From an uncultured Eubacteriales bacterium (GTDB lineage: Bacteria > Bacillota_I > Bacilli_A > RF39 > UBA660): a stretch of 64,000 nt of DNA. This document shows positions 1-64,000 of this stretch, piece by piece. Every line of letters begins with the position of its first letter. The stretch's first letter is position 1. Below the pieces are notes generated by a model that saw only the letters and a list, made by a program, of their open reading frames with translations, was not told the DNA's origin and searched no databases. The translations under genes and the position numbers were made by a program. The stretch is from positions 5,803 through 69,802 of the forward strand of contig CAUTAF010000007.1 of assembly GCA_963536495.1 (NCBI GenBank). The letters run 5' to 3'.

Positions 1-1422
1 TTAACAAAAGAATTACCAGAATTATCAAGAAAAAAAGAAAATATTATTCTTTTAGTTGTATCTTTAATATATACAGTTATAAGTTATATTTTCTTTGCTC
101 CAGGTCTTATTTCTCCAGATACTTATGTACAGTGGTTAGAAGCTATTGGACATAACGCTATAGGAGATGGTGGAAGTGCACTTCTTGGAATTATTTATAG
201 ACCGTTTGCAATGATTTTTGTAAAACCGGAAATCTTTTTAACATTTCAAGCATTCTTATTTGCATTTATTATAGGAAAAATAATCTTATATTTTAAAGAT
301 AAACTAAGTTATAAATTATTATTTTTACTTTGGATAGTATTTTTGATTTTACCTGCTAGTTTTGTATATTCGTTTACTTTATGGAAAGATATTCCTTTTA
401 CTTTAGTAGTACTTATCAACACTTATTTCTTACTAAGATATGTTAGAGGAGATTTAAATAACAAACTATGGTTATTATTTGGTATAACTAATACACTTAT
501 GTATTTCTTTAGACATAACGGTAAGATAGTTACGATGTTTTTAATAATTTATTTTATAATTCTGTTTATTTTAAAGAAAAAGAAAGAATTCTTAATATTT
601 ATATTAAGTTCAATTATTTTAATATTATTTATCTCAAAAATACTTTTTCCAGCATTTAAAGTTGATACTAGAATCAATCATGGTAACTCACCAATTACTA
701 CAATGGTAGCGCATGTATATAGTAAAGTTTTAATAGATAATCATAAAGTAGATAAAAAAATAGAAAAAATAATGGCTAAATATGCAGATAAAGATCATTA
801 TATAAAATTATATAATAAATATAATATTGACTATTTATCATTTAATGAAGATAGAATTAATAAATACTTAAAAAATAAAATGGATGTAAAAGAAACTATC
901 GAAGTATATTTTTACTTACTTACACATTATCCACATTATGTTATAGAAGAAAGATTTTTAGGAACTGATTTATTATGGAATATGTCAATGTCTAAAGAAA
1001 GTTTTAATTATATTTTTGTCGGAGGTGCAGAACTTTTAATATCAAAAGATTCAGAATATGAAATATATAAAAAGATAGATCCTAGAGTTAAAAATGAATT
1101 TACTTTCTTGCCACCAAAATATAATATTGGTAGTAAGTATTTTGATTTAGTGGCTAACTTAAGAACAAAATATAACATTTTGGATAATATTTTCTTTAGA
1201 GTAGGTATGTATATTAATTTATTGTTAATATTATGCTTATTTATCTTAAAACATAATAAAAAACATTTTATAATTACATCGGTAGTTTTAGTAAATACTT
1301 TTACTTGGGTAATCTTAATGTTACATCAATCATATAGATACTTATGGTATATTCCAGTATTAGTATTATTTATCTTATTATCAAGCATTCTTTATGTTAA
1401 GGAGAAAAAAGTAAATGAATAA
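1..1422 (+). CDS. Polytopic membrane protein, putative GT-C fold (polyprenol-phosphate-sugar dependent) glycosyltransferase; the 5' end lies outside the window
   Basis: Frame 1 is open from nt 1 with no stop before the annotated ATG at 211, so the gene starts upstream of the window. It has many TM helices, a ~170-aa hydrophilic loop and two C-terminal TM helices. It overlaps the downstream GT2 gene by 8 nt. It sits in a GT2 + small-flippase context like YfhO/CsbB/GtcA-type three-component glycosylation. Confidence 0.4.
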   Translation, partial: LTKELPELSRKKENIILLVVSLIYTVISYIFFAPGLISPDTYVQWLEAIGHNAIGDGGSALLGIIYRPFAMIFVKPEIFLTFQAFLFAFIIGKIILYFKDKLSYKLLFLLWIVFLILPASFVYSFTLWKDIPFTLVVLINTYFLLRYVRGDLNNKLWLLFGITNTLMYFFRHNGKIVTMFLIIYFIILFILKKKKEFLIFILSSIILILFISKILFPAFKVDTRINHGNSPITTMVAHVYSKVLIDNHKVDKKIEKIMAKYADKDHYIKLYNKYNIDYLSFNEDRINKYLKNKMDVKETIEVYFYLLTHYPHYVIEERFLGTDLLWNMSMSKESFNYIFVGGAELLISKDSEYEIYKKIDPRVKNEFTFLPPKYNIGSKYFDLVANLRTKYNILDNIFFRVGMYINLLLILCLFILKHNKKHFIITSVVLVNTFTWVILMLHQSYRYLWYIPVLVLFILLSSILYVKEKKVNE

Positions 1423-2110
1423 AAAAATTTTGGTTATAATACCAGCATATAACGAAGAAAAATCAATTGAGAAAACAGTTAGAAAACTTATTAAATTAAA
1501 ATATGATTATGTAGTAATAAATGATGGATCAAAAGATACAACACCTAAAATATTAGATGAAAATAATTTTAATCATATAGATTTAGTTCATAATTTAGGA
1601 ATAGGTGGAGCAGTTCAAACTGGATATAAATATGCTAAAGAAAATGGATATGATATTGCAGTTCAATTTGATGGAGATGGTCAACACGATGAAAATTACA
1701 TTAAAAAGATTACTGATCCATTAATTAAAGATGAAGCTGATTTAACAGTTGGTAGTAGATTTTTAGATGAAAAAAGTAGTGGATTTAAATCTACAAAAAT
1801 GAGAATTTTAGGTATAAAAATAATTTCTTTCTTTATTAAATTAAAAACTGGTAAAAAAATATATGATGTAACAAGTGGATTTAGAGCTTGTAATAAAAAG
1901 ATAATAAATCTTTTTGCAAATGATTATCCTTTTGAATATCCAGAACCAATTACTAATACAAAAGTTCTTTTAAATAAATATAAAGTAGAAGAAATACCAG
2001 TTAATATGTATGAAAGAGAAGAAGGTAAATCTAGTATTTATGCATATAAAAATATTTATTATATGATAAATGTAATATTATCTATTCTATTATTAAGGAG
2101 GAAAAAATAA
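1415..2110 (+). CDS. Family 2 glycosyltransferase (polyprenol-phosphate sugar synthase, CsbB/GtrB/ArnC-like)
   Basis: N-terminal 'IIPAYNEEKSIEKTV...VVINDGSKDTT' with a DGS/DxD-type GT2 signature, and 'FDGDGQHD' in the middle. Length is 231 aa. Confidence 0.75.
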   Translation: MNKKILVIIPAYNEEKSIEKTVRKLIKLKYDYVVINDGSKDTTPKILDENNFNHIDLVHNLGIGGAVQTGYKYAKENGYDIAVQFDGDGQHDENYIKKITDPLIKDEADLTVGSRFLDEKSSGFKSTKMRILGIKIISFFIKLKTGKKIYDVTSGFRACNKKIINLFANDYPFEYPEPITNTKVLLNKYKVEEIPVNMYEREEGKSSIYAYKNIYYMINVILSILLLRRKK

Positions 2111-2451
2111 TGGGTTTAAAATTAAAAATTTCTATATGCTTAACAGGATTATTGTTAATTTTACTTATTGTTAACTTTGTTAAAAAAGAAAAAATACCTA
2201 TAAAATATTCTTTAGTATGGTTATTTTCTGGATTAGTAATAGTTTTAATAGGTTTAATACCTAAAGTGTTTTTTGCTATATCATCATTAATGGGATTTAA
2301 AGTAATGTCTAATATGGTAATAGCAGTATTTATATTTTTAATAGTTTTAATTAATTTAGTATTTGCAGTTATTTTATCTAATCAAAACAAAAAGATAATT
2401 AATTTAACACAAGAAATATCTTTATTAAAATCAAAGAATAAAAAGAATTAG
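2110..2451 (+). CDS. Small membrane protein (DUF2304-like) commonly paired with GT2 enzymes
   Basis: 113 aa with 3 TM helices and a Lys-rich coiled tail. Its start overlaps the GT2 stop (ATAATG). Confidence 0.4.
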   Translation: MGLKLKISICLTGLLLILLIVNFVKKEKIPIKYSLVWLFSGLVIVLIGLIPKVFFAISSLMGFKVMSNMVIAVFIFLIVLINLVFAVILSNQNKKIINLTQEISLLKSKNKKN

Positions 2452-2459
2452 GAGATAAA

Positions 2460-2804
2460 ATGAATTATATAATTTTAATTTTATATGCATTATTTGCAGT
2501 AAGTGGTGCTAATTTAATGAAATATGGTGGAACTGTAGCAAATGTTTTTGTTATACCAGTAATAGATATAAAAATATCTTTACTATCTATTTTAGGACTT
2601 TTTTGTTACGGAGTAAGTTTCTTACTATATTTTGTTTTATTAAATAAATTTGACTTATCTTTCTTAATAGCAATTACATTACCACTTGTTTATGGTTTAT
2701 TGTTTTTAAGTTCGATATTTGTATTTCACGAAGCATTTACAATATCTAAATTACTTGGATTTGTACTTATGATAGTTGGTGGAATATTAATAGTAAAAAA
2801 ATAG
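2460..2804 (+). CDS. 4-TM small membrane protein, GtrA/ArnE-like putative lipid-linked sugar flippase
   Basis: 114 aa with four hydrophobic helices and an SMR/EamA-like architecture (GxxLxxxG ... VGGILIVKK). Its position next to a GT2 + GT-C pair supports the call. Confidence 0.4.
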   Translation: MNYIILILYALFAVSGANLMKYGGTVANVFVIPVIDIKISLLSILGLFCYGVSFLLYFVLLNKFDLSFLIAITLPLVYGLLFLSSIFVFHEAFTISKLLGFVLMIVGGILIVKK

Positions 2805-2812
2805 GAGAAATA

Positions 2813-3619
2813 ATGATTAAAAAAATATTTAATAATTTTTATAGATATTCTTTTTTATTAAGACAATTAATTTCTAGAGATTTTAAAGTCAAATATAAAA
2901 GAAGTGTACTTGGAATAGTGTGGTCGTTACTTTATCCACTTTTAATGCTTACTGTAATGACTGTTATTTTTTCCAGTTTTATGAAATTTAAAGTAGAAGG
3001 AACTAATTACATAGTTTATTTAATGATAGGTATAGTTTGTTTTAACTTTTTATCAGAAGCTACTAATTTATCCCTTGGAACAATAATTGATAATTATTCT
3101 TTAATAAATAAAGTTTATATACCAAAGTATATATTTCCATTATCAAAAATACTTTTTGTATTTATAAACTTTTTATTAACTTTAATACCTTTATTTTTAA
3201 TTATATTATTATCAAAAGTAGGTCTTGGAGTATATCCAGCTTACATAGGAATCAAATATATATATTTGATTTATATATTTTTCTGTTTACTTATCTTTAT
3301 TATAGGTTTAGGTTTAATATTTTCTTCAATTTCAGTATTTTTTAGAGATGTAATATATATTTATGGAATATTTTTAACTATTTGGAATTACTTTACTCCA
3401 ATATTTTATAATGTTGAAATGTTACCTCCATTACTTCAAAAAGTTATGAATTTTAATCCAATGTATCAAATTTTAAAAGCTACAAGACAAATAGTTTTAT
3501 ATGGACAAACACCTAGTCTTATGACTTTTTGTGCTATAACAGTATTTGCTTTAATCTTCTTTAGTCTTGGAGTTTTAATATTTAGAAAGAATCAAGATAA
3601 ATTTATCTATTATATTTAG
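2813..3619 (+). CDS. tagG: ABC-2 type polysaccharide/teichoic acid export permease (TagG/Wzm/KpsM-like)
   Basis: 268 aa with 6 TM helices. The N-terminal 'LISRDFKVKYKRSVLGIVWSLLYPLL' signature is typical of ABC-2 exporters. An ABC ATPase follows immediately. Confidence 0.7.
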   Translation: MIKKIFNNFYRYSFLLRQLISRDFKVKYKRSVLGIVWSLLYPLLMLTVMTVIFSSFMKFKVEGTNYIVYLMIGIVCFNFLSEATNLSLGTIIDNYSLINKVYIPKYIFPLSKILFVFINFLLTLIPLFLIILLSKVGLGVYPAYIGIKYIYLIYIFFCLLIFIIGLGLIFSSISVFFRDVIYIYGIFLTIWNYFTPIFYNVEMLPPLLQKVMNFNPMYQILKATRQIVLYGQTPSLMTFCAITVFALIFFSLGVLIFRKNQDKFIYYI

Positions 3620-3621
3620 AG

Positions 3622-4401
3622 GTGAAAAAAGTGAATAAAGAAAAAATGATAGAAGTTAAAAATGTTTCTATGAAATTTAATTTAGGAATAGAAAAAGGTA
3701 CTTCTTTAAAACAACAAATAATATCTTTATTTAGCATAAAGAAAAGAAAAAAATTAAAAGAGATAAAAAATAAAAATAATTTTTATGCTTTAAAAGATGT
3801 TAACTTTGAAATAAATAAAGGTGAAGTAGTTGGTTTAGTTGGTAAAAATGGAGCAGGTAAATCTACTTTATTAAAAGTAGTAAGTGGTGTGATGAAAGCT
3901 ACTAAAGGAAAAGTAATAGCACATGGAAATATATCACCTATGATAGAGTTAGGTGCAGGTTTTGATTTTAATTTAACTGCTAAAGAAAACATTTATTTAA
4001 ATGGAGCTATTTTAGGTTATTCTGAAAGTTTAATAAATGAAAAATTTGAAGAAATAGTAGAGTTTTCAGAACTTAGCAGTTTTTTAGATGTTCCAGTTAA
4101 AAATTTTTCTTCAGGTATGATAGCAAAACTAGCATTTTCTATCGCTACTATAATAGATCCTGAAATACTTATCGTTGATGAAATATTATCAGTAGGAGAT
4201 ATTCAGTTTCAAGAAAAATCAAAAAGAAAAATGTTAGAAATGATAAAAGGTGGAACAACAGTTTTATATGTATCGCATTCTCTTGATTCTATTAAAGATT
4301 TATGTTCGAAAGCAATATGGCTTGAAAATGGACAAGTTGTAATGATAGATAAAGCTAAAAAAGTATGTGATCAGTATTATAAAAAAACAATGGGAGAATA
4401 A
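3622..4401 (+). CDS. tagH: ABC transporter ATP-binding protein (TagH/Wzt-like, short form)
   Basis: Walker A 'GLVGKNGAGKSTLLK', ABC signature 'FSSGM', Walker B 'ILIVDE'. Start is GTG at 3622 or 3631. It is coupled to the upstream permease. Confidence 0.8.
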   Translation: MKKVNKEKMIEVKNVSMKFNLGIEKGTSLKQQIISLFSIKKRKKLKEIKNKNNFYALKDVNFEINKGEVVGLVGKNGAGKSTLLKVVSGVMKATKGKVIAHGNISPMIELGAGFDFNLTAKENIYLNGAILGYSESLINEKFEEIVEFSELSSFLDVPVKNFSSGMIAKLAFSIATIIDPEILIVDEILSVGDIQFQEKSKRKMLEMIKGGTTVLYVSHSLDSIKDLCSKAIWLENGQVVMIDKAKKVCDQYYKKTMGE

Positions 4402-6320
4402 TGTTAATGAAAGAAGAAAAAGTAATTACATTTGATGTATGGGATACATTAATAAAAAGAAAATGTCATCCAGAAGAAATAAAAAAATATATTACTACAT
4501 ATATATTGATTACATATTTTAATAATATAAAAGAAGAAGAAAAAGATGAATATAAGCTTTATTATAAAAGATTAAAAATAGAAGATGATGAGTATAAGAA
4601 AAATACTGAATGTAATATTTATAGTGTATTTGAAAGATTATTAGATGAAATATTAATAGATAAAAAAGATATTAAAAAAATAGTTAATGATCTTGTTGAT
4701 AAAGAAACAGAAAGAGAAATAAAAGTTACTTATGTAAATCCTGATATTTTAAAAATTTTAAAACAATATAAAGATAATAAAAAGTATTGTATTTCTGATT
4801 TTTATATGGGAGAAAAAGAATTATCTAAAATATTAAAACATCATGATTTACTTAAATATTTTACTAAGATTTATTCTTCAGTTGATGTATTAAAAACTAA
4901 AAGAAATAATGGAGAAATATTTAAATATTTTTCTAAAGTAGAAAAGATTGATTTAAATAATATAATTCATGTTGGAGATAATCAAATTTCTGATATTGAT
5001 ATACCAAAAAGTTTGGGTATAGAAACTATCAAAATAGAAAATGTATCTAAATATAATTTAGAAAAAGATAAATTAAATTTAGGATTAGAATCGATTAAAA
5101 AATTAGGAAGTGAAGCAAAAGATAAAACATATAATATTGGTGTTGATTTAGCTCCTTTAGCATATTTTTTTATCTATGATAATATCAAAACTGCATATAG
5201 TTTAGGTTATGATAAAATATATTATCAAACTAGAGAAGGTGAAACTTTTATTAAATTTCATGATTTAATTACGAAAGATAATATCTTTGATTTTAAGATG
5301 GATTCTGAAATATTAGAAGTTTCTAGAGTAGCGACATTTACACCATCTTTAGAAAGAATAGATACAGGTAATTTACTTAGATTATGGGCTCAATATAGAG
5401 AACAAAGTTTAAAATCATTATTTAAAACTTTAAATATTGATATAAAAGAATATAAAGAAAAAATAAAAGAATATAACTTAACTGAAGATGAAGTTATAGC
5501 TAATCCACAATTCGATTTTAGATTATGGAGTTTTCTAGAAGATGAAGAAGTAAGTAAAAAGTTAGAATCAGAAAGAGTCAAGAAAAAAGAAGAGTTAATA
5601 AAATATTTTGAAACTAAGATAAGTAAAATTGATAAAAAAATATATTTAACAGATATTGGATGGAGAGGTACTATTCAAGATAATATTGCATATATTTTTA
5701 AAGATAAACAAATAGATGGTTATTATATATCATTATATGAATATTATAATTATCAACCTAAAAATACTAGAAAATTTGCACTTATAACAGATAAAGAGTT
5801 TTTATATGATACATTTCAATATTTAATAACTTTTTTAGAAAATTGTTTTACACCTGCGAGTGGTTCTGTAATAGGTTATAAAGATAAAAAAGCTATAAGA
5901 AAAGTTATAACTAATGAAAAAGAATTCAATGAAAAACATATCCTTGATATTCAAGAAGGTATGATGGATGGAATTAAAAAGATAAATGAATATATGAAAT
6001 ATAGAAGTGTGTTTAAAAAAGATTACACTCAATATATAGATAATGTTTTAACTGAAATAAAATATAAACCATCTAAAGAAATAGTAGATGTATATACATC
6101 AATAGTACAAAATGATATTTTTGGAACTGGAGATGTAATATCTAAAAATAAAAATATAACTTTTATACAAAAATTAAATCCTTTTTATATTAGAAAAAGA
6201 TTAAGAGATGAAATATGGAAAGAAATAATAGTTAAAAAATATAATTTAAATTTTTATTATGCTTTCTATAAGCTATTAAGTAAGATAAAAAGAATAATTA
6301 AAAAAGAGGCTAAGAAATGA
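4401..6320 (+). CDS. Hypothetical 639-aa protein with an N-terminal HAD-like motif, likely glycopolymer-modifying
   Basis: Begins 'ITFDVWDTLIKR', matching HAD motif I (DxD). Its start overlaps the TagH stop (TAATG). No other motif was recognised. Confidence 0.35.
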   Translation: MLMKEEKVITFDVWDTLIKRKCHPEEIKKYITTYILITYFNNIKEEEKDEYKLYYKRLKIEDDEYKKNTECNIYSVFERLLDEILIDKKDIKKIVNDLVDKETEREIKVTYVNPDILKILKQYKDNKKYCISDFYMGEKELSKILKHHDLLKYFTKIYSSVDVLKTKRNNGEIFKYFSKVEKIDLNNIIHVGDNQISDIDIPKSLGIETIKIENVSKYNLEKDKLNLGLESIKKLGSEAKDKTYNIGVDLAPLAYFFIYDNIKTAYSLGYDKIYYQTREGETFIKFHDLITKDNIFDFKMDSEILEVSRVATFTPSLERIDTGNLLRLWAQYREQSLKSLFKTLNIDIKEYKEKIKEYNLTEDEVIANPQFDFRLWSFLEDEEVSKKLESERVKKKEELIKYFETKISKIDKKIYLTDIGWRGTIQDNIAYIFKDKQIDGYYISLYEYYNYQPKNTRKFALITDKEFLYDTFQYLITFLENCFTPASGSVIGYKDKKAIRKVITNEKEFNEKHILDIQEGMMDGIKKINEYMKYRSVFKKDYTQYIDNVLTEIKYKPSKEIVDVYTSIVQNDIFGTGDVISKNKNITFIQKLNPFYIRKRLRDEIWKEIIVKKYNLNFYYAFYKLLSKIKRIIKKEAKK

Positions 6321-7258
6321 AAAAAATAGATATTTTATGTTTAAATAGCAAAAATAAAATAGAAAATGAAATTATAGATAAAATGTTTAAAGATGTTAAA
6401 AAGATGTCTTATAAAGAACTAATGCAAAATAAAATTGATTATAAAGATGTTAATCAATTAATAATATTTGCAATTAGTGATGAAACTATAGATATAATAG
6501 AAAAATTAAAAGAAAAAGTTAAGATAAAAGTTATATCTGATATATATGAAGGAATATTATTTAATCATAAAGAAAAAGATAATTATTTGAAAGTTTTAGA
6601 ATATTTAAAAAATAAAGATATTTATAAATTATATTTTTTAAAAAAGGGTGTATATGAAGCTTATAAAATTAAAAAATATAATGTTGGTTATATAATGCCT
6701 AATTATATAGTTAATAATATTAAGACTAAAAAGAAGTCAAAAGAAAACCTAGTTATAGGAGCATATAAACATCATTTTAATTGGAATAATAATACAGTTA
6801 ATACTTTATCTGTAGCAAGATTTTTTGATGATTCATTACTTGTTTATAATAGATATGATGATTATATCGAAAAAGACTTTTTAGATGTTTTTAATATAAA
6901 ATATAAAATATTAGAACAATTTAAAGATTTAGATTCGTATTTAAAAGCTTTAGCAAATTCATCTATAGTCTTAGATTTAGAATTTACAAATAATTTTAAT
7001 TTAAATTTTATGATGTCTTCAGAACTTAAAATTCCATGTTTACTTGGTAATAATAGCGATTTCTTTTCTAACTTAGATTTTAAAGAAAAAGAATTATTTG
7101 TCACATCTTCTGAAGATAATCCATATTTAAATTCTCTAAAAATAAAAGAATTATTAAATAATAAAAATTTAGAAAAAATATTAAATGATTTATATAAATG
7201 GAAACAAGAATATAATAAATTACAAAAAGAAAATATGAAAAAAGTGATGGAGGATTAA
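6317..7258 (+). CDS. Hypothetical protein, degenerate GT-B glycosyltransferase-like paralog of the next gene
   Basis: C-terminal 'KIPCLLGNNSDFFSNL...SEDNPY' parallels 'VPCLIGNNNDYFLSS...REDDPIY' in the next ORF. Its start overlaps the upstream stop. Confidence 0.3.
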   Translation: MKKIDILCLNSKNKIENEIIDKMFKDVKKMSYKELMQNKIDYKDVNQLIIFAISDETIDIIEKLKEKVKIKVISDIYEGILFNHKEKDNYLKVLEYLKNKDIYKLYFLKKGVYEAYKIKKYNVGYIMPNYIVNNIKTKKKSKENLVIGAYKHHFNWNNNTVNTLSVARFFDDSLLVYNRYDDYIEKDFLDVFNIKYKILEQFKDLDSYLKALANSSIVLDLEFTNNFNLNFMMSSELKIPCLLGNNSDFFSNLDFKEKELFVTSSEDNPYLNSLKIKELLNNKNLEKILNDLYKWKQEYNKLQKENMKKVMED

Positions 7259-7259
7259 T

Positions 7260-8411
7260 ATGAGAAAATTAAAGAAAATAATTTCAAAAATTATTAAACC
7301 TAACAGTTTTTTATATAGAGTACTTAAAAAGACTTATCATAAGTTAAGTGATATAAAATTTATTATAACTTCTAAATTAAAGCAGTTTTATAAAAAAGTT
7401 AGTATTAAAAATATTAAAGAAACAAATAAGATAATAAAGGAATTTAATAAAGTATCAAAAAATAAATATGTAACATTTTATAATCCGACTTGGTTAGGAG
7501 TAGCGAATTCTACTAAAGGTTTATTTAAATCAAATGTTGCTATGGAAGGATTATATTCTTCTTATTCAATTAAGAAACTTGCTAAAGTTATAGCTAAAAG
7601 TAAAGTTGAAGTAATAGTTTTTTCACAAATTTGTGATGGATGGCCAGAATTAATTAAAGAGATAAATAAAGAAAATAAAGATAAGAAAATAAAGGTATTA
7701 TGGCATGCTAATAACTTTGAAGTTTTATCAACTTATACATGGAATTTAAATAAAAAAGTATTGGATTTATATAATAAAAAATATATTGATTCATTTGCAT
7801 TCGTTAAAGAAACTATGACTAAGTTTTATAATGCTTCTGGAATAAAATCTTTTAAATTAATAAATAATGTAAAATCAGTAGAAGAAAAGAATTTAAAAAC
7901 ACAAGAAAAAGAAAAAATAATAGGAGTATATAATTCTCATTCAAGAGAACTTAAAAATATTTATACACAAATATTATCAGTATCTTTAATGGATGGTTAT
8001 ACTGTAGATATAGTACCTTCAACTGAAGAGATAAATAGTTATTGTGAACAAATGAATATTAAGTATGAAGCAGTTAATAAATTTATTACTACTGATGAAC
8101 TTATGAAGAGAATTCAAAAAAATGAAATAAATATTTATCCTACATTTACAGAATGTGCACCTATGTTTCCTTTAGAAAGTTTTGAACATGGAGTACCATG
8201 CCTTATTGGAAATAATAATGATTATTTCTTATCTAGTAAAGAACTTAGAAAATATGTAACTGTAGAAAGAGAAGATGATCCTATTTATATAAAAGAAAAG
8301 ATAAAAGAAGTTATAAAAAATAAAGATAAGATAATGAAATTATATAGAGAATGGAAAAAAGAATTTGATAAAGAAGTCGAAAAAGAAGTAGATGAATTTA
8401 TAAATAATTAG
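7260..8411 (+). CDS. GT-B fold (GT4-like) glycosyltransferase
   Basis: C-terminal 'ECAPMFPLESFEHGVPCLIGN' resembles the GT4 E-x7-E motif and its following Gly/Pro turn. The gene is operonic with tagGH. Confidence 0.4.
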   Translation: MRKLKKIISKIIKPNSFLYRVLKKTYHKLSDIKFIITSKLKQFYKKVSIKNIKETNKIIKEFNKVSKNKYVTFYNPTWLGVANSTKGLFKSNVAMEGLYSSYSIKKLAKVIAKSKVEVIVFSQICDGWPELIKEINKENKDKKIKVLWHANNFEVLSTYTWNLNKKVLDLYNKKYIDSFAFVKETMTKFYNASGIKSFKLINNVKSVEEKNLKTQEKEKIIGVYNSHSRELKNIYTQILSVSLMDGYTVDIVPSTEEINSYCEQMNIKYEAVNKFITTDELMKRIQKNEINIYPTFTECAPMFPLESFEHGVPCLIGNNNDYFLSSKELRKYVTVEREDDPIYIKEKIKEVIKNKDKIMKLYREWKKEFDKEVEKEVDEFINN

Positions 8412-8419
8412 GTGAAAAT

Positions 8420-8899
8420 ATGAGAAAAGTACTTAGTTGGGATGAATATTTTATGTCTTTGGCTCATTTATCTGCTGTTAGAAGTAAAGATCCTTCAACA
8501 CAAGTTGGAGCTGTAATAGTTGATTCAAGTAATAGAGTAGTAGGTCTTGGATATAATGGATTTCCAAGAGGATGTGATGATGAAAAATTTCCTTGGGAAA
8601 GAGAAGGAGAATTTTTAGATACTAAATATGCATATGTAGTTCATGCAGAACTTAATGCAATATTAAATTCTAATAAACTTATAGAAAATTGTAGATTATA
8701 TGTATCTTTATTTCCATGTAATGAATGTTCAAAAGCAATTATTCAGTCTGGTATAAAAGAAATAATATATGAATCTGATAAATATAAAAACTTAGATAAT
8801 TTTAAAGCATCTAAAAGAATGTTAGAAGAAGCGGGTATAAAATTAAGACAATTAGATTATGAAATAGATTTAGATATTAAGATAAATAAAAAGAATTAA
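8420..8899 (+). CDS. comEB: Deoxycytidylate (dCMP) deaminase
   Basis: Zinc-binding motifs 'HAELNAI' and 'PCNECSKAI' of the cytidine/dCMP deaminase family. Length is 159 aa. Confidence 0.8.
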   Translation: MRKVLSWDEYFMSLAHLSAVRSKDPSTQVGAVIVDSSNRVVGLGYNGFPRGCDDEKFPWEREGEFLDTKYAYVVHAELNAILNSNKLIENCRLYVSLFPCNECSKAIIQSGIKEIIYESDKYKNLDNFKASKRMLEEAGIKLRQLDYEIDLDIKINKKN

Positions 8900-8920
8900 G
8901 TTTGACTTAATTCTTTTTTA
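8891..8920. terminator. Bidirectional rho-independent terminator between convergent genes
   Basis: Hairpin AAGAATTAAG-tttga-CTTAATTCTT followed by a T-tract. Confidence 0.55.
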
Positions 8921-9271
8921 CATATTACCTAATTGTTTTTTAATAAAGTCTGGCATAAGAGTTTGTGGTTTTATATCTTGTTCTGTTTCTAGATTAAAAT
9001 TATTTAATCTGTTTATTCTATCTGTATCTGATATATATTTATCATAGTTTTCTTTTAAAAATTCAAAAACTACAGGTTCGTTTAAGACATCTTTTTGTTG
9101 AAATTCTTCAATTTTTTTATCTACATCTTCTTTTGTTACTTCATAAGCCACTTCTTTTTTAGATGGATTTAATTCTTCTTTTAATAAATTTATTTTTATT
9201 AATGCTTCATTAACATTATTATTTTTTAATAAGTTTTCTAGTTCAATTAATTTATCATACATATTAAACAC
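8918..9271 (-). CDS. Hypothetical acidic cytoplasmic protein
   Basis: 117-aa ORF with good coding appearance. No motif was recognised. Confidence 0.4.
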   Translation of the reverse strand: MFNMYDKLIELENLLKNNNVNEALIKINLLKEELNPSKKEVAYEVTKEDVDKKIEEFQQKDVLNEPVVFEFLKENYDKYISDTDRINRLNNFNLETEQDIKPQTLMPDFIKKQLGNM

Positions 9272-9515
9272 CTAAGACTTTCTTTAAAACATTTGAAAAT
9301 TCTAATAATACTTGATTATATTCAAATTTACTTTTTATAGTTTGAACAAGTTGTCTGTTAAAATTATCTTTTATAATTCTTACAAAAAATATTTTAGGAT
9401 TTAATGAGTTATCTAATTCTTGAACTACTAAATATTCACGATCTGCTATTTTTAATAAATCTAGTACTTTAACTTCTTTATTAAGTTCATTTACCTTTAT
9501 AGTCATGTCCTTCAT
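9264..9515 (-). CDS. Small DUF1292-like protein
   Basis: The likely true start is MKDMTIKVNEL..., which has an AGGAGA RBS 6 nt upstream. The pattern of hydrophobic and acidic residues resembles the Firmicutes DUF1292 family. Confidence 0.3.
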   Translation of the reverse strand: MKDMTIKVNELNKEVKVLDLLKIADREYLVVQELDNSLNPKIFFVRIIKDNFNRQLVQTIKSKFEYNQVLLEFSNVLKKVLGV

Positions 9516-9599
9516 ATTCTCTCCTATAATATACATTATATAAAAAAGATGGAAAAATAACAATATTTATAATAAAATATTAAACGAAACGGAGAGGTT

Positions 9600-10772
9600 A
9601 TGAATAAAATATTTCTTATAAAATATGGTGAGTTATCTTTAAAAAAAGCTAATAAAAAAGCATTTATAAAACAACTTGTTAATAATATAAAAACTAAATT
9701 ATCTGATATAGAATGTGATATAAAATATAATTATTCTAGAATATTTATAGAATGTAGTGATAAAGATGAAAAGAAGGTAGAAGATGTTTTAAGTAAAACT
9801 TTTGGTATATATTCTTATTCTATAGTTTATAAATGTAATAAAGATTTAGATGACATTATAGATACGTTAATAAAAAACTTACCAAATATTAATACTTTTA
9901 AATTTGAAACTAGAAGAAGTGATAAAAACTTTTATTTAAATAGTATGGAAATATCTAGTAAATTAGGTGCTTTACTTTTATCTAAAACTAATTTAAAAGT
10001 AGATGTTAATAATCCAGATAAAATCTTTTATGTAGAAATAAGAGAAGATTATGCATATTTATATTTTAATATGAAAAAAGCTTTAGGTGGATATCCAGTT
10101 GGAGTACAAAATAAAGCATTAGTTATGTTAAGTGGAGGAATAGATTCACCAGTTGCAAGTTTTTTAACTTTAAAAAAAGGTATAGCAATAGACTTAGTTT
10201 ATTTTGAATCTTTACCACATACTTCTTTAGCAGCTAGACAAAAAGTAATAGATTTAGCAAATAAGATTAGTGAATATGGATTTAATATAAAACTTTTTAT
10301 AGTTAATTTTACAACTATTCAAGAAACTATTTATAAAAATGCATCACCTGATTATGGTGTTACTCTTATGAGAAGAGCAATGTATAGAATTTCAGAAAAG
10401 ATAACAAAAAAATATAAACATATGATTTTAGTTAATGGAGAATCTATTGGTCAAGTAGCAAGTCAAACATTAACTAGTATTAGAACTATTGAAAATGTTA
10501 TTAATATACCTGTTGTAAGACCTCTTGCTTGTTTTGATAAGGAAGAAATAATTAAAATATCAAAAGATATAGATACATACGATATTAGTATTAGACCTTA
10601 TGAAGATTGTTGTACTTTATTTGTACCAACACACCCTGTAATAAATCCAAATATTAATAAATGTGAAGAAACAGAAGCTAAGTATGATTATAAAAAATTA
10701 GAAGAAGAAGCAGTAAATAATCTACTAATTATAAATATTCCTAAAAAAGAAGATTATAAAGATTTATTATAA
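9600..10772 (+). CDS. thiI: tRNA 4-thiouridine(8) synthase ThiI
   Basis: N-terminal THUMP-like region plus the PP-loop 'LSGGIDSPVASF'. Length is 390 aa. Confidence 0.85.
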   Translation: MNKIFLIKYGELSLKKANKKAFIKQLVNNIKTKLSDIECDIKYNYSRIFIECSDKDEKKVEDVLSKTFGIYSYSIVYKCNKDLDDIIDTLIKNLPNINTFKFETRRSDKNFYLNSMEISSKLGALLLSKTNLKVDVNNPDKIFYVEIREDYAYLYFNMKKALGGYPVGVQNKALVMLSGGIDSPVASFLTLKKGIAIDLVYFESLPHTSLAARQKVIDLANKISEYGFNIKLFIVNFTTIQETIYKNASPDYGVTLMRRAMYRISEKITKKYKHMILVNGESIGQVASQTLTSIRTIENVINIPVVRPLACFDKEEIIKISKDIDTYDISIRPYEDCCTLFVPTHPVINPNINKCEETEAKYDYKKLEEEAVNNLLIINIPKKEDYKDLL

Positions 10773-10803
10773 ATGTGATAAAATATAAGTAGTTGAGGTA
10801 ATT

Positions 10804-11754
10804 ATGGATAAATATAAATTAATAGATGAAGAGATAAAGAAATACACTAATATAGTGATATCTAGACATGTAAGACCTGATTTAGATGCACTTGGAAGTC
10901 AATTAGCACTTAAGTATTCTTTGAGTTTAAAATATCCTGATAAAAATATTTTAGCAGTAGGAGCTACTTCTTCAGTATTTAATTTTTTACCTAAATTAGA
11001 TAAAGAAAAAGTTGATGATAATACTTTGTTAATCGTTTTAGATAATCCTAATTTTTCTAGAATAGATGTAGCAGATTATACTAAATATAAAAAAATAATA
11101 AAAATAGATCATCATCCATTAATCGATACTTTTTCTGATATAGAACTTATAGAAACTAATAAATCAAGTACTTGTGAAGTTTTATATGATTTATTTAAAG
11201 CTTTAAATTATCCGTTTGATCCGGAAATAGCAAGTTATTTAATGTATGGAATTATTACTGATACAGGAAGATTTTTATTCTCTCTTGGAGAAAATTTACT
11301 TGTTAAAGCAAATGATTTGATTAATACTTATGATTTAGATATGAAAAAAATATATGAAAATATTTATTTAAGAAGTATTAGAGATGTTAAATTTGAAGGA
11401 TATATAGTAAATAACTTTAATATTACAAAAAATAATATGGCTTCAATAATTATTGAAGAAGAAATACTAAATAAATATGAAGTTGATCAAGCTGTAAGTG
11501 GAAATGTCGTAAATAATTTTACTAATATAAAAGAACTTTTAGTATGGTCTACAGCTACATATGATAAAAATAAAAAAGCATATAAGATAAGTGTTAGAAG
11601 TAGAGGACCTATAATAAATAAAGTATGTGAAATATTTAATGGAGGAGGACATCCTTTAGCATCTGGTGCAGTAATAGAAAAAAAAGAAGATGTCGAAAAA
11701 CTATTTAACTTATTAGATAAAGAATGTGAAAGGTATAAAAATGAAAATAACTAG
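10804..11754 (+). CDS. nrnA: DHH/DHHA1 family phosphoesterase (NrnA-type oligoribonuclease/pAp phosphatase)
   Basis: Motifs 'ISRHVRPDLDALGS', 'KIDHHP' and C-terminal 'GGGH'. Confidence 0.75.
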   Translation: MDKYKLIDEEIKKYTNIVISRHVRPDLDALGSQLALKYSLSLKYPDKNILAVGATSSVFNFLPKLDKEKVDDNTLLIVLDNPNFSRIDVADYTKYKKIIKIDHHPLIDTFSDIELIETNKSSTCEVLYDLFKALNYPFDPEIASYLMYGIITDTGRFLFSLGENLLVKANDLINTYDLDMKKIYENIYLRSIRDVKFEGYIVNNFNITKNNMASIIIEEEILNKYEVDQAVSGNVVNNFTNIKELLVWSTATYDKNKKAYKISVRSRGPIINKVCEIFNGGGHPLASGAVIEKKEDVEKLFNLLDKECERYKNENN

Positions 11755-12337
11755 TGTAAAATTAGATACTATTGCAGTAAGAGAAAGTCAGTATCCTGAA
11801 AGTAGTAAAGATGAGTTTTTACTTGTTGGAAGAAGTAATGTTGGTAAAAGTAGCTTTATTAATACTTTAATAAATAGAAAAGATTTAGCTAGAACTTCAG
11901 AAAAACCTGGTAAGACAAAAACAATAAACTTTTATTTGATAAATGATTCGTTTTATTTAGTTGATGTTCCAGGATATGGATATGCTCAAACTGGTATGGA
12001 ACAAAGAAAAAAGTTTGGTTTAATGATCGAAGAATACATAATGAAAAGACAAAATTTAAAGAGAGTTTTTTTACTTATAGATTTTAGAATTAAACCTACA
12101 GAAAATGATTTATTAATGTATAACTTCTTAAAACATTATAAAATCCCTACTACTTTAGTTTTTACTAAAACAGATAAGATAGGAAGTAGTAAAAAACAAC
12201 AACAACTACATATGTTAAAGAAAGCATTTGATATAGTAGTTGGAGATAATATAGTTTTATTTTCATCAGTTTCTAAACTAGGAAAAGAAGAAGTTTTAAA
12301 TTATATGGAAAGGTTAATGGAAAAAGAAAATGACTAA
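11741..12337 (+). CDS. engB: Ribosome biogenesis GTP-binding protein EngB/YsxC
   Basis: G1 'GRSNVGKSSFIN' and G3 'DVPGYG'. The ATG at 11741 has an AAAGG RBS; the ORF track begins at an upstream GTG at 11726. Confidence 0.8.
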   Translation: MKITSVKLDTIAVRESQYPESSKDEFLLVGRSNVGKSSFINTLINRKDLARTSEKPGKTKTINFYLINDSFYLVDVPGYGYAQTGMEQRKKFGLMIEEYIMKRQNLKRVFLLIDFRIKPTENDLLMYNFLKHYKIPTTLVFTKTDKIGSSKKQQQLHMLKKAFDIVVGDNIVLFSSVSKLGKEEVLNYMERLMEKEND

Positions 12338-13631
12338 TACAGTAGCACTTATTGGAAGACCTAATGTAGGTAAAAGTACTATCTTTAATGCACTTATTAA
12401 AAAAAGAAAATCTATCGTACTTGATACTCCTGGAGTAACAAGAGATAGAATATATGAAGATGCTTATTTTAAAGATTATAAATTTAAACTTATAGATACT
12501 GGTGGAATAGATTCAGAAGAATTAACATTTAATGAAGAAATAAAAATACAAGCTAATATAGCAATAGATGAAGCAGATGTTATTGTTTTTGTAGTAGATG
12601 GAAAAGAAGGGTTAACTAGGGACGATTTATATATTAGAAACTTACTTAGAAATACTAAAAAACCTATAATAGTTGCAATTAATAAAGTTGATTCAAAAGA
12701 TTTTAAAGAACATAAATATGATTTTTATGAATTAGGTTTTGAAAACTATGTTGAAGTATCTAGTGAATCTAATATGGGAATGTATGAACTTTGTGAAAAT
12801 ATAACTAGTTACTTAGTTATCAAAGAAGAAGAAAAAACTGACTTATTAAAAATATCTATAGTTGGAAGACCAAATGTTGGTAAGAGTTCTTTAGTTAATT
12901 CACTACTTAATGAAGATAGACTTATAGTATCTTCTATAGCTGGTACTACAAGAGATTCAGTTGATACTATACTTAAATATCATAATGAAGAATACTGTCT
13001 TATAGATACAGCAGGTCTTAGAAAAAAAGGGAAAGTATATGAAAATATAGAAAAATATTCATATATGAGAAGTATTAAGAGTATAGAAGATTCTGATATA
13101 GCTTTACTTGTAATAAATGCAGAAGAAGGTGTTATAGAACACGATAAACATATAGCAGGATATATTCTAGAAAAAGGAAAAGGTATCATAATAGTTGTAA
13201 ATAAATGGGATTTAAGTGAAGAAAAGAAAGAAGATTATATAAAAATGTTAAGAAATGAATTTCAATTTATTCCTTATGCTCCGATAATATTTACATCAAA
13301 TGTTACTAAAAAGGGAATAGGTAATATACTACCTATGGTATCTAAAGTTAAAGAATCTATTACTAAAGAAGTTAAAACTAGTGTAATAAATGATTTAATT
13401 ATGGAAGCTTATCAAATGAAATTACCTCCAACATATAAGATGAAGAGATTAAAAATATTTTTTGTATCACAAATTGGAAGTAAACCACCTAAGTTTTTAT
13501 TTAGAGTAAACGATGATAATTTAATTCATTTTGCTTATAAAAGATATTTAGAAAATAGAATTAGGGAAAGTATCGATTTTACTGGAACACCTATAATACT
13601 TGAATTTAGAGGTAAAAAAGAGGAAAAATAA
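12330..13631 (+). CDS. der: Ribosome-associated GTPase Der/EngA (tandem GTPase domains)
   Basis: Two P-loops, 'GRPNVGKSTIFN' and 'GRPNVGKSSLVN', plus a KH-like C-terminus. Confidence 0.9.
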   Translation: MTNTVALIGRPNVGKSTIFNALIKKRKSIVLDTPGVTRDRIYEDAYFKDYKFKLIDTGGIDSEELTFNEEIKIQANIAIDEADVIVFVVDGKEGLTRDDLYIRNLLRNTKKPIIVAINKVDSKDFKEHKYDFYELGFENYVEVSSESNMGMYELCENITSYLVIKEEEKTDLLKISIVGRPNVGKSSLVNSLLNEDRLIVSSIAGTTRDSVDTILKYHNEEYCLIDTAGLRKKGKVYENIEKYSYMRSIKSIEDSDIALLVINAEEGVIEHDKHIAGYILEKGKGIIIVVNKWDLSEEKKEDYIKMLRNEFQFIPYAPIIFTSNVTKKGIGNILPMVSKVKESITKEVKTSVINDLIMEAYQMKLPPTYKMKRLKIFFVSQIGSKPPKFLFRVNDDNLIHFAYKRYLENRIRESIDFTGTPIILEFRGKKEEK

Positions 13632-14050
13632 TGGATGTAAGAATATGGATAATTATATTAGTTCTTGCAATAATATTTGAACTAATAACATATGGACTTG
13701 TTAGTATATGGTTTATACCATCTATTATTCTAACTATTATTTTAAAATCATTTGGACTTAATAATTTATATATAGAATTACTTATAGTACTTATAACATC
13801 TAGCATTTTATTAATATTTACAAGACCGATTGTAGTTAAATTATTAAAACCTAAAAATATAAAAACTAATTTTGATAGAATTTTAGATATGGAAGGTAAG
13901 ATAATAAAGGAAGTTAAATTAAATGATTTTGGAATAGTAAAAGTAGATGGTAAAGAATGGAGATGCTATTCTAAAAAAGAAATAGATAAAGGAAAAATAG
14001 TAAAAATAAAGAAAATTGATTCCAATAAATTAGAAGTAGAGGAGGTTTAA
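13631..14050 (+). CDS. NfeD-like membrane protein (partner of an SPFH protein)
   Basis: 139 aa with an N-terminal membrane helix and a C-terminal OB-like beta domain. It is immediately upstream of the SPFH gene. Confidence 0.6.
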   Translation: MDVRIWIIILVLAIIFELITYGLVSIWFIPSIILTIILKSFGLNNLYIELLIVLITSSILLIFTRPIVVKLLKPKNIKTNFDRILDMEGKIIKEVKLNDFGIVKVDGKEWRCYSKKEIDKGKIVKIKKIDSNKLEVEEV

Positions 14051-14053
14051 TTT

Positions 14054-14941
14054 ATGACAGCAGGAATGATAGTTTTAATTATATTATTAATAGTTGTGGT
14101 ATCATCAGTAAAGATAGTACCACAAGCACAAGCTTTTGTTATAGAAAGACTTGGAAGTTATTCACAGACGTGGAATAATGGTTTACATTTTTTGTTACCA
14201 TTTGTAGATAGAATTTCTAAAAGAGTTAATTTAAAAGAAATAGTTAGAGATTTTGATCCACAACCAGTTATTACAAAAGATAATGTAACTATGCATATAG
14301 ATACAGTTGTATATTTTCAAATTACAGATGCAAAACTTTATACATATGGAGTTGATAATCCATTAAACGCAATTGAAATGTTAACTGCAACAACACTTAG
14401 AAACTTAATTGGGGATTTAGAACTTGATGAAACATTAACTTCAAGAGATATAATTAATTCTAAAATGAAGATTATTTTAGATGAAGCAACTGACCCATGG
14501 GGAATAAAAGTTAATAGAGTTGAAGTTAAAAATATAATTCCACCTAGAGATATTCAAGAAGCTATGGAAAAACAAATGAGAGCTGAAAGAGAAAGAAGAG
14601 AACAAATCTTAAAAGCTGAAGGTGAAAAGAAATCTAGTATTCTTATAGCTGAAGGTGAAAAAGAAAGTGCTATTTTAAGAGCAGAAGCAATAAAAGAACA
14701 AAAGATTAAAGAAGCAGAAGGGGAAGCTGAAGCTTTGATAAAAATAAAACAAGCAGAAGCAGAAGGGATAAAAATATTAAATTCTGCTAAAGCTGATAAA
14801 ACAGTTTTAACTTTAAAAAGTTTAGAAGCAGTATCAAATCTTGCTAATGGAACAGCAACAAAAATAATAGTTCCATCTAATTTACAAAATGTTGCAACTA
14901 TTGGAGCAACTTTAAAAGAGATGTTAAATGATAAAGAATAA
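14054..14941 (+). CDS. SPFH/band-7 (stomatin/prohibitin-like) membrane scaffold protein
   Basis: N-terminal TM helix, an SPFH core and a Glu/Ala/Lys-rich coiled-coil 'EAEGEAEALIKIKQAEAEG'. Confidence 0.8.
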   Translation: MTAGMIVLIILLIVVVSSVKIVPQAQAFVIERLGSYSQTWNNGLHFLLPFVDRISKRVNLKEIVRDFDPQPVITKDNVTMHIDTVVYFQITDAKLYTYGVDNPLNAIEMLTATTLRNLIGDLELDETLTSRDIINSKMKIILDEATDPWGIKVNRVEVKNIIPPRDIQEAMEKQMRAERERREQILKAEGEKKSSILIAEGEKESAILRAEAIKEQKIKEAEGEAEALIKIKQAEAEGIKILNSAKADKTVLTLKSLEAVSNLANGTATKIIVPSNLQNVATIGATLKEMLNDKE

Positions 14942-14960
14942 TATTTATTATTCTTTTTTT
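14933..14960 (+). terminator. Rho-independent terminator after the SPFH gene
   Basis: AAAGAATAAT-attt-ATTATTCTTT followed by T7. Confidence 0.6.
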
Positions 14961-15007
14961 ATTAAAAAGTATCTACATTATGTTATAATGCTATAGAGGA
15001 TATAAGT

Positions 15008-16462
15008 ATGGTTGAACAACTAAAAGCTAACAATATAGTATTAGTAGGATTAAAAAAAGTTTTATTATTTCCGTTTACTTTAATAAAGTATTCTACTGAA
15101 GGTATTAGTTTTATTAAAAGAAAAATTAAAAAACAAGGTTTTGATTTTTCTGCTGTAGATAAAATAGATGGAGAAGAACTTAATCAAGAATTAGATAAAG
15201 TTAAAAAACAAAGTGCAGAATTTAAAAATAAGATAACTTTAAAAGAAGAAAAGAATAAAAATTATTCATTTAATTATATTGTTAAAAATGAATTTGGTGA
15301 AACTGTAAAGGGAAGCTTTGAAGGACCTAGTTTAGAAGCTGTTAAAGTTTTCTTAGAAGGAGAATACGAAGATGTTTTATCTATTAAACCTAGAGAAAAG
15401 TGGGATATAGATATTAATATTGGTGGTAAATTTAAAGCAGATACTTTAGCATTCTTTTTAACACAACTTGCTACATATTTAAGAGCAGGTATTACTTTAG
15501 TTGATGGTATTAGAATTATGGTTAAACAAACAGTTAAACCATATGAAAAGAAAGTATATTCTAAAATAGTTTATTCTTTAGTAGGTGGAGATACTTTTTC
15601 TAAAGCTTTAAGCTTGCAAAGTAAAGTGTTCCCAGAGTTTTTAATATCTATGGTTAAAACTTCTGAACTTACTGGAGATTTACCATCTGTATTAGATGAA
15701 ATGGCAGATTATTATACAAAAATAGATAAAAACAAACGTTCTTTAAGAGCAGCTTTATCTTATCCGTTAATTATCTTTATGGTAGCAATAGGTGCAGTAG
15801 TGTTTCTTCTTACAGAAGTTGTTCCTAAGTTTCAAGATATGTTTAGTAGTGTTAATGGAAAACTTCCAGGAATAACTATCTTTGTTCTTCAAATGTCTAG
15901 TTTAATACAAAAATATGGACTATATTTATTTATTGGAACTATTATCTCAATATCTATGTTTGTATGGTTTTATAAAAACAATAGGGTATTTAAGAAAAAG
16001 GTTCAAACAGTATTTATGAAATTTCCTGTTTTTGGAGAACTTATTATTTGTAATGAAGTATCTAATTTAACTAGAACTTTTGCAACACTTCTTAATCACG
16101 GAGTATTTATTACTGATAGTATGGAAATTTTATCGGCAATAACGACAAATGAAGTATATAAATCTATGATATATAGAACATTAATAGGTTTATCTAAAGG
16201 TGCTAAGATAAGTGAAACTTTTAAAGGTGAATGGGCGTTTCCAATAGTTGCGTATGAAATGCTTGCAACTGGAGAAGCAACTGGACAACTTCCAGAAATG
16301 ATGAGTAAAGTATCAACTCACTTTGCTGATATTCATGAAGCAAAGACTTCTTCACTTAAATCACTTATGGAACCATTTATAATTTTATTTTTAGCAACTA
16401 TTATTGGTTTTATTTTACTTGCAGTAATAGTTCCAATGTTTAGCTTATATAATCAAATTTAA
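15008..16462 (+). CDS. pilC: Type IV pilus / type II secretion platform protein (PilC/GspF family) with a ~90-aa N-terminal extension
   Basis: Two GspF repeats, and C-terminal 'EMLATGEATGQLPEMM' typical of T2SS-F. An extended -10 box (TGtTATAAT, 14983-14990) lies upstream. Confidence 0.7.
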   Translation: MVEQLKANNIVLVGLKKVLLFPFTLIKYSTEGISFIKRKIKKQGFDFSAVDKIDGEELNQELDKVKKQSAEFKNKITLKEEKNKNYSFNYIVKNEFGETVKGSFEGPSLEAVKVFLEGEYEDVLSIKPREKWDIDINIGGKFKADTLAFFLTQLATYLRAGITLVDGIRIMVKQTVKPYEKKVYSKIVYSLVGGDTFSKALSLQSKVFPEFLISMVKTSELTGDLPSVLDEMADYYTKIDKNKRSLRAALSYPLIIFMVAIGAVVFLLTEVVPKFQDMFSSVNGKLPGITIFVLQMSSLIQKYGLYLFIGTIISISMFVWFYKNNRVFKKKVQTVFMKFPVFGELIICNEVSNLTRTFATLLNHGVFITDSMEILSAITTNEVYKSMIYRTLIGLSKGAKISETFKGEWAFPIVAYEMLATGEATGQLPEMMSKVSTHFADIHEAKTSSLKSLMEPFIILFLATIIGFILLAVIVPMFSLYNQI

Positions 16463-16463
16463 G

Positions 16464-17207
16464 GTGTTTAAAATGATAGTAATATTTTTTATTATGGGTC
16501 TTATATTTGGATCGTTTTATAATGTAGTAGCATATAGACTTTCTAATAATATAAGTTTAATAAACCCGGTAAGATCAATGTGTCCTAACTGTAAGAAAGA
16601 ATTGGGTATTTTAGAATTAATACCTATTTTTTCGTATGTGTTTTTAAAAGGGAAATGTTCTATATGTAAAGAAAAAATAAGTTTATTTTATCCATTTATT
16701 GAACTTTTAACAGGAATAAATTTTGCATTAAGTTACTACTTATCTGGTTTTAGTATAGATTTATTAATAATGCTTATATTGTTTAGTTATTTTTCTATAG
16801 TTATTTATAGTGATTTTAAATATATGATAATACCTGATGAAGTTACTATTGTAACTGTTATTTTAACTTTAATACTTATCATAATTAAAGGATTATATTT
16901 AAATATTTTAGTGGGATTTATTTCATTTTTATCTACATATCTATTTGCTAAAGTAATAAGTGTTATCTTAAAAAAAGATGCAATGGGTGGAGGAGATATA
17001 AAACTGATGTTTTTTGTTGGTTTACTTCTTAACTACAATGCATTATTAGCATTTTTTATATCTTCATTTTTAGCTTTTCCAGCAGCATTTTATGTAACTG
17101 TTAAAAATAAAAATTCTAAGATAGCTTTTGGTCCTTTTATACTTCTTGCAACGATCATAATATATATATTTAAATTAGATTTAATTAATATACTTATTTG
17201 GTTATAA
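16464..17207 (+). CDS. pilD: Prepilin peptidase (A24 family, PilD/ComC)
   Basis: Zn-finger cysteines 'CPNCKKE...CSICKEK', a polytopic membrane core and the active-site region 'GGGDIKL'. Confidence 0.75.
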   Translation: MFKMIVIFFIMGLIFGSFYNVVAYRLSNNISLINPVRSMCPNCKKELGILELIPIFSYVFLKGKCSICKEKISLFYPFIELLTGINFALSYYLSGFSIDLLIMLILFSYFSIVIYSDFKYMIIPDEVTIVTVILTLILIIIKGLYLNILVGFISFLSTYLFAKVISVILKKDAMGGGDIKLMFFVGLLLNYNALLAFFISSFLAFPAAFYVTVKNKNSKIAFGPFILLATIIIYIFKLDLINILIWL

Positions 17208-17255
17208 AAAGAACTTTGATAAAGATTATTATTTAGATTATAAGGAGAAAAAGAG

Positions 17256-17798
17256 ATGAAAATTTTATTTATATCAGATATACACGGGATAGCTATTAAT
17301 ATGAAAAAAATTGAAAAAGTCATTGAATCTGAAAAAATTGATAAACTTGTTGTTCTTGGTGATTTGTATTATGCAGGACCTACATATAATAAAAAATTTG
17401 AAGTTAATAGTATGTATGTTAAAGATATTCTTACTAAGTATTCGGATAAAATTATATGTTTAAGAGGAAATTGTGATTCAGATGTTGATATAAAGGCAAG
17501 TGATTTTCCAATTTGTAATAATTTATCTTTAATATGTGTAGATGGATTAGATATTTATTTGACTCATGGTAATGAATATAATATAGAAAAAAACAGGAAA
17601 TTTAATAGAAAAGGTATATTGGTATATGGACATGAACATATACCCTATATAAAAAAAGATAAGGAAATGATTTATATAAATGTTGGATCAATATCTCTAC
17701 CTAAAGATGATAATAAACCAACATATATGATTTATGATAATAAGAAATTTACAATTTATGATATAGAAAATAATAAATTAGATTGTATAGATTTATAA
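17256..17798 (+). CDS. Metallophosphoesterase (YfcE-like phosphodiesterase)
   Basis: Motifs 'LFISDIHG', 'GDLYY', 'GNCD' and 'GHEH'. Confidence 0.7.
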   Translation: MKILFISDIHGIAINMKKIEKVIESEKIDKLVVLGDLYYAGPTYNKKFEVNSMYVKDILTKYSDKIICLRGNCDSDVDIKASDFPICNNLSLICVDGLDIYLTHGNEYNIEKNRKFNRKGILVYGHEHIPYIKKDKEMIYINVGSISLPKDDNKPTYMIYDNKKFTIYDIENNKLDCIDL

Positions 17799-17870
17799 AT
17801 TATTTGGTGATTAGTATATTAATGAATTAGAAAATAAATATAAGTTTAATAAAATAACTAAAATAAAATG

Positions 17871-17896
17871 CTTGAATTAACAATAAAAAGACTTTA
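17871..17896. repeat. 26-bp direct repeat copy 1 (cttgaattaacaataaaaagacttta); the second copy is at 20508-20533
   Basis: The two copies are exactly identical and bracket the IS-flanked module. Confidence 0.85.
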
Positions 17897-17897
17897 A

Positions 17898-18138
17898 TGT
17901 CAATAACTTGGGAAAATGTCTCAAATAATTTAAAATATTAGCGTTAAGCGTATACATGATTTGTATGCGCTTTTTATTGCCGCCATTATCAACTAAATTT
18001 TTTATTATAGAATATTTATTATATTCATTCATTCTTAATTTTACCTTTCTCATATTGTCACCTCAGTGACATATTATATATTTTAATTGAGACATAATCC
18101 AAAGATAATCATTAAGACATTATCACAAGATAATCATA
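17898..18138 (-). mobile_element. Miniature, internally deleted derivative (~240 bp) of the IS-like element found at 19840-20507
   Basis: Its left ~75 bp and right ~165 bp are near-identical to the ends of the larger copy. The internal region, including the transposase fragment, is missing. The deletion junction lies at the short repeat 'tttttattgcc(g/a)cc'. Confidence 0.55.
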
Positions 18139-18166
18139 AATGTTATTATTAATGAAACAAAAAAAG

Positions 18167-18199
18167 TTGACAATTTAGAAATTTTTATATATATTAAAT
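18167..18199 (+). promoter_or_regulatory. Putative sigma-A promoter (TTGACA-17-TATATT) driving the leader and cassette
   Basis: ttgacaatttagaaatttttatatatatt. Confidence 0.35.
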
Positions 18200-18217
18200 T
18201 TAATTGGAGTGAAACTT

Positions 18218-18265
18218 ATGAAAAAGAATCAATTTCAATTAATATTTATGTTAAACAAATCATAG
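18218..18265 (+). CDS. 15-codon leader peptide ORF (MKKNQFQLIFMLNKS)
   Basis: A GGAGTG RBS is 7 nt upstream. Its stop codon overlaps the 5' arm of a strong hairpin + T6. Confidence 0.3.
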   Translation: MKKNQFQLIFMLNKS

Positions 18266-18299
18266 GGTAAGAGACTATTATAGTTTTTTACCCTTTTTT
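18265..18299 (+). terminator. Intrinsic terminator/attenuator hairpin in the 5' leader of the cassette
   Basis: GGGTAAgAgACTAT-t-ATAGTtTtTTACCC followed by TTTTTT, ~20 nt before the RBS of the 114-aa gene. Confidence 0.5.
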
Positions 18300-18320
18300 G
18301 TTGCTATATAGGAGGTAAAA

Positions 18321-18665
18321 ATGGCAAGAAAAAAACCAGAAGATTTTAAAGATGAAGATGGGAATATTGATTATCGAGCATATGCAAAATACTTAGATTC
18401 TGCTGAATGTGCTAATGATGATAATTATGATATTTTGGTTGATGTTCAATCTGGTAATATTTATGAGAGAACTGATGGAGATTGGACAAAAGGGCATGGA
18501 CATAAAAATGTATTTAATGGTTATAATAGAGATAAAGATAGTAAAAGCAGTAGTTCAGATAAACACCCTTGGAGAAATCCTTGGTTAGAGTATAATTCTT
18601 CTTATGTTATGACTGATGAAGAATATGAATTAGTTAAGTCGCCAAAAAAGTTAATAAAAAAATAA
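18321..18665 (+). CDS. Hypothetical hydrophilic 114-aa protein (first gene of the IS-flanked cassette)
   Basis: Strong RBS 'TAGGAGGT'. Acidic and His/Trp-containing, with no TM. No motif was recognised. Confidence 0.45.
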   Translation: MARKKPEDFKDEDGNIDYRAYAKYLDSAECANDDNYDILVDVQSGNIYERTDGDWTKGHGHKNVFNGYNRDKDSKSSSSDKHPWRNPWLEYNSSYVMTDEEYELVKSPKKLIKK

Positions 18666-18666
18666 A

Positions 18667-19443
18667 ATGTATAGATTGTTAGAACTAATTATTAAAAATA
18701 GTAGACAAAATAAATTATTAAATATTAATGATATTGAAATTATAGTGAAAAATTTATTAGAAATATATGATGTAGATGAATATTTAAAAAATATTAGGTA
18801 TACTAATTCAAAAACTTTGTATGTTGGTGCATATGATTCTATAAAAAAAGAATTGATTTTTAATTATAAAAAAATATTAAGTGTTATTTTGAATATTAAA
18901 AAAGAATCTTTTTTTAAAGTTTATGACAATTATATATTATATTTTAATATCGTTATTTTACAAATAATTATGCATGAATTCGAACATATTTATCAACAAA
19001 AAGTTATTTATAATATAGATAATGAATATTCTGAATTTTTAAAAAAATTTTTATATATTCAAGATACAATTAGTAAGAAATATTATGAAATATGTCCTGA
19101 AGAAAGGACGGCAGAAATCCTTTCTTATGAAAAAATTAATAATTCTATGGAATATATGTCTGATTTTAATATAGAAATTAAAGATATTATAAATACTGAT
19201 TATATTCAAAGAAAAATTAGAGGTTATAAATATTATAATGATAAATTTATTATTCCTACATATGAATATTTAAAATATTGTGATATGACAATTGATTTTG
19301 ATTTTTTTAATAAAATAAAAGAGTTAAATGAAAGATTATTATATGGTTTAGAAGTTAGTAATGAAGAAATTTTGCCTATTAAAAAAAAGATATATTTAAA
19401 GGTGAAAAAATATTTTCAAAATAGAATTATAATAGAAAAATAA
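18667..19443 (+). CDS. HExxH-motif protein, putative zinc metallopeptidase-like (possible toxin/effector or regulator)
   Basis: 'IIMHEFEHIYQQ' is a single HExxH signature in a 258-aa soluble protein. Its start abuts the stop of the 114-aa gene in the +1 frame. The 3' end is duplicated at 59659-59759. Confidence 0.45.
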   Translation: MYRLLELIIKNSRQNKLLNINDIEIIVKNLLEIYDVDEYLKNIRYTNSKTLYVGAYDSIKKELIFNYKKILSVILNIKKESFFKVYDNYILYFNIVILQIIMHEFEHIYQQKVIYNIDNEYSEFLKKFLYIQDTISKKYYEICPEERTAEILSYEKINNSMEYMSDFNIEIKDIINTDYIQRKIRGYKYYNDKFIIPTYEYLKYCDMTIDFDFFNKIKELNERLLYGLEVSNEEILPIKKKIYLKVKKYFQNRIIIEK

Positions 19444-19448
19444 TAGAG

Positions 19449-19757
19449 GTGATGAATATGAAATTAAATATAGAAGATTTAAAATATTTAAGTGGTTCAA
19501 AATTAGATGATGGATATAGACTTGTATATAAAAAAAATAATGATTTTGATATTGGTAGTTATTGTAAAACAATAGAAGGATTTATATGCGAAATAAATGA
19601 TTATAATCCATATAGTTTATATGATGAAAAGGAATTTGTTTCTATTGAAAATTTATTAGAGGAGATAGCTAAAAAGTATAATGAAAATGAAGTATATATT
19701 TATAAAACAGATGGTACTTTGATATCTTCATATAAGAAAAAAGATAAAAAAATATAA
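19449..19757 (+). CDS. Small 102-aa protein, candidate cognate immunity/partner protein
   Basis: RBS 'AGAGGTG'. It has a paralog of about 83% identity at 59766-60083. Confidence 0.5.
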   Translation: MMNMKLNIEDLKYLSGSKLDDGYRLVYKKNNDFDIGSYCKTIEGFICEINDYNPYSLYDEKEFVSIENLLEEIAKKYNENEVYIYKTDGTLISSYKKKDKKI

Positions 19758-19839
19758 TCCAAATTGAATTCTAAAAGAAAAGTAGATTTTTTGTAATATA
19801 ATTAAGTTTTCTAAAATATGAAAAAATTAATACTTTTTT

Positions 19840-20507
19840 GTCAATATCTTAGAAAAATGTCTCAAATAATTTAAAACATTAGCGTTAAGCGTATACATGA
19901 TTTGTATGCGCTTTTTGTTGCTGCCTTTTAAACACCTCAACTCTCCACGGATGATTCATTGGAGAGATATATTTCTTTATCTGTTTTGTTTATGTTTTCT
20001 TTCTTTTTAAGTAATTTTATTTTCTTTAAGTGTCTTCTTGTTCTGCGCCTTAATTTTGGTGAATAGATACTATTCTTAGTTAAAGTAGAGTATATAAAGT
20101 TATAGGACACTTTGATGTTTTCTCTTTCTTCTAATAAATCTTTAAAGTGATTAAAATTACAATCATAGTATTTATTCTGATAAAGTAGTATAATGTTTTT
20201 GGAGAGAGTTAGATCTAGTGTGTTTGTAGGTTTATGTCCTCGGTTGCCGTGGACAAATCCGGATTTACCTTTCTCCTTATATTTAATAATAAGACGATCT
20301 ATTTGTCTTCTTGATAAATTTAGTTTGATAGCAGCATTATTTTTATTGCCACCATTATCAACTAAATTTTTTATTATAGAATATTTATGATATTCATTCA
20401 TTCTTAATTTTACCTTTCTCATATTGTCACCTCAGTGACATATTATATATTTTAATTGAGACATAATCCAAAGATAATCATTAAGACATTATCACAAGAT
20501 AATCATA
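19840..20507 (-). mobile_element. IS-like element remnant (~670 bp) with imperfect terminal inverted repeats around 'ATGTCTCAA(A/T)TAA' and a truncated transposase
   Basis: Its ends match the miniature copy at 17898-18138. An internal palindrome TGTCAC-ctca-GTGACA lies upstream of the transposase start. Confidence 0.6.
19937..20422 (-). pseudogene. Truncated transposase: N-terminal helix-turn-helix fragment (IS481/ISNCY-like 'SRRQIDRLIIKYKEKGKSGFVHGNRGHKP'), catalytic domain missing
   Basis: The 161-aa ORF carries an HTH plus the 'G...NRG.KP' motif typical of the N-termini of IS481/ISNCY-type transposases. It is too short to contain a DDE domain. Confidence 0.5.
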
Positions 20508-20533
20508 CTTGAATTAACAATAAAAAGACTTTA
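20508..20533. repeat. 26-bp direct repeat copy 2
   Basis: Identical to 17871-17896. Confidence 0.85.
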
Positions 20534-20582
20534 CTTGTAAAGTTATAAAAATTAATATAGAATATTTAAATGAGGTGAAAAG

Positions 20583-21848
20583 ATGGCAAAAAAGAACGAA
20601 AATATAAATAAAGTAAATGTTGTAGTAAAAGATGAAAAATGGCAAAAAGCTATTGATAAAGCAGTAGAAAAAAATATAAAGAAAGTAGAAATAAAAGGAT
20701 TTAGAAAAGGTAAAGCTCCTAAAGATGTATTTTTAAAGAAGTTTGGAGTTGAATCTTTATATAATGATGCAATAGATGCTGTTGTTGATGAGGCATATAA
20801 AGAAGCATTTGAAAAAGTAGATAGTGAAAAACTAGCTGCAAGACCAACAGTTGATGTTAAAAAAGTTGATGAAAACCATGTTGAATTTGAATTTAGTTTT
20901 TTATATAAACCAGAAGTAAAAATAAAAAAATATAAAGGTTTTAAAATTAAAAAAGAAAAAGTTGAAGTAACTAAAGAAGAAATAGATCACGAAATATCAC
21001 ATATTTTAGATAAATATACTGAATTAGTGGTAAAAGAAGGTAAAGTTAAAAAACATGACTTTGTACTTTTAGATTTTAAAGGTATGAAAGATAAAGTAGC
21101 ATTCCCTGGTGGAACAGCAGAAAACTATTCTTTAGAAGTTGGTAGCAATTCATTTATTCCTGGATTTGAAGATGAGTTAATAGGAATGAAAAAAGGAGAA
21201 GAAAAAACTTTCTCAATTAAATTCCCAGAAGATTATCATGAAGAAAGTCTAAAAGGACAAGAAGTAGAATTCTATGTAAAAATAAATGAAATCAAAGAAA
21301 AAGAAGTTAGAAAATTAGATGAAGAATTATTTAAAGATTTAAACATCGAAGGTGTTAAAGACGAAAAGACTTTAAGAGAATATATTGAAAAAGAAGTAAA
21401 AGAACAAAAAGAAAAACAAATAGATAATAAATACATAGATGAAATATTAAGTAATATTAGAGAAAATACTGAAGTAGAAGTACCAGAACAAATGATAGAA
21501 GAAGAAAAGATGAGAATGTTTGATTCTTTTGAAAGAGCAATTAATGCTCAAGGAATGGATATCAATATGTATATGCAACTTACTGGGTTAACACTTGAAC
21601 AAATGAATGAACATTTAACTCCAGAAGCTAAGAAAAATGTATTGAATCGTTTAATTACTGAAGAATTAGAAAAAGAATTAAAGATTACTGTTACTAAAGA
21701 AGAAATAGATCAAAGAATTGAAGAATTAGCTAATAAAAATCATATGACTAAAGAAGATTTAATCTATAACTTTGGTGGTGAAAAAGCTTTAGAATACGAA
21801 ACTAAAATACATAAATTATTTGAAACTTTAAAAGATTTAAATAAGTAA
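20583..21848 (+). CDS. tig: Trigger factor (ribosome-associated PPIase chaperone)
   Basis: N-terminal 'EIKGFRKGKAPKDVF' ribosome-binding signature, a central FKBP-like domain and an acidic C-terminus. Length is 421 aa. Confidence 0.8.
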   Translation: MAKKNENINKVNVVVKDEKWQKAIDKAVEKNIKKVEIKGFRKGKAPKDVFLKKFGVESLYNDAIDAVVDEAYKEAFEKVDSEKLAARPTVDVKKVDENHVEFEFSFLYKPEVKIKKYKGFKIKKEKVEVTKEEIDHEISHILDKYTELVVKEGKVKKHDFVLLDFKGMKDKVAFPGGTAENYSLEVGSNSFIPGFEDELIGMKKGEEKTFSIKFPEDYHEESLKGQEVEFYVKINEIKEKEVRKLDEELFKDLNIEGVKDEKTLREYIEKEVKEQKEKQIDNKYIDEILSNIRENTEVEVPEQMIEEEKMRMFDSFERAINAQGMDINMYMQLTGLTLEQMNEHLTPEAKKNVLNRLITEELEKELKITVTKEEIDQRIEELANKNHMTKEDLIYNFGGEKALEYETKIHKLFETLKDLNK

Positions 21849-21851
21849 TAT

Positions 21852-21888
21852 AAGACCTCATTTTATATGAGGTTTTAATTTTTTAAAA
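21852..21888 (+). terminator. Rho-independent terminator after tig
   Basis: AAGACCTCA-ttttata-TGAGGTTTT followed by a T-tract. Confidence 0.6.
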
Positions 21889-21891
21889 AAA

Positions 21892-21918
21892 TTAGCAAAA
21901 TGTGTTGACAAGTGCTAA
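21892..21918 (+). promoter_or_regulatory. CIRCE operator (HrcA binding site), imperfect, overlapping a TTGACA -35 box
   Basis: TTAGCAAAA-N9-AAGTGCTAA versus the consensus TTAGCACTC-N9-GAGTGCTAA. TTGACA at 21905-21910 and TATAAT-like sequence at 21926-21933. Confidence 0.55.
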
Positions 21919-21937
21919 AAGAAGTTATAATATATTA

Positions 21938-21964
21938 TTAGCAATCAAGAATATAGATTGCTAA
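21938..21964 (+). promoter_or_regulatory. Second CIRCE-like perfect inverted repeat immediately upstream of the hrcA RBS
   Basis: TTAGCAATC-N9-GATTGCTAA is a perfect 9-bp IR with 9-nt spacing. The inner triplet is AAT/ATT instead of CTC/GAG. Confidence 0.45.
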
Positions 21965-21974
21965 AGGAGACGAT

Positions 21975-22971
21975 ATGTTAAGTGAAAGAGAAAAAAATGT
22001 ACTTAAAATCATCGTTTTAGAATATGTAAAAACAGCAAAGCCTGTATCATCTAGTATGATATGTGACTTTCTAAAAGTTTCATCTGCAACAGTCAGAAAT
22101 GATATGGCTTATTTAGAAGAGATGGGATATTTAGAAAAGGAACATACATCATCTGGAAGAATTCCAAGTGATAAAGGATATAATTTCTATGTAGATCACT
22201 TACTTGATTTAAAGAAGATATCAGGAGAAGATATGTTAAAACTTCAACTTATATTTCAAAATAAATCATTAGAACTTAGTGATACTATTACTAAAAGTTT
22301 AGAAATTGTATCGCAGATGACAGATTATGCTACTATTAAACTTGGAGAAAAGAGTTTAGATAATAGATTACAAGAAATAAAAGCTATTAATCTAGGGGAT
22401 TCTCATATAGTTGCAATAGTAGTAACTGATAAAGGTTATGTTGAACATAAAAACATATATCTTCCAAATGTCACAACAGAAGATATAGAAAAAACTATTA
22501 AATTAATTAATGATTTGATAGTAGGAACACCACTTGTAGATATTAGAGAAAAGTTAGAGTTTAATGTAAAACCTGTAATAGGAAAATATATTAAACAACA
22601 CGAAGTAATATATGATGCTTTCTTTGATGTATTTAATAAAATGATGGTTAAAGATATAGAAGTTTTAGGAGAAAAAAATATCTTAAAAATACCAGAATTT
22701 AAAGAAAAAAGTGATAAGACATATAAGATACTTGAAAGTTTAGAAGAAAAAAATATTGCTAATATTATTGATTCTGATGGTTCTAATATAACAGTTTGTA
22801 TCGGAAAAGATACGAACATAGATAATGATGTGACAGTAATTAAAACTTCTTATAATATAAAAGGAGAAAAAGGAACTCTTGCAATAGTAGGTCCAAAGAG
22901 AATGGAATATGCAAGAGTTATGAATATGCTCAACTACATAAAAGAGCAAATAGAAAGATTAGGAGAAGATA

Positions 22972-22979
<8 letters not shown>
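21975..22979 (+). CDS. hrcA: Heat-inducible transcription repressor HrcA
   Basis: 334 aa with an N-terminal winged-helix region. It is the first gene of the hrcA-grpE-dnaK-dnaJ operon and has CIRCE upstream. Confidence 0.85.
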
Positions 22980-25352
<2,373 letters not shown>

Positions 25353-25354
25353 GA

Positions 25355-25388
25355 AAGTTAAGCTAGAAAAGCTTAACTTTTTTTATTC
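25355..25388 (+). terminator. Terminator/attenuator between dnaK and dnaJ
   Basis: AAAGTTAAGC-tagaaaa-GCTTAACTTT followed by T6. Confidence 0.55.
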
Positions 25389-25402
25389 AGAAAGGAAAAG
25401 AA

Positions 25403-26566
25403 ATGTCAAAAAGAGATTACTATGATGTTTTAGGTGTTAGTAAAACTGCAACTAAAGCAGAGATTAAAAGTGCTTTTAGAAAATTAGCTAAGAAATATCA
25501 TCCTGATATATCAAAAGAAAGTGGTAGTGAGGAAAAATTTAAAGAAGCTGAAGAAGCATATGCTGTTTTAAGTGATGATGATAAAAGAAAACAATATGAC
25601 CAATTTGGATTTAATGGACCAAATAACTTTGGTGGACCAAATAACTTTGGTGGTGCAAATGGTTTTGGTGGAGCAAATGGCTTTTCAGGATTTTCAGGAG
25701 CTGAAGGTTTTGATTTTTCTGGCTTTGATTTTTCCGATATTTTCTCTGATCTTTTTGGTGGAGGAAGAAGTCGTTCTTCAAGAAGAGCTCAAAAGGGAGA
25801 TGATAAACTACTTTACGTTACAATATCTTTTAAAGAAGCTGTATTTGGTTGTGATAAAGATTTAGAATTAGATGTTTACGAAGAATGTAGCGAGTGTCAT
25901 GGAGAAGGTGGATTTGACAAGAAAACTTGTAGTCACTGTCACGGATCTGGAACTGTTACACAGGAACAAAGAAGTTTATTTGGTTCTTTTATGTCTCAAA
26001 CTGTATGTCCACATTGTGAAGGTAAGGGTTATACATTTAATAAAACTTGTGATAAATGTCACGGATCTGGAGTAGAAAAGAAGAAAAAAACTATTTCTGT
26101 TACAATACCAGCAGGAATTGATGAAGGTATGAGACTTAGACTTAGTGGAAAAGGTGATGCTGGAATTAATGGTGGAGAAAACGGAGATTTATATTTAGAA
26201 TTTAAGATTATTAAAGATAAGTATTTAGAAAGAGAAGAAAATGATATCTTCTTAAACTTACCTATTACATTTACTGAAGCTTTATTTGGATGTAAAAAAG
26301 AAATACCTACAATTTATGGTAATTTAACAATAAAAATACCAAGTGGATCAAAAAATGATGATAAATTAAGATTAAAAGGAAAGGGTATAAAAAATAAAGT
26401 GTCTTCACGTGAGGGAGATATGTATGTTATACTTAAAATATGTATGCCAGAAGGGCTTACTAAAGAACAAGAAAAATTATTAAAAGAACTATCTAAGAGT
26501 GAATTAAAATCTAAGGAAATAGATAATTTCAATAAATATGTAGATAATAATACTTTTGATAATTAA
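25403..26566 (+). CDS. dnaJ: Molecular chaperone DnaJ (Hsp40)
   Basis: J-domain 'YYDVLGV...HPD', a G/F-rich region and four CxxCxGxG zinc-finger repeats. Confidence 0.95.
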
Positions 26567-27047
26567 TGAGGAGAATATGTTTTATAAATATCTTATAACT
26601 TTATTAATATCTATGGTTCCTTTTATTGAATTAAGAGGATCTATTCCAGTAGGTATAGCTATATATAAATTAAATATCTTTTTGGTTTATTTAATATCTA
26701 TATTAGGGAATATTATAATAATACCTATTATATTACTTGGAATAAAAAAAATATTAAAATTATTAGAAAATATTAAACTAACTAAAAAACTAGTTACTTT
26801 AATAGAAGAAAAAGGTAAAAAAGCAGGAGATAAAATTTTAAAAAGTGGTAAGAACAAAGTATATTATGGATTGTTTTTGTTTGTTGCAATACCACTTCCT
26901 GGAACTGGAGCATGGACTGGATCTTTAGCAGCATCGTTTTTAGATTTAGATTTTAAAAAGTCATTTTTATCTATTGCTCTTGGAGTAATAACAGCAGGTA
27001 TTATAATATTTATACTAAGTGTTGTAGGAGTAAATATATTAAAATAA
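26556..27047 (+). CDS. Small polytopic membrane protein (COG2426-like 'small multidrug export' family)
   Basis: 163 aa with 4 TM helices. The true start is probably MFYKYL at 26577. Confidence 0.35.
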
Positions 27048-27049
27048 AG

Positions 27050-27079
27050 AACTTTATATTATTTATAAAGTTTTTTTTA
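27050..27079 (+). terminator. Rho-independent terminator
   Basis: AACTTTATA-ttatt-TATAAAGTT followed by T8. Confidence 0.55.
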
Positions 27080-27120
27080 TTTAGATATAGTGATATACTA
27101 CTATATAGGAGAAAAAAGCA

Positions 27121-28491
27121 ATGAACATAGAATATTTATACTTAAAACAAGAAGAATTGATGGATAAAGAAGTAGAAGTATCAGGATGGGTAAAATCTAA
27201 TAGAAATCAAAAACACTTTGGTTTTATAGAACTTCGTGATGGTACATGTTTTAAAACTTGTCAATTAGTATATGAAGAAGATTTAAAAGATTTTGATTTT
27301 ATTTCTAATATAAAACTAGGATCTGCTATTATAGCTAAAGGTAAAATGGTAAAAAGTCCTAAAGAACAACAAGCTTTTGAAATAAAATTAACTTCAGTTT
27401 CTTTAGAAGGGGACTGTCCTAGTGATTATCCATTACAACCTAAAAATCATAGTAGAGAATTTTTAAGAGAAATAGCATATTTAAGACCAAGAGCAAATTT
27501 ATTTCAAGCAGTATTTAGAATTAGAAGTACAGCTAGTTTTGCTATTCATAAATTTTTTCAAGAAAAAGGATTTATCTATGTTAATACACCTTTAATTACT
27601 GCAAATGATGGAGAAGGTGCAGGAGAAATGTTTAGAGTTACAACTTTAGATATAGAAAATCCAAAAACTAAGATAGATTATTCTAAAGATTTCTTTGGTA
27701 AAAAAGTAGGTCTTACAGTAACTGGTCAATTAGAAGGTGAAACTTTTGCAATGGCATTTAAGAATATTTATACTTTTGGACCAACATTTAGAGCAGAAAA
27801 TTCTAATACTAAACTTCATGCAGCAGAGTTTTGGATGGTAGAACCAGAAATGGCATTTTGTGATTTAAATGGACTTATGAATATGGAAGAAGAAATGCTT
27901 AAATATGTAATTAAATATGTTTTAGATAACTGTAAAGATGAAATGGAATTTTGTAATAACTTCGTTGAAAAAGGTTTAATTGATAAACTTACAAGTGTTC
28001 TTAATTCAACTGCAAAAAGAATTACATATGAAGAAGCTATGAATAAACTTATAGAAGTAAAAGATATCTTTAGTGAAACTCCAGAATATGGAATGGATAT
28101 TGGAAGTGAATATGAAAAATATTTAACTAATGAATTATATAAAGCACCAGTATTTATTACTGATTGGCCAAAAGAAATGAAAGCATTCTATATGAAACAA
28201 AACTCTGATAATAAAACAGTTGCAGCAGTTGACTTAGTTGTTCCAGGAGCTGGAGAATTAATGGGTGGAAGTGAAAGAGAAACTGATTATGATAAATTAG
28301 TAACAAGAATGAATGAATTAAATATTAAGACTGAACCACTTGATTGGTATATTAATTTAAGAAAATATGGTGGAGTAACACACTCAGGATTTGGAATGGG
28401 ATTTGAAAGACTTATTATTTATTTAACAGGTGTAGAAAATATAAGAGATGTAATTGCATATCCTAGAACGGCAGGTAATTGTGAATACTAA
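27121..28491 (+). CDS. asnS: Asparagine--tRNA ligase (class IIb aminoacyl-tRNA synthetase)
   Basis: 456 aa with an N-terminal OB anticodon-binding domain, class II motifs ('FRAE', 'GMGFERL') and the C-terminal 'AYPRT' typical of AsnRS. Confidence 0.75.
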   Translation: MNIEYLYLKQEELMDKEVEVSGWVKSNRNQKHFGFIELRDGTCFKTCQLVYEEDLKDFDFISNIKLGSAIIAKGKMVKSPKEQQAFEIKLTSVSLEGDCPSDYPLQPKNHSREFLREIAYLRPRANLFQAVFRIRSTASFAIHKFFQEKGFIYVNTPLITANDGEGAGEMFRVTTLDIENPKTKIDYSKDFFGKKVGLTVTGQLEGETFAMAFKNIYTFGPTFRAENSNTKLHAAEFWMVEPEMAFCDLNGLMNMEEEMLKYVIKYVLDNCKDEMEFCNNFVEKGLIDKLTSVLNSTAKRITYEEAMNKLIEVKDIFSETPEYGMDIGSEYEKYLTNELYKAPVFITDWPKEMKAFYMKQNSDNKTVAAVDLVVPGAGELMGGSERETDYDKLVTRMNELNIKTEPLDWYINLRKYGGVTHSGFGMGFERLIIYLTGVENIRDVIAYPRTAGNCEY

Positions 28492-29272
28492 TTTAAAAAG
28501 ATTACAAAAAAGAATAGCAGAACAAAGTGACTATTCAAGAAGAAAAGCAGAAGAGTTAATACTTGAAGGTAAAGTAAGTGTTAATGGTGAGTTAGTTGTA
28601 GAACTTGGTTATAAAGTAAGTGATAAAGATAAAATTGAAATCGAAGGTGTAGCACTAAATACTAATGAGAAAAAATATTATATTTTAAATAAACCAGAAA
28701 AATGTGTATCTACAGCAAGTGATGATAAAGGAAGGAAAACAGTAATAGATTTTGTTAAATCTAAAGCTAAAGTTTATCCAGTAGGAAGACTAGATTACGA
28801 TACTACAGGAATATTACTTCTTACAAATGATGGAGATTTTGCTAATTTAATGATGCATCCCTCTTCTAATATAGAAAAAGTATATTCTGCTAAAATAGAT
28901 GGGATAATGACATTAAATGATATTAGAGAATTGAAAAAAGGTGTAGTAATAGATGGTTATAAGACTAGAGAATGTAAAGTAAAGGTAAGAAAAGTAAATT
29001 CTAAAACTAATACATCTATAGTAGAAGTAACTATTAGTGAAGGACATAATCATCAAGTTAAGAAGATGTTTAAATCTTTAGGATTCAATGTTTTAAAATT
29101 AGATAGAATTCGTTATGGAATATTAACTATTGAAAATTTAAAAAGAGGAGAGTCTAAAGAACTTAGTAAAAAAGATGTATCTAGACTTTATGTACTAGCA
29201 AATAGTAAAAAAGGAAAGAAAGATGGAAAAGAAGAAAAAAGGTTTAAAACCATACAAAATAAAAACAGATGA
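28481..29272 (+). CDS. rluB: 23S rRNA pseudouridine synthase RluB (S4 domain + RsuA-type catalytic domain)
   Basis: S4-like 'LQKRIAEQSDYSRRKAEELILEGKVSVNG' and the catalytic 'GRLDYDTTGILLLTNDG'. The likely start is GTG at 28481; the ORF track uses TTG at 28454. Confidence 0.7.
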   Translation: MNTNLKRLQKRIAEQSDYSRRKAEELILEGKVSVNGELVVELGYKVSDKDKIEIEGVALNTNEKKYYILNKPEKCVSTASDDKGRKTVIDFVKSKAKVYPVGRLDYDTTGILLLTNDGDFANLMMHPSSNIEKVYSAKIDGIMTLNDIRELKKGVVIDGYKTRECKVKVRKVNSKTNTSIVEVTISEGHNHQVKKMFKSLGFNVLKLDRIRYGILTIENLKRGESKELSKKDVSRLYVLANSKKGKKDGKEEKRFKTIQNKNR

Positions 29273-29852
29273 TAAATTTTATCGTCCTATGAAATTTTTA
29301 TTATCTCCAATAGCTAAAATATTATTTAGACCTAAATTTATTAATAAAGAAGTATTTAATGATAGAGATAATAAAAAAACAATTATTTTATGTAATCATA
29401 GATATAATTTAGATCCTATTATGATTTGTATGCCTGTTAAAAAGACAGTACATTTCTTAGGTAAACTTGAGATAATGAATGCATTTTTAATAAAACATTT
29501 TCTAAGACATGTTGGAATTATACCAGTAGATAGAACTAAGAAAAGTCCTGAAGTATTTCAAGTTGTAAAAGAATATTTAGATAACAATGAATTTATTGCT
29601 TTATTTCCAGAAGGAACTAGAAATAAAAAGTTAAATGAAACTAAACTTTTAGAATTTAAATATGGAGCTGCTAAAATGGCAATTGATAATGATGCGGAAG
29701 TTATAATAGCAGTTCAAAAAGGAAAATTTAATGTAATCAATAATGAAGGTTTAACAATTAAATTTTCAGAACCTATGAAGTTAGATAAAGATGTAGTTAA
29801 AGCAACTAATCAAATAAGAGAAACTATGTTAAAAATGTTAGAGGAATTTTAA
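29223..29852 (+). CDS. plsC: 1-acyl-sn-glycerol-3-phosphate acyltransferase (PlsC family)
   Basis: HX4D motif 'NHRYNLD' and 'FPEGTR'. Confidence 0.65.
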   Translation: MEKKKKGLKPYKIKTDDKFYRPMKFLLSPIAKILFRPKFINKEVFNDRDNKKTIILCNHRYNLDPIMICMPVKKTVHFLGKLEIMNAFLIKHFLRHVGIIPVDRTKKSPEVFQVVKEYLDNNEFIALFPEGTRNKKLNETKLLEFKYGAAKMAIDNDAEVIIAVQKGKFNVINNEGLTIKFSEPMKLDKDVVKATNQIRETMLKMLEEF

Positions 29853-30724
29853 TGAAACATGTATTTATTGTAAATCCAATATCTGGAGCTGGTTCAGCAT
29901 TAAAAGAAGCTAAAAAAATAGATAGATTTGCAAAAACAGAAAACTTAGATTATGAAGTTTATTATACTAAATGTCAAAGAGATGCTTATAACTTTGTGAA
30001 AAATTATAAAGGTAAAAAGATTATATTTCACTCTCTTGGAGGAGACGGAACAGTAAATGAAGTAGCTAGTGGAGTTATGGGTACAGATAACTATTTAAGT
30101 ATTATTCCAAATGGTAGTGGTAATGACTTTTATAGAACTATTAGAAAAACAGCTTTAATAGAATTTAAATGTGATATTTGTAGAATAAATGATAGATATT
30201 TTATAAATGTAGCAAGTGTAGGACTTGATGCAGATGTAGCAAAAAACTCTTATTTGATGAAGGATTTTAAGATACCTAGAAAACAAATATATAATTTAGC
30301 AATTTTTTATACATTATTAAATTATCGTTCTAGAACGTTAGAAATAGAAATAGATGGTAAACTATTAAAACAAAAAACACTTATGGTTGCACTATGTAAT
30401 GGAAGACTTTATGGTGGAGGTATAAGAATAGCTACAGATGCATCAATTGATGATGGTTTAATGGATGTTTTAATAATAGAAAAATCTAATATCTTTGGAG
30501 TTATAAGTGGACTTATAAAACTTATAAGAGGTAAAGTTCATACATATAAAAAATTAAAAAAATATAAAGCTAAAAAAGTAGTAATAAAATATAAAAAACC
30601 AATATATTCTTCATATGATGGAGAAATGATGGAAAGTAATAAGTTTGAATTTGAAGTGTTAGAAAAAAAAGTTAACATTTATAATGATAGAGATTTCATA
30701 AGAAGATTCTTAGAATTTAAATAA
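29852..30724 (+). CDS. dagK: Diacylglycerol/lipid kinase (DAGK_cat; YegS/DagK family)
   Basis: 'GGDGTVNEV' catalytic motif and N-terminal 'FIVNPISGAG'. Confidence 0.7.
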   Translation: MKHVFIVNPISGAGSALKEAKKIDRFAKTENLDYEVYYTKCQRDAYNFVKNYKGKKIIFHSLGGDGTVNEVASGVMGTDNYLSIIPNGSGNDFYRTIRKTALIEFKCDICRINDRYFINVASVGLDADVAKNSYLMKDFKIPRKQIYNLAIFYTLLNYRSRTLEIEIDGKLLKQKTLMVALCNGRLYGGGIRIATDASIDDGLMDVLIIEKSNIFGVISGLIKLIRGKVHTYKKLKKYKAKKVVIKYKKPIYSSYDGEMMESNKFEFEVLEKKVNIYNDRDFIRRFLEFK

Positions 30725-30762
30725 GAGTATACATAATTTTGTATACTCTTTATTTTTTTATT
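30724..30762 (+). terminator. Rho-independent terminator after the lipid kinase gene
   Basis: AGAGTATACA-taatttt-GTATACTCT followed by a T-tract. Confidence 0.6.
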
Positions 30763-30810
30763 TAAAATATTATAATTTTTTATTATAATTAATATGATAA
30801 TAGAGGTAGT

Positions 30811-33701
30811 ATGAAAAAGAAGTTATTAATTATAGTTTTATTGTTAGTGTTATTAATAACATCTTTTTTTGTCTTAACTAAAAAACCTAATATTAAACAT
30901 AAAAAGTTAAAAGAGTTAAATTATAATCTAACTTATAAACAGGCTTTCCCAGATGAAAATTTAAGAAGAGGTGTACTTTTATGTATCATGAGAAATTATT
31001 GTGCTACATTTTATGAAGGATATTATGAATATAATTATTATAAAAATTATTATTCTGGTGATGGTAGTTTATATGAAACAAAAGAATATGTAAATAAAAA
31101 GTGGTCTTGGACTACTGCAATAACAGAAAGTGAAATAGCAGCAAAAGAAAATGAAACTATTTCAAAAGTAGATTTAGATAAAATCAAATTTTTAATACCT
31201 AATGATAGAAGTAAAGAAATTACTACATTAGAAGGTGTACAATATTTGATAAATCTACAATATGCAATACTAGAAAATGTTAAAGAAGAAAATGTAGATT
31301 TTTCAAATAATAAAGAATTGATTAAGTTATTTTTAAATGGAAAAACTGAAACTAAATCTCAAATAAAAACAATAAATTTAGATCAAAATACTAAATTAAA
31401 AGTTTTGTTTTTAAAGTTAAGTAATAAAAATTTAAATTTATCTAATGTAACAACATTAACAACGTTAGATATAGAAAAAACAATATTAGAAAATATAGTA
31501 TTGCCAAATAGTGTTACAAATTTGGAATTAAGCGATAATAATATAAAAAGTATAAATATACCAACTAGTGCAGTTAAAGTTAATTTAAATAAAAATAAAC
31601 TTAATAATATAGATTTAAGTAATTCTCCAAATTTAGAAGAGTTACATTTACAATATATGAATCTTGATACAATAAATTTAACGAAATTACCAAAATTAAA
31701 AAAATTAGATATAGTATCTTTTAAATCAGATGAAGATATAGATTTTAGTAAAAATGTAAATTTAGAGGAAGTATATATTAATACAAACCGTAGCTACAGA
31801 AATTACCCATTTGGTAATCTTGATTTTAGTAATAATATTAATTTAAAAGAAATATATTTGTTGGCTCCTAAATATAAAACATTAAATATAGAAAAAAATG
31901 TAAATTTAGAAAAAATAACTTTAAGTAATGTGTCAAAAGATGATGTCAAAATGATAGATATAAGAAAATATCCAAAAATAAAACAAGTATTATTAGCGTA
32001 TAATCATTATGATAGAGTTTATGGACCAACTGAATATATAAATGATTTTCAAGGTTTAGATTCCAAAAGAATTAAGGTTAAAAAAAATTCGTATGTTAGA
32101 ATACCGAAAGTATATTTTGATGATAGAGAAGTATATTTGAAAGATAGTCCTAATTTTACAAGAAATGGCGAAATTTATGTTTTTAATAAACTTGGCTACT
32201 TAAATGAAATAGCAATTGGAACAGAAAGGAGTATTCCACCTTTTATTTATCATTATTTTAAGTGGGAATATAATATAGAAGTAGAAGCAGGAGAAGAACA
32301 CGCATTTAATCCAAGTATTGATCAAGGTAACTATACACCTTTAATAAATGAAGAAATACCAGTAAATAACTTAAAAGAAATGATAACTAACTTACCAGAA
32401 AATATTAAGAATTTTGAAGTGTTAAGTCAAAACACATTTACTGATAAAGGGAATAAAACTATTAAGGTAAGAATAACATTTAGTGATGATACATTTAAAG
32501 AAGTAGATATACCTATAAAAGTATATGAAAAAGAAGATATCTTACCAACAGTAACAGTAACTCCAGAAACACTAGAAGTAATAGATAAGAAACCAGTTAA
32601 TATAACTATAACAAGAAGTTATGCTAAAGAAGATAATATCGATAATACTAACTTTATAAAAACAGTAAGAGATAATCTAGTAAGTTATGAATATTTAAAT
32701 AAAGCAAATGGATTAACTTATAATTCAAATAGTGTAACTGGAGTAATAGATTATTTGTTTACTGGTACTGAAGAAGAACATACATTTAATATAACTTATA
32801 AAGAACAAGGTAAAATTTATACATTTAATAAGAATATTTCTATTAAACTTTTAAGAGATACTGATAAAGACGGAATAGCAGATAAAGATGATGATGATAA
32901 AGATGGAGATGGATATTCTAATGCAGTTGAAATAGCAAGAGGAAGTGATCCATATGATAAAACATCTCTTCCTGATATGAGTAAGAAAGATGAGTTAGAT
33001 AATCTTGTTAAACAGTTAGAAAAACTAATAGAAGATACTAAAGTAAATCCGTTTGATACTAAAAATAAACTAGATGTTGATAATCTTAAGAATAACTATT
33101 TACCTGGTAAAGTAACAGAAAAAGATAATATAAAAGGGTCTTATTCTGCAACTACTAGTGATACTGAATTATTAAAACTAATAGAAAAAACTAAAAAAGA
33201 AATAAATGATATCAAAAAAGAAATAAATAAACTAAGAGATAAAGCTAACTTTGAAGAGTTAGATAAAGAAATAAATAAAGAAGTAGATAATTCATATAAA
33301 GAATTAATAGATAAGATAAAAGAAGCTAAAGACTTAGATAGAGATACTTCAACTCAAGAAGAAGTAGATAAGATTACTAAAGAGATAAAAGACTTAAGAG
33401 AAAAGATTGTAACAGATAAAGAAGAACTTAAGAAGAAAATAGAAGAATTAGAACAATCTATTAATGATAAGTTATGTAAGAGTGAGGCATGTAAGACATT
33501 ATTAAAAGAAGCAAAAGATTTATATGATAAAGATTTTATATTAAAAGAAGAAATGTTTAATATGATAAAAAGAATAGATGATTTATTAGATAAAGAGAAA
33601 AGAATAACTAATCCAAAAACTGGAATAAAGACATATAGTTTAGTAATACTATTTATAATATTTATTAGTTATATAGTATTTAAGAAAAAGAAAAGTTATA
33701 T

Positions 33702-33708
<7 letters not shown>
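30811..33708 (+). CDS. Cell-wall-anchored LRR surface protein, paralog 1 (signal peptide, LRR, Ig-like modules, TSP3-like Ca-binding repeat, coiled coil, NPKTG sortase signal)
   Basis: N-terminus 'MKKKLLIIVLLLVLLITS'. LRR runs such as 'LELSDNNIKSINIP...LNKNKLNNIDLSNSPNLEEL'. 'LLRDTDKDGIADKDDDDKDGDGYSN' (DxDxDG). C-terminus 'NPKTGIKTYSLVILFIIFISYIVFKKKKSYIR'. Confidence 0.7.
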
Positions 33709-33774
<66 letters not shown>

Positions 33775-33791
33775 GATAATAGAGGTATCTT

Positions 33792-36700
33792 ATGAAAAAT
33801 AAAAAGTTATTAATTATTATTGTAGTGTTATTGGTATTAATAACATCTTTTTTATTGTTTATATTAAAACCAAATACAAAGAATAAAAAACTAAAAGAAT
33901 TAAACTATAATGTAACTTATAAAGAAGCTTTTCCTGATGAAAACTTAAGAAGAGGTGTAATTCTTTGTATAATGAGAAATAGATGTGGAGAAGATCAAGC
34001 AAATCACATAGCATATAATTATGATGAAATAAAAAAAGAAAAATATATATCGGATTCTAGATATTATAATGATTATTATCGAACAAAAAACTGGCTTAAT
34101 AATACTAATTTTGGTTCTGTTATAACTAAAGAAGAACTAGAAGCAAAAGAAAATGAAACTATTTCAAAAGTAGATTTAGATAAATTAAAAGTTTTATTAG
34201 CAAATGATTATGAATATCTTGATAGTTTACAAGGTATAGAATATTTACCTAACATAAAAGTACTAATGTTAGATTATGTGAGGCAAGAACATATTGATTT
34301 ATCAACTAATAAAAAATTAGAAAAAGTATTTTTAGAAGGAAAATCTATTAATTTAGATGAAAATATAAGAATAAAAGAACTTATATTAAAAGTTTATAAA
34401 GAAACACAAAATATAAATTTATCACATTTATCATCGTTAGAAGCTTTGAGTTTTAGAGATTCTCATTTAAGTAATATGACTTTACCTTCTAGTATTAAAA
34501 AATTAGATTTAAATGGCAATAATATTAAAAAATTAGATTTAAGTAATAATCTAAATATTGAAAAATTAATTTTAAATAATAATCCTTTAGAAAATTTAAA
34601 TATATCTATGTTAACAAATTTAAAAGTTATAAGTGTATCTGCAAATTCAATACCAGATTTAACTAAAAATTTAAATTTAGAAGAAATTAGTATAAAAGGT
34701 TGGAATTCTCCTATGGAAGATATAAGACCTAATATTGGAGAAGTAGATTTTAATAAAAATGTTAATTTAAAAAAACTTGAAATTACTTCTTCTAAAATAA
34801 AAAACATTAATTTAAATAAAAATATTAATTTAGAAGAATTAACACTTAGAAATAATGCTATAAATACATTAGATTTAAGTAAAAATATTAATTTAAAAAA
34901 TTTAACTTTGGAAAATAACGAAATTAAAAACATCTCTATACCAAATAGTGTAACAAAAAGTAATTCTATTGATAAATTGAATGTTAATATAAAAAGGGAT
35001 ACTTATCAAGAAATATCTTTAACTTATAATGGACAAAAAGTTTATTTAAATCCCAATTCTAGTTTTACAAGAGAAGGAGATAATTACAAATTTAAAAATT
35101 TGGGAACATATAACTTAACTGCTATTTCACCTGATTCAAAATTCACTTGGAATGTTATAGTAAAAGTAACTCCAAAAGATACAGATTTGGAAGTAGATAA
35201 ATTTTATAGACCAAGTATCGAAGATGAAATAGATGCAAATGAATTAAGAAAACAAGTGGTTAATCTACCAAAAAATGTTAAAAAATTTGAAATTATAGAT
35301 CCATTACCTACAAAATATTTTGTGCACGGAAAATATATAATTAAAGTAAGATTGACATTTGATGATGGTTCTATAAAAGAATATGATTTATATTTAAAAA
35401 TTTATGATAAACCAGCAAGATATTTACCAATTGAAGATTATGGTGTTTCATATTTTAATGGAATGGATGGATTTTTTAGCGAAGGAAGACCAGAACCAAA
35501 AGATTCTAAATATTATCTTTCATTTACTTTACGTGAAGATTATTCAAGAATAATAGAAGGAAATAAAATAGATTATACTAGAAGAATCCAAGATCAAGGA
35601 GAATGTTTTTATTATGGACAAGATGATCGTTATAATGATGTATATGACATTGATTGTAAGTCTGATTTTACTTTAAAATCTAAATATACAAATGTACCAG
35701 ATGGTATAAAAATTAATGATAATGGATTTTCAGGAGTAATCGATTATATTTGGGATGATAATGAAGAAGAGCATGTCTTTGAAATGAAATATGAAGAAAA
35801 CGGACACATTTATTTTCTTAATGAAACTTTCAAATTTATATTATTAAGAGATACTGATAAAGACGGAACACCAGATAAGGATGATGATGATAAAGATGGA
35901 GATGGATATAGTAACGAAGAAGAGCTTACTAAAGGAAGTGATCCATATGATAAAACATCAGTACCTAATGGTGTAAATCAAGGTGAAGCTGGTAAATTTA
36001 TACCAATAATAGATCAAAAAGATTATAAACCTATAATTTGTGAAGATATATCAGAAGAAAATTTAAAGAAAATAGTTACGAATTTACCTAACAACATAAA
36101 AAAATTTGAAGTAATAAAACCTATTTTCAATAAATATTGTGAAAAAGGTAAAAAATCTATTAAGATAGAAGTTACATTTAATGATAATACAAAGAAAAAA
36201 TTCTATGTTGATGTAAATATATATGATGTTGAATATGAAAAACCAACTATTGAAATAAAAGATAATAATCAAAAAGTATTAGACGGTAAAGAAGTAAATA
36301 TAGATATTTTAAGAAAACATGAAGAAGCAGCAGACGATACTGAATTAATAAAATATAAAGAAGCTGAACTTATAGGGTATAGATTTTATGATAAAGTAAA
36401 TGGTTTAACTTATAGTAGTAATAAAATATCAGGAAAAATTGATTATAATTTTATAGGTGATGAAGAAGAACATGAATTCATAATTAAATATGTACCTGAT
36501 TATTATAGTTTTAGCGGTACAGAAGAAAAAATTAGAGTTACTTTATTAAGAGATACTGATAAAGACGGAATAGCAGATAAAGATGATGATGATAAAGATG
36601 GAGATGGATTTACAAATGATGAAGAGATATCAAAAGGAAGTGATCCATATGATAAAGCTTCAATTCCAGATATATCTAAAAAAGAGGAAGTAGATAATTT

Positions 36701-37439
36701 AGTAACAAAATTAGAGAATAATATTAGGTTTTATAAAGCTGGTAATTTTAATACTAAAAATAAACTTCATGTAAATAATTTTAAATTAAACTTTTTGCCA
36801 CAAAAAGAAAGAGAATTAAATAATATAAAAGATTCTTATGATATTACAACAAGTGAAGTTGAATTAAATAATAAAAAAATAAAATTAAAAGAAGAAATAA
36901 AATCTATAAATGAAGAATTAAATGAAATAAAAGATAAAGCTAACTTTGAAGAATTAAATAAAGTAATTTCTTCACAAGTTGAAGAGTTATATACTAAAGA
37001 ATCATTTGAACCTTTAAAATTAAAGATAAAGGAAGCAAAAGAGTTGGATAAAGACAGTGCTACTCAAAAAGAAGTAGATGATATGACATTTGATATAATT
37101 TCTCTTATTTATGATTTAAAATTAAATTTAACAGAATTAAAAGAAAAAATTGAAGAGTTAGAAACTTCAATAGAAAAAGGTATTTGTATAGATGAATCTT
37201 GTAAATCTGCATTAAAAGAAGTTAAAAGAATATATGAATTAGGTGGTATATGTAAATATAATTCTATGACATTAGAAGATAATAACTATGTAATTAATAT
37301 AATTGATAATTTGTTAAAAAATAAAAAGGATGGTTTAGTAAATCCTAAGACTGGAATAAAGACATATAGTTTAATAATACTATTTATAATATTTATTAAT
37401 TATTTAGTATTTAAGAAAAATAAAAATTATATAAGATAA
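33792..37439 (+). CDS. Cell-wall-anchored LRR surface protein, paralog 2 (1215 aa; two TSP3-like repeats; NPKTG)
   Basis: Same N-terminal domain ('KLKELNYNVTYKEAFPDENLRRGVILCIMRN'). Long LRR tract ('LDLNGNNIKKLDLSNNLNIEKL...'). Two 'LLRDTDKDG..DKDDDDKDGDG' modules. C-terminus 'NPKTGIKTYSLIILFIIFINYLVFKKNKNYIR'. Confidence 0.7.
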   Translation: MKNKKLLIIIVVLLVLITSFLLFILKPNTKNKKLKELNYNVTYKEAFPDENLRRGVILCIMRNRCGEDQANHIAYNYDEIKKEKYISDSRYYNDYYRTKNWLNNTNFGSVITKEELEAKENETISKVDLDKLKVLLANDYEYLDSLQGIEYLPNIKVLMLDYVRQEHIDLSTNKKLEKVFLEGKSINLDENIRIKELILKVYKETQNINLSHLSSLEALSFRDSHLSNMTLPSSIKKLDLNGNNIKKLDLSNNLNIEKLILNNNPLENLNISMLTNLKVISVSANSIPDLTKNLNLEEISIKGWNSPMEDIRPNIGEVDFNKNVNLKKLEITSSKIKNINLNKNINLEELTLRNNAINTLDLSKNINLKNLTLENNEIKNISIPNSVTKSNSIDKLNVNIKRDTYQEISLTYNGQKVYLNPNSSFTREGDNYKFKNLGTYNLTAISPDSKFTWNVIVKVTPKDTDLEVDKFYRPSIEDEIDANELRKQVVNLPKNVKKFEIIDPLPTKYFVHGKYIIKVRLTFDDGSIKEYDLYLKIYDKPARYLPIEDYGVSYFNGMDGFFSEGRPEPKDSKYYLSFTLREDYSRIIEGNKIDYTRRIQDQGECFYYGQDDRYNDVYDIDCKSDFTLKSKYTNVPDGIKINDNGFSGVIDYIWDDNEEEHVFEMKYEENGHIYFLNETFKFILLRDTDKDGTPDKDDDDKDGDGYSNEEELTKGSDPYDKTSVPNGVNQGEAGKFIPIIDQKDYKPIICEDISEENLKKIVTNLPNNIKKFEVIKPIFNKYCEKGKKSIKIEVTFNDNTKKKFYVDVNIYDVEYEKPTIEIKDNNQKVLDGKEVNIDILRKHEEAADDTELIKYKEAELIGYRFYDKVNGLTYSSNKISGKIDYNFIGDEEEHEFIIKYVPDYYSFSGTEEKIRVTLLRDTDKDGIADKDDDDKDGDGFTNDEEISKGSDPYDKASIPDISKKEEVDNLVTKLENNIRFYKAGNFNTKNKLHVNNFKLNFLPQKERELNNIKDSYDITTSEVELNNKKIKLKEEIKSINEELNEIKDKANFEELNKVISSQVEELYTKESFEPLKLKIKEAKELDKDSATQKEVDDMTFDIISLIYDLKLNLTELKEKIEELETSIEKGICIDESCKSALKEVKRIYELGGICKYNSMTLEDNNYVINIIDNLLKNKKDGLVNPKTGIKTYSLIILFIIFINYLVFKKNKNYIR

Positions 37440-37545
37440 AGTTAAAATTAACTTTATCTTTTTTATATTTACAATATAAATTGTAATTTTATTTTTTTAT
37501 TTGTCATAAAAAATATATATGGTATATTGCTATAGTGAGGTAAAA

Positions 37546-39828
37546 ATGAAGAATAAAAAAACTATAATATTATTAATAGTATCAGTCTTATTTGTATCAG
37601 GATTTTTGCTATTAAATAAAACAAGTAGCGTAAAACAAATAAAATTAAAAGAGTTAAATTATAATGTAACTTATAAAGAAGCATTTCCAAATTCTAATAT
37701 TAGGAAAAGTATAATACTTTGTATTATGAGAAATAGATGTGGAGAAGAACAATATAATTCTGGTATGTATACTGTTGAAAAGTATAATGCTCAACATCCA
37801 GGTACATATAACACTTATATACAGTATTATATGACTCGTGAATATGCTAATAATTCAATGTTTGGTTCTACAATAAGTGAAGCAGAAATAGAAGCAAAAG
37901 AAAATGAAACTATTTCAAAAGAAGATTTAGATAAAATAAAAATATTAATTCCAAATGAACCTGGAGAAACTATTAGAAATTTAGGTGGAATAGAGTATTT
38001 GAAAAATTTAAAAGTATTATGTAATTTTAAGTTAGATGTTGAAAATCTTGATTTATCACATAATAAAGAATTAGAAACTATATTATTTAATACTGATTCT
38101 TCATCAGAAATTTCGAAAATTAAAAAAATAATTGTAGAAGAAGATAATAAGTTAAAATTATTAGCTCTTGAATTAGAAAACGAAACTATAGATATATCTA
38201 ATTTAAAGACTTTAGAAGTAGTAATTTTAAAAAATGGTAATATAAAAAATATAGTTTTACCAAATAATATTAAAAAATTAGATTTAGCATTTAATAAAAT
38301 TTCTAGTATAGTTTTACCAGAAGAAGTAGAAGATGTTAATTTAGATGCTAATCTTATTGAAAATATAAAAATACCATCTAAAGTTATAAAAGCTAATATA
38401 AGTAGAAATAAGATTAGTAGTATAGATTTAAGTGATGCAATTAAACTTGAAAGATTAGAATCAAGATTTAATCCTATTGAATCAATTGATTTAACAAAAT
38501 CTGTAAATTTAAAATTTATAGAATTGAAAGGTGCAAAAATTAAAGCTAAAACAATAGATTTTAGTAATAATCCAAAATTAGAGGTTGTATCATTAAATTA
38601 TTTTATTCCAATGCCTCCAATACCTGGTAGACCGAATATTTCTGATGTAGGAATGAAACTTGAAACTTTAGATTTTAGCAATAATCCTAATTTGATTGGA
38701 ATAAATGCAGAAAAAATAGGCTTGAAATCAATCGACTTAAGTAAAAATCTAAAATTAACATATGTCAATATTAATAATAACGAAATTCAAGATTTAAAAA
38801 TACCAACAACTTTAAAAAGAAACAGTATTCAAAATATTAATTTTAAAATAAAGAAAAATTCTTATATAGATCTTCCTATATTATTTAATGGAGAAAAAGT
38901 ATATTTAGAAGATAGTGATAATTTTAAAAGAGTAAATGATAAATATATATTTGATATAGTAGGAATTTTTAATGAAAAAGTTAAAAAAGAAATAACAGAT
39001 GGTTATAAATATGAAGCTAATGTTACAGTTGAAGTAGAAAGTGGAGAAGAAGAAACTTATACACCAACATTAAGTAATCAAGTAGATTACAAACCTGAAT
39101 CTAATAAAGAACTTTCAGTTGATAAAATAAAAGAAATGGTTAATAATTTACCATCAAATATTAAAAACTTTGAAATAATATCTCCAGAAGATAAAAAGTT
39201 TACATCAGAAGGAGATAAAAAAGTTAAAGTAAGAGTAACATTAAGTGATGATACATTTAAAGAATTTGATATAGATATAAAAGTTTATGAAGAAAAAGTT
39301 ATCTTACCTGAAATAACTGTTACAAAACCAGTTGAAAACAAAAAACCAGAAAGAGGATATTATGGTTTTAGAAAAGCAAATAAAAGAGTAAGAAGAAGTT
39401 TAGATAAGTATAATGAAGTAAATGAATCTGTAAAAGAATTAGAAAAATTAATAGAAGATAGTAAAAACAATAATTTTGAAACTAAAGAAGAAACGGATGT
39501 AGAAAATTTAAAAAATAATATTTTAGTAAAAATAGAAGAAGCTAAAGAAAAACTTAAAAAATCATATACAGAAGAAACAGAAGAAGAAAAACTTATAGAA
39601 ATAAAAGAAAAGGTATTAAAAGAAATAGAAGGTTTAAAAGAAGAATTAAATAAAATAAGAGAAAAACAAGTATCTAATAATGAAGAAAAAGTAGAAAAAC
39701 CAACTCTATTAAAAGAAAACAAAAAACAAGATACTAAATCATTTAATTATTTCTTAATATTAATACCAGTAAGTTTAATAATATTAATTTTAATATTATT
39801 AAAGAGAAGAAAAAAGGAAAGAAGATAA
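37546..39828 (+). CDS. LRR surface protein, paralog 3 (760 aa from the internal Met). It lacks the TSP3 module and the NPKTG motif and ends in a TM helix + RRKKERR.
   Basis: 'MKNKKTIILLIVSVLFVSGF' with a GAGGT RBS; the ORF track starts 27 nt earlier. It has the same conserved N-domain and LRRs. C-terminus 'FLILIPVSLIILILILLKRRKKERR'. Confidence 0.65.
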   Translation: MKNKKTIILLIVSVLFVSGFLLLNKTSSVKQIKLKELNYNVTYKEAFPNSNIRKSIILCIMRNRCGEEQYNSGMYTVEKYNAQHPGTYNTYIQYYMTREYANNSMFGSTISEAEIEAKENETISKEDLDKIKILIPNEPGETIRNLGGIEYLKNLKVLCNFKLDVENLDLSHNKELETILFNTDSSSEISKIKKIIVEEDNKLKLLALELENETIDISNLKTLEVVILKNGNIKNIVLPNNIKKLDLAFNKISSIVLPEEVEDVNLDANLIENIKIPSKVIKANISRNKISSIDLSDAIKLERLESRFNPIESIDLTKSVNLKFIELKGAKIKAKTIDFSNNPKLEVVSLNYFIPMPPIPGRPNISDVGMKLETLDFSNNPNLIGINAEKIGLKSIDLSKNLKLTYVNINNNEIQDLKIPTTLKRNSIQNINFKIKKNSYIDLPILFNGEKVYLEDSDNFKRVNDKYIFDIVGIFNEKVKKEITDGYKYEANVTVEVESGEEETYTPTLSNQVDYKPESNKELSVDKIKEMVNNLPSNIKNFEIISPEDKKFTSEGDKKVKVRVTLSDDTFKEFDIDIKVYEEKVILPEITVTKPVENKKPERGYYGFRKANKRVRRSLDKYNEVNESVKELEKLIEDSKNNNFETKEETDVENLKNNILVKIEEAKEKLKKSYTEETEEEKLIEIKEKVLKEIEGLKEELNKIREKQVSNNEEKVEKPTLLKENKKQDTKSFNYFLILIPVSLIILILILLKRRKKERR

Positions 39829-39901
39829 AGCTAAATTAACTTTATTTTTTCTTTTTAATAAAAATATATAAATATGATATACTATTATAGTAGAGGTATG
39901 T

Positions 39902-42900
39902 ATGAAGAATAAGAAGTTATTAATTGTTTTTGTAGTGTTATTGGTATTAATAACATCTTTTTTATTGTTTATCTTAAAACCAAATACAAAAAATAAAAAA
40001 CTAAAAGAGTTAAATTATAATATAACATATAAACAAGCTTTTCCTGATGAAAATTTAAGAAAGAGTATACTTTTATGTATAATGAGAAATAAGTGTGGGG
40101 AAGAACAGTATAATTCTGGAGCATATAATTTTGAAACATATAGACAAAAACATGATGCAGATTTTGATAATAAATATTATTTTACAAGAACATATGCTAC
40201 TGATACTAGTTTAGGTCCTGTTATTACGGACGATGAAATAAATACTAAAGCAGAAGAACAAATATCAAAAACAGATTTAGATAAAATACAGGTTTTTATA
40301 TCAAATGATTCATATTTTAGCCATGAAGTAACAGGAATAGAATATTTAACAAATTTAAAAGCTGTCGTATTAATAAATTTATATAATTATAATGTTGATT
40401 TTTCATATAATAAAAATTTAGAAAGAGTATTTTTAGGCTATGGTAGTACTTTAAGTTATATTAAAAATGTAAATTTAAATCAAAATACAAAATTAAAAGA
40501 AATAGCTATAAATTTTAATTTTTATGGCAGAAGTAATAAATTAGAATTAGATTATTCTATCCTTAATGACTTAGAAACTTTAATAATTGATTCTCCATTA
40601 GAAGATGATTATATAAGATTACCACTTGGAATCAAAATTTTGAAATTAAAAAATTTTGATATGAAAAGAACAAATTTATCTGAATTAGTTAATTTAAAAG
40701 AACTTGATGTAGATGTTTTTAGAAGTGGTAAAATAGATTTTAGTAAAAATAATAAATTAGAAAAGCTTTATTTATATAATGAAGAAAAAAATAAAAAAAT
40801 AGACAGTTTAGATTTTAGTAATAATCCAAATTTAAAAGAACTAGATATAAATAAAATTGGTATAAAAAATATAAATTTAGATAAAAATATAAATTTAGAA
40901 AAAATAAAATTTTCAGGAAATAATATTAATGAATTAGATTTATCTAAAAATATTAATCTTAAAGATGTTATTTTAAGTAATAACAATATTACAAATATAA
41001 AATTAAATAGTGAAAAAGTAGAAAAGTTAGATTTATCTGATAATAAGTATTTAAAAAACATAAATGTAACTAGACTTTCTAATTTAAAATATTTAAATCT
41101 TGATAATACAATGATTAAGACTGATACAATAGATTTTAGTAAAAATCCTCTTTTAGAAGAAGTTTATATAAAATATATTCCAAATCCATCTCAAGGTTAT
41201 TATCCTGCTGATGATAAAAGTCCGATAAATATAAACAGTTTAGATTTTAGTAATAATCTTAATTTAAAAACATTAAAAGTAAAAGCTAAATTAAAAAAAT
41301 TAAATATAGAAAGAAATATTAATTTAAAAGACCTTGATATTAGTATAAATAATATTACAGATTTAAAAGCTCCTAATCATTTAAATTATAACACTTCTCA
41401 ATGGATAAAAATAAAAGTAAAAAAAGATACAGATATAGAAATTCCAGTTAATTTTAATGGAGAAAAATTATATTTAAATCCTACTAGTTATATTATACGT
41501 AATGGAGATAAATATAGATTTACTGCAAAAGGAAAATTCGAGGAATCAATTTGTTCTACTAAAAACGGATTTAATTATTGCCTTTATTTAAATATTGAAG
41601 TGTTATATAAAGATGAAAATATTGATTCTTCATTAACATTAATTGATCAAACAACTGAAGATTATAGACCAGGAATAAATGAAGAAATAGATGTTAATCA
41701 AATAAGAAGAATGATTACAAATTTACCGGCAAATACGAAAAAGTTTGAAATTGTAGAACCTAAACCTGCTAAGTTTAAAGAAAAAGGCAAAAACATATTA
41801 AAAGTTAAAGTTACTTTTGATGATGATACATCTAAAGTATATAATTTACCAATTAATATTTATGAAAAAATATATAATTCAGTTGAATTTGACAGAAAAA
41901 TTAATGGAGAACCAGTAAATATTTTAGAAAAAGAAGGTAAATGTATTTTCCCATGTGGAATAGAAACATTTGAAAATAAAGAATTTAATTATGTAAGACA
42001 TAGACAATATATAAGAACAAATTGTAATTGTCCAGGTGAAGAGTTTAATGATACTAATTTGCTTGCTCGTGTAAATGATAAAGTTTTAAGTTATGAATAT
42101 ATTGGTTTACCAAATGGCTTATCAGCAGACGAAAATGGAATACATGGCAAGATTGACTATAAATGGAAAGAAAATGAAAAAGAACATACTTTTTATGTAG
42201 TATATAAAGAAAAAGGTCATGCTTATAATATTGAAGAAACTATTAAAATAAAAGTTTTAAGAGATACAGATAAAGACGGAATACCAGATAGTGAAGATGA
42301 TGATGTGGATTCTGATGGCTTTAGTGATGTAGATGAACTTAAAGCTGGAAGTAATCCATATGATAAAAATTCAACACCTTTAAATGTAACAAATGTATCA
42401 AAAAATACTGAGGCAGATAAGTTTAATCCGATAATAGATCAAAAAGATTTTAAACCTTTGACAACTCAAACTTTATCAAAAGAAAAAGTAAAAGAAATGA
42501 TAACTAATTTACCAACTGATATTAAAAGCTTTAAAGTTCTTACAACTATATATGATAAATATACAGAAAATGCGAAAACAAAAATAACTGTTTTAATAAC
42601 ATTTAAAGATAATAGTAAAAAAGAATTTGATGTACCTATTAAATTTTATAAAGAAGAATTTATTAGACAGATAATAAATATTGAAGAAACTACATCTATA
42701 ATAGAAGGTAAGACTCTTAATCTAGATGTAAAAATAAGATATAACGAAGAAGAAAGAATTGATGAAACTAATTTAATAAAATATGTTTATGAAAAACAAA
42801 AATATTATTACTATACTTCTTTACCACAAGGTTTAAAATATACTTCTAATAAAATAAGTGGAGTAATTGATTATAAATTTCTAGGTGAAGAAGAGGAAAA

Positions 42901-43846
42901 CGTTTTTTATGTAACTTATTATGAAGGAACAAATCCAAAAACATCATTTAAAATTAAACTTTTAAGAGATACAGATTCTGACGGAATCGCAGATAAAGAT
43001 GATGATGATAAAGATGGAGACGGAGTAAGTAATGATGAAGAAACAGCTAATGGAAGTGATCCATATAATAAGAATATAGTACCAGGAATGACTAAAAAAC
43101 AAATACTTGATGTACTTGTTAATGATTTAGAAAAACTAATTAATGATAGTAAAAATAATAATTTTGAAAATAAGAGTAAAATATATGTAGATAATTTTAA
43201 AGAACATATAGCTGAAAAAAACAAAAAATTAAAAGAAATAAAAATATCTTATAATGATACAACATCTGATACAGAATTAGTAAAATTAATTGAAGAAGTT
43301 AAAGAAGAAATAAATAATATAAAAGAAGGAATAAATAATATAGAAGATAAAGCTAATTTTGAAGTTTTAGATAAAGAATTATCCAATATTTTATTAAAAG
43401 AAGATTATTATACTGAAAATATATATGAAGGATATTTGAAATTAATCAAAGAAGCTAAAAATTTATCTAAAGATACTGCAACACAACAAGAAGTAGATTA
43501 TATGGTTTCTTCATTAAATAGAGAAAAAAATATGGTCATTGATGATAAAACTAAATTAAAAGAAAAAATAAAAGAATTAAAAGAACAATTAGATAATGGA
43601 CAATGTCAAGAAGAAGAGTGTAGTTATATAAAAGATAAAATATTATTTTTATATAGTGAAGAAGGTATTTGTGATTCTGTTTCAATAGAAGAATTGATAG
43701 AAATAGTAGAAATATCAAAAGATTTATTTAAAAAGAGTTCACTTAAAAATCCAAAAACTGGTATAAAAACATATAGTTTAATAATTCTATTTATAATATT
43801 AATTAGTTATAAATTAATTAAGAAAAATAAAAATTATATAAGATAA
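39902..43846 (+). CDS. Cell-wall-anchored LRR surface protein, paralog 4 (1314 aa; two TSP3-like repeats; NPKTG)
   Basis: N-terminal 40 aa almost identical to paralog 2. LRRs are present. 'VLRDTDKDGIPDSEDDDVDSDGFSD' and 'LLRDTDSDGIADKDDDDKDGDGVSN'. C-terminus 'NPKTGIKTYSLIILFIILISYKLIKKNKNYIR'. Confidence 0.7.
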   Translation: MKNKKLLIVFVVLLVLITSFLLFILKPNTKNKKLKELNYNITYKQAFPDENLRKSILLCIMRNKCGEEQYNSGAYNFETYRQKHDADFDNKYYFTRTYATDTSLGPVITDDEINTKAEEQISKTDLDKIQVFISNDSYFSHEVTGIEYLTNLKAVVLINLYNYNVDFSYNKNLERVFLGYGSTLSYIKNVNLNQNTKLKEIAINFNFYGRSNKLELDYSILNDLETLIIDSPLEDDYIRLPLGIKILKLKNFDMKRTNLSELVNLKELDVDVFRSGKIDFSKNNKLEKLYLYNEEKNKKIDSLDFSNNPNLKELDINKIGIKNINLDKNINLEKIKFSGNNINELDLSKNINLKDVILSNNNITNIKLNSEKVEKLDLSDNKYLKNINVTRLSNLKYLNLDNTMIKTDTIDFSKNPLLEEVYIKYIPNPSQGYYPADDKSPININSLDFSNNLNLKTLKVKAKLKKLNIERNINLKDLDISINNITDLKAPNHLNYNTSQWIKIKVKKDTDIEIPVNFNGEKLYLNPTSYIIRNGDKYRFTAKGKFEESICSTKNGFNYCLYLNIEVLYKDENIDSSLTLIDQTTEDYRPGINEEIDVNQIRRMITNLPANTKKFEIVEPKPAKFKEKGKNILKVKVTFDDDTSKVYNLPINIYEKIYNSVEFDRKINGEPVNILEKEGKCIFPCGIETFENKEFNYVRHRQYIRTNCNCPGEEFNDTNLLARVNDKVLSYEYIGLPNGLSADENGIHGKIDYKWKENEKEHTFYVVYKEKGHAYNIEETIKIKVLRDTDKDGIPDSEDDDVDSDGFSDVDELKAGSNPYDKNSTPLNVTNVSKNTEADKFNPIIDQKDFKPLTTQTLSKEKVKEMITNLPTDIKSFKVLTTIYDKYTENAKTKITVLITFKDNSKKEFDVPIKFYKEEFIRQIINIEETTSIIEGKTLNLDVKIRYNEEERIDETNLIKYVYEKQKYYYYTSLPQGLKYTSNKISGVIDYKFLGEEEENVFYVTYYEGTNPKTSFKIKLLRDTDSDGIADKDDDDKDGDGVSNDEETANGSDPYNKNIVPGMTKKQILDVLVNDLEKLINDSKNNNFENKSKIYVDNFKEHIAEKNKKLKEIKISYNDTTSDTELVKLIEEVKEEINNIKEGINNIEDKANFEVLDKELSNILLKEDYYTENIYEGYLKLIKEAKNLSKDTATQQEVDYMVSSLNREKNMVIDDKTKLKEKIKELKEQLDNGQCQEEECSYIKDKILFLYSEEGICDSVSIEELIEIVEISKDLFKKSSLKNPKTGIKTYSLIILFIILISYKLIKKNKNYIR

Positions 43847-43921
43847 AGTTAAATCAAATTAACTTTATCTTTTTTATTTTTAAATTTAATAATCTATAGT
43901 ATAATTATTGTAGGAGATGCT

Positions 43922-45094
43922 ATGAGAAGACTATTTACATCAATAGAATTAAGTTCTAATTATATAAAACTTATCATATTAGAAAAAGTTCAAAATAAAT
44001 TTTATTGTTTATATTCTGATGTTACTAATTGTCATGGAATATCTAAAGGTTTAATTAATGATAGTAATGAAGTAATTACATCGTTAAAAAATGTTTTAAA
44101 GAAAGCAAGAGATAAAACTAATTTAAAAATAGATAAAGTTATTTTAACAATAAGTCCAATAGATGCTAATTTTATGGTAGTTTCTGCTACTAATTATATA
44201 GAAAATATAGATGGAATAGTTACTCAAAACTTTATTGATAAAAGTTTAAATAAAGCAGTTGATAGTAAAAAAGATTTAAAAGATGAATTAGTTATGACTA
44301 GTCCAGTTAGTTTTAGTTTAGATGAAAAAACAGTTTTAGATCCAGTTGGAATGAATGGGAATAAACTTTATATAAAAGCAGTAGCATCTACTATGGCAAA
44401 GAAAAATCTATATCCATTTTTTAATGTCTTTAATACTTTAAACATAGATGTTTTAGATGTTTGTTATTCTTTAGTTGGAGATTTTGAACTTAATCAATCT
44501 AAAAATAACAAATTAGAACATGGAGTAGTAGTTAATATAGAAGAAGATATAGTAAATATAGGTATATTTAATAAAGGTATATTAATAAAAACTGATTATT
44601 TAAAAATTGGAAGTAATGCTATAGATAAAGATATTAAATATATTTATAATCTAAAAGATGAAGATATTAAATATTTAAAAGAAAATTTTGCATCATTATC
44701 TAGTAGAGTTAATTATAAATATGATACAATTGAACTTAATACTAGTAGTGGTAATTTAATTAAAATAAAAGAAAGTGATGTAGTTAATCTTATTACTAGT
44801 AGAGTTGTTAATATTTTAGATTTAGTAAAAAATAAATATAAAACCTTAACAAATAAAGAAATTAATTATATAATTGTAACAGGAGAATTGACAGAATTAA
44901 GTGGATTTTCTCAAGTTGTAGAAAAAGTTTTAGGACCAAAAAGTAAAATTGGTAATATAAAACTTATTGGAGCTAGAAATAATATATATTCTAGTGTTAT
45001 AGGATCTATATATTATCTAGAAATAAAATATAAAGATATTGGAATGCTAAATTCTTTAGAAATAGAAAAAATAAATTCTAAAGAGTATGAATAA
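43922..45094 (+). CDS. ftsA: Cell division protein FtsA (actin-like ATPase)
   Basis: 390 aa immediately upstream of ftsZ. The N-terminal 'SIELSSNYIKLIILEK' resembles the FtsA phosphate-1 region. The sequence is divergent. Confidence 0.6.
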   Translation: MRRLFTSIELSSNYIKLIILEKVQNKFYCLYSDVTNCHGISKGLINDSNEVITSLKNVLKKARDKTNLKIDKVILTISPIDANFMVVSATNYIENIDGIVTQNFIDKSLNKAVDSKKDLKDELVMTSPVSFSLDEKTVLDPVGMNGNKLYIKAVASTMAKKNLYPFFNVFNTLNIDVLDVCYSLVGDFELNQSKNNKLEHGVVVNIEEDIVNIGIFNKGILIKTDYLKIGSNAIDKDIKYIYNLKDEDIKYLKENFASLSSRVNYKYDTIELNTSSGNLIKIKESDVVNLITSRVVNILDLVKNKYKTLTNKEINYIIVTGELTELSGFSQVVEKVLGPKSKIGNIKLIGARNNIYSSVIGSIYYLEIKYKDIGMLNSLEIEKINSKEYE

Positions 45095-45108
45095 TCTAGG
45101 AGGAAAAA

Positions 45109-46212
45109 ATGTTTGATGAATTAACTAATGTAAGAGCTGCTAATATTAAGGTAATAGGTGTTGGTGGTGGTGGTTGTAAAGCCGTTAATAGAATGAAAGA
45201 AACAGTTGAAGGTGTAACTTTTATTATTGCTAATACTGATTTACAAGATTTAACTACAGCTAATGCTGATGTTAAAATTCAATTAGGACAAGAGTTAACT
45301 GGAGGAAGAGGAAGTGGTGCTAAGCCAGAAGTAGGTAAAAAAGCAGCACAAGAATCTAAAAAAGATATAGAAGATGCATTACAAGGTGCACACATGGTAT
45401 TTATTACTTGTGGAGAAGGTGGAGGAACTGGAACAGGAGCTGCTCCAGTAATAGCTGAAATAGCACAAAATTTAGGAGCATTAACAGTAGCAGTAGTTAC
45501 AAAACCATTTTCTTTTGAAGGTAAATCTAGAATGAAGAATGCTCAATTAGGTATAGAAGAATTAAGAAAACATGTTGATTCTTTAATAGTAGTACCTAAT
45601 GATAATCTAGAAACTTTAATAGATAAGAACACTCCAGTATTACAAGCTTTTGGAGAAGTTGATAATGTATTAAGACAAAGTGTTCAATCAATTTCAGATT
45701 TAATTAATTTCCCTGGAGATATTAACTTAGACTTTTCAGATATTACAACTACTATGAAAGATAGTGGAACAGCAGTAATAGGTATTGGGGTAGGTACTGG
45801 AGAAGATAGAGCTATTCAAGCAGCTAAACAAGCTGTTCAATCTCCTCTTTTAGAAAAATCTATAGTTGGAGCTACTAAAGCAATTATTAACATAACTGGT
45901 GGAAGTAACTTAACATTATATGAAACAAAACAAGCAGTTAAGATTATTGAAAGTTATGCACAAACAGATTTAAATGTATTCTATGGAACTATAATTAATA
46001 AAAATATTAGTGATGATCAAATTATTGTTACAGTAATAGCAACAGGATTTGAAGAATATACTAAAAAACCAATTGAAGAAGAACAAGAAGTAATAGATAC
46101 ACAAAAAAGAGAAGAAAAACCAGTTGTTAATAATGTAAATAATTCATATGATGATATAGATACAGATGGGGATTATGTATTACCAAATTTTTTAAGAAAT
46201 AGAAATTATTAG
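45109..46212 (+). CDS. ftsZ: Cell division GTPase FtsZ
   Basis: '[13 protein letters not shown]' and the tubulin signature '[16 protein letters not shown]'. Confidence 0.95.
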
Positions 46213-46214
46213 AA
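46134..46214 (+). repeat. 81-bp direct repeat copy 1 (3' end of ftsZ). Copy 2 at 47110-47190 has 3 mismatches.
   Basis: aatgtaaataattcatatgatgatatagatac(a/g)gatgg(g/a)gattat/cgtattaccaaattttttaagaaatagaaattattagaagttatattta. Confidence 0.85.
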
Positions 46215-46609
46215 GTTATATTTAAATTAAATACTTTTAAAGTTCACGCTAAATAAAAATAATATATAAATATATTAAAAGTTATTTAGAAAGAACTTTA
46301 GAGGTATTTTTTATATCTAAACATAAAAATGGATTTTAGAAGATAAAGTCAAAATAGTTAAAAACTAAAAAAATGAATTATTAAATATTAAAATAATAAA
46401 TATGATAATATAAAAATATAAAAATATAAAATGTTTTATTGAAAATTAAAAAATTAGTTATTAGTTATGCTTTAATTTTTAAAATATATAATTAAAAATG
46501 CTAATAGATATATAAATTTAGATTTTGATATGTTTATATATATTGATAGATTTAAAAGTAGAGAAAAAATAAATGTTAAAAAATATTGGAAGGATATAAG
46601 GATTGTATA

Positions 46610-47101
46610 ATGAATATAAAAACAAATGATATTAGAATAAAAAATGATGAGTATAATTTTCATTTTAGAGTAGTAGCTATAATAGAACAAAATAATAAAT
46701 TTTTAATACAAAGAATAGAAGGATATGATTATTATATTTTACCTGGAGGACATGTTAATTTAGGAGAAGATAGTATTACTGCTATAAAACGTGAGGTTAA
46801 AGAAGAAGTTGGTTGCGATATTAAAGATTCAAAATTAATTTGTTTTCATGAAAATTTTTATTTAAATAAAGGACGACAAGAACATTGGATTGAAAATTAT
46901 TTTCTTATAAAACCAATGAAAAAACTTTCTGAAGAAAATTGGACATTTGTGGAAAAAGATAAAGAAGCAGAAAAAACTTTACATTTTTATTGGATGAGTA
47001 AGGAAGATATAAAAAAAATAAATTTAAAACCAACATCTATAAAAGATTTAATTATAAGTGATAAAATTAGTGGTTTTAATTATTTAATTAATAATAAATG
47101 A
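46610..47101 (+). CDS. NUDIX hydrolase
   Basis: Nudix box 'GGHVNLGEDSITAIKREVKEEVG'. The ATG at 46610 has an AAGGA RBS; the ORF track starts at 46586. Confidence 0.7.
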   Translation: MNIKTNDIRIKNDEYNFHFRVVAIIEQNNKFLIQRIEGYDYYILPGGHVNLGEDSITAIKREVKEEVGCDIKDSKLICFHENFYLNKGRQEHWIENYFLIKPMKKLSEENWTFVEKDKEAEKTLHFYWMSKEDIKKINLKPTSIKDLIISDKISGFNYLINNK

Positions 47102-47109
47102 AAAATAAA

Positions 47110-47190
47110 AATGTAAATAATTCATATGATGATATAGATACGGATGGAGATTACGTATTACCAAATTTTTTAAGAAATAGAAATTATTAG
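47110..47190 (+). repeat. 81-bp direct repeat copy 2: a pseudo-3'-end of ftsZ that retains the intact terminator
   Basis: See 46134-46214. Confidence 0.85.
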
Positions 47191-47218
47191 AAGTTATATT
47201 TATAACTTCTTTTTATTT
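47183..47218 (+). terminator. Rho-independent terminator (the ancestral ftsZ terminator, now downstream of the NUDIX gene)
   Basis: GAAGTTATA-ttt-ATAACTTC followed by TTTTTATTTT. The copy after ftsZ itself (46207-46230) is disrupted after the loop. Confidence 0.6.
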
Positions 47219-47248
47219 TAAAGTCTTTAGTTTATAATATATTGTATT

Positions 47249-49762
47249 ATGAAAAGAAACGAAGTAGATAGAACAAAAATTAGCCCGATGATGAGACAAT
47301 ATCTTGAAGTAAAAGATGAATATCTAGATGCTATAGTATTTTATAGATTAGGTGACTTTTACGAGATGTTTTTTGAAGATGCAGTAATTGGATCTAAAGA
47401 ATTAGAACTTGCACTTACTGGAAGAGATGCATCGCTAGATGAAAGAGTGCCAATGTGTGGTGTTCCTGCTAAAGCATATAGTGTTTATGTAGAAAAGTTA
47501 GTTGAAAAAGGTTATAAAGTAGCAATATGTGAACAATTAGAAGATCCTAAAACTACTAAAGGTATGGTAAAAAGAGGAGTTATACAAGTTATTACTAAAG
47601 GAACTATACTTGATAACTTTATAGATTCTAAAACATCTAATTATATTGCTAATATATATGCTTTTTCATATTGTTATGGTATATCTTATACAGATATTAC
47701 AACAGGATATTTTTATGCTTTTATAATAGATAAAGATGTAGAAAAAACTATCTTAAAAGAAAATATTAAAGAAGTAATAGTAACTAGTAATACAAGTAAA
47801 GAAATAGTTAATAATTTAAGAAATAATAATGTTTTAGTTACGATAAGTGATGATATTAATACTAATCAAGAATATAGTTATTTATATAAAGATTTAGAAG
47901 ATGAAAGATTAAAAATAACAGCAAGTCACTTATTATCATATTTAGAATATGTTAAAAAAGGTGACTTAAAACATTTACAAAAAATCGTTAGTTTAAAAGC
48001 TAATAACTTCTTAGAATTTGATGATAACACTGTAAGAAATTTAGAATTAGTTAAGACATTAAGAACTAAAGAAAGAAAAAATTCTTTACTAGGTTTTATA
48101 GATAAAACTGAAACTGCTATGGGTTCTAGAGCTTTAGAATATAATTTACTTCATCCACTAAGAGATAAAAAAGAAATAGAAAAAAGATATGATCAAGTAG
48201 AAAAACTTTTAACAGAGTTTATTATATCTAGCGAATTAAAAGAAGTATTAAATAATATCTATGACTTAGAAAGAATAGTATCTAGAATATCTTATGGTAA
48301 TTTAAGTGGTAAAGATTTATTACAATTAAAAAATAGTATCTATTATTTAAAAGATTTAAAAAAAATAATTAAAGAGTTAAATTTTGATTATGAAATAGAT
48401 ACACTAGATGATTTATATAACTTATTAGAAAGTTCAATTAACGAAGATATACCTATATTATTAAATGAAGGTAATTTAATAAAGAGTGGTTATTCTAAAG
48501 AATTAGATGACTTAAGAGAAATTAAAAATAATTCTAAAAAATATATACTTGAACTAGAAAGAGCTGAAAGAGAAAAAACTGGTATAAAAACTTTAAAAAT
48601 ATCTTATAACAAAGTATTTGGTTATTATATAGAGATAACTAAAGCAAGTTTAAAAGATATTAAATTAGATGGTTATATTAGAAAACAAACATTATTTAAT
48701 GCAGAAAGATTTATTACAGAGGAACTAAAAGAAAAAGAAGATATTATTTTAAATGCTTCTTTAAAGATAAATGCTTTAGAATATGATTTATTTACTGAAG
48801 TTAAAGAAAAAGTTAAGACTTATTTAGAACCTATTCAAAAAAATGCTAAAAATATAGCACAGATTGATATGATATTATCTTTTGCAACAATAAGTAGTAA
48901 TCATTCTTTAGTAAGACCTAAGTTAAATGAAGAAAATATCGTCGATATAGAAAATGGTCGTCATTTAATAGTTGAAAGTGTTACTAATAACTATGTAGAT
49001 AATTCTATAAAGATGAAAGAAGATACATCTATACTTTTAATAACAGGACCTAATATGGCTGGTAAAAGTACTTATATGAGAGAACTTGCTTTAATAGTTA
49101 TAATGGCTCAAATGGGATGTTTTGTACCTGCTAAAAGTGCAAATATTATGATTTTTGATAAGATATTTACAAGAATTGGAGCAAGTGATGATTTAATATC
49201 TGGAGATTCTACATTTATGATAGAGATGAAAGAAGCTAGTTTTGCATTATCATCTGCTACTAAGAATTCTTTAATCCTATTTGATGAACTTGGAAGAGGT
49301 ACTGCAACATATGATGGTATGTCTCTTGCACAAGCTATGCTTGAATATATTCATAATGAAATAGGAGCTAAGACACTTTTTTCAACTCATTATCATGAAC
49401 TTACTAATCTTACAAAAGACTTAAAACACTTGAAAAATGTGCATGTAAAAGCTATAGTAGAAGATAAGAATATAATATTTTTACATAAGATAGAAAATGG
49501 AAGTGTAGATAAGAGTTATGGAGTTAATGTAGCTCATTTAGCAGGAGTTAATAAAGAGATAGTGACAAGAGCAACTGAGATTTTAAATACTTACGAAAAG
49601 AAGAAAAAAACAAAAGAGATAATACAAGATTCATTTGTTTTTGAAGAAGAAAAAGAAGAATCTAATTTATTAGAAAAAATAAAAGAAAAAGATTTAAATT
49701 CTATGACGCCTCTTGATGCACTTAATTTCTTATATGAATTAAAAAAGGATATGGAGGATTAA
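47249..49762 (+). CDS. mutS: DNA mismatch repair protein MutS
   Basis: N-terminal 'SPMMRQYLEVK', Walker A 'TGPNMAGKSTYMR' and 'DELGRGT'. Length is 837 aa. Confidence 0.9.
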   Translation: MKRNEVDRTKISPMMRQYLEVKDEYLDAIVFYRLGDFYEMFFEDAVIGSKELELALTGRDASLDERVPMCGVPAKAYSVYVEKLVEKGYKVAICEQLEDPKTTKGMVKRGVIQVITKGTILDNFIDSKTSNYIANIYAFSYCYGISYTDITTGYFYAFIIDKDVEKTILKENIKEVIVTSNTSKEIVNNLRNNNVLVTISDDINTNQEYSYLYKDLEDERLKITASHLLSYLEYVKKGDLKHLQKIVSLKANNFLEFDDNTVRNLELVKTLRTKERKNSLLGFIDKTETAMGSRALEYNLLHPLRDKKEIEKRYDQVEKLLTEFIISSELKEVLNNIYDLERIVSRISYGNLSGKDLLQLKNSIYYLKDLKKIIKELNFDYEIDTLDDLYNLLESSINEDIPILLNEGNLIKSGYSKELDDLREIKNNSKKYILELERAEREKTGIKTLKISYNKVFGYYIEITKASLKDIKLDGYIRKQTLFNAERFITEELKEKEDIILNASLKINALEYDLFTEVKEKVKTYLEPIQKNAKNIAQIDMILSFATISSNHSLVRPKLNEENIVDIENGRHLIVESVTNNYVDNSIKMKEDTSILLITGPNMAGKSTYMRELALIVIMAQMGCFVPAKSANIMIFDKIFTRIGASDDLISGDSTFMIEMKEASFALSSATKNSLILFDELGRGTATYDGMSLAQAMLEYIHNEIGAKTLFSTHYHELTNLTKDLKHLKNVHVKAIVEDKNIIFLHKIENGSVDKSYGVNVAHLAGVNKEIVTRATEILNTYEKKKKTKEIIQDSFVFEEEKEESNLLEKIKEKDLNSMTPLDALNFLYELKKDMED

Positions 49763-51148
49763 ATGACTTTAGAAGATATTTATGAAAATGTTAAAAATCC
49801 ACTTAATGATGAAGTGTTACAAGAAATATATGATAATTATCAAAAGCTTCCGACATTTTTTTTAATAGTAGGTAAAAAAACGAGTAATAAAACTTATGAT
49901 ATTTTAGAAAGAGATTATTACAATAAATTTTTGTTTTCTATTTGGAAAAATAGCATCTTAAATTTATCTCTTGAAAGAATAGAAGAGTTAGAAAAAAGAA
50001 ATAATTATAAAGATATAAGAAGAATAAGAGAGTTTTTAAAACAAGATAATACTAATTTAGATACTACTTATGATATAGCAAATTTTTTAGTTAATAATTC
50101 TTTAGATAAAGCTTATTTTTGTGATGTTAAAAATTTAATTAATCATAGATATATTCATACGATGAGTGGGAAAATCGATTTAGAAAAAGATGATGATTTT
50201 TTTGTTGATCATAGATTATATGTAAATATAGATAATGAAGATATATATCTTTTGGCACATAAATTTGTAGAAAAATGTAGAGAAAAAGATATACCATTTT
50301 ATTTTAAATTTAAAGATTCAGATAATAGACAAGATAATTTTGTAATTTATTCTGATACTAAAAATTTAATAAAATATATGGAGTGTTTAGATGAAGTGTT
50401 TAGTCAAAATAAAAATATTTCTAATACTTCTAATTCTTCTTTAATGTTTACTGGTAAGATTAATGAAAATTATTCAATAGGAGATGAACCTTTCCAAAAG
50501 TCAGAAAAACTAGCATCGTTTAATGGTATAAGAAGTAAGTCGATTGATAATGCTATGAAAAAAACTATAAAATATTGGTTATATAAGAATCAATATAGAA
50601 AAGTATCAAGAAAAATAGATGGTCAAGAAAAAATAATGGATTTTAAAGAATATGTAGCAAGTAATATAGTAAAACTATTATCTGAAGATATGTTTTATGA
50701 AAAAGATGAATATAAAATTTATCATACATTAAAAAAATCAGCTTTTATTGGAAGAAATAAAGAAAAACTAACTAAAAGTATTGCTAGTGAAATAGATAAA
50801 TATATTAATAATAAAGATATGAGTTTAATAAAAGTTTACGAAGCAGATGATTTAGATCCATCTAGATTTGAAAGTGAAGAAATAAAAAAAATATTTGAAA
50901 AAAAATTAGAAACTATGAAGTATAAAGTGAAAGAACAGCTTGGAGTAGTATCTACTGATATTATAGAAAAGTATATTAATACAACATTAACTGATAAAAT
51001 ATTACATAAATTTGATAACTGTAAAGATATTTTTGAATTGTTTTTAAAAGAAGAATTTAAAAATAATTATATTGATATAGAAAAACCATGTTTTAATGTA
51101 TGGACTAAAGAAAAATTTAAAGAAAATAAAGAAGAAAAACATATATAA
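49763..51148 (+). CDS. Hypothetical 461-aa protein translationally coupled to mutS, occupying the usual mutL position
   Basis: Its ATG directly abuts the mutS TAA. No motif was recognised. Coding quality is good. Confidence 0.4.
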   Translation: MTLEDIYENVKNPLNDEVLQEIYDNYQKLPTFFLIVGKKTSNKTYDILERDYYNKFLFSIWKNSILNLSLERIEELEKRNNYKDIRRIREFLKQDNTNLDTTYDIANFLVNNSLDKAYFCDVKNLINHRYIHTMSGKIDLEKDDDFFVDHRLYVNIDNEDIYLLAHKFVEKCREKDIPFYFKFKDSDNRQDNFVIYSDTKNLIKYMECLDEVFSQNKNISNTSNSSLMFTGKINENYSIGDEPFQKSEKLASFNGIRSKSIDNAMKKTIKYWLYKNQYRKVSRKIDGQEKIMDFKEYVASNIVKLLSEDMFYEKDEYKIYHTLKKSAFIGRNKEKLTKSIASEIDKYINNKDMSLIKVYEADDLDPSRFESEEIKKIFEKKLETMKYKVKEQLGVVSTDIIEKYINTTLTDKILHKFDNCKDIFELFLKEEFKNNYIDIEKPCFNVWTKEKFKENKEEKHI

Positions 51149-51212
51149 GATACATAATTTGACAAACGAAGATAATCTAATTACAATATAAAGCACTTGG
51201 AAAGAGGTAATA

Positions 51213-51905
51213 ATGACAGATATATTTACGAGTGATCAAGCTATAAAAGTAGCTGAAGAAGATCCCTCCATTATTTTTGAACTAATTAAAACTGATAATG
51301 ATGAGTTATTAAATCATATGTTAGATGAATCTTTAATAGATGTTAATTTAGTTTCTAGTAATAACGATAGTTTAGCAATAAAACTATTAAAATCTGCTAA
51401 ATATGAATTGGTTTTAAAAGTAATAAAGAATAAAAATTGGAATGTTAATTATCAAAATGATGATAAAGAAACTTTTGGACATATACTTGCTAAAATAAAT
51501 AATGTAGCAGTAGTACCAATATTTAAAGAATTAAAGAAAAATAAAAACTTTGATATTAATATCCGTAATAAAGATGATAAGACTATTTTTGATATTAGTG
51601 TAGAAAGTCATAATGCTTATGTATCTACTAAAATAATAGAAGATGAAAGATTTAATGATATAAATATATTTGAATTTTTAAAATTTTATGAAACTTATAT
51701 AGATACTAATGAATATGGTAAATATTCAAAAATTAATATGATAGAATCTATCTTAACTATGGATGGAAGATATGTTAATACGAGAATGCAAGAATTACTT
51801 AACCATCTTAAAGATAATTTTAAAAACATTAAAAAAGATATAGAAAATGATGACTATAATTTATTAAAATCAATTATTAAAGAGTGTATTTACCAATATA
51901 TGTAA
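51213..51905 (+). CDS. Hypothetical 230-aa protein with degenerate ankyrin-like repeats
   Basis: Repeats of about 33 aa such as 'ETFGHILAKINNVAVVPIFKELKKNKNFDINIRNKDDKTIFDISVE'. Confidence 0.3.
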   Translation: MTDIFTSDQAIKVAEEDPSIIFELIKTDNDELLNHMLDESLIDVNLVSSNNDSLAIKLLKSAKYELVLKVIKNKNWNVNYQNDDKETFGHILAKINNVAVVPIFKELKKNKNFDINIRNKDDKTIFDISVESHNAYVSTKIIEDERFNDINIFEFLKFYETYIDTNEYGKYSKINMIESILTMDGRYVNTRMQELLNHLKDNFKNIKKDIENDDYNLLKSIIKECIYQYM

Positions 51906-51950
51906 AATTTCTAGTCATTATTTTAAAACTGTGTTAAAATATGAAAAGAA

Positions 51951-51984
51951 CAAGTGGGAATTAAAAATCCCACTTGCTTTATTT
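51951..51984 (+). terminator. Hairpin terminator/attenuator preceding the rimP-nusA-infB operon
   Basis: CAAGTGGGA-attaaaaa-TCCCACTTG followed by CTTTATTT. It lies inside the GTG-initiated ORF (51931) given by the ORF track. Confidence 0.45.
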
Positions 51985-51993
51985 GGAGGAGAA

Positions 51994-52248
51994 ATGAAGG
52001 AAAAACTTATAGAAGCTTTAGGAAATAAATTAGATAGCTATAAAGTATTTATCGATGATGTATTTGAAGAAGATGAAGGAAATAATCATTATTTAAGAGT
52101 CGTAGTAGATGCAGATTTTATTATAGATTCTAACTTGATATATGAAGTTAGTAAAGTTATCGATGAAGAAATAGATAAATTAGATTTAATAGAAGATTCG
52201 TATATATTAGATATATATTCAAAAGAAAAAGGTGAAATAAATGAATAA
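51994..52248 (+). CDS. rimP: Short RimP-like ribosome maturation factor (N-domain only)
   Basis: An ATG with a GGAGGA RBS after the hairpin. Its position upstream of nusA and 'YILDIYS' (compare RimP 'Y.LEVSSPG') support the call. Confidence 0.4.
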   Translation: MKEKLIEALGNKLDSYKVFIDDVFEEDEGNNHYLRVVVDADFIIDSNLIYEVSKVIDEEIDKLDLIEDSYILDIYSKEKGEINE

Positions 52249-53326
52249 TAAAGAATTTTTAAAAGCAGTTGAAATATTAACTAAAGAAAAAGGTTTAGAT
52301 AAAGATGTAATATTTGATGCTATGGAATTAGCTTTAACTAGTGCATATAAAAAGAATTTTCATTCTTTAAGTAATGTTAAAGTTTTTATAGATAAACAAA
52401 AAGGTGATATTAAAATCTATTCTTTTATAACAGTAGTAGAAGATGAAAAAATAAATGATGAAGAATTTAATCCAGAAACTGAAATTACTTTAACAGAAGC
52501 AAGAAAAATAGATAAGTTAAAAGAAGTAGGAGATACTTTCGATACGGAAATAACACCAAAAGATTTTGGAAGAATTGCAACTGCTACTGCTAAACAAGTA
52601 GTATTACAAAAAATAAAAGAAGCAGAAAGAAGTTCTATCTTAAAAGATTTTGAAGATAAAGAAGGAGAAATGCTTTTAGGAACAGTAGAACTTGAAGATA
52701 GTGATAACTATTATATAGATTTTGGTAGAATAAAAGGATTACTTCCAAAGAATGAATGTATACCAAAAGAAGTTATTAAAATAGGTCAAAAATTAAAAGT
52801 ATATGTTACTAAAATAATAAATGATAAATCTTTAACTATTTTACTTTCTAGAAAACATTATAATTTTGTTAAAAGACTTTTTGAAATGGAAATACCTGAA
52901 ATAATGGATGGAACTGTTTTAATTCATGCAGTAGCAAGAGAAGCAGGTGTTAGAAGTAAAGTATCAGTTGAATCTACAAAAGCTAATATAGATCCAATTG
53001 GAGCTTGTGTAGGTGAAAAAGGTATTAGAATTTCTAATATTATAAAAGAACTACATGGAGAAAAAATAGATATAATTCCATATGATAAAAATATTGAAAG
53101 ATATATAGCAAATGCTTTATTACCAGCAGAAAACTTATCAGTAATCGTAGAAGACGATAATAAAAACGAAGCAATTGTTTTTGCAAATGATGATAACTAT
53201 TCTTTAGCAATAGGTAAAAAAGGTATAAATATAAAACTTGCTGCAAGACTTACTAGATTTAGACTTGATATTAAAACTCAAAAAGAAGCAAGTGAAATGG
53301 GAATAAATTTCAAAAATGAAAACTAA
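52241..53326 (+). CDS. nusA: Transcription termination/antitermination factor NusA
   Basis: N-terminal domain, an S1 domain and two KH domains ('GACVGEKGIRISNI'). Length is 361 aa. Confidence 0.9.
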   Translation: MNNKEFLKAVEILTKEKGLDKDVIFDAMELALTSAYKKNFHSLSNVKVFIDKQKGDIKIYSFITVVEDEKINDEEFNPETEITLTEARKIDKLKEVGDTFDTEITPKDFGRIATATAKQVVLQKIKEAERSSILKDFEDKEGEMLLGTVELEDSDNYYIDFGRIKGLLPKNECIPKEVIKIGQKLKVYVTKIINDKSLTILLSRKHYNFVKRLFEMEIPEIMDGTVLIHAVAREAGVRSKVSVESTKANIDPIGACVGEKGIRISNIIKELHGEKIDIIPYDKNIERYIANALLPAENLSVIVEDDNKNEAIVFANDDNYSLAIGKKGINIKLAARLTRFRLDIKTQKEASEMGINFKNEN

Positions 53327-53576
53327 GAAAATACCATTTAGAACTTGTATTGTCACAAAAGAAGTTTTACCTAAACAAGAATTGCTTAGAGTAGTTATAA
53401 ATAAAGATAAAGAAGTAAGTATAGATATAACTGGTAAACAAAATGGTAGAGGAGTATATCTTAAAAAAGATATAGATGTTATAAATAAAGCAAAAAATTT
53501 AAAAATACTAGATAAGAAATTAGAAGTAGAAATAGAAGAAAAATTATATGAAGATTTAATTAACCTAATAAAATAA
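53316..53576 (+). CDS. ylxR: YlxR/RnpM family RNA-binding protein (DUF448)
   Basis: 'PFRTCIVTKEVLPKQELLRVV...NGRGVYL' and its position between nusA and infB. Confidence 0.7.
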   Translation: MKTKKIPFRTCIVTKEVLPKQELLRVVINKDKEVSIDITGKQNGRGVYLKKDIDVINKAKNLKILDKKLEVEIEEKLYEDLINLIK

Positions 53577-53585
53577 GAAAGGTAG

Positions 53586-55715
53586 GTGATTAGCATGATG
53601 AGTATTTTAGAATATTCAGTAGATGTGAATTTAGATGTAGAAAAGATATTAGCTTTGTGTGATAGTTTAGGAATAGATTATATAGATGAGAATTCTACAT
53701 TATCTGATGAAGAAATAATACTATTAGATAATAATTTATCTGAAATAGAAAATATGGAAGATGAAGATCATTATGAAGAAGAAATAGAAGAACACGATGA
53801 AGATGAAGAAGAACAATTAGTTGAAAAATTTGGTTCTAGAAAGAAAATAGAAAAGATTAAGACTAAGACTTCAACTAGAGATGATAATAAAGCTAATTTT
53901 CAATCAGAAAAGAAAAACTTATATAAACATAAGAAAAAATTAAAATCTAATGTTATAGGAGAAGATGATAACTTCGTTGTATATAAAGAAGGTATGACAG
54001 TAATGGATATTGCTACAATTATGAAAGTAAATCCAGCTGAACTTATTAAAAAACTTATCTCTCTTGGAGTAATGGCTAATATGAATGCATCTTTAAGTTA
54101 TGAAGTAGCTGAAATATTAGTAGCAGATTACAATAAAACATTAAAGAAAATAGAAGATACTGATATATCTAAATTTGATGAAGATTTTGAAATAGCAGAT
54201 AAAGAAGAAGATTTAGTTGAAAGAGCACCTGTTATAACAATAATGGGTCATGTTGATCATGGTAAAACTTCTTTACTTGATGCTATTAGAGAAAGTAATG
54301 TTGTAAGTGGTGAAGCTGGAGGTATAACACAAGCTATATCTTCTTATCAAATAAATTATAAAGGAAAACCTATTACTTTTATAGATACACCAGGGCATGC
54401 TGCATTTACTGAAATGAGAGCAAGAGGTGCTAAAGTTACTGATATTATTATCGTTATAGTAGCAGCAGATGATGGAGTTAAACCACAAACAGAAGAAGCA
54501 ATAGATCATGCTAAAGCAGCTGGAGTACCAATAATAGTTGCAATTAATAAAATTGATAAACCAGATGCTAATAAAGAAAAAACACTTGAAGAAGTAGCAA
54601 GAGCTGGACTTCAACCAGAAGTTTGGGGAGGAGATGTAATAGTTAATTACATTTCTGCTAAGACTAAAGAAGGAATTAACGATTTACTTGATAACATTTT
54701 ACTTGTTAGTGAAATGCAAGGATATAAAGCTAATCCTAATAGATATGCTATAGGAACAGTTATAGAAGCGTATAAAGATGTTAAGACTGGAGTAGTAGCA
54801 AGTGTCTTAGTACAAAATGGAACTCTTAGAATTGGAGATCCTATTTGTTGTGGAACTATTTTTGGAAAAATAAGAAATATGAAAAATGATCTTGGAGAAT
54901 CAATAACTGAGGCACTACCTTCAACTCCTGTAGAAATAATAGGTTTATCTGAAGTACCAGATGCTGGAGATAAATTTATGGCATTTGAAACAGAAAAACA
55001 AGCTAAAGAAGTATCAGATAAGAGAATAGCAAGATTAAAATCAGATGATTTAGGTAAGACTAATATGAGTTTAGATGAATTATTCTCTGCTATTAAAAAA
55101 GGAGAAAAGAGTCTAAATGTTGTCTTAAAAACTGATACTAAAGGATCTTTAGAAGCAATTAAACAAAGTTTAGCTAAGATAAATATCGAAGGTGTAGAAA
55201 TCAAGATAGTAAGAGGAAGTGTTGGAGCAATATCTGAAAGTGATATAGTACTTGCAAAAGCTAGTGAAGCTATAGTTATAGGATTTAATGTAAGACCAAG
55301 TAGCAATGTAGTAGAAATAGCTAAGACTAAAGAAGTACAAATTAAACTATATGATATTATCTATAAACTTATAGAAGACTTAGAAAAATCTATTTTAGGA
55401 AGTCTAGATCCTGAATATGAAGAAGTAGTTTTAGGATCAGCTGAAATCTTAGCAGTATTTAAATTCTCTAAAGTTGGTAATATAGCTGGATGTAGAGTGT
55501 TAGATGGAATTATTAAAAATACATCTAACTGTAGAGTTATAAGAGATGGTGTAGTTATTTATACTGGAAAGATTAAGACTTTACAAAAAGAAAAAGAACA
55601 AATAAAAGAAGTAGCAAAAGGATTCGAATGTGGAATTACTTTAGAAAATTATCAAGATATTAAAGAAAAAGATATTATAGAAGCATACGAATTAAAGGAA
55701 ATTAAAAAGATATGA
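53586..55715 (+). CDS. infB: Translation initiation factor IF-2
   Basis: '[17 protein letters not shown]', 'DTPGHAAF' and 'NKIDK'. Acidic N-terminal region. Confidence 0.95.
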
Positions 55716-56032
55716 GTGTAAGTTTAAGTAGAATAGAAAGTACATTTAAAAAAGAATTATCTTATATACTTGAAAATGCTAAAAACGATTATTTAAAAGC
55801 TATGACAATAACTGATATAGATTTAACTAGTCAAAAAGAATATGCTAGAGTTTATTTTATGACTCATAGAAATGTTGAAAAAACTATTAAAGAAGTAAAG
55901 AGGTCTATGGCTTATATAAATAAAGTTATAAGTAAAAAATTAAATTTAAAAAAATTACCAAAAATCGTATTTATAGAAGATAATTCTTATGAATATGGTA
56001 AGGAAATAGAAGAGAAACTAAAAAATATTTAG
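55712..56032 (+). CDS. rbfA: Ribosome-binding factor A
   Basis: 106 aa immediately after infB. The KH-like fold pattern 'RIESTFKKELSYIL' is present. Confidence 0.8.
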   Translation: MSVSLSRIESTFKKELSYILENAKNDYLKAMTITDIDLTSQKEYARVYFMTHRNVEKTIKEVKRSMAYINKVISKKLNLKKLPKIVFIEDNSYEYGKEIEEKLKNI

Positions 56033-56086
56033 TTTCTTTTTTCTTTTATAAATGTTACTATATTATATAGAATAAGGAGAGTAATA

Positions 56087-57337
56087 ATGAAAAAAATATT
56101 GATAGTATTTGCATTAATATTATTACCTTTTGTAACTTTAGCAGATGAAGAAGAAAAGAAAAATACAACACTATTAAATAAAAATTTAATAGTGGAATGT
56201 ATATATAGTGATGGAGGATTATATTCTTATGAATATAATGAATCTGAAAATACATTTATTACTAATAGACAAGAATTTTTAGGTACAGGTAAAAAAGTAG
56301 TTCCTTCTAATATTATCTTTTTATCAGAACTTACATCAATTAATGAAACCCTTACAGTAGTAGATAAAGATTTAACATGTAAAAGATATATTTATAGTGG
56401 TATTTCTAAAAGAGAAGATGAAGAAGCTAAAAAAGATAATGTCCAAAATATTTATATGTTTATTAAAGGAAGTAATTCAAAAGATAATCCTATTAAATTA
56501 GAAGATGCATCAATTGATAGCTATACTGGTAAATGGTATACACTTGGTATTCCTTTAGCAAAAACAGAAGTTAGAAAAGCTTTAGATACTGCAATTATAG
56601 AACAAAAAAGATATGAATTAGTAAATCAAAGATATCGTTTGTTAGATACAGATACTATAAATCCTAAACAAGTATGTCATTTTGAATCAAATAGTAAAAG
56701 TGATAATATTTCTACTAAAAAAGATATATTAACTGCTCAAATATATTCTAATCATACTTTGATAAAAACAAGTGATGATTATTATAATTTACTTACAAAA
56801 GATGAATCTAAGTTAATAGAAGATATATGTGGTACTAGTGATAAAGATAAAATATATATAAATGATTCTACAGTATCAGCAACTGGAGATTCTAGTGGTG
56901 GAGCAAAGATTGCTGCAAAAACTTATGATAAAGAAAGACAAACTCGTTTAACACTTAGTGAAAAAGAAAGTAAAGTTAATTTTTTAGAATATAAAAAAAT
57001 TAGTGAAAATAAAATGGAAGATAAAGAAGTAAATGATAAACTATGTGAAACGATTCCAAATGTTGCAAAAGTATTAAGAGATATTATTAAATTTGCAAGA
57101 ATAGCTATTGGAGCATTAGTAATAATTCTTATAGCAATAGAAATACTTCATTTTGTTAGTAGTTCTAATCCAAGTGATCAACTTCCAATTACAATTAAAA
57201 AGATTAGTAATCGAATTATATTAATGGTTGTTATATTGTTGTTACCATTAATTACTAATATTATTGTTACTATCTTAAAAAGTGCAAATACGATAGAAAC
57301 ATCAACTATACAAGTTATAGATTGTTTGTTTAAATAG
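56087..57337 (+). CDS. Secreted/membrane-anchored 416-aa protein (Sec signal peptide, Cys-containing ectodomain, two C-terminal TM helices)
   Basis: 'MKKILIVFALILLPFVTLA|DEEE'. C-terminal 'IAIGALVIILIAIEILHFV' and 'IILMVVILLLPLITNIIVTIL'. Confidence 0.4.
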   Translation: MKKILIVFALILLPFVTLADEEEKKNTTLLNKNLIVECIYSDGGLYSYEYNESENTFITNRQEFLGTGKKVVPSNIIFLSELTSINETLTVVDKDLTCKRYIYSGISKREDEEAKKDNVQNIYMFIKGSNSKDNPIKLEDASIDSYTGKWYTLGIPLAKTEVRKALDTAIIEQKRYELVNQRYRLLDTDTINPKQVCHFESNSKSDNISTKKDILTAQIYSNHTLIKTSDDYYNLLTKDESKLIEDICGTSDKDKIYINDSTVSATGDSSGGAKIAAKTYDKERQTRLTLSEKESKVNFLEYKKISENKMEDKEVNDKLCETIPNVAKVLRDIIKFARIAIGALVIILIAIEILHFVSSSNPSDQLPITIKKISNRIILMVVILLLPLITNIIVTILKSANTIETSTIQVIDCLFK

Positions 57338-57345
57338 GAGATAAT

Positions 57346-59589
57346 ATGCCAATATTAGATATTTTAAAAACAATTGATATAGCACAACTATCTGTAGAAA
57401 TAATAGGTTTATTAGCAAGTAGATGGTTTATACTAAATGGTATTATTTTTATATTAAGATCACTTAGTTATTTTGTTGATTCTCAATTTGTAAATTTAAT
57501 TGGTATGATTTATAAATATTTCACATTACTTTTAAAAGGTGAAATGTTTAATGAACAGATAGTATCACAGTTATTATCTAGTATATATGTATTTATTGGT
57601 CTTATTATCTTTTTTAGATTAGCTACTGTATTAATTAAATATTTAGTAAATCCAGAAACTATAGAAAGTTCTGTTGATAAAACTGGGTTATTTTCTGGAC
57701 TTGTTAGAAGAATAGTAATAGGTAGTATTATGATTGCGTTAATACCATTTATTTTTTCTACTTTAAATAGACTTCAAGTAGCAATAGTAGAAGATAATGT
57801 TATTCAAAATATATTTATTCAAAATGAATCATTTAAAAATTTTAATAAAAGACATGCATTAAATGGTGGTCAATATTTAGCTAATTATGTTTTAGCAGGT
57901 TTTATAAGACCCGTTAATAATAGTTCTAGTTCAGTGAAAATGAGTTATGAAGCTATGAAAAAATCAGCTAATCCAGATTTAATTAATATAAATGCTGGAG
58001 TAGTACCAGGAGTAGTAGTTAAATATAGTTATACTTATTATTTTATAGTTTCTACATTCGTTCTTTTTATTGTATTTAAAACAATGATAGGTTATGCACT
58101 TGATATTATTACGAGATTCTTTAAAACTCTTTTATATCAATTAATGGCACCTATTGCCATAGTAGAATATATGATAAGTGGAAATGGTGGAGTATTTGAA
58201 AAATGGAAAACTAGTGTAATAGCTAATTATTTATCTTTATTTGTTAGAATGTTATCAATTTGGTTTTTAGTATTTATACTTTCATTAATGACGGCAGATG
58301 GACTTCCTAATGGTAATTTACTTAAAACAGATGATGATTTATTAAGAGCAATAATAGTTTTAGCGTTAATTGCATTTATGAAAGATTTACCAAGTTATGT
58401 AGGTCAGATAATTGGATTTGATTTAAGACAAGAAAGTTCTGCTATGTCTATGGTAAGTGGAGCAGCAACTGCAGTGCTTGGAGCAGCAGGAGCAGGTCTT
58501 ATGGCGGGAAGTGGAATGATAGGTAATTCTTTAAGAAGTATAGGTGGTACTTTAAATAGAAATATTGGAAGTAAAATAGCTGGAGCTACAGCTGCAGCTC
58601 AAAATGCTCGTAATAAAGGAAGACAGATGGGTCTTACTGGCGAAGAGTTAAGGCAAGCAAGTAGAAATGCTTTAAGAGATTATGGAAATCAACAAGTTGC
58701 TGAAAGAAGAAGTAGAGGTAATGCTTTACAAAGAATGAGAAATACTGCAGCAGAAGGTATAAGAAATAATGCAATGAATGATGTTAGAGATTCGGTTAGT
58801 AGTATTACAAGTATTGCAGATCATATACCAGCTCTTCATCAAACAGGAGTTCCAGCTGCAGCACAAAATTTATTTAATACTGTAACAGCTAATAATAATG
58901 GACAAAGACAAAATCAAACTCCACCAGAAACTCAAAATCAAAACACTAACTCAGGAGCAAATAGTAATCAAGTTTTATTAAGACCAAATAGAGCAAATCA
59001 TTTAAATTTACTTAATGGAAGTAATTTAAATAATATTAATGCAACAGGAAATTCACTTACTAGAGATGAATCTATTGAAAATATGACTGATTTCTTGTTT
59101 AGAGCAGATAATAATCAAAGTTATAGTGATTATTTATCTAATGTACAAAATGATAATTTAGAAACAAATAATGTTCCAGCAGAAGATAGAAATGTTATTT
59201 TAACAAGAGCAGGAGTTACTGATAGTAACGCAACAGTTATTAGAAATTCTCATACTTTAGAAGAAATAGCTAGAAATATATCAAGTAATTCTAATGGAAC
59301 AATAAGTTATGAACAAGCTTATGAAACAACTAGAACTTATATTGAAGGAGCAGGTATAAGAGCACAAAGTAGATATAGTATAACTGATTCTAATGGAGGA
59401 GTTAATACTGTTGATATACCTTGTGTTGATCAAAATGGTAACTTCTTAAGAACAGGAGAATATACTTTAACTAATGATAATATTAAAGATATAACAGATG
59501 ATATTAAAAATCATTATTGGGGTAGATCTGCAGAAGATTACTTTGATACTAATTTAGAAGAAAATAATGGAGGAGTATCTAGAAAATAG
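57346..59589 (+). CDS. 747-aa polytopic membrane protein: ~7 TM N-domain, Gly/Ala-rich segment, Asn/Gln-rich variable C-terminal domain (VirB6/TrbL-like topology; possible delivery protein)
   Basis: Hydrophobic helices through residue ~400. 'GAATAVLGAAGAGLMAGSGMIGNSL'. The C-terminal 300 aa are low-complexity N/Q/S/T-rich with a structured end. The orphan cassette follows downstream. Confidence 0.4.
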   Translation: MPILDILKTIDIAQLSVEIIGLLASRWFILNGIIFILRSLSYFVDSQFVNLIGMIYKYFTLLLKGEMFNEQIVSQLLSSIYVFIGLIIFFRLATVLIKYLVNPETIESSVDKTGLFSGLVRRIVIGSIMIALIPFIFSTLNRLQVAIVEDNVIQNIFIQNESFKNFNKRHALNGGQYLANYVLAGFIRPVNNSSSSVKMSYEAMKKSANPDLININAGVVPGVVVKYSYTYYFIVSTFVLFIVFKTMIGYALDIITRFFKTLLYQLMAPIAIVEYMISGNGGVFEKWKTSVIANYLSLFVRMLSIWFLVFILSLMTADGLPNGNLLKTDDDLLRAIIVLALIAFMKDLPSYVGQIIGFDLRQESSAMSMVSGAATAVLGAAGAGLMAGSGMIGNSLRSIGGTLNRNIGSKIAGATAAAQNARNKGRQMGLTGEELRQASRNALRDYGNQQVAERRSRGNALQRMRNTAAEGIRNNAMNDVRDSVSSITSIADHIPALHQTGVPAAAQNLFNTVTANNNGQRQNQTPPETQNQNTNSGANSNQVLLRPNRANHLNLLNGSNLNNINATGNSLTRDESIENMTDFLFRADNNQSYSDYLSNVQNDNLETNNVPAEDRNVILTRAGVTDSNATVIRNSHTLEEIARNISSNSNGTISYEQAYETTRTYIEGAGIRAQSRYSITDSNGGVNTVDIPCVDQNGNFLRTGEYTLTNDNIKDITDDIKNHYWGRSAEDYFDTNLEENNGGVSRK

Positions 59590-59658
59590 ATACTTCTTTA
59601 TTTAATGAAATAATATTATTGAGGAATGTAAAATGAATTTAAAAGTGTATAAGGTTAT

Positions 59659-59759
59659 TGTATGGATTAGAAGTTAATAATGAAGAAATTTTGCCTATTA
59701 AAAAAAGGTATATTTAAAGATGAAAAAATATTTTCAAAATAGAATTATAATAGAAAATA
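59659..59759 (+). pseudogene. Remnant of the last ~33 codons of the HExxH-protein gene (homolog of 19343-19443)
   Basis: About 90% nt identity with the 3' end of the 18667-19443 gene. Only a 14-codon ORF (MNLKVYKVIVWIRS) remains. Confidence 0.6.
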
Positions 59760-59765
59760 ATAAAG

Positions 59766-60083
59766 GTGATTAATATGAAATTAAACATTGAAGAATTAAA
59801 ATATTTAAGAGGTTCAAAATTAGACGATGGATATAGACTTGTGTATAAAAAAAATAATCATTTTGAAATTAGTAGTTATTCTAAAACTATAGAAGGATTT
59901 ATATGTGAATTAAATGATTATAATCCATATAGTTTATATGATGATGAAAAGAAATTTATTTCTATTGAAAATTTATTAGAAGAAATAGCACAAAAATATA
60001 ATGAAAAAGAAGTATCTATTTATAAAACAGATGGTACTTTGGTTTCATCATATAATCAAGATGATATAAATAAATTTAAATAA
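59766..60083 (+). CDS. Small 105-aa protein, paralog of 19449-19757 (orphan immunity/partner candidate)
   Basis: About 83% aa identity by eye ('MKLNIEELKYLRGSKLDDGYRLVYKKNN...'). The same RBS context is present. Confidence 0.55.
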   Translation: MINMKLNIEELKYLRGSKLDDGYRLVYKKNNHFEISSYSKTIEGFICELNDYNPYSLYDDEKKFISIENLLEEIAQKYNEKEVSIYKTDGTLVSSYNQDDINKFK

Positions 60084-60142
60084 TTTTTATATTATTTTGA
60101 TGTCTATAAGATATAATAAATAAGATTTCAAAAATAAAATAT

Positions 60143-60172
60143 AAAAAGCTATTGTTTTTACAATAGCTTTTT
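60143..60172. terminator. Bidirectional terminator
   Basis: AAAAAGCTATTG-ttttta-CAATAGCTTTTT. Confidence 0.6.
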
Positions 60173-60210
60173 AGTTTAGATTAAAATAAAAAAATATCTC
60201 TTTTGAGATA

Positions 60211-60384
60211 TTAAATTAATCCTAACTTTCTGAATGTTCTTAATTCTTTTGCACTAATTCTTATTTTAGTTCCATTAATTTTTACAACTTGAAGGTTTAA
60301 TCCTTGTTTTTTTCTAGTTGCATTTAACGCATGAGATCTTAAGTTTTTGAAGTTAGGTTTTCTACTTGTTACATTAATTGCCAT
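60211..60384 (-). CDS. rpmB: 50S ribosomal protein L28 (bL28); not in the ORF track because it is under 60 aa
   Basis: Reverse-strand translation MAINVTSRKPNFKNLRSHALNATRKKQGLNLQVVKINGTKIRISAKELRTFRKLGLI (57 aa). It has the 'SHALN' core and an RBS 'AGGAGGAAT' upstream. Its own terminator is at 60193-60212 (AATATCTC-aaaa-GAGATATT on the minus strand). Confidence 0.65.
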   Translation of the reverse strand: MAINVTSRKPNFKNLRSHALNATRKKQGLNLQVVKINGTKIRISAKELRTFRKLGLI

Positions 60385-60456
60385 GATTCCTCCTTGTTTA
60401 ATTAATTACTTTAAGATTTTAGCATATTGCTTTATAATAGTCAATAAAGAGGCATT

Positions 60457-63318
60457 ATGTATACACCAATATATTTAAAAACAAATTACTCATTTTTAGA
60501 AAGTACTATTAGAATAGAAAAACTAATAGATTTTGCTGTTAGTAAGAACTTTAAATATGTATGTATTACAGATATAAATATGATAGCTGTTATGGAGTTT
60601 TATCATCTTGCTAAAAAAAATAATTTAATACCTGTTGTAGGTTTAGAAATAACTTTAAATTCATTAAAACTCCTTGCTTTTGGTAATTATTATTCACTTA
60701 TTTCTCTTGCTACTATTACTAGTGAAAAAGAATTAGAAATAAGTGATTTAGATAATAGTTTAACATATGTCTTACCATATGATTCAAAAGAATTACTAGA
60801 TATATTAAAATTAGATAATATTTATTTAGGTTATAAGAATGAAAAAGAAGAAATAGAACTTAGTTTATTATCAGATAAGATTATCTTTTTACCCAAACAC
60901 ACATCACTAACTAAAAAGGATGCAGAAAACTTTAAATATTTATCTCAGTTAAAGGGTGAAAAAATAAATAAAGAAGAGATTAATAACTATTATTTAGATA
61001 ATTATGATAAAAAAGAAGAGACAGAAAACTTCTTATCTAACTTTGTTTTAGATATTAAAAAAGAAGAAGATGTACTTCCAATATATGATATAAATATAGA
61101 TGCTAAGAAGAGTTTAATAGAATTATCTATTAAAGGACTTTGTTTAAGACTTAATAAAGATTATAAAGATATAGATCTTAAGTATAAAGAGAGATTAAAA
61201 AAAGAATTAACGGTAATAAATTCTATGAATTTTGCTAATTACTTTTTGGTAGTTAGTGACTTTATAAGATATGCTAAGAAAAATAAAATATTAGTATCTC
61301 CTGGAAGAGGATCTGTTGTGGGTAGTTTAGTAGCATATACTACTGGAATAACAGATATAGACCCTTTAAAATATAATTTATATTTTGAAAGATTTTTAAA
61401 TGCTTCTAGAATTACTATGCCTGATATCGATACAGATTTTCCTGATATTTATAGAGAAGATGTAATAGAATATGTTAAAGATAAATATGGAAAAGAAAAC
61501 GTATCTGGAGTAGTGACAGTATCTACTATGCAAACTAAACAGTTAGTTAGAGAAATATCTAAGTTATTTAATATAGATAATAAAATAGTAGAAAGAATAT
61601 TAAAACTAGTGGATTCAAAAACACCACTTAAAGAAGCAGTAGATAAGAGTTTAACTTTAAAAGAGATATTTAATTCTAGTTTAGAACTTAGAAAAATATA
61701 TGATTTATGTATATTCTTTGATTCTTTTCCACATCATACTTCAATTCATGCATCCGCTATTATAATATCTAATAAAAACTTAAAAAATATAATACCTTTA
61801 ATTAAAAGTAACGACTTATATTTAACATCTTATACTATGAATTATTTAGAAGAGTTAGGTCTTTTAAAAATGGACTTTTTAGGTATTAAAAATTTAACTA
61901 CTATTATGAATATAATAGAAGATATAAAATTAAATGAAAATATAGAAATAGATTTTAATAAGATAGATTTAGATGATAAATTAACTTTAAATTTATTTAA
62001 AAATGCTAATACTAAAGGTATATTTCAGTTTGATAGTTATGGTATGAGAAGATTCTTATCTAATTTAAAAGTAGATAGTTTTTCTGATATATATGCCGCT
62101 ATTGCTTTATATAGACCTGGTCCTCAAGAAAATATACCTAGTTATATAAGAAGAAAAGAAGGTAAAGAAAAGATAGAATATTTAGACAAATCTTTAGAAA
62201 ACATCTTATCTTCAACATATGGTATTTTAATATATCAAGAACAAATTATGGAAATAGCTCATATCTATGCAGGATTTACTTTGAAAGAAGCAGATTCATT
62301 TAGAAAAGCCGTATCTAAAAAGAACTTAAATGATTTAAAAAACTTAGAAGAAAGTTTTATATCTTCTTCAAAAAAATTAAATAGAGATCCTTTAGTTACT
62401 AAAAAGATATTTGATTTGATATTAAAATTTGCAAATTATGGATTTAATAAATCACACTCTGTTGCTTATTCTGTAGTAGCATTTAAACAAGCTTATTTTA
62501 AAGCTCATTATAAAGAGTATTTTTATAAAGAAATATTATTAAACGAAATAAACGATAAAGAAAAAACAGAAGATTATATTAAAGAAGCTAAAGTTTTAGG
62601 AATAGAGATAAAAGGACCTAGTATTTTAAAATCTGCAACTAATTATTCATTGGAAAAAAATACTTTATATTATCCACTTATTGGAGTTAAAGGAATAGGT
62701 TTAGTTTTAGCAGAAAAGATAAATTCTCTTAATAAAACTTCTGATATATATGATATGTTTACTTCTTTATATGAAATAGGAGTTAGAGAAAGTACATTTG
62801 AAACTTTAATTAAAGTAGGAGCTTTTGATTTATATAAAATAAATAGAAAAAGTTTAATTGAAGCTTTATCTTCTCTTATTAATTATGCAGAATTAAAAGC
62901 AAATTACTTCTCTGAAGATATAAGACCAGTTATAGTTAGTTATAAAGATTATACTGAGATAGAAAAACTTGAGATGGAAAAAGAATTACTTGGATTTTAT
63001 TTGTCTAGTTATCCGACATCTTTATATAAAAAAGAAGGTTTTATAGAAGTAAAAGATATTGATAAGTTTATAAATAAAGATGTAACAATCGTTCTTTATA
63101 TTAATAAGATTAAAGAAATAATTACTAAAAACGGAGAAAAGATGGCATTTGTTGATGCTAGTGATAAAGATAAAGTATCTTTAACTATTTTTCCAAATAC
63201 TTATAAGGATATAGAAATAAATAAAAAAGATATAGTGGAAGTGAATGGACAGGTAGTTATTAGAAATAGTGAAAGACAAATAATAGTGAAAACGATAAAA
63301 AAACTAACAAGTCTTTAA
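60457..63318 (+). CDS. dnaE: DNA polymerase III alpha subunit DnaE (short form, 953 aa) with a degenerate PHP domain
   Basis: Polymerase palm motif 'SPGRGSVVGSLVAYTTGITDIDPL'. The N-terminus 'PIYLKTNYSFLES...ITDINMIA' follows the PHP pattern but lacks the metal-binding His residues. C-terminal OB fold. Confidence 0.8.
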   Translation: MYTPIYLKTNYSFLESTIRIEKLIDFAVSKNFKYVCITDINMIAVMEFYHLAKKNNLIPVVGLEITLNSLKLLAFGNYYSLISLATITSEKELEISDLDNSLTYVLPYDSKELLDILKLDNIYLGYKNEKEEIELSLLSDKIIFLPKHTSLTKKDAENFKYLSQLKGEKINKEEINNYYLDNYDKKEETENFLSNFVLDIKKEEDVLPIYDINIDAKKSLIELSIKGLCLRLNKDYKDIDLKYKERLKKELTVINSMNFANYFLVVSDFIRYAKKNKILVSPGRGSVVGSLVAYTTGITDIDPLKYNLYFERFLNASRITMPDIDTDFPDIYREDVIEYVKDKYGKENVSGVVTVSTMQTKQLVREISKLFNIDNKIVERILKLVDSKTPLKEAVDKSLTLKEIFNSSLELRKIYDLCIFFDSFPHHTSIHASAIIISNKNLKNIIPLIKSNDLYLTSYTMNYLEELGLLKMDFLGIKNLTTIMNIIEDIKLNENIEIDFNKIDLDDKLTLNLFKNANTKGIFQFDSYGMRRFLSNLKVDSFSDIYAAIALYRPGPQENIPSYIRRKEGKEKIEYLDKSLENILSSTYGILIYQEQIMEIAHIYAGFTLKEADSFRKAVSKKNLNDLKNLEESFISSSKKLNRDPLVTKKIFDLILKFANYGFNKSHSVAYSVVAFKQAYFKAHYKEYFYKEILLNEINDKEKTEDYIKEAKVLGIEIKGPSILKSATNYSLEKNTLYYPLIGVKGIGLVLAEKINSLNKTSDIYDMFTSLYEIGVRESTFETLIKVGAFDLYKINRKSLIEALSSLINYAELKANYFSEDIRPVIVSYKDYTEIEKLEMEKELLGFYLSSYPTSLYKKEGFIEVKDIDKFINKDVTIVLYINKIKEIITKNGEKMAFVDASDKDKVSLTIFPNTYKDIEINKKDIVEVNGQVVIRNSERQIIVKTIKKLTSL

Positions 63319-63364
63319 ACTATAATGGAATATATGGTAGAATATTAAACGTAAAGGAGCAAAG

Positions 63365-64000
63365 ATGGAAGTTGTTTTTAAGACTAATGATTATTTATTA
63401 GCATGGTATTTACTATTTAAACCATCTACTGATACAGAATTTCAAAAGATTAAATTAAAACTTTGGAAAAATTATACAGATGAATATAAAAAAATAGAAA
63501 AAGATAATGTGAAAATAATGCAAGATACTGATAATTTTATACCAAGTAATGATTTGATATACGATAAAATATTTGAAACTGATTATTTTAAAGAATATAA
63601 AAAGAAAACTGATAAGAATATGTTTACCTTAAGAGAAGCATATGATATTAATAAAAAATTTATAGATAAAGAATTAAAAGCTATATTAAAACATAAGATT
63701 AGAAATGTTTATGAAGTAATAATTATGTATCCAGAGTTAAATATATCAGAATATGTTAAAAATAACCCTAATAAAGTTATAGTATGGGGTAGAAAAGAAG
63801 ATGAAGAAGATTCACTTTCTTCAGTATTTAAGATACTTTATACAGCTTTAAAATACGAATTAAGTGATATAAAAATAACAAGAGAAAATATACTTAGTTC
63901 TATAATAGATATGGTTATAACTAATGAATTACAATCAAGATTATTAAATAAATCTTGTTATAATGAAGGTTTTAAAAAACTGCTAGAAATTAAACATACT
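63365..64000 (+). CDS. Hypothetical protein; the 3' end lies beyond the window
   Basis: The frame is open from the ATG at 63365 to the end of the window. An AAGGAG RBS is present. No motif was recognised. Confidence 0.35.
   Translation, partial: MEVVFKTNDYLLAWYLLFKPSTDTEFQKIKLKLWKNYTDEYKKIEKDNVKIMQDTDNFIPSNDLIYDKIFETDYFKEYKKKTDKNMFTLREAYDINKKFIDKELKAILKHKIRNVYEVIIMYPELNISEYVKNNPNKVIVWGRKEDEEDSLSSVFKILYTALKYELSDIKITRENILSSIIDMVITNELQSRLLNKSCYNEGFKKLLEIKHT

What the first reader, a model, noticed from the sequence alone, without database searches (positions are those of the whole stretch)
46134..47218. NUDIX hydrolase gene inserted into the ftsZ terminator with an 81-bp target duplication
The last 81 nt of ftsZ (46134-46214) are repeated, with three mismatches, at 47110-47190 immediately after the NUDIX gene. 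Only the distal copy keeps the intact stem-loop terminator (GAAGTTATA-ttt-ATAACTTC followed by T-run). The proximal copy loses it after the loop. Between the repeats lie ~370 bp of very AT-rich non-coding DNA with 'aaaatataaaaatataaaatg'-type iterations, and a NUDIX gene with its own RBS. This looks like insertion of a ~0.9-kb segment by duplication of the target, or illegitimate recombination at the ftsZ 3' end. It places a nucleotide-pyrophosphatase gene directly downstream of the division genes and upstream of mutS. NUDIX enzymes such as MutT-like sanitises act with mismatch repair, so the location is suggestive.
Basis: seen in the sequence. Interest (0 to 1): 0.55.

Follow-up and report, generated by a model that had tools for sequence, protein, structure and literature searches.

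The report
Decayed gene cassette inserted behind ftsZ
In some strains of an uncultured human oral bacterium, a small three-gene nucleotide-metabolism cassette was inserted into the ftsZ terminator and copied the last ~95 bases of ftsZ; this window carries a shrunken remnant with only a NUDIX gene, which is tidy but ordinary genome evolution.

Summary
The repeat is real. Window 46128-46224 recurs at 47106-47202 (97 nt, 4 mismatches), against none expected by chance. Contigs encoding the identical FtsZ protein show a presence/absence polymorphism. Seven distinct places have ftsZ, an intact hairpin and mutS with a 58-nt spacer. Every filled site has the ftsZ 3' end on both sides of the insert. 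Two sister species are empty, so empty is ancestral.

The original insert was not a NUDIX gene. It was a ~2.8-kb operon: a Tmk-like kinase, a P-loop-kinase/NUDIX fusion and a HIT hydrolase. The window's 0.9-kb version lost about 1.2 kb and 0.7 kb by two deletions, and part of its "non-coding" DNA is a frameshifted kinase-domain remnant.

All variants share one leader and the same junctions, which argues for a single event rather than a mobile element. The three mismatches are standing synonymous ftsZ polymorphisms.

The insert begins with its own strong hairpin and T-run, so co-transcription with ftsZ is doubtful. The NUDIX is not a MutT equivalog, and its position beside mutS looks incidental.

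Copy 2 forms a 30-aa ORF encoding the FtsZ C-terminal peptide, but its start codon is not conserved. How the duplication arose is unresolved.

The parts
45109..46212 (+). ftsZ (367 aa), intact; its last 25 codons lie in repeat copy 1
   Evidence: ORF list; Pfam Tubulin 3.5e-49 and FtsZ_C 3.8e-26
46128..46224 (+). Direct repeat copy 1: ftsZ 3' end ([25 protein letters not shown]) plus the left arm and loop of the original terminator. The ancestral boundary is about 46130, judged from the L035 junction.
46229..46312 (+). First feature of the insert: 81-nt imperfect palindrome (46229-46309) followed by a T-run, terminator-like. It is present in all five insert variants aligned.
   Evidence: fold -28 kcal/mol, z -6.05, 0/200 shuffles; alignment and consensus fold with no compensatory changes; unique in the window
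46313..46444 (+). Rest of the shared cassette leader up to the left edge of deletion 1. It contains a window-lineage 8-nt tandem expansion (AATATAAA x3, 46408-46431).
   Evidence: alignment A1; blastn window 46213-46424 = L016 insert 1-217, 94%
46445..46609 (+). Pseudogene remnant: frameshifted, stop-containing relic of residues ~139-200 of the 364-aa P-loop-kinase/NUDIX fusion protein
   Evidence: tblastn of the L016 364-aa protein, frames 3 and 1, e.g. IIKNANRYINLDFDMFIYIDRFKSREKINVKKY
46610..47101 (+). Stand-alone NUDIX-domain ORF (163 aa). It is the surviving C-terminal domain of the fusion protein. The Nudix box GHVNLGEDSITAIKREVKEEVGC is intact.
   Evidence: codons 1-98 show 6 variable codons, all synonymous, across 6 variants
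47098..47190 (+). 30-aa [33 protein letters not shown]. Its ATG overlaps the NUDIX TGA (ATGA), and it encodes the FtsZ C-terminal peptide. Probably not a functional gene.
   Evidence: translate; start codon not conserved among variants; called as a gene in 6 contigs read
47106..47202 (+). Direct repeat copy 2 (displaced ftsZ 3' end)
47190..47219 (+). Original ftsZ terminator: hairpin GAAGTTATA/TATAACTTC plus T-run, identical to that of the empty sites
47249..49762 (+). mutS (837 aa), the native downstream neighbour of ftsZ
   Evidence: Pfam MutS I-V; 58-nt ftsZ-mutS spacer in empty sites

Best explanation
This is a strain-variable insertion that arose once in an uncultured, very AT-rich human oral Bacillota species.

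One event placed a ~2.8-kb accessory operon into the loop of the ftsZ terminator hairpin. The operon carries a terminator-like hairpin leader, a Tmk-like kinase, a P-loop-kinase/NUDIX fusion, a HIT hydrolase and a short tail. The event duplicated ~95 nt (46130-46224), which is the last 25 codons of ftsZ, its stop codon and the left half of the hairpin. ftsZ therefore stayed intact. The displaced copy, with the original terminator, ended up in front of mutS.

The cassette then spread or was lost among strains by homologous recombination in the flanks. Loss by recombination between the two repeats is possible but inferred. The cassette also decayed.

In the window's lineage two deletions left only the NUDIX domain as a stand-alone ORF. 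Deletion 1 (~1.2 kb) removed the Tmk-like gene and the first ~138 codons of the fusion. Deletion 2 (~0.7 kb) removed the HIT gene and tail. The catalytic core of the surviving ORF is still under purifying selection. It is probably a nucleotide house-cleaning or salvage pyrophosphatase of unknown substrate.

The three mismatches between the repeats are ordinary synonymous ftsZ polymorphisms, brought in when either flank recombined with other alleles.

The duplication is a mechanical by-product of the insertion. My best guess is a one-off Campbell-type single crossover of a circular intermediate carrying ~95 nt of ftsZ, or a replication template switch at the hairpin. This step is inferred, not shown. 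The position next to mutS is incidental.
For: Empty versus filled sites in contigs encoding the identical 367-aa FtsZ: 7 distinct empty places, 2 NUDIX-only and 1 trio. Further filled contigs are L035, L036, L037 and L043-46.

Every filled site has two ftsZ-3' copies and every empty site has one.

Sister species (FtsZ 94% and 92% identical) are empty with an intact hairpin.

Single origin: all variants share the same left junction, GTTATATTTA|AATTAAATAC, and the same leader. The window insert equals L016 insert 1-217 + 1384-2083 + 2745-2923.

Direction of change: the window carries stop- and frameshift-riddled remains of the kinase domain. The trio or the fusion-HIT pair also exists as an operon in other organisms at other loci: L010 at 68% nt identity over 2.4 kb, plus L042 and L038-41.

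The mismatch positions GGG/GGA and TAT/TAC segregate among empty-site ftsZ alleles (L013, L014). The two copies differ by 0 to 3 nt depending on the strain.

Filled haplotypes do not cluster on either flank.

NUDIX codons 1-98 have 6 of 6 variable codons synonymous.

No integrase or transposase was seen in any variant. No convincing terminal inverted repeats were found. No copy of the cassette or leader was found in phage, plasmid or viral-contig collections. The only >59% relative of the HIT protein sits at this same site.
Against: The mechanism that produced a 95-nt duplication is not demonstrated. No donor locus, circular intermediate or microhomology-defining parental sequence was found.

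Cassette variants differ by 6-9%, while the flanks differ by ~1-1.5%. I attribute this to neutral or relaxed evolution, roughly comparable with synonymous divergence in the flanks. Repeated import from diverged lineages is not excluded.

L035 carries the cassette on a sister-like downstream haplotype. Transfer across lineages therefore occurs, which a site-specific mechanism would also explain.

Expression of the stand-alone NUDIX is unproven. Its original promoter region may lie in deletion 1, and promoter scans are at chance level in this AT-rich DNA.
Confidence: 0.75

Rival explanations
1. The cassette is a non-autonomous integrative element, comparable to a CIME or a satellite islet. Its attachment site is the ftsZ 3' end and terminator. 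A tyrosine or serine recombinase encoded elsewhere inserts and excises it, and the 95-nt repeats are attL and attR.
For: The architecture matches integrase-made islands. The direct repeats are made of the target gene's 3' end, the gene is kept intact, and related strains have precise empty sites. The cassette occurs on different flanking haplotypes, including a sister-like one in L035. The junction lies inside a hairpin and next to a second large palindrome.
Against: None of the cassette-bearing contigs examined (window, L016, L017, L019, L035-L037, L043-L046) carries a recombinase. All variants descend from one cassette with identical junctions, so there is no sign of recurrent insertion. No attP-like or extrachromosomal copy was found in viral, phage or plasmid collections. 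Homologous operons in other species sit at unrelated loci without ftsZ-like repeats.
Confidence: 0.12
2. The distal repeat is a functional micro-gene. The 30-aa product (or 26-51 aa in other strains) is a free FtsZ C-terminal peptide. It competes with FtsZ for FtsA, SepF or EzrA and so modulates cell division. It would be translationally coupled to NUDIX through the ATGA overlap.
For: An in-frame ATG overlaps the NUDIX stop in the window and in L017. L035 has a TTG start with a good Shine-Dalgarno sequence (AGAGGTG) giving a 51-aa product. Within the 24 codons after the boundary codon, all copy-2 changes are synonymous. In E. coli, 30-aa fragments from the extreme FtsZ C-terminus are inhibitory in vivo and are predicted to bind FtsA (PMC10769210).
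Against: The start codon is missing in L016 and L019. Only a GTG without a Shine-Dalgarno sequence is present in L036 and L037, and the N-terminal extension differs in every variant. The synonymous pattern is explained by standing ftsZ polymorphism and recombination or gene conversion. The two copy-2-private synonymous changes are too few to be significant. The window's ATG has no Shine-Dalgarno sequence. Most strains lack the ORF altogether.
Confidence: 0.06
3. One reading: the NUDIX is a MutT-like nucleotide-pool sanitiser recruited next to mutS to act with mismatch repair, and it is co-transcribed with ftsZ through the broken terminator.
For: The Nudix box is intact, and the top NCBIfam and PDB names include 'MutT'. 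The original hairpin is disrupted at copy 1.
Against: MutT equivalog models score 29.6 and 22.9 bits against cutoffs of 97.9 and 148, with matches confined to the Nudix box. The best PDB hit, 2pqv, is named only 'MutT/nudix family protein'. The native partners of this NUDIX are two kinases and a HIT hydrolase, not mutS. Most strains and the sister species lack it. A new -28 kcal/mol hairpin with a T-run sits 5 nt after the junction.
Confidence: 0.05
4. The duplication is an assembly artefact.
For: Repeats of about 100 nt can mislead short-read assemblers. The L035 contig breaks inside the cassette.
Against: The same structure was recovered by different assemblers from many samples, with strain-specific SNPs that distinguish the two copies.
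Confidence: 0.01

Closest known systems
attL/attR repeats of integrase-borne islands that target the 3' end of a gene (tRNA/tmRNA-targeting islands; ICESt1/ICESt3 in the fda 3' end; their integrase-less CIME derivatives). Comparison from my own knowledge.
   Same: The insert is bracketed by direct repeats that reproduce the target gene's 3' end. The gene stays intact. Relatives have precise empty sites. The element is small and lacks an integrase, like a CIME.
   Different: No recombinase in any variant. The repeat is 95 nt, at the long end for such sites. All variants trace to one event. No other cargo occurs at the site, and the element occurs at no other site. No extrachromosomal form was found.
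Campbell-type single-crossover integration of circular DNA (as with non-replicating plasmids in Bacillus subtilis, where roughly 70 bp or more of homology is reported to suffice). Comparison from my own knowledge.
   Same: It necessarily yields the insert flanked by two copies of the homology segment. 95 nt is in the workable range. The two copies can carry different alleles.
   Different: The required circle, carrying ftsZ nt 46130-46224 joined to the cassette, has not been observed and would need a prior event to form.
Tmk-like kinase / AAA_18-NUDIX fusion / HIT hydrolase operon of related uncultured Bacillota (L010, L042; fusion-HIT pair in L038-L041)
   Same: Same gene order and domain architecture. 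L010 is 68% nt identical over 2.4 kb. The L010 NUDIX protein (P0008) is 58% identical over residues 92-363 of the fusion.
   Different: Those copies sit at unrelated chromosomal loci without ftsZ-derived repeats. The window retains only the NUDIX domain.
MutT 8-oxo-dGTP diphosphatase (TIGR00586 / NF008044)
   Same: Nudix fold and an intact Nudix box.
   Different: Far below the equivalog cutoffs. The conserved gene partners differ. There is no conserved linkage to mutS.
Inhibitory C-terminal fragments of FtsZ (30-aa fragment scans in E. coli; PMC10769210)
   Same: The 30-aa ORF at 47098-47190 encodes exactly this class of fragment, the last 25 residues including the conserved LPNFLRNR motif.
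   Different: Those fragments were expressed artificially. Here translation is unproven, and the start codon is not conserved among strains.

Membership tests
MutT / 8-oxo-dGTP diphosphatase | Scores at or above the curated equivalog cutoff of TIGR00586 or NF008044 | tested here: not met
   29.6 bits vs 97.9, and 22.9 vs 148; the match covers only residues 23-78
MutT / 8-oxo-dGTP diphosphatase | Nudix box GX5EX7REUXEEXGU | tested here: met
   GHVNLGEDSITAIKREVKEEVGC read from the translation. This feature is shared by the whole superfamily, so it is not diagnostic.
MutT / 8-oxo-dGTP diphosphatase | 8-oxo-dGTP hydrolysis and antimutator phenotype | not testable with these tools
   Needs an enzyme assay or complementation of a mutT mutant
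NUDIX superfamily (PF00293) | Pfam gathering score | tested here: met
   48.3 bits vs 21.1
Integrase-mediated island / CIME at a gene 3' end | Direct repeats made of the target gene's 3' end flank the insert, and relatives have empty sites | tested here: met
Integrase-mediated island / CIME at a gene 3' end | A site-specific recombinase in the element or in a fuller variant of it | tested here: not met
   No such gene in the window, L016, L017, L019, L035-37 or L043-46
Integrase-mediated island / CIME at a gene 3' end | Recurrent use of the site (independent cargo), or copies of the element elsewhere or in circular form | tested here: not met
   All variants share one leader and junction. No hit in viral contigs, phages or plasmids. 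Read-level excision was not testable.
Transposon / IS insertion with target-site duplication | Short target-site duplication (about 2-15 bp), terminal inverted repeats and a transposase | tested here: not met
   The duplication is ~95 nt. There is no transposase ORF. The best inverted repeat is 17/19 and lies 125 and 45 nt inside the ends, with about 3 such matches expected by chance by my estimate.
Campbell-type single-crossover integration | The insert is flanked by two copies of one homology segment, and a circular donor carries that segment | tested here: inconclusive
   The product structure fits, but no donor molecule was found
Rho-independent terminator (leader hairpin 46229-46312) | Stable stem-loop immediately followed by a U-tract | tested here: met
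   -28 kcal/mol, z -6.05, followed by a run of six T (the first three paired in the fold) then ATAT. The consensus scanner misses it because the stem has fewer than 3 G-C pairs in its first 20 and the loop is long. Actual termination was not testable.

The most novel reading that the evidence does not exclude
The displaced ftsZ 3' copy is translated as a free FtsZ C-terminal peptide. In the window this would happen through ATGA stop-start coupling to NUDIX. In L035 it would be a 51-aa protein with its own Shine-Dalgarno sequence. The peptide would act as a decoy for FtsA and other FtsZ-tail binders. The strain-variable cassette would then tune, or poison, cell division. That would be a natural counterpart of the inhibitory FtsZ tail fragments so far known only from engineered libraries.
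Probability: 0.06. Interest if true: 0.7.

Novelty: new member of a known kind. Interest (0 to 1): 0.3.

Why it matters
This is a clean, population-resolved example of how an accessory operon enters a core-gene neighbourhood and then erodes. It entered the division gene cluster, next to mismatch repair, without damaging an essential gene.

The insertion split a terminator, copied the essential gene's tail, brought its own terminator, and then decayed to a single domain that is still under selection.

It also corrects an attractive but unsupported functional inference, that NUDIX next to mutS means MutT-like cooperation.

Two features go beyond the ordinary. The first is the unusually long (95-nt) duplication with no recombinase in sight. 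The second is that the duplication creates an ORF for the FtsZ C-terminal peptide, a fragment class reported to inhibit division when expressed. Neither is shown to be functional here.

Tried and rejected
- Exact look-up of the window's NUDIX protein (163-aa and 171-aa versions) found nothing on record.
- NUDIX homologues at 65% identity or less gave only unrelated contexts. This was useful as negative evidence for mutS linkage.
- Searches for the ftsZ-3' sequence and for the leader in viral contigs gave 0 hits. The HIT protein had no relative in viral contigs. The L016 insert against phages gave no match, and against plasmids gave one 145-nt AT-rich match at 72%, which I treat as spurious.
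- Rfam and tRNA scans of the window found nothing.
- Promoter scans are at or below chance in this 12-25% GC DNA, so they are uninformative.
- I first took the all-synonymous mismatches as possible evidence of selection on copy 2. I rejected this once the same variants were seen segregating in empty-site ftsZ alleles.
- I first considered the site a hotspot with independent cargos (NUDIX versus trio). I rejected this when the NUDIX-only form proved to be a deletion derivative of the trio.
- PADLOC hits (PDC-S07, ThsC-like HIT, PDC-M51B) are weak and domain-level, so I did not take them as evidence of a defence system.
- The leader palindrome is not a multicopy element in the window or in the fetched loci.
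- I skipped structure prediction of the NUDIX, because fold alone would not assign a substrate.
- One literature search for ftsZ as an integration site returned nothing relevant.
Full report
**1. The observation.**
The window holds ftsA (43922-45094), ftsZ (45109-46212), a NUDIX ORF (46610-47101) and mutS (47249-49762), all on the + strand. The repeat finder reports a two-copy direct repeat, 46128-46224 and 47106-47202, of 97 nt with 4 mismatches and a spacing of 978. An 84-nt core occurs exactly twice at up to 3 mismatches, with none expected in 100 shuffles.

The repeat covers the last 25 codons of ftsZ, the TAG stop and the first 12 nt after it. Those 12 nt are the left arm and loop of the terminator hairpin. 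Only the distal copy continues into the right arm and T-run. That hairpin folds at -11.1 kcal/mol, identical to empty sites. The proximal junction folds at -4.4 kcal/mol, no better than shuffled sequence.

**2. It is a genuine insertion, polymorphic within one species.**
I looked up contigs encoding exactly the window's 367-aa FtsZ. Seven distinct places have ftsZ followed 58 nt later by mutS. Two have a 163- or 168-aa NUDIX gene in between (L017, L019). One has three genes in between (L016): a Tmk-like kinase of 204 aa, an AAA_18 kinase/NUDIX fusion of 364 aa and a HIT hydrolase of 208 aa.

Every empty site has one copy of the ftsZ 3' sequence and an intact hairpin. Every filled site has two copies bracketing the insert. 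More filled contigs came from other searches: L035, L036 and L037, and L043-L046. One of these is labelled a human oral metagenome. The two nearest species-level MAGs (FtsZ 94% and 92% identical, named only as uncultured Eubacteriales/Clostridiales) and four further contigs of the first are empty with an intact hairpin. Empty is therefore the ancestral state. Assembly artefact is excluded by the number of independent assemblies.

**3. What was inserted.**
The window's insert aligns to the L016 insert in three blocks: 1-217 (94%), 1384-2083 (91%) and 2745-2923 (90.5%). It is therefore the L016-type cassette minus about 1.2 kb and about 0.7 kb.

The direction of change is clear for two reasons. 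Second, the same operon exists in other organisms at unrelated loci. The trio is found in L010 (68% nt identity over 2.4 kb) and L042, and the fusion-HIT pair in L038-41.

All variants share the same left junction (GTTATATTTA|AATTAAATAC) and the same ~220-nt leader. This argues for one ancestral event followed by decay, not repeated insertions.

**4. The mismatches.**
The three internal differences (ACA/ACG, GGG/GGA, TAT/TAC) are all synonymous in the ftsZ frame. I first took this as a hint of selection on copy 2. However, GGG/GGA and TAT/TAC segregate among ftsZ alleles of empty sites (L013, L014). The two copies differ by 0 nt in L019, L043 and L044, by 2 nt in L017 and by 3 nt in the window. 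They are standing polymorphisms, distributed by recombination of either flank with other alleles. Consistent with this, filled haplotypes do not cluster on the ftsA-ftsZ side or on the mutS side.

**5. The start of the insert.**
Five nucleotides after the junction, the insert opens with an 81-nt imperfect palindrome (46229-46309) followed by a T-run. It folds at -28 kcal/mol, z = -6.05, and none of 200 shuffles folds as well. It is conserved in all five variants aligned, though without compensatory changes. It is unique in the window.

It looks like a replacement terminator for ftsZ. This makes the proposed co-transcription of NUDIX with ftsZ doubtful. Promoter scans are uninformative in DNA of 12-25% GC, so how the stand-alone NUDIX is expressed remains open.

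**6. The NUDIX protein.**
It is a bona fide NUDIX domain (48.3 bits against a 21.1 cutoff) with an intact Nudix box. No NCBIfam equivalog is approached: MutT scores 29.6 against 97.9, and YtkD, RppH, NudE and the others are all far below cutoff. The best solved structure by sequence is 2pqv, named only 'MutT/nudix family protein'.

Homologues of 50-65% identity lie among Ham1, MazG, other NUDIX genes and acetyltransferases, or in the kinase/HIT operon. None lies next to mutS or ftsZ.

Across six cassette variants, codons 1-98 have six variable codons, all synonymous. Codons 99-163 have 23 variable codons, of which 19 are nonsynonymous. The catalytic core is therefore constrained, including in NUDIX-only lineages, while the C-terminal third evolves about neutrally or under diversifying pressure.

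I infer a still-functional nucleotide pyrophosphatase of unknown substrate. The neighbour genes suggest house-cleaning or salvage. The link to mismatch repair is not supported.

**7. The mini-ORF.**
Copy 2 is preceded in frame by an ATG that overlaps the NUDIX stop (ATGA). This gives [30 protein letters not shown], 30 aa, at 47098-47190. Gene callers have called it in 6 contigs read.

It encodes the FtsZ C-terminal peptide. The LPNFLRNR motif corresponds, from my knowledge, to the conserved tail that binds FtsA and other partners. Thirty-residue fragments of the extreme FtsZ C-terminus are inhibitory in E. coli (PMC10769210).

The start is not conserved, however:
- ATG in the window and in L017
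- TTG with a good Shine-Dalgarno sequence in L035, giving 51 aa
- only a GTG without a Shine-Dalgarno sequence in L036 and L037
- none in L016 and L019

I treat this as an accidental ORF and keep the decoy idea as the most novel reading not excluded (about 6%).

**8. Mechanism of the duplication.**
A 95-nt duplication is far beyond transposase target-site duplications. There are no convincing terminal inverted repeats and no transposase. The architecture resembles attL/attR of integrase-borne islands at gene 3' ends. However, no variant carries a recombinase, the site has been used once, and no extrachromosomal or viral/plasmid copy was found. The only close relative of the HIT gene is at this same site.

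I therefore favour a one-off event. One option is a Campbell-type single crossover of a circle carrying ~95 nt of ftsZ. The other is a replication template switch that left the ftsZ template in the hairpin loop and returned 95 nt upstream. This step is inference, since the donor was not found. Loss by recombination between the repeats is plausible but cannot be distinguished from ancestral empties.

**9. Verdict.**
The insertion-with-duplication reading is supported. The identity of the inserted unit, the nature of the AT-rich spacer, the transcription model and the MutT/MutS inference all need correction. This is a well-resolved but essentially ordinary accessory-gene indel, with one unusual structural feature (a long duplication of an essential gene's tail) and one speculative consequence (an ORF for the FtsZ tail peptide).

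Noticed in passing
window 46229-46312: An 81-nt imperfect palindrome plus T-run at the very start of the insert (-28 kcal/mol, z -6). It is among the most stable 100-nt segments of the whole 64-kb window despite ~13% GC. It is terminator-like, but could also be a recombination-prone structure next to the junction.
   Followed up: partly
window 46904-47098 (NUDIX codons 99-163): The C-terminal third of the NUDIX protein has 19 nonsynonymous changes among 23 variable codons across six strains, while codons 1-98 have none. The window allele has six private amino-acid changes here. This could be relaxed or diversifying selection.
   Followed up: partly
L035 (reverse strand) 2124-2279; L016 9813-9899; L036 ~5777-5833: A small ORF with a strong Shine-Dalgarno sequence (AGAGGTG-N6-TTG) follows the HIT gene in all trio variants examined. 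In L035 it runs in frame into the ftsZ copy, giving a 51-aa product with a hydrophobic N-terminus plus the FtsZ tail, which has been called as a gene (P0042). In L016, L036 and L037 it is cut short by 1-nt indels.
   Followed up: partly
L016 7229-7247 and 9829-9847: An inverted repeat TTTAGAAGAYAAAGTCRAA (17/19) lies in the leader and in the tail of the full cassette, 125 and 45 nt inside its ends. About three such matches are expected by chance, so it may mean nothing. The right arm is deleted in the window.
   Followed up: no
window 39902-43846: The 1314-aa surface-type protein upstream of ftsA (LRR-like repeats, faint Rib/TSP3 hits, C-terminal hydrophobic anchor) is highly length-variable between strains with identical FtsZ. 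Lengths run from 915 to 1326 aa, and the gene is sometimes split.
   Followed up: no
window 49763-51148: mutS is followed, with a 1-nt gap, by a 461-aa protein with only a weak HopA1 effector-family hit (24.4 bits against a 22.7 cutoff), not by mutL. The gene is conserved at this position in all strains, and as an ORF of similar length (445-460 aa) in the sister species.
   Followed up: no
L001-L006: The closest stand-alone NUDIX homologues (60% identity) sit in a strain-variable cluster of small 'house-cleaning' and modification enzymes. The cluster includes Ham1, MazG, two other NUDIX genes, APH, several GNAT acetyltransferases, CYTH and YkuD, with alternative gene sets between samples.
   Followed up: no
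L035 vs window, downstream of copy 2: One cassette-bearing contig has the sister-species type of terminator loop (aat) and spacer, and a divergent gene after mutS. The cassette, or its flanks, has therefore moved between diverged lineages by recombination.
   Followed up: partly
L016/L010/L042 operon: The three cassette proteins give weak PADLOC hits: PDC-M51B for the Tmk-like kinase, PDC-S07 for the NUDIX and a ThsC-like match for the HIT. These are domain-level only, and a defence role was not examined further.
   Followed up: no

Follow-up and report, generated by a model that had tools for sequence, protein, structure and literature searches.

A conserved chromosomal gene pair encoding a putative VirB2-like hairpin protein and a distant VirB6-type protein in uncultured gut Bacillota

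The DNA analysed in this work (64,000 nucleotides, called here the window) belongs to a lineage of uncultured gut Bacillota, represented by “Bacilli bacterium” MAGs with about 22% G+C and contigs of up to 0.84 Mb. The gene order is rbfA (55712-56032; Pfam RBFA, 69.5 bits), gene A (56087-57337, 416 aa), gene B (57346-59589, 747 aa), a 105-aa orphan ORF (59766-60083, + strand) and a convergent rpmB (60211-60384, - strand) encoding the 57-aa ribosomal protein L28, after which comes dnaE (60457-63318). Genes A and B are separated by 8 nt, and both ORFs coincide exactly with those of the first-pass annotation, which had described a two-gene membrane module after rbfA: a secreted protein with two C-terminal transmembrane (TM) segments and a polytopic protein with a Gly/Ala stretch and an Asn-rich tail. 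This description was borne out by the ORFs and by hydropathy, with two C-terminal TM segments in A, and six strong TM segments and a possible seventh in B. Gene B is followed by a variable spacer (59590-60210, unstranded) that forms the right edge of a divergent island and contains the orphan ORF and a bidirectional terminator (60142-60173). The rpmB stretch, 95% identical to that of locus L006, marks where conserved sequence resumes; its orthologue in locus L002 gave a faint Ribosomal_L28 match. The G+C content of A-B resembles that of the surroundings, except in the stretch coding for Gly/Ala. HopA1-like and ankyrin-like genes, encoding candidate eukaryote-directed proteins, are located 5 kb upstream of the pair.

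An AT-rich hairpin followed by T-rich sequence spans the stop codon of rbfA (56004-56046, + strand; inverted-repeat search), with arms of 19 nt (84% complementary) and a loop of 5 nt. It was not called in the terminator scan (too few G-C pairs), and may act as a weak terminator between rbfA and gene A. A promoter-like site (TTTATA-17-TAGAAT; 56045-56073, + strand) and a ribosome-binding site (AAGGAG; 56074-56079, + strand), the latter 7 nt 5' of the gene A ATG, follow. Promoter-like sites near the locus were not commoner than in shuffled sequence (38 found vs. 40.8 expected), and the site is therefore a candidate only.

Gene A begins with a Sec-type signal peptide (aa 1-19, 56087-56143, + strand; MKKILIVFALILLPFVTLA followed by DEEE in the hydropathy scan), with a predicted cut after TLA and no lipobox; an equivalent N-terminal signal peptide was found in all of the 21 aligned homologues. 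The following domain (56144-57043, + strand; delimited by alignment), predicted to be extracellular and beta-rich, comprises about 300 aa and contains two cysteines (Cys38 and Cys98) invariant in the family alignment. It had no Pfam or NCBIfam match and no fold match in the PDB (AF2 model of low confidence, pLDDT 58.8). A paralogue in locus L008 has extra N-terminal Listeria-Bacteroides (internalin-type) surface repeats (PF09479, E 7e-30), which fits an exposed position of this domain. The C-terminal part (aa 320-416, 57044-57337, + strand; alignment and hydropathy) is a putative VirB2-like T4SS_pilin hairpin consisting of, in order, the invariant Cys320, TM1, a short basic loop (family consensus GNxEEELPKxKK), TM2 and a tail with the invariant Cys413. 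The two helices were placed at residues 331-357 and 373-397 (approximate limits) by the hydropathy scan, and at 324-358 and 362-400 in the AF2 model; a disulphide between Cys320 and Cys413 probably clamps the ends of the hairpin. The signal peptide, the two-TM hairpin and the short basic loop are those of T4SS_pilin proteins, but not the size: small mature pilins of about 70-150 aa pack into fibres, whereas A has 416 aa, including the N-terminal domain.

The window protein itself had no Pfam T4SS_pilin match, and its assignment goes through its relatives. Four of 21 A-family members matched PF18895 (best E 8e-4) and two of 21 matched NF045890 (pLS20_p028). A search of 1.84 billion proteins with the A-family profile retrieved 3053 proteins; E-values of 1e-10 to 1e-12 were obtained against a library of this size. 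The remote matches aligned to the hairpin segment alone, and 29 of 44 remote small proteins matched PF18895 (36.8 bits vs. a cut-off of 26.6 in the case of P0173). In controls with the hairpin HMM, real sequences scored 41-68 bits, shuffled sequences at most 7.5 and reversed sequences at most 13.4. The A hairpin and PF18895/NF045890 have a motif in common, (I/V)PILLI..L...D..K.V..G...E..K.....R.I.AV.IFF.P, often flanked by Cys on both sides, from which window A departs at several positions (P to G, D to E, K to H). Long proteins other than A also end in such a hairpin (P0135, 341 aa; P0136, 595 aa; P0155, 544 aa). Through these transitive links, by relatives and profile, the A hairpin is assigned to the VirB2-like T4SS_pilin superfamily.

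Gene B starts with a putative VirB6/TrbL-like polytopic membrane domain (aa 1-365, 57346-58440, + strand; family models and hydropathy). The six strong TM segments lie between residues 17 and 352 in the hydropathy scan, and the AF2 model contains only helices between residues 12 and 356; VirB6/TrbL proteins have at least five hydrophobic helices. Next come a Gly/Ala-rich segment and an Arg-rich linker (together aa 366-470, 58441-58755, + strand; composition of 19% A, 15% G and 11% R). The Gly/Ala-rich segment is a possible seventh TM, and the Arg-rich part would be cytoplasmic according to the positive-inside rule; a motif, DLxQExSA, followed by a G/A-rich stretch was kept throughout the B family. 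The rest of the protein (aa 471-747, 58756-59589, + strand; alignment and composition) is a clade-specific Asn/Thr/Ser-rich C-terminal extension (17% N in residues 470-747), which had no family match, could not be aligned beyond the close clade, was modelled with pLDDT values of 25-40, and gives B the architecture of an “extended VirB6”.

The likeness of B to VirB6/TrbL/ConG proteins, already suggested by the first-pass annotation, found support in family models and in the fold ranking. The window protein matched NF045848 (MMCAP2_0566 conjugal transfer family; E 4.8e-10, model positions 19-320 of 322) and NF045889 (Mbov_0396 ICE transmembrane protein; E 3e-4), and the same models were matched by 13 (best E 2e-16) and 9 (best E 1.7e-10) of 21 B relatives, respectively. 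The scores of window B were under the curated cut-offs (39.2 vs. 90 bits for NF045848, 20.3 vs. 70 bits for NF045889), making B a relative and not a member of these families. Pfam TrbL and TrbL_4 were not matched by the window protein, and TrbL_4 was matched by one of 21 relatives (E 2e-4). In a Foldseek search against 350,542 PDB chains, carried out with a low-confidence model (pLDDT 47.8), ranks 1 to 3 were all R388 TrwI/VirB6 (probabilities of 0.99, 0.98 and 0.77, TM of about 0.5 on the target, E 0.03). The A-family and B-family sequence profiles had no match in the PDB. Taken by its sequence, B is a distant VirB6/TrbL-type protein, with significant homology but outside every curated family. 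The first-pass annotation could not assign either gene to a family; in A, the hairpin is now linked to T4SS_pilin by the transitive route, and the N-terminal domain has no assignment. All members of the module are annotated as “hypothetical protein”.

Genes A and B were adjacent and co-oriented in every related locus. All 15 species-representative genomes found carried an intact pair, as did every metagenome contig, and B identities among the relatives ranged from 99% to about 25%. Relatives occur in gut samples from humans (Hadza), goats, rabbits and chickens. Some genomes contained tandem duplicates of the pair. The first-pass annotation had the module replacing truB-ribF-rpsO after rbfA; none of these three genes is present within the 64-kb window, but the replacement describes the window clade only: more distant relatives usually have the pair between topA and polA-fpg-truB, so it moves as a unit and truB is found elsewhere. 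The pair is under purifying selection: omega was 0.12-0.30 for A, 0.10-0.17 for the N-terminal domain of B (the lowest of the module) and 0.39-0.51 for aa 366-747 of B. It is also allelically hypervariable, the A-B island being 75-89% identical between strains with flanks 97-99% identical (dS of 0.37-0.52 in the island vs. 0.08-0.14).

The gene downstream of the pair was not conserved. In the window it is the orphan ORF, which has no signal peptide or TM segment; in its place, L002-L004 have a GT2 glycosyltransferase and L005 a split GT2, L006 has no gene there, and the distant relatives have polA. The module has no conserved partner in the spacer downstream of B. In distant relatives, the duplicated pairs are accompanied by a protein of about 300 aa whose bitopic topology is VirB8-like; it had no family match and is not in the window. 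The VirB4-type ATPase is, to our knowledge, the only component that all T4SS share. The search for VirB4, VirD4 and relaxase genes was negative in the 64-kb window, as the first-pass annotation had noted for ATPase and relaxase, and in the 10 kb on either side of the pair in every related locus, nor was an ATPase of any unexplained kind present in the window or in these flanks. Pfam annotation of the window and flanks revealed no integrase or coupling protein, and there were no meaningful flanking repeats, no RNA genes (tRNA targets included) near A-B, and no A-B relatives in plasmid and viral collections.

Several known systems resemble the pair. The archaeal Ced and Ted DNA-exchange systems are domesticated T4SS in which VirB2-like and VirB6-like genes are adjacent and the VirB4-like ATPase is sometimes encoded several genes away (PMC9905601). 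Like them (CedA1/TedC pilin, CedA/TedA VirB6-like, CedB/TedB VirB4-like), A-B is chromosomal, in a non-mobile context and without relaxase, and a gene for a two-TM VirB2-like protein adjoins a gene for a polytopic VirB6-like protein, adjacency of the ATPase not being required. The TedC pilin also has a cleavable signal peptide (PMC9905601), as A does. There are also differences: no VirB4-like partner was found for A-B in the 64-kb window or the ±10 kb flanks; the N-terminal surface domain of A alone has 300 aa, whereas a complete archaeal pilin has about 100 aa; the A hairpin, unlike CedA1 with CedA, shows no detectable similarity to the N-terminus of B; and the host of A-B is a monoderm bacterium and not an archaeon.

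The T4SS of Patescibacteria (CPR) is chromosomal, lacks a relaxase and has hypervariable PF18895 pilins and a VirB6 homologue (10.1101/2025.01.22.634366; PMC12857230), all of which recall A-B, including the hypervariability in sequence. In CPR loci, VirB4, VirB3 (PrgI) and often a T4CP lie near the pilins, but none of these is near A-B. The CPR pilins are small and arrayed, while A-B has one long pilin-like gene and one VirB6-like gene, and A-B belongs to a different phylum, the Bacillota. PF18895/NF045890 proteins are typically 90-180 aa long and share with A the two-helix hairpin and its motif, to which A adds the extracellular domain of about 300 aa. The mycoplasma ICE membrane proteins (NF045848, NF045889), also from low-G+C Bacillota relatives, were the best model matches of the B N-terminal domain, over nearly the full model; they are ICE-borne and adjoin TraE/VirB4 and TraG/VirD4 (PMC3053259), and their models cover about 300-320 positions, leaving outside a C-terminal extension of 380 aa in B. 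In length and architecture, B matches the extended VirB6 proteins of monoderm MPF_FA systems (TcpH, ConG type), whose 700-900 aa comprise a polytopic N-terminal part and a long hydrophilic extension without structure (PMC12857230), but TcpH, ConG and TrwI are always found within full conjugation operons and had no significant direct sequence match with B.

Considering the homology of A and B, their strict pairing, their conservation in the chromosome, the purifying selection and the hypervariability of the island, we propose, with a probability of about 0.6, that A-B derives from a type IV secretion (conjugation) machine and has been domesticated as a two-gene surface module fixed in the chromosome, whose logic is best read as closest to that of archaeal Ced/Ted and of the Patescibacteria T4SS. 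In conjugation machines, the pilin is recruited by the VirB6-type subunit, which serves as central membrane platform or protochannel. In R388, VirB6 has been proposed to recruit VirB2 for pilus assembly (PMC12857230). In the module, A would be exported via Sec and held in the membrane by the hairpin, with the N-terminal domain on the cell surface; B would dock A, and then oligomerise it or merely present it. The outcome might be a surface structure, fibre or other, contacting another cell or the host, and possibly a conduit, through which a cargo may pass; a VirB4-type motor encoded elsewhere may drive it. The hypervariable island and the paralogue with surface repeats were counted in favour of surface exposure. 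A domain of 300 aa per subunit would crowd a helical fibre of the VirB2 type, so A may not polymerise; hairpin proteins of the pLS20_p028 family from monoderm plasmids are annotated as transmembrane components, not as pilins.

Two readings offered by the first-pass annotation fared badly. An integrated conjugative element that landed after rbfA and is now in decay would account for the mycoplasma ICE proteins among the best matches of B and for the lack of an ATPase or relaxase nearby, but the pair is conserved in every related locus, amid housekeeping genes. An element in decay would be patchily distributed, whereas both genes were intact and paired over the whole range of identities, with omega well under 1, no integrase, att-like repeat or tRNA, a G+C content close to that of the neighbouring DNA for most of its length, and no homologues in the plasmid and viral collections; conservation and selection contradict this origin, which we consider very improbable. 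The second reading, in which the pair serves solely to export or anchor the product of the downstream cassette, is likewise very improbable: the orphan ORF lies a short distance away in the same orientation, with no terminator in front of it, but what follows the pair changes even among close relatives, the orphan has neither export signal nor membrane anchor, and the absence of a conserved downstream partner contradicts the proposal.

The likeness to T4SS could also be an artefact of hydrophobic composition, the pair being a membrane complex of other origin that is confined to the lineage, such as a transporter or an envelope factor. In favour of this, every match lies in TM-rich regions and under the curated cut-offs, spurious 7tm_1 matches occurred among the same proteins, both AF2 models are of low confidence, and neither family profile finds anything in the PDB. 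The signal vanished, however, in the shuffled and reversed controls, E-values reached 1e-10 to 1e-12 among 1.84 billion proteins, VirB6 occupied the first three ranks of the fold search (with E 0.03 and a poor model), and two independent proteins point to different components of one machine known to act together, which makes an artefact improbable. There is a doubtful but more serious alternative, namely that A-B is the membrane part of a full type IV system whose other genes (VirB4, VirB3-/VirB8-like, perhaps a coupling protein) are dispersed, and which would actively move DNA between cells, by import or exchange as in Ced, or proteins or metabolites, as in Patescibacteria. Ced/Ted, with pilin and VirB6-like genes together and the ATPase sometimes elsewhere, and the T4SS of Patescibacteria, chromosomal, relaxase-free and essential, are precedents; the bitopic protein beside duplicated pairs and the HopA1-like and ankyrin-like genes are consistent with it. 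Nevertheless, no unexplained ATPase was found in the window or any flank, the bitopic protein matches no family and is missing from the window, and the HopA1-like and ankyrin-like genes are tied to the pair by proximity alone.

The module is a strictly conserved chromosomal pair of a VirB2-like hairpin protein and an extended VirB6 in Bacillota; in current reviews, VirB2-type pilins are considered absent from Gram-positive T4SS, Patescibacteria being the sole exception (PMC12857230). If the proposed domestication holds, conjugation parts would have been domesticated independently a third time, after the Ced/Ted and CPR cases; pilin hairpins would be able to bear large surface domains, and a handle would be gained on cell contact by prevalent uncultured small-genome gut bacteria. 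More tentatively, a walled, monoderm lineage of gut Bacillota may have cut the conjugation machine down to an adhesin-bearing pilin and an extended VirB6, the ATPase being absent or distant. The two would form a contact organelle that varies between strains and that the organism needs in order to attach to, or exchange with, a partner cell or the host. If true, this would be for Bacillota what the Patescibacteria and Ced systems are elsewhere, and the second monoderm case of VirB2-type pilins. The sharp allelic island between near-identical strains provides a natural marker for strain typing and could be a target of selection by phages, immunity or partner specificity.

The window (G+C content of about 22%) was read cleanly by genetic code 11; an alternative genetic code was rejected because TGA served as a stop codon in 5 of 42 long open reading frames (ORFs). 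The gene order around the pair was mutS (47249-49762), a HopA1-like ORF, an ankyrin-like ORF, rimP, nusA, ylxR, infB, rbfA (55712-56032; Pfam RBFA, 69.5 bits), gene A (56087-57337, 416 aa), gene B (57346-59589, 747 aa), an orphan ORF of 105 aa (59766-60083), a strong bidirectional terminator (60142-60173), rpmB (60211-60384, minus strand) and dnaE (60457-63318, Pfam annotation). The two-gene membrane module that the first-pass annotation had placed after rbfA was confirmed by the ORF coordinates and a hydropathy scan, and its description of the topology of both proteins was borne out by the same scan. No Rfam match was found in positions 50000-64000, and promoter-like sites were not enriched. 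Elsewhere the window encoded housekeeping functions, among them der, the dnaK operon and ftsAZ, and four surface proteins of the LRR/Rib type that are paralogous to one another. The latter, large tandem proteins of 965, 1215, 769 and 1314 aa (30811-43846) with matches to LRR, Rib and bacterial TSP3 repeats, are probably adhesins; one homologue was seen in L006, a related locus.

Several other genes of the window were recorded. An ORF of 461 aa (49763-51148) abutting the mutS stop codon matched the Pfam HopA1 effector family (24.4 bits, cut-off 22.7), and its orthologue in the related loci L002-L004 had the same precomputed match; the next ORF (51213-51905, 230 aa) showed weak ankyrin-repeat matches, including a faint one to the model of the Dot/Icm effector AnkG. 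Effector-like genes of eukaryotic type are unusual in a gut Bacillota MAG. A T2SSF gene (PilC/ComGB-like) adjoined a prepilin peptidase (A24) gene at 15008-17207, with no PilB/ComGA-type ATPase or pilin gene evident beside them. A gene cluster of glycan or teichoic-acid type opened the window (211-8411); it encoded a GT2 glycosyltransferase, an ABC-2 permease and the associated ATPase, and a HAD-like hydrolase. Several more ORFs of 300-640 aa there lacked a strong Pfam match in the pooled scan.

Homologues of A and B were few, all annotated as hypothetical proteins and all from uncultured gut MAGs that were labelled “Bacilli bacterium”, “Bacillota bacterium” or the like and came from samples of goat, rabbit, chicken and Hadza humans. 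ORFs were called and clustered in the first 19 related loci, and in all 19 a homologue of A lay directly upstream of a homologue of B on the same strand, beside either rbfA or topA/polA-fpg-truB. Close relatives (B about 80% identical) shared the rbfA-A-B order of the window, while more distant ones (B 25-35% identical) had the order glmM...topA-A-B-polA-fpg-truB. These differing contexts indicate that truB sits elsewhere in the lineage and that the pair relocates as a unit; the proposal that A and B stand in place of the truB-ribF-rpsO region expected after rbfA describes only the close relatives; in the distant ones truB followed polA-fpg. The earlier statement that neither an ATPase nor a relaxase accompanies the pair also stood: none was encoded across the 64-kb window, and in the first 19 loci, which were scanned for the motif, no Walker A protein without known function lay up to 10 kb from the pair. 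Nor did any appear in the gene tables (Pfam) of the later loci; the neighbours were ABC transporters, aminoacyl-tRNA synthetases and polymerases.

In some of the distant relatives the A-B pair occurred twice in tandem, accompanied by a bitopic protein of about 300 aa and by a coiled-coil protein (12084-13319 in L008, and others). The bitopic protein (L001, 4308-5231; L008, 7424-8431; L013, 4157-5005; L016, 11266-12297) had a charged N-terminal tail, one transmembrane (TM) segment and about 230 aa outside, a VirB8/PrgL-like topology; family matches were sought for both accessory proteins and none was found. MurD-like and MurL genes lay near the pair in a distant relative of the lineage (L020, 17433-20159); genomes of this kind, small and very AT-rich, therefore seem to make peptidoglycan and not to be those of wall-less mollicutes. 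No relevant paper emerged from a literature search on RFN20 and type IV secretion.

Gene A is newly assigned here, from its sequence, as the putative bearer of a VirB2-like T4SS_pilin hairpin. Its product has a Sec-type signal peptide, predicted to be cleaved after TLA19 and without a lipobox, and carries two TM helices near the C-terminus. All 21 aligned homologues had the signal peptide, four invariant cysteines (C38, C98, C320 and C413) and the C-terminal hairpin, composed of TM1, a basic loop (consensus GNxEEELPKxKK) and TM2. An extracellular location is expected for C320, immediately outside TM1, and for C413, on the short tail that follows TM2, which suggests a disulphide clamping the hairpin. 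Scans of Pfam, NCBIfam and PHROGs gave nothing for the A protein of the window, and family members matched PF18895 (T4SS_pilin; weakly, 4 of 21) and NF045890 (pLS20_p028 conjugation transmembrane protein; 2 of 21). The A-family profile retrieved 3053 of 1.84 billion representative proteins at E ≤ 1e-3, 92 of them at E ≤ 1e-30, and among those listed nearly all aligned across most of the profile. At 50% identity the A family numbers at least 92 representatives. In remoter matches (E 1e-10 to 1e-12), proteins of 90-180 aa included, the hairpin alone was aligned (approximately profile positions 320-423); 29 of 44 such hairpin-limited matches also matched PF18895, and one of these, P0173 (122 aa), scored 36.8 bits against a gathering score of 26.6. 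A hairpin HMM built from the locus-derived A family gave 41-68 bits with the remote proteins, and the signal goes beyond composition, since shuffled and reversed versions scored far lower (up to 7.5 and 13.4 bits, respectively). The hairpins of the A family and the remote proteins had in common the motif (I/V)PILLI..L...D..K.V..G...E..K.....R.I.AV.IFF.P, often bracketed by cysteines. The N-terminal domain of A (about 300 aa, beta-rich) had no family or fold match: the AF2 model was poor (pLDDT 58.8), and the Foldseek search proposed for both proteins returned only noise for A. One paralogue of A had Listeria-Bacteroides surface repeats added N-terminally (PF09479, E 7e-30), which fits surface exposure of this domain.

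The first-pass annotation had likened B to VirB6/TrbL/ConG-type channel proteins, and several results support its being a distant VirB6/TrbL-type protein. Six strong TM segments were found in the first 352 residues, followed by Gly/Ala-rich and Arg-rich stretches and an Asn/Thr/Ser-rich tail. No Pfam model matched the B protein of the window, and the family scans (Pfam, NCBIfam and PHROGs) gave it only sub-threshold matches; two from NCBIfam covered nearly the full model length, NF045848, the “MMCAP2_0566 family conjugal transfer protein” (E 4.8e-10, model positions 19-320 of 322), and NF045889, the “Mbov_0396 family ICE element transmembrane protein” (E 3e-4). MMCAP2_0566 is a coding sequence on an integrative conjugative element of Mycoplasma mycoides subsp. 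capri GM12 (PMC3053259). Among 21 B family members drawn from the related loci, NF045848 was matched by 13 (best E 2e-16), NF045889 by 9 (best E 1.7e-10) and Pfam TrbL_4 by one; every score was under the curated cut-offs, so B is a relative and not a member of these families. The AF2 model of B was weak (pLDDT 47.8 overall, 50-78 across the membrane domain). In a Foldseek search of 350,542 PDB chains the best three matches were TrwI/VirB6 chains of the R388 type IV secretion system (T4SS), with probabilities of 0.99, 0.98 and 0.77, about 325 aligned columns, a TM-score of about 0.5 on the target and an E-value of 0.03 that is unconvincing alone; the ranking obtained from the model is in line with the sequence evidence, which is independent of it. 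The polytopic N-domain and long unstructured tail of B are the architecture of the “extended VirB6” type of monoderm MPF_FA systems, proteins of 700-900 residues (PMC12857230, a recent review). PDB sequence searches with B alone and with profiles of both families gave nothing relevant, and exact look-ups of B and of P0012, a related protein, returned no record.

On the resemblance of B to conjugation channels, the pair had been read as a possible remnant of a conjugative element. This reading was rejected: the genes were paired in all 19 loci, no flanking repeats, integrase or RNA genes were found around them, no match to A or to the N-domain of B turned up in tblastn searches of 72,556 plasmids, and pattern scans based on the two family alignments gave no relative in the IMG/VR viral contigs. 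Pairwise omega (dN/dS) between the window and three close relatives was 0.12-0.30 for A, 0.10-0.17 for the N-domain of B, 0.39-0.51 for its C-terminal half and 0.04-0.13 for nusA and infB. Omega was well under 1, and together these results mark the pair as a conserved chromosomal unit. The other earlier suggestion, drawn from adjacency, was a membrane delivery or anchoring system for the neighbouring cassette (the 105-aa orphan), and it fell because the downstream gene differed or was absent among close relatives. The slot at 59590-60210 held the orphan in the window, a 507-aa GT2 glycosyltransferase in L002-L004 (12381-13904 in L002) and a split GT2, probably a pseudogene, in L005 (12386-13908; ORFs of 296 and 197 aa), and was empty in L006; the cassette is thus no conserved partner of the A-B module.

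The variation extended to the pair itself. Between the window and L006, nusA, infB and rbfA were 97-99% identical and the dnaE region 96.8%, but where rbfA ends (about 55,950) identity dropped sharply, to 75-89% over A and B, and it recovered at rpmB (about 60,190). The dS values were 0.52 (A) and 0.37 (B) vs. 0.08-0.14 in flanking genes, which points to replacement by divergent alleles through recombination and not merely to faster protein evolution; the alleles of L002, L005 and L006 were about equally distant from that of the window. Between B and dnaE, gene content differed among close relatives as well, both in the slot and in the presence or absence of a 1610-aa repeat protein. Divergent alleles and variable content are a pattern typical of surface-exposed, selected loci. 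The repeat protein (1359-1610 aa; L002, 14461-19293; L006, 12712-17544; L001, 16855-20934) is soluble; its helical repeats, about ten in number, end in “GY(I/V)P”, and an HD domain is weakly matched at the C-terminus. It lay downstream of the pair in both genomic contexts and was absent from the window and L005. It had no TM segment, P-loop or PDB match beside the weak HD match, and it was not counted as part of the module.

VirB6 is the central pentameric platform of the T4SS and is proposed to recruit the VirB2 pilin from the membrane (R388 structure; PMC12857230), and a VirB2-like gene paired with a VirB6-like gene is therefore a coherent functional core. We infer that Sec would insert A so that its hairpin lies in the membrane and its N-terminal domain faces outwards, and that B would dock A and polymerise or present it, forming a strain-variable contact structure. 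With a 300-aa domain on every subunit a canonical VirB2 helix would become crowded, and for that reason A may be a minor or membrane-anchored subunit that does not form fibres. To our knowledge VirB4, the motor ATPase, is universal in T4SSs; none was found in the window or within 10 kb of the pair in the related loci.

By analogy, the archaeal Ced/Ted systems, domesticated T4SSs with adjacent VirB2-like and VirB6-like genes and a VirB4-like ATPase sometimes encoded apart (PMC9905601), are closest in logic to the A-B module, followed by the chromosomal, relaxase-less T4SSs of Patescibacteria with their PF18895 pilin arrays (10.1101/2025.01.22.634366; PMC12857230). Unlike these systems, the module has so far shown no ATPase (window and flanks of up to 10 kb), its pilin-like protein is long, its host belongs to Bacillota, and no similarity between the hairpin of A and B is detectable (a CedA1/CedA-type kinship of the hairpin with the N-domain of B was rejected, hhalign probability 6.5%). 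The module fell under the curated membership threshold of every family tested and was therefore not placed in any named family. If true, this assignment, which is tempered by sub-threshold homology, weak models and the lack of an ATPase near the pair, would bring monoderm Bacillota into the range of both VirB2-type pilins and domesticated T4SSs.

Follow-up and report, generated by a model that had tools for sequence, protein, structure and literature searches.

Type II toxin-antitoxin systems are compact, co-oriented operons in which the antitoxin autoregulates through a DNA-binding domain, and solitary chromosomal antitoxins serve as anti-addiction modules. Stand-alone cytoplasmic zincins are also carried by mobile elements, examples being ImmA/IrrE (COG2856), which acts with a partner repressor, and the Lit protease of e14; to our knowledge, zincins of the family described here are not a known class of toxin. 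Polymorphic toxins have a different architecture, in which the toxin is a C-terminal domain that follows N-terminal trafficking or presentation regions, and their hallmarks are a multi-domain secreted carrier, C-terminal polymorphism, a link to a delivery system, and gene pairs in which the toxin precedes its immunity protein (Zhang et al. 2012, PMC3482391).

Within the window, i.e. the whole 64,000-nt stretch of DNA analysed here, a small intact gene stands behind the 3' end of an HExxH gene at 59590-60083 (locus B), and a related cassette with a full-length HExxH gene is present at a second site (locus A; Table 1). An initial annotation had read locus B as an orphan immunity gene in a polymorphic-toxin system of the Rhs/CDI/LXG kind. 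The window is very AT-rich (23.5% GC), and translation with code 11 gives ordinary bacterial genes.

Origin of the orphan copy

The repeat connecting the two loci, as claimed in that annotation, is real and far beyond chance, with 105 of 111 positions identical between the remnant at 59655-59765 and the cassette (94.6% with two gap columns against 19341-19448, pairwise alignment). A repeat search of the window further matched 19437-19627 to 59754-59944 at 92% and 19621-19755 to 59941-60075 at 86%. Over successive segments of about 100, 100 and 82 nt, the small gene is 91%, 93.8% and 86.6% identical to that of the cassette, with 74% over its final 27 nt (pairwise alignment), and identity is at background level on either side of the repeat, at 62% 3' of 60083 and 44% in the spacer at 59590-59654. 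HExxH residues of approximately 221-258 were matched in two frames (tblastn), and the remnant is non-coding, being put out of frame by its A run and having stop codons immediately 5' of it. The run is likewise one base shorter in L076, L002, L003 and L061, and has the in-frame length in L001.

Table 1. Features of the two loci in the window and of their immediate surroundings
Feature	Position	Strand	Remarks
Mobile unit, 2.6 kb: ISNCY remnant, module, second ISNCY remnant	17898..20508	.	Direct repeats
Left ISNCY remnant	17888-18138		250-bp internally deleted derivative
Gene 1, complete module	18321..18665	+	114 aa
HExxH gene, complete module	18667..19443	+	258 aa, gluzincin-like, motif HEFEH
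Small partner gene, complete module	19458..19757	+	99 aa from conserved ATG
Right ISNCY remnant	19829-20507		Holds truncated transposase
Truncated ISNCY transposase	19937-20422	minus	Model E=1e-29
Gene for 747-aa membrane protein, six TM-like segments	57346..59589	+	Neighbour, not part of module
Native spacer, 3' of 747-aa gene	59590..59651	.	98.4% to L076; not HExxH-derived
Deletion junction in short imperfect repeat	59648..59666	.	Three-way comparison
HExxH-gene remnant, last ~37 codons and stop region	59652..59765	+	Frameshifted, non-coding
A7 run in remnant (A8 in cassette)	59700..59706	+	Frame-shifting; from alignments
Gene-conversion tract from L004-type cassette allele	59707..59771	+	8/8 informative sites
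Ribosome-binding site AAAGGTGA of small gene	59762..59769	+	Position kept in all copies
Intact small partner gene, locus-B (orphan) copy	59775..60083	+	102 aa, acidic, alpha/beta
Bidirectional terminator hairpin, common to convergent rpmB	60142..60173	.	14-bp stem, both strands
rpmB	60211-60384	minus	57-aa ORF matches Ribosomal_L28

The small paralog is intact (profile match E=1e-47), as first described, but its length is 102 rather than 105 aa: the ATG at 59775 is the start in 18 of 18 homologues, and the GTG at 59766 lies within the ribosome-binding site AAAGGTGA. Similarly, the locus-A gene had been listed as 19449-19757 with 102 aa, and the conserved ATG at 19458 gives 99 aa. The two proteins are indeed close paralogs, with a computed identity of 80% in place of the approximately 83% given for the 105-aa and 102-aa frames. 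The distance of about 70 nt between the 747-aa gene and the remnant also stood, although this gap is the locus's native spacer, 98% identical to L076, which rules out an extension of the remnant to the 747-aa stop as suggested by a faint 'ID..FN.I' match. The terminator hairpin 3' of the small gene compares with 0.1 expected from shuffles, and a promoter scan found promoter-like sites no more often than in shuffled sequence (11 against 11.6 expected); transcription of the orphan would presumably start at a promoter within the remnant or reach it by read-through of the 747-aa gene.

A full module at locus B, which the initial annotation had suggested looking for in other strains, is present in L076 and L077, two 100%-identical metagenome contigs from the same species as the window, in the order rbfA, 416-aa gene, 747-aa gene, gene 1, HExxH gene, small gene, rpmB and dnaE. 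There, 540 nt separate the 747-aa stop from the module; gene 1 encodes 114 aa, the 102-aa small protein is identical to that of the window, and the HExxH gene is cut short at 243 aa by the same A-run frameshift as in the window's remnant. A segment of 1,472 bp in L076 is missing from the window, and the sequences that border it are 98.4% identical between the two, L076 6000-6699 matching the window's left flank and continuing into the spacer before the full module. Positions 59648-59666 of the window align to both L076 6681-6699 and L076 8172-8190, i.e. the two flanks overlap by 19 nt, and the same junction is found in L001-L003, L061 and L062. Because L076 matches the window on either side of the gap, the orphan is the product of an in-place deletion, by which gene 1 and about 221 HExxH codons were lost, and these comparisons indicate that locus B almost certainly once held a full module that was then reduced by deletion between short imperfect repeats. 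The orphan status claimed for the small gene is thus upheld, the HExxH gene having been lost and the downstream gene left intact; the proposed replacement by an incoming cassette is not, as the orphan did not arise by displacement of an old tip. In related species, there is either nothing or a glycosyltransferase gene between the 747-aa homologue (~70% identical) and rpmB, indicating that the module entered this site within the lineage.

Exchange between the two loci, a further suggestion of the initial annotation, was confirmed by a patch of about 65 nt that carries the cassette allele at 8 of 8 markers inside otherwise orphan-type sequence, the flanks being of orphan type at 4 of 4 sites in 59650-59699 and at 307 of 309 in the gene. 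The species also contains a third, solo small gene, between PPDK and a Fic gene (L014 5989-6986, L015 and L016), at which no trace of an HExxH gene was found. In L061, positions 2627-3611 connect the 747-aa locus with the Fic locus by way of a small gene of mosaic composition, which may be either a real rearrangement between paralogues or an assembly chimera.

The 747-aa protein gave a weak match to the NCBIfam conjugal-transfer family MMCAP2_0566 (E=4.8e-10, below the curated cutoff); despite this resemblance to a conjugal-transfer membrane protein of mycoplasma ICEs, no other transfer genes were found nearby. Its gene forms a pair (56087-59589) with that of a 416-aa protein, which has a signal-like N-terminus and two C-terminal TM-like segments, and related species keep the pair between rbfA and rpmB. 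The protein had been described as ending in an Asn/Gln-rich variable tail, and its C-terminal third is indeed rich in these residues (21.6% N+Q), but the C-terminus is conserved: compared with the 748-aa homologue in L001, identity is 91% overall and approximately 98% over the last ~240 residues, the divergence being at residues ~410-510, where this most variable stretch coincides with a GC peak of 0.38 at 58400-58800. A query with the C-terminus gave 68-71% identity in related species, mostly over the whole length, and the alternative C-terminal tips that had been envisaged were not found, there being no tip replacement between strains or across species. In the most distant loci with a 747-aa homologue (L068 and L070, 49-53%), the frames are fragmented alike under codes 11, 4 and 25, so that an alternative genetic code was rejected and indel-rich long-read assembly is the probable cause. 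Elsewhere in the window, four large tandem genes (965, 1215, 769 and 1314 aa) at 30811-43846 contain many internal and inter-gene repeats in leucine-rich-repeat-like units of ~63 nt (families D1-D18), and look like a family of variable surface proteins. A 97-nt repeat of 96% identity (46128-46224 and 47106-47202) covers the 3' ends and stops of the neighbouring genes at 45109-46212 and 46586-47101.

A three-gene zincin module in uncultured gut Bacilli

The locus-A copy is a second, diverged, IS-flanked whole module. Its 2.6-kb unit occurs with ~95% identity at a different chromosomal site in L004-L013, where it is flanked by tuf and Mac-1 (protease), as against phosphoesterase and trigger factor in the window. 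It may be a composite transposon: ISNCY remnants in direct repeat (D14 and D20) bracket the module, and although the sole transposase ORF is truncated (161 aa against a 368-position model), two sites are occupied in the species.

The module is a self-contained unit comprising gene 1 (~115 aa), a gluzincin-like HExxH gene (~260 aa) and the small gene (~100 aa). A small-protein profile search of GTDB species genomes recovered the triad in 13 of 31 assessable loci, and it is also present in L017, L021 and L079, which confirms the linkage of the small and HExxH genes among distant relatives. In L017, a Bacilli MAG, gene 1 is 50% and the HExxH protein 32% identical to those of the window (pairwise), and the small protein (P0015) is 42% identical to the orphan copy. 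Its hosts are without exception uncultured gut Bacilli, going by names such as 'Clostridium sp. CAG:710', Acholeplasmataceae or 'uncultured Bacilli'. The triad is compact and co-oriented, the small gene following the HExxH gene after 14-45 nt or overlapping it. Comparison of the flanks at 15 triad loci gave no gene family in common and no conserved secretion-system gene, and the flanks of the solo small-gene loci likewise had no gene family in common.

All three proteins are soluble and without signal-like segments, and searches of Pfam, NCBIfam, PHROGs and PADLOC gave no significant match to any of them, the one match in PHROGs being sub-threshold. Phage and plasmid records, viral contigs, PHROGs and PADLOC gave no match to the module, and an origin in a phage, plasmid or defence island was set aside for want of any supporting match in these databases. 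Of the three, gene 1 shows the strongest conservation, with invariant DW.KGHGH and W.N.W motifs in the alignment; a relationship to Pfam WDGH, a domain of which lies near an HExxH gene in L071, was considered and the two are unrelated. The module is undescribed, and its evolution bears the marks of a conflict system.

The HExxH family has 812 matched representatives in 1.84 billion proteins, and the best 150 of the 812 are stand-alone, most matching the profile nearly end to end and the full-length ones having ~250-310 aa. The residues H103, E104, H107, Q110 and E146 do not vary among 24 diverse members. In the predicted model, the HExxH motif lies on a helix at 89-116 and E146 on a helix at 144-162; the model thus has the gluzincin-type feature of an HExxH helix with a downstream Glu, on a predicted zincin fold whose match to solved zincins is generic (Z <=6.9). 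The protein has a pI of 8.2, as against 5.0 for the small protein, and a TM scan gave no TM segment or signal peptide, nor is there an N-terminal trafficking region. The nearest sequence family is DUF4344 (PF14247, putative metallopeptidase), weakly matched by 2 of the 24 members (best E=6.5e-5) and by neither the window's protein nor most of the others. Searched against PDB sequences, the HExxH profile gave spurious designed-repeat matches only. A large sister subfamily stands alone in unrelated contexts, without gene 1 or the small partner (L071, L073 and L075), which means that a zincin of this kind need not be harmful. A second HExxH gene, belonging to this sister subfamily (MSHIIK... HEVEHxYQ), directly follows the small gene of the triad in L017 (6745-7557) and is also seen in L048.

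The predicted structure of the small protein (AF2, pLDDT 84.7) is a four-stranded sheet with helices, for which a fold search found no significant structural relative. No significant match was found in Pfam or NCBIfam, hence none to an Imm or Tox family, and the protein has no recognisable DNA-binding domain and is not of helix-turn-helix type. DUF416 is an all-helical family, and assignment to it was rejected with matches below cutoff and an alpha/beta model. The most conserved motif is S/C-K-T-I-E-G-F (SKTIEG at 59883-59900 of the window), and SKTIEG fits the Fic-inhibitor pattern [ST]xxxE[GN]; a role as Fic antitoxin at the third locus was nonetheless rejected and the fit judged a coincidence, because many members have Cys in place of the Ser, because the Fic protein has its own C-terminal SYKYEG (L061 2982-3611), and because other solo loci have no Fic neighbour.

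Role of the small protein

In other species, too, HExxH genes have been lost or truncated, repeatedly and independently, with the small gene kept intact and under purifying selection. L037 and L039 have a clean deletion at the same locus at which L034 has a triad, collinear at 93-96% on both sides, and keep the last 15-42 nt of the HExxH gene together with the small gene. In L035, a triad is followed by an amidase gene, and at the same locus L032, L036 and L038 have the small gene and amidase only, L032 keeping the last 26 HExxH codons behind a transposase fragment. HExxH 3' fragments precede solo small genes in L032, L043 and L057, and the HExxH genes of L076 and L079 are truncated C-terminally with the small genes intact. 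On the MAG contig L043, two solo small genes that have diverged from each other lie within 4 kb (5956-6276 and 10349-10684, dS ~0.6), each just 3' of a histidine-kinase gene, the first being preceded by a 41-codon HExxH fragment. Between the orphan and cassette copies, dN/dS is 0.28-0.43. As most loci were found with the small protein as bait, loci that kept the HExxH gene and lost the small gene would have been missed, and the asymmetry of loss rests on the four HExxH-anchored lineages only: in 4 of 4 lineages of the window's subfamily whose neighbourhoods were seen (P0019, P0022 and P0027 from HExxH-protein searches, L017 from a small-protein search), a small gene follows the HExxH gene.

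A possible explanation for this pattern is that the zincin is kept harmless by the small protein as its cognate binding partner, such that the small gene would survive whenever the protease gene decays; in the present genome, the orphan may in addition act like an anti-addiction gene and buffer the module's mobile copy. Neutralisation of the zincin by an antitoxin- or immunity-like partner is favoured because linkage and gene order are kept at low identity, because the unit behaves like a small selfish operon, because the protease decays repeatedly while its partner is kept under selection, and because a basic enzyme is paired with an acidic small protein. Against it stand the partner-less sister zincins, a small protein without known fold or DNA-binding domain, and a gene 1 for which it offers no account, and this role, read from sequence, is proposed tentatively and held somewhat short of an even chance. 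As a whole, the best explanation is the deletion history combined with a zincin-neutralising partner, which we consider about as apt to be right as wrong. A fuller reading would make the triad an undescribed three-component conflict module, acting as a toxin-antitoxin or abortive-infection system, with a zincin that kills or arrests growth, the ~100-aa protein as dedicated inhibitor, gene 1 as sensor, substrate or regulator, and solitary inhibitors providing anti-addiction or immunity; in that specific form it is rather doubtful.

In the main rival reading, the small protein would instead be useful by itself, for example as a substrate or cofactor, or as the module's beneficial product that the zincin and gene 1 assist without being essential; the solo copies would then be ordinary paralogues and the HExxH fragment a mere deletion scar. 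Consistent with this, the small gene is alone in 18 of the 31 assessable GTDB loci, beside unrelated housekeeping genes; the GTDB scan found no second small-gene locus, hence no triad, in the solo genomes; solo copies are under purifying selection; the third copy, between PPDK and Fic, bears no trace of an HExxH gene; and relatives in the sister subfamily need no partner. However, each traceable solo locus derives from a full triad, as seen from orthologous loci and HExxH fragments, the order, tight spacing and co-occurrence of the HExxH and small genes are kept down to 32-42% identity, and no family or fold match suggests an independent function. A function of its own for the small protein is on balance unlikely, though it deserves serious consideration.

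Alternatively, the orphan could be a functionless, neutral leftover, the product of a recent deletion that has yet to decay. The deletion is lineage-specific and recent, with flanks 98.4% identical to L076, and small counts lie behind some of the dN/dS values, all of which would fit. However, the frame is intact in the window, L001-L003 and L061 (the L062 contig stops within it), and 73 contigs encode precisely this protein; the window and L001 have 2 differences over the 309 nt of the gene (0.6%), as against ~9% in the adjacent remnant; and older solo copies in other species are intact, with dN/dS of 0.15-0.9 (0.23 for L037 against L039). A neutral origin of this kind is accordingly improbable.

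If the small protein does neutralise the zincin, the module would represent a new family of protease-based toxin and partner, in a poorly known host group of uncultured human-gut Bacilli with small genomes. The natural series from full module through frameshifted protease and deletion to solo partner illustrates how orphan partner genes arise, and a single genome supplies two diverged partner paralogues and one protease for testing. If the small protein has an independent role, locus B would be an ordinary deletion scar beside a small uncharacterised gene family.

Comparison with known systems

Orphan modules of CDI, Rhs and other polymorphic-toxin loci resemble locus B in having a 3' fragment followed by an intact small gene, consistent with the large-then-small, toxin-then-immunity order (PMC3482391), and in their recurrence in several lineages with recombination between copies. 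They differ in that the present enzyme is a complete, stand-alone cytoplasmic zincin rather than the C-terminal domain of a secreted protein, and in that locus B involves no delivery system, an in-place deletion and a third conserved gene. Membership of the Rhs/CDI/LXG group, as first proposed, is not borne out, the HExxH protein being soluble and without a delivery domain and no secretion gene lying beside the module; of the polymorphic-toxin hallmarks, gene order is the only one that the module shares. A polymorphic-toxin locus with the 747-aa protein as carrier of exchangeable tips, and the remnant and small gene as a displaced orphan pair, would account for the gene order, the recombination between copies and the second HExxH gene behind the small gene in L017, but it is very hard to sustain given that the HExxH protein is never the tip of a larger protein (among the 150 best of 812) and lacks a signal peptide or TM segment, that the 747-aa C-terminus is ~98% identical between strains and ~70% across species, that the L076 module begins well beyond the 747-aa stop with its own first gene, that related species have no module after the 747-aa gene, that secretion genes are not conserved beside the module, and that the small protein matches no Imm or Tox family.

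With ImmA/IrrE and Lit, the module shares a soluble HExxH protein of 170-300 aa, an association with mobile DNA, and a small partner or trigger. It differs from them in that the present HExxH protein has no profile match to Peptidase_M78 or Peptidase_U49, and its partner is not a helix-turn-helix protein.

By analogy, the module resembles toxin-antitoxin operons with solitary antitoxins more closely than it does polymorphic toxins. In common with type II systems, it is a compact, co-oriented and tightly spaced operon that moves as a unit between unrelated contexts and lies beside IS elements, and it pairs a larger basic enzyme with a small acidic partner that is kept alone after loss of the enzyme. 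It departs from them in having three genes, in a partner without a recognisable DNA-binding domain, and in a sister zincin subfamily that lives without any partner.
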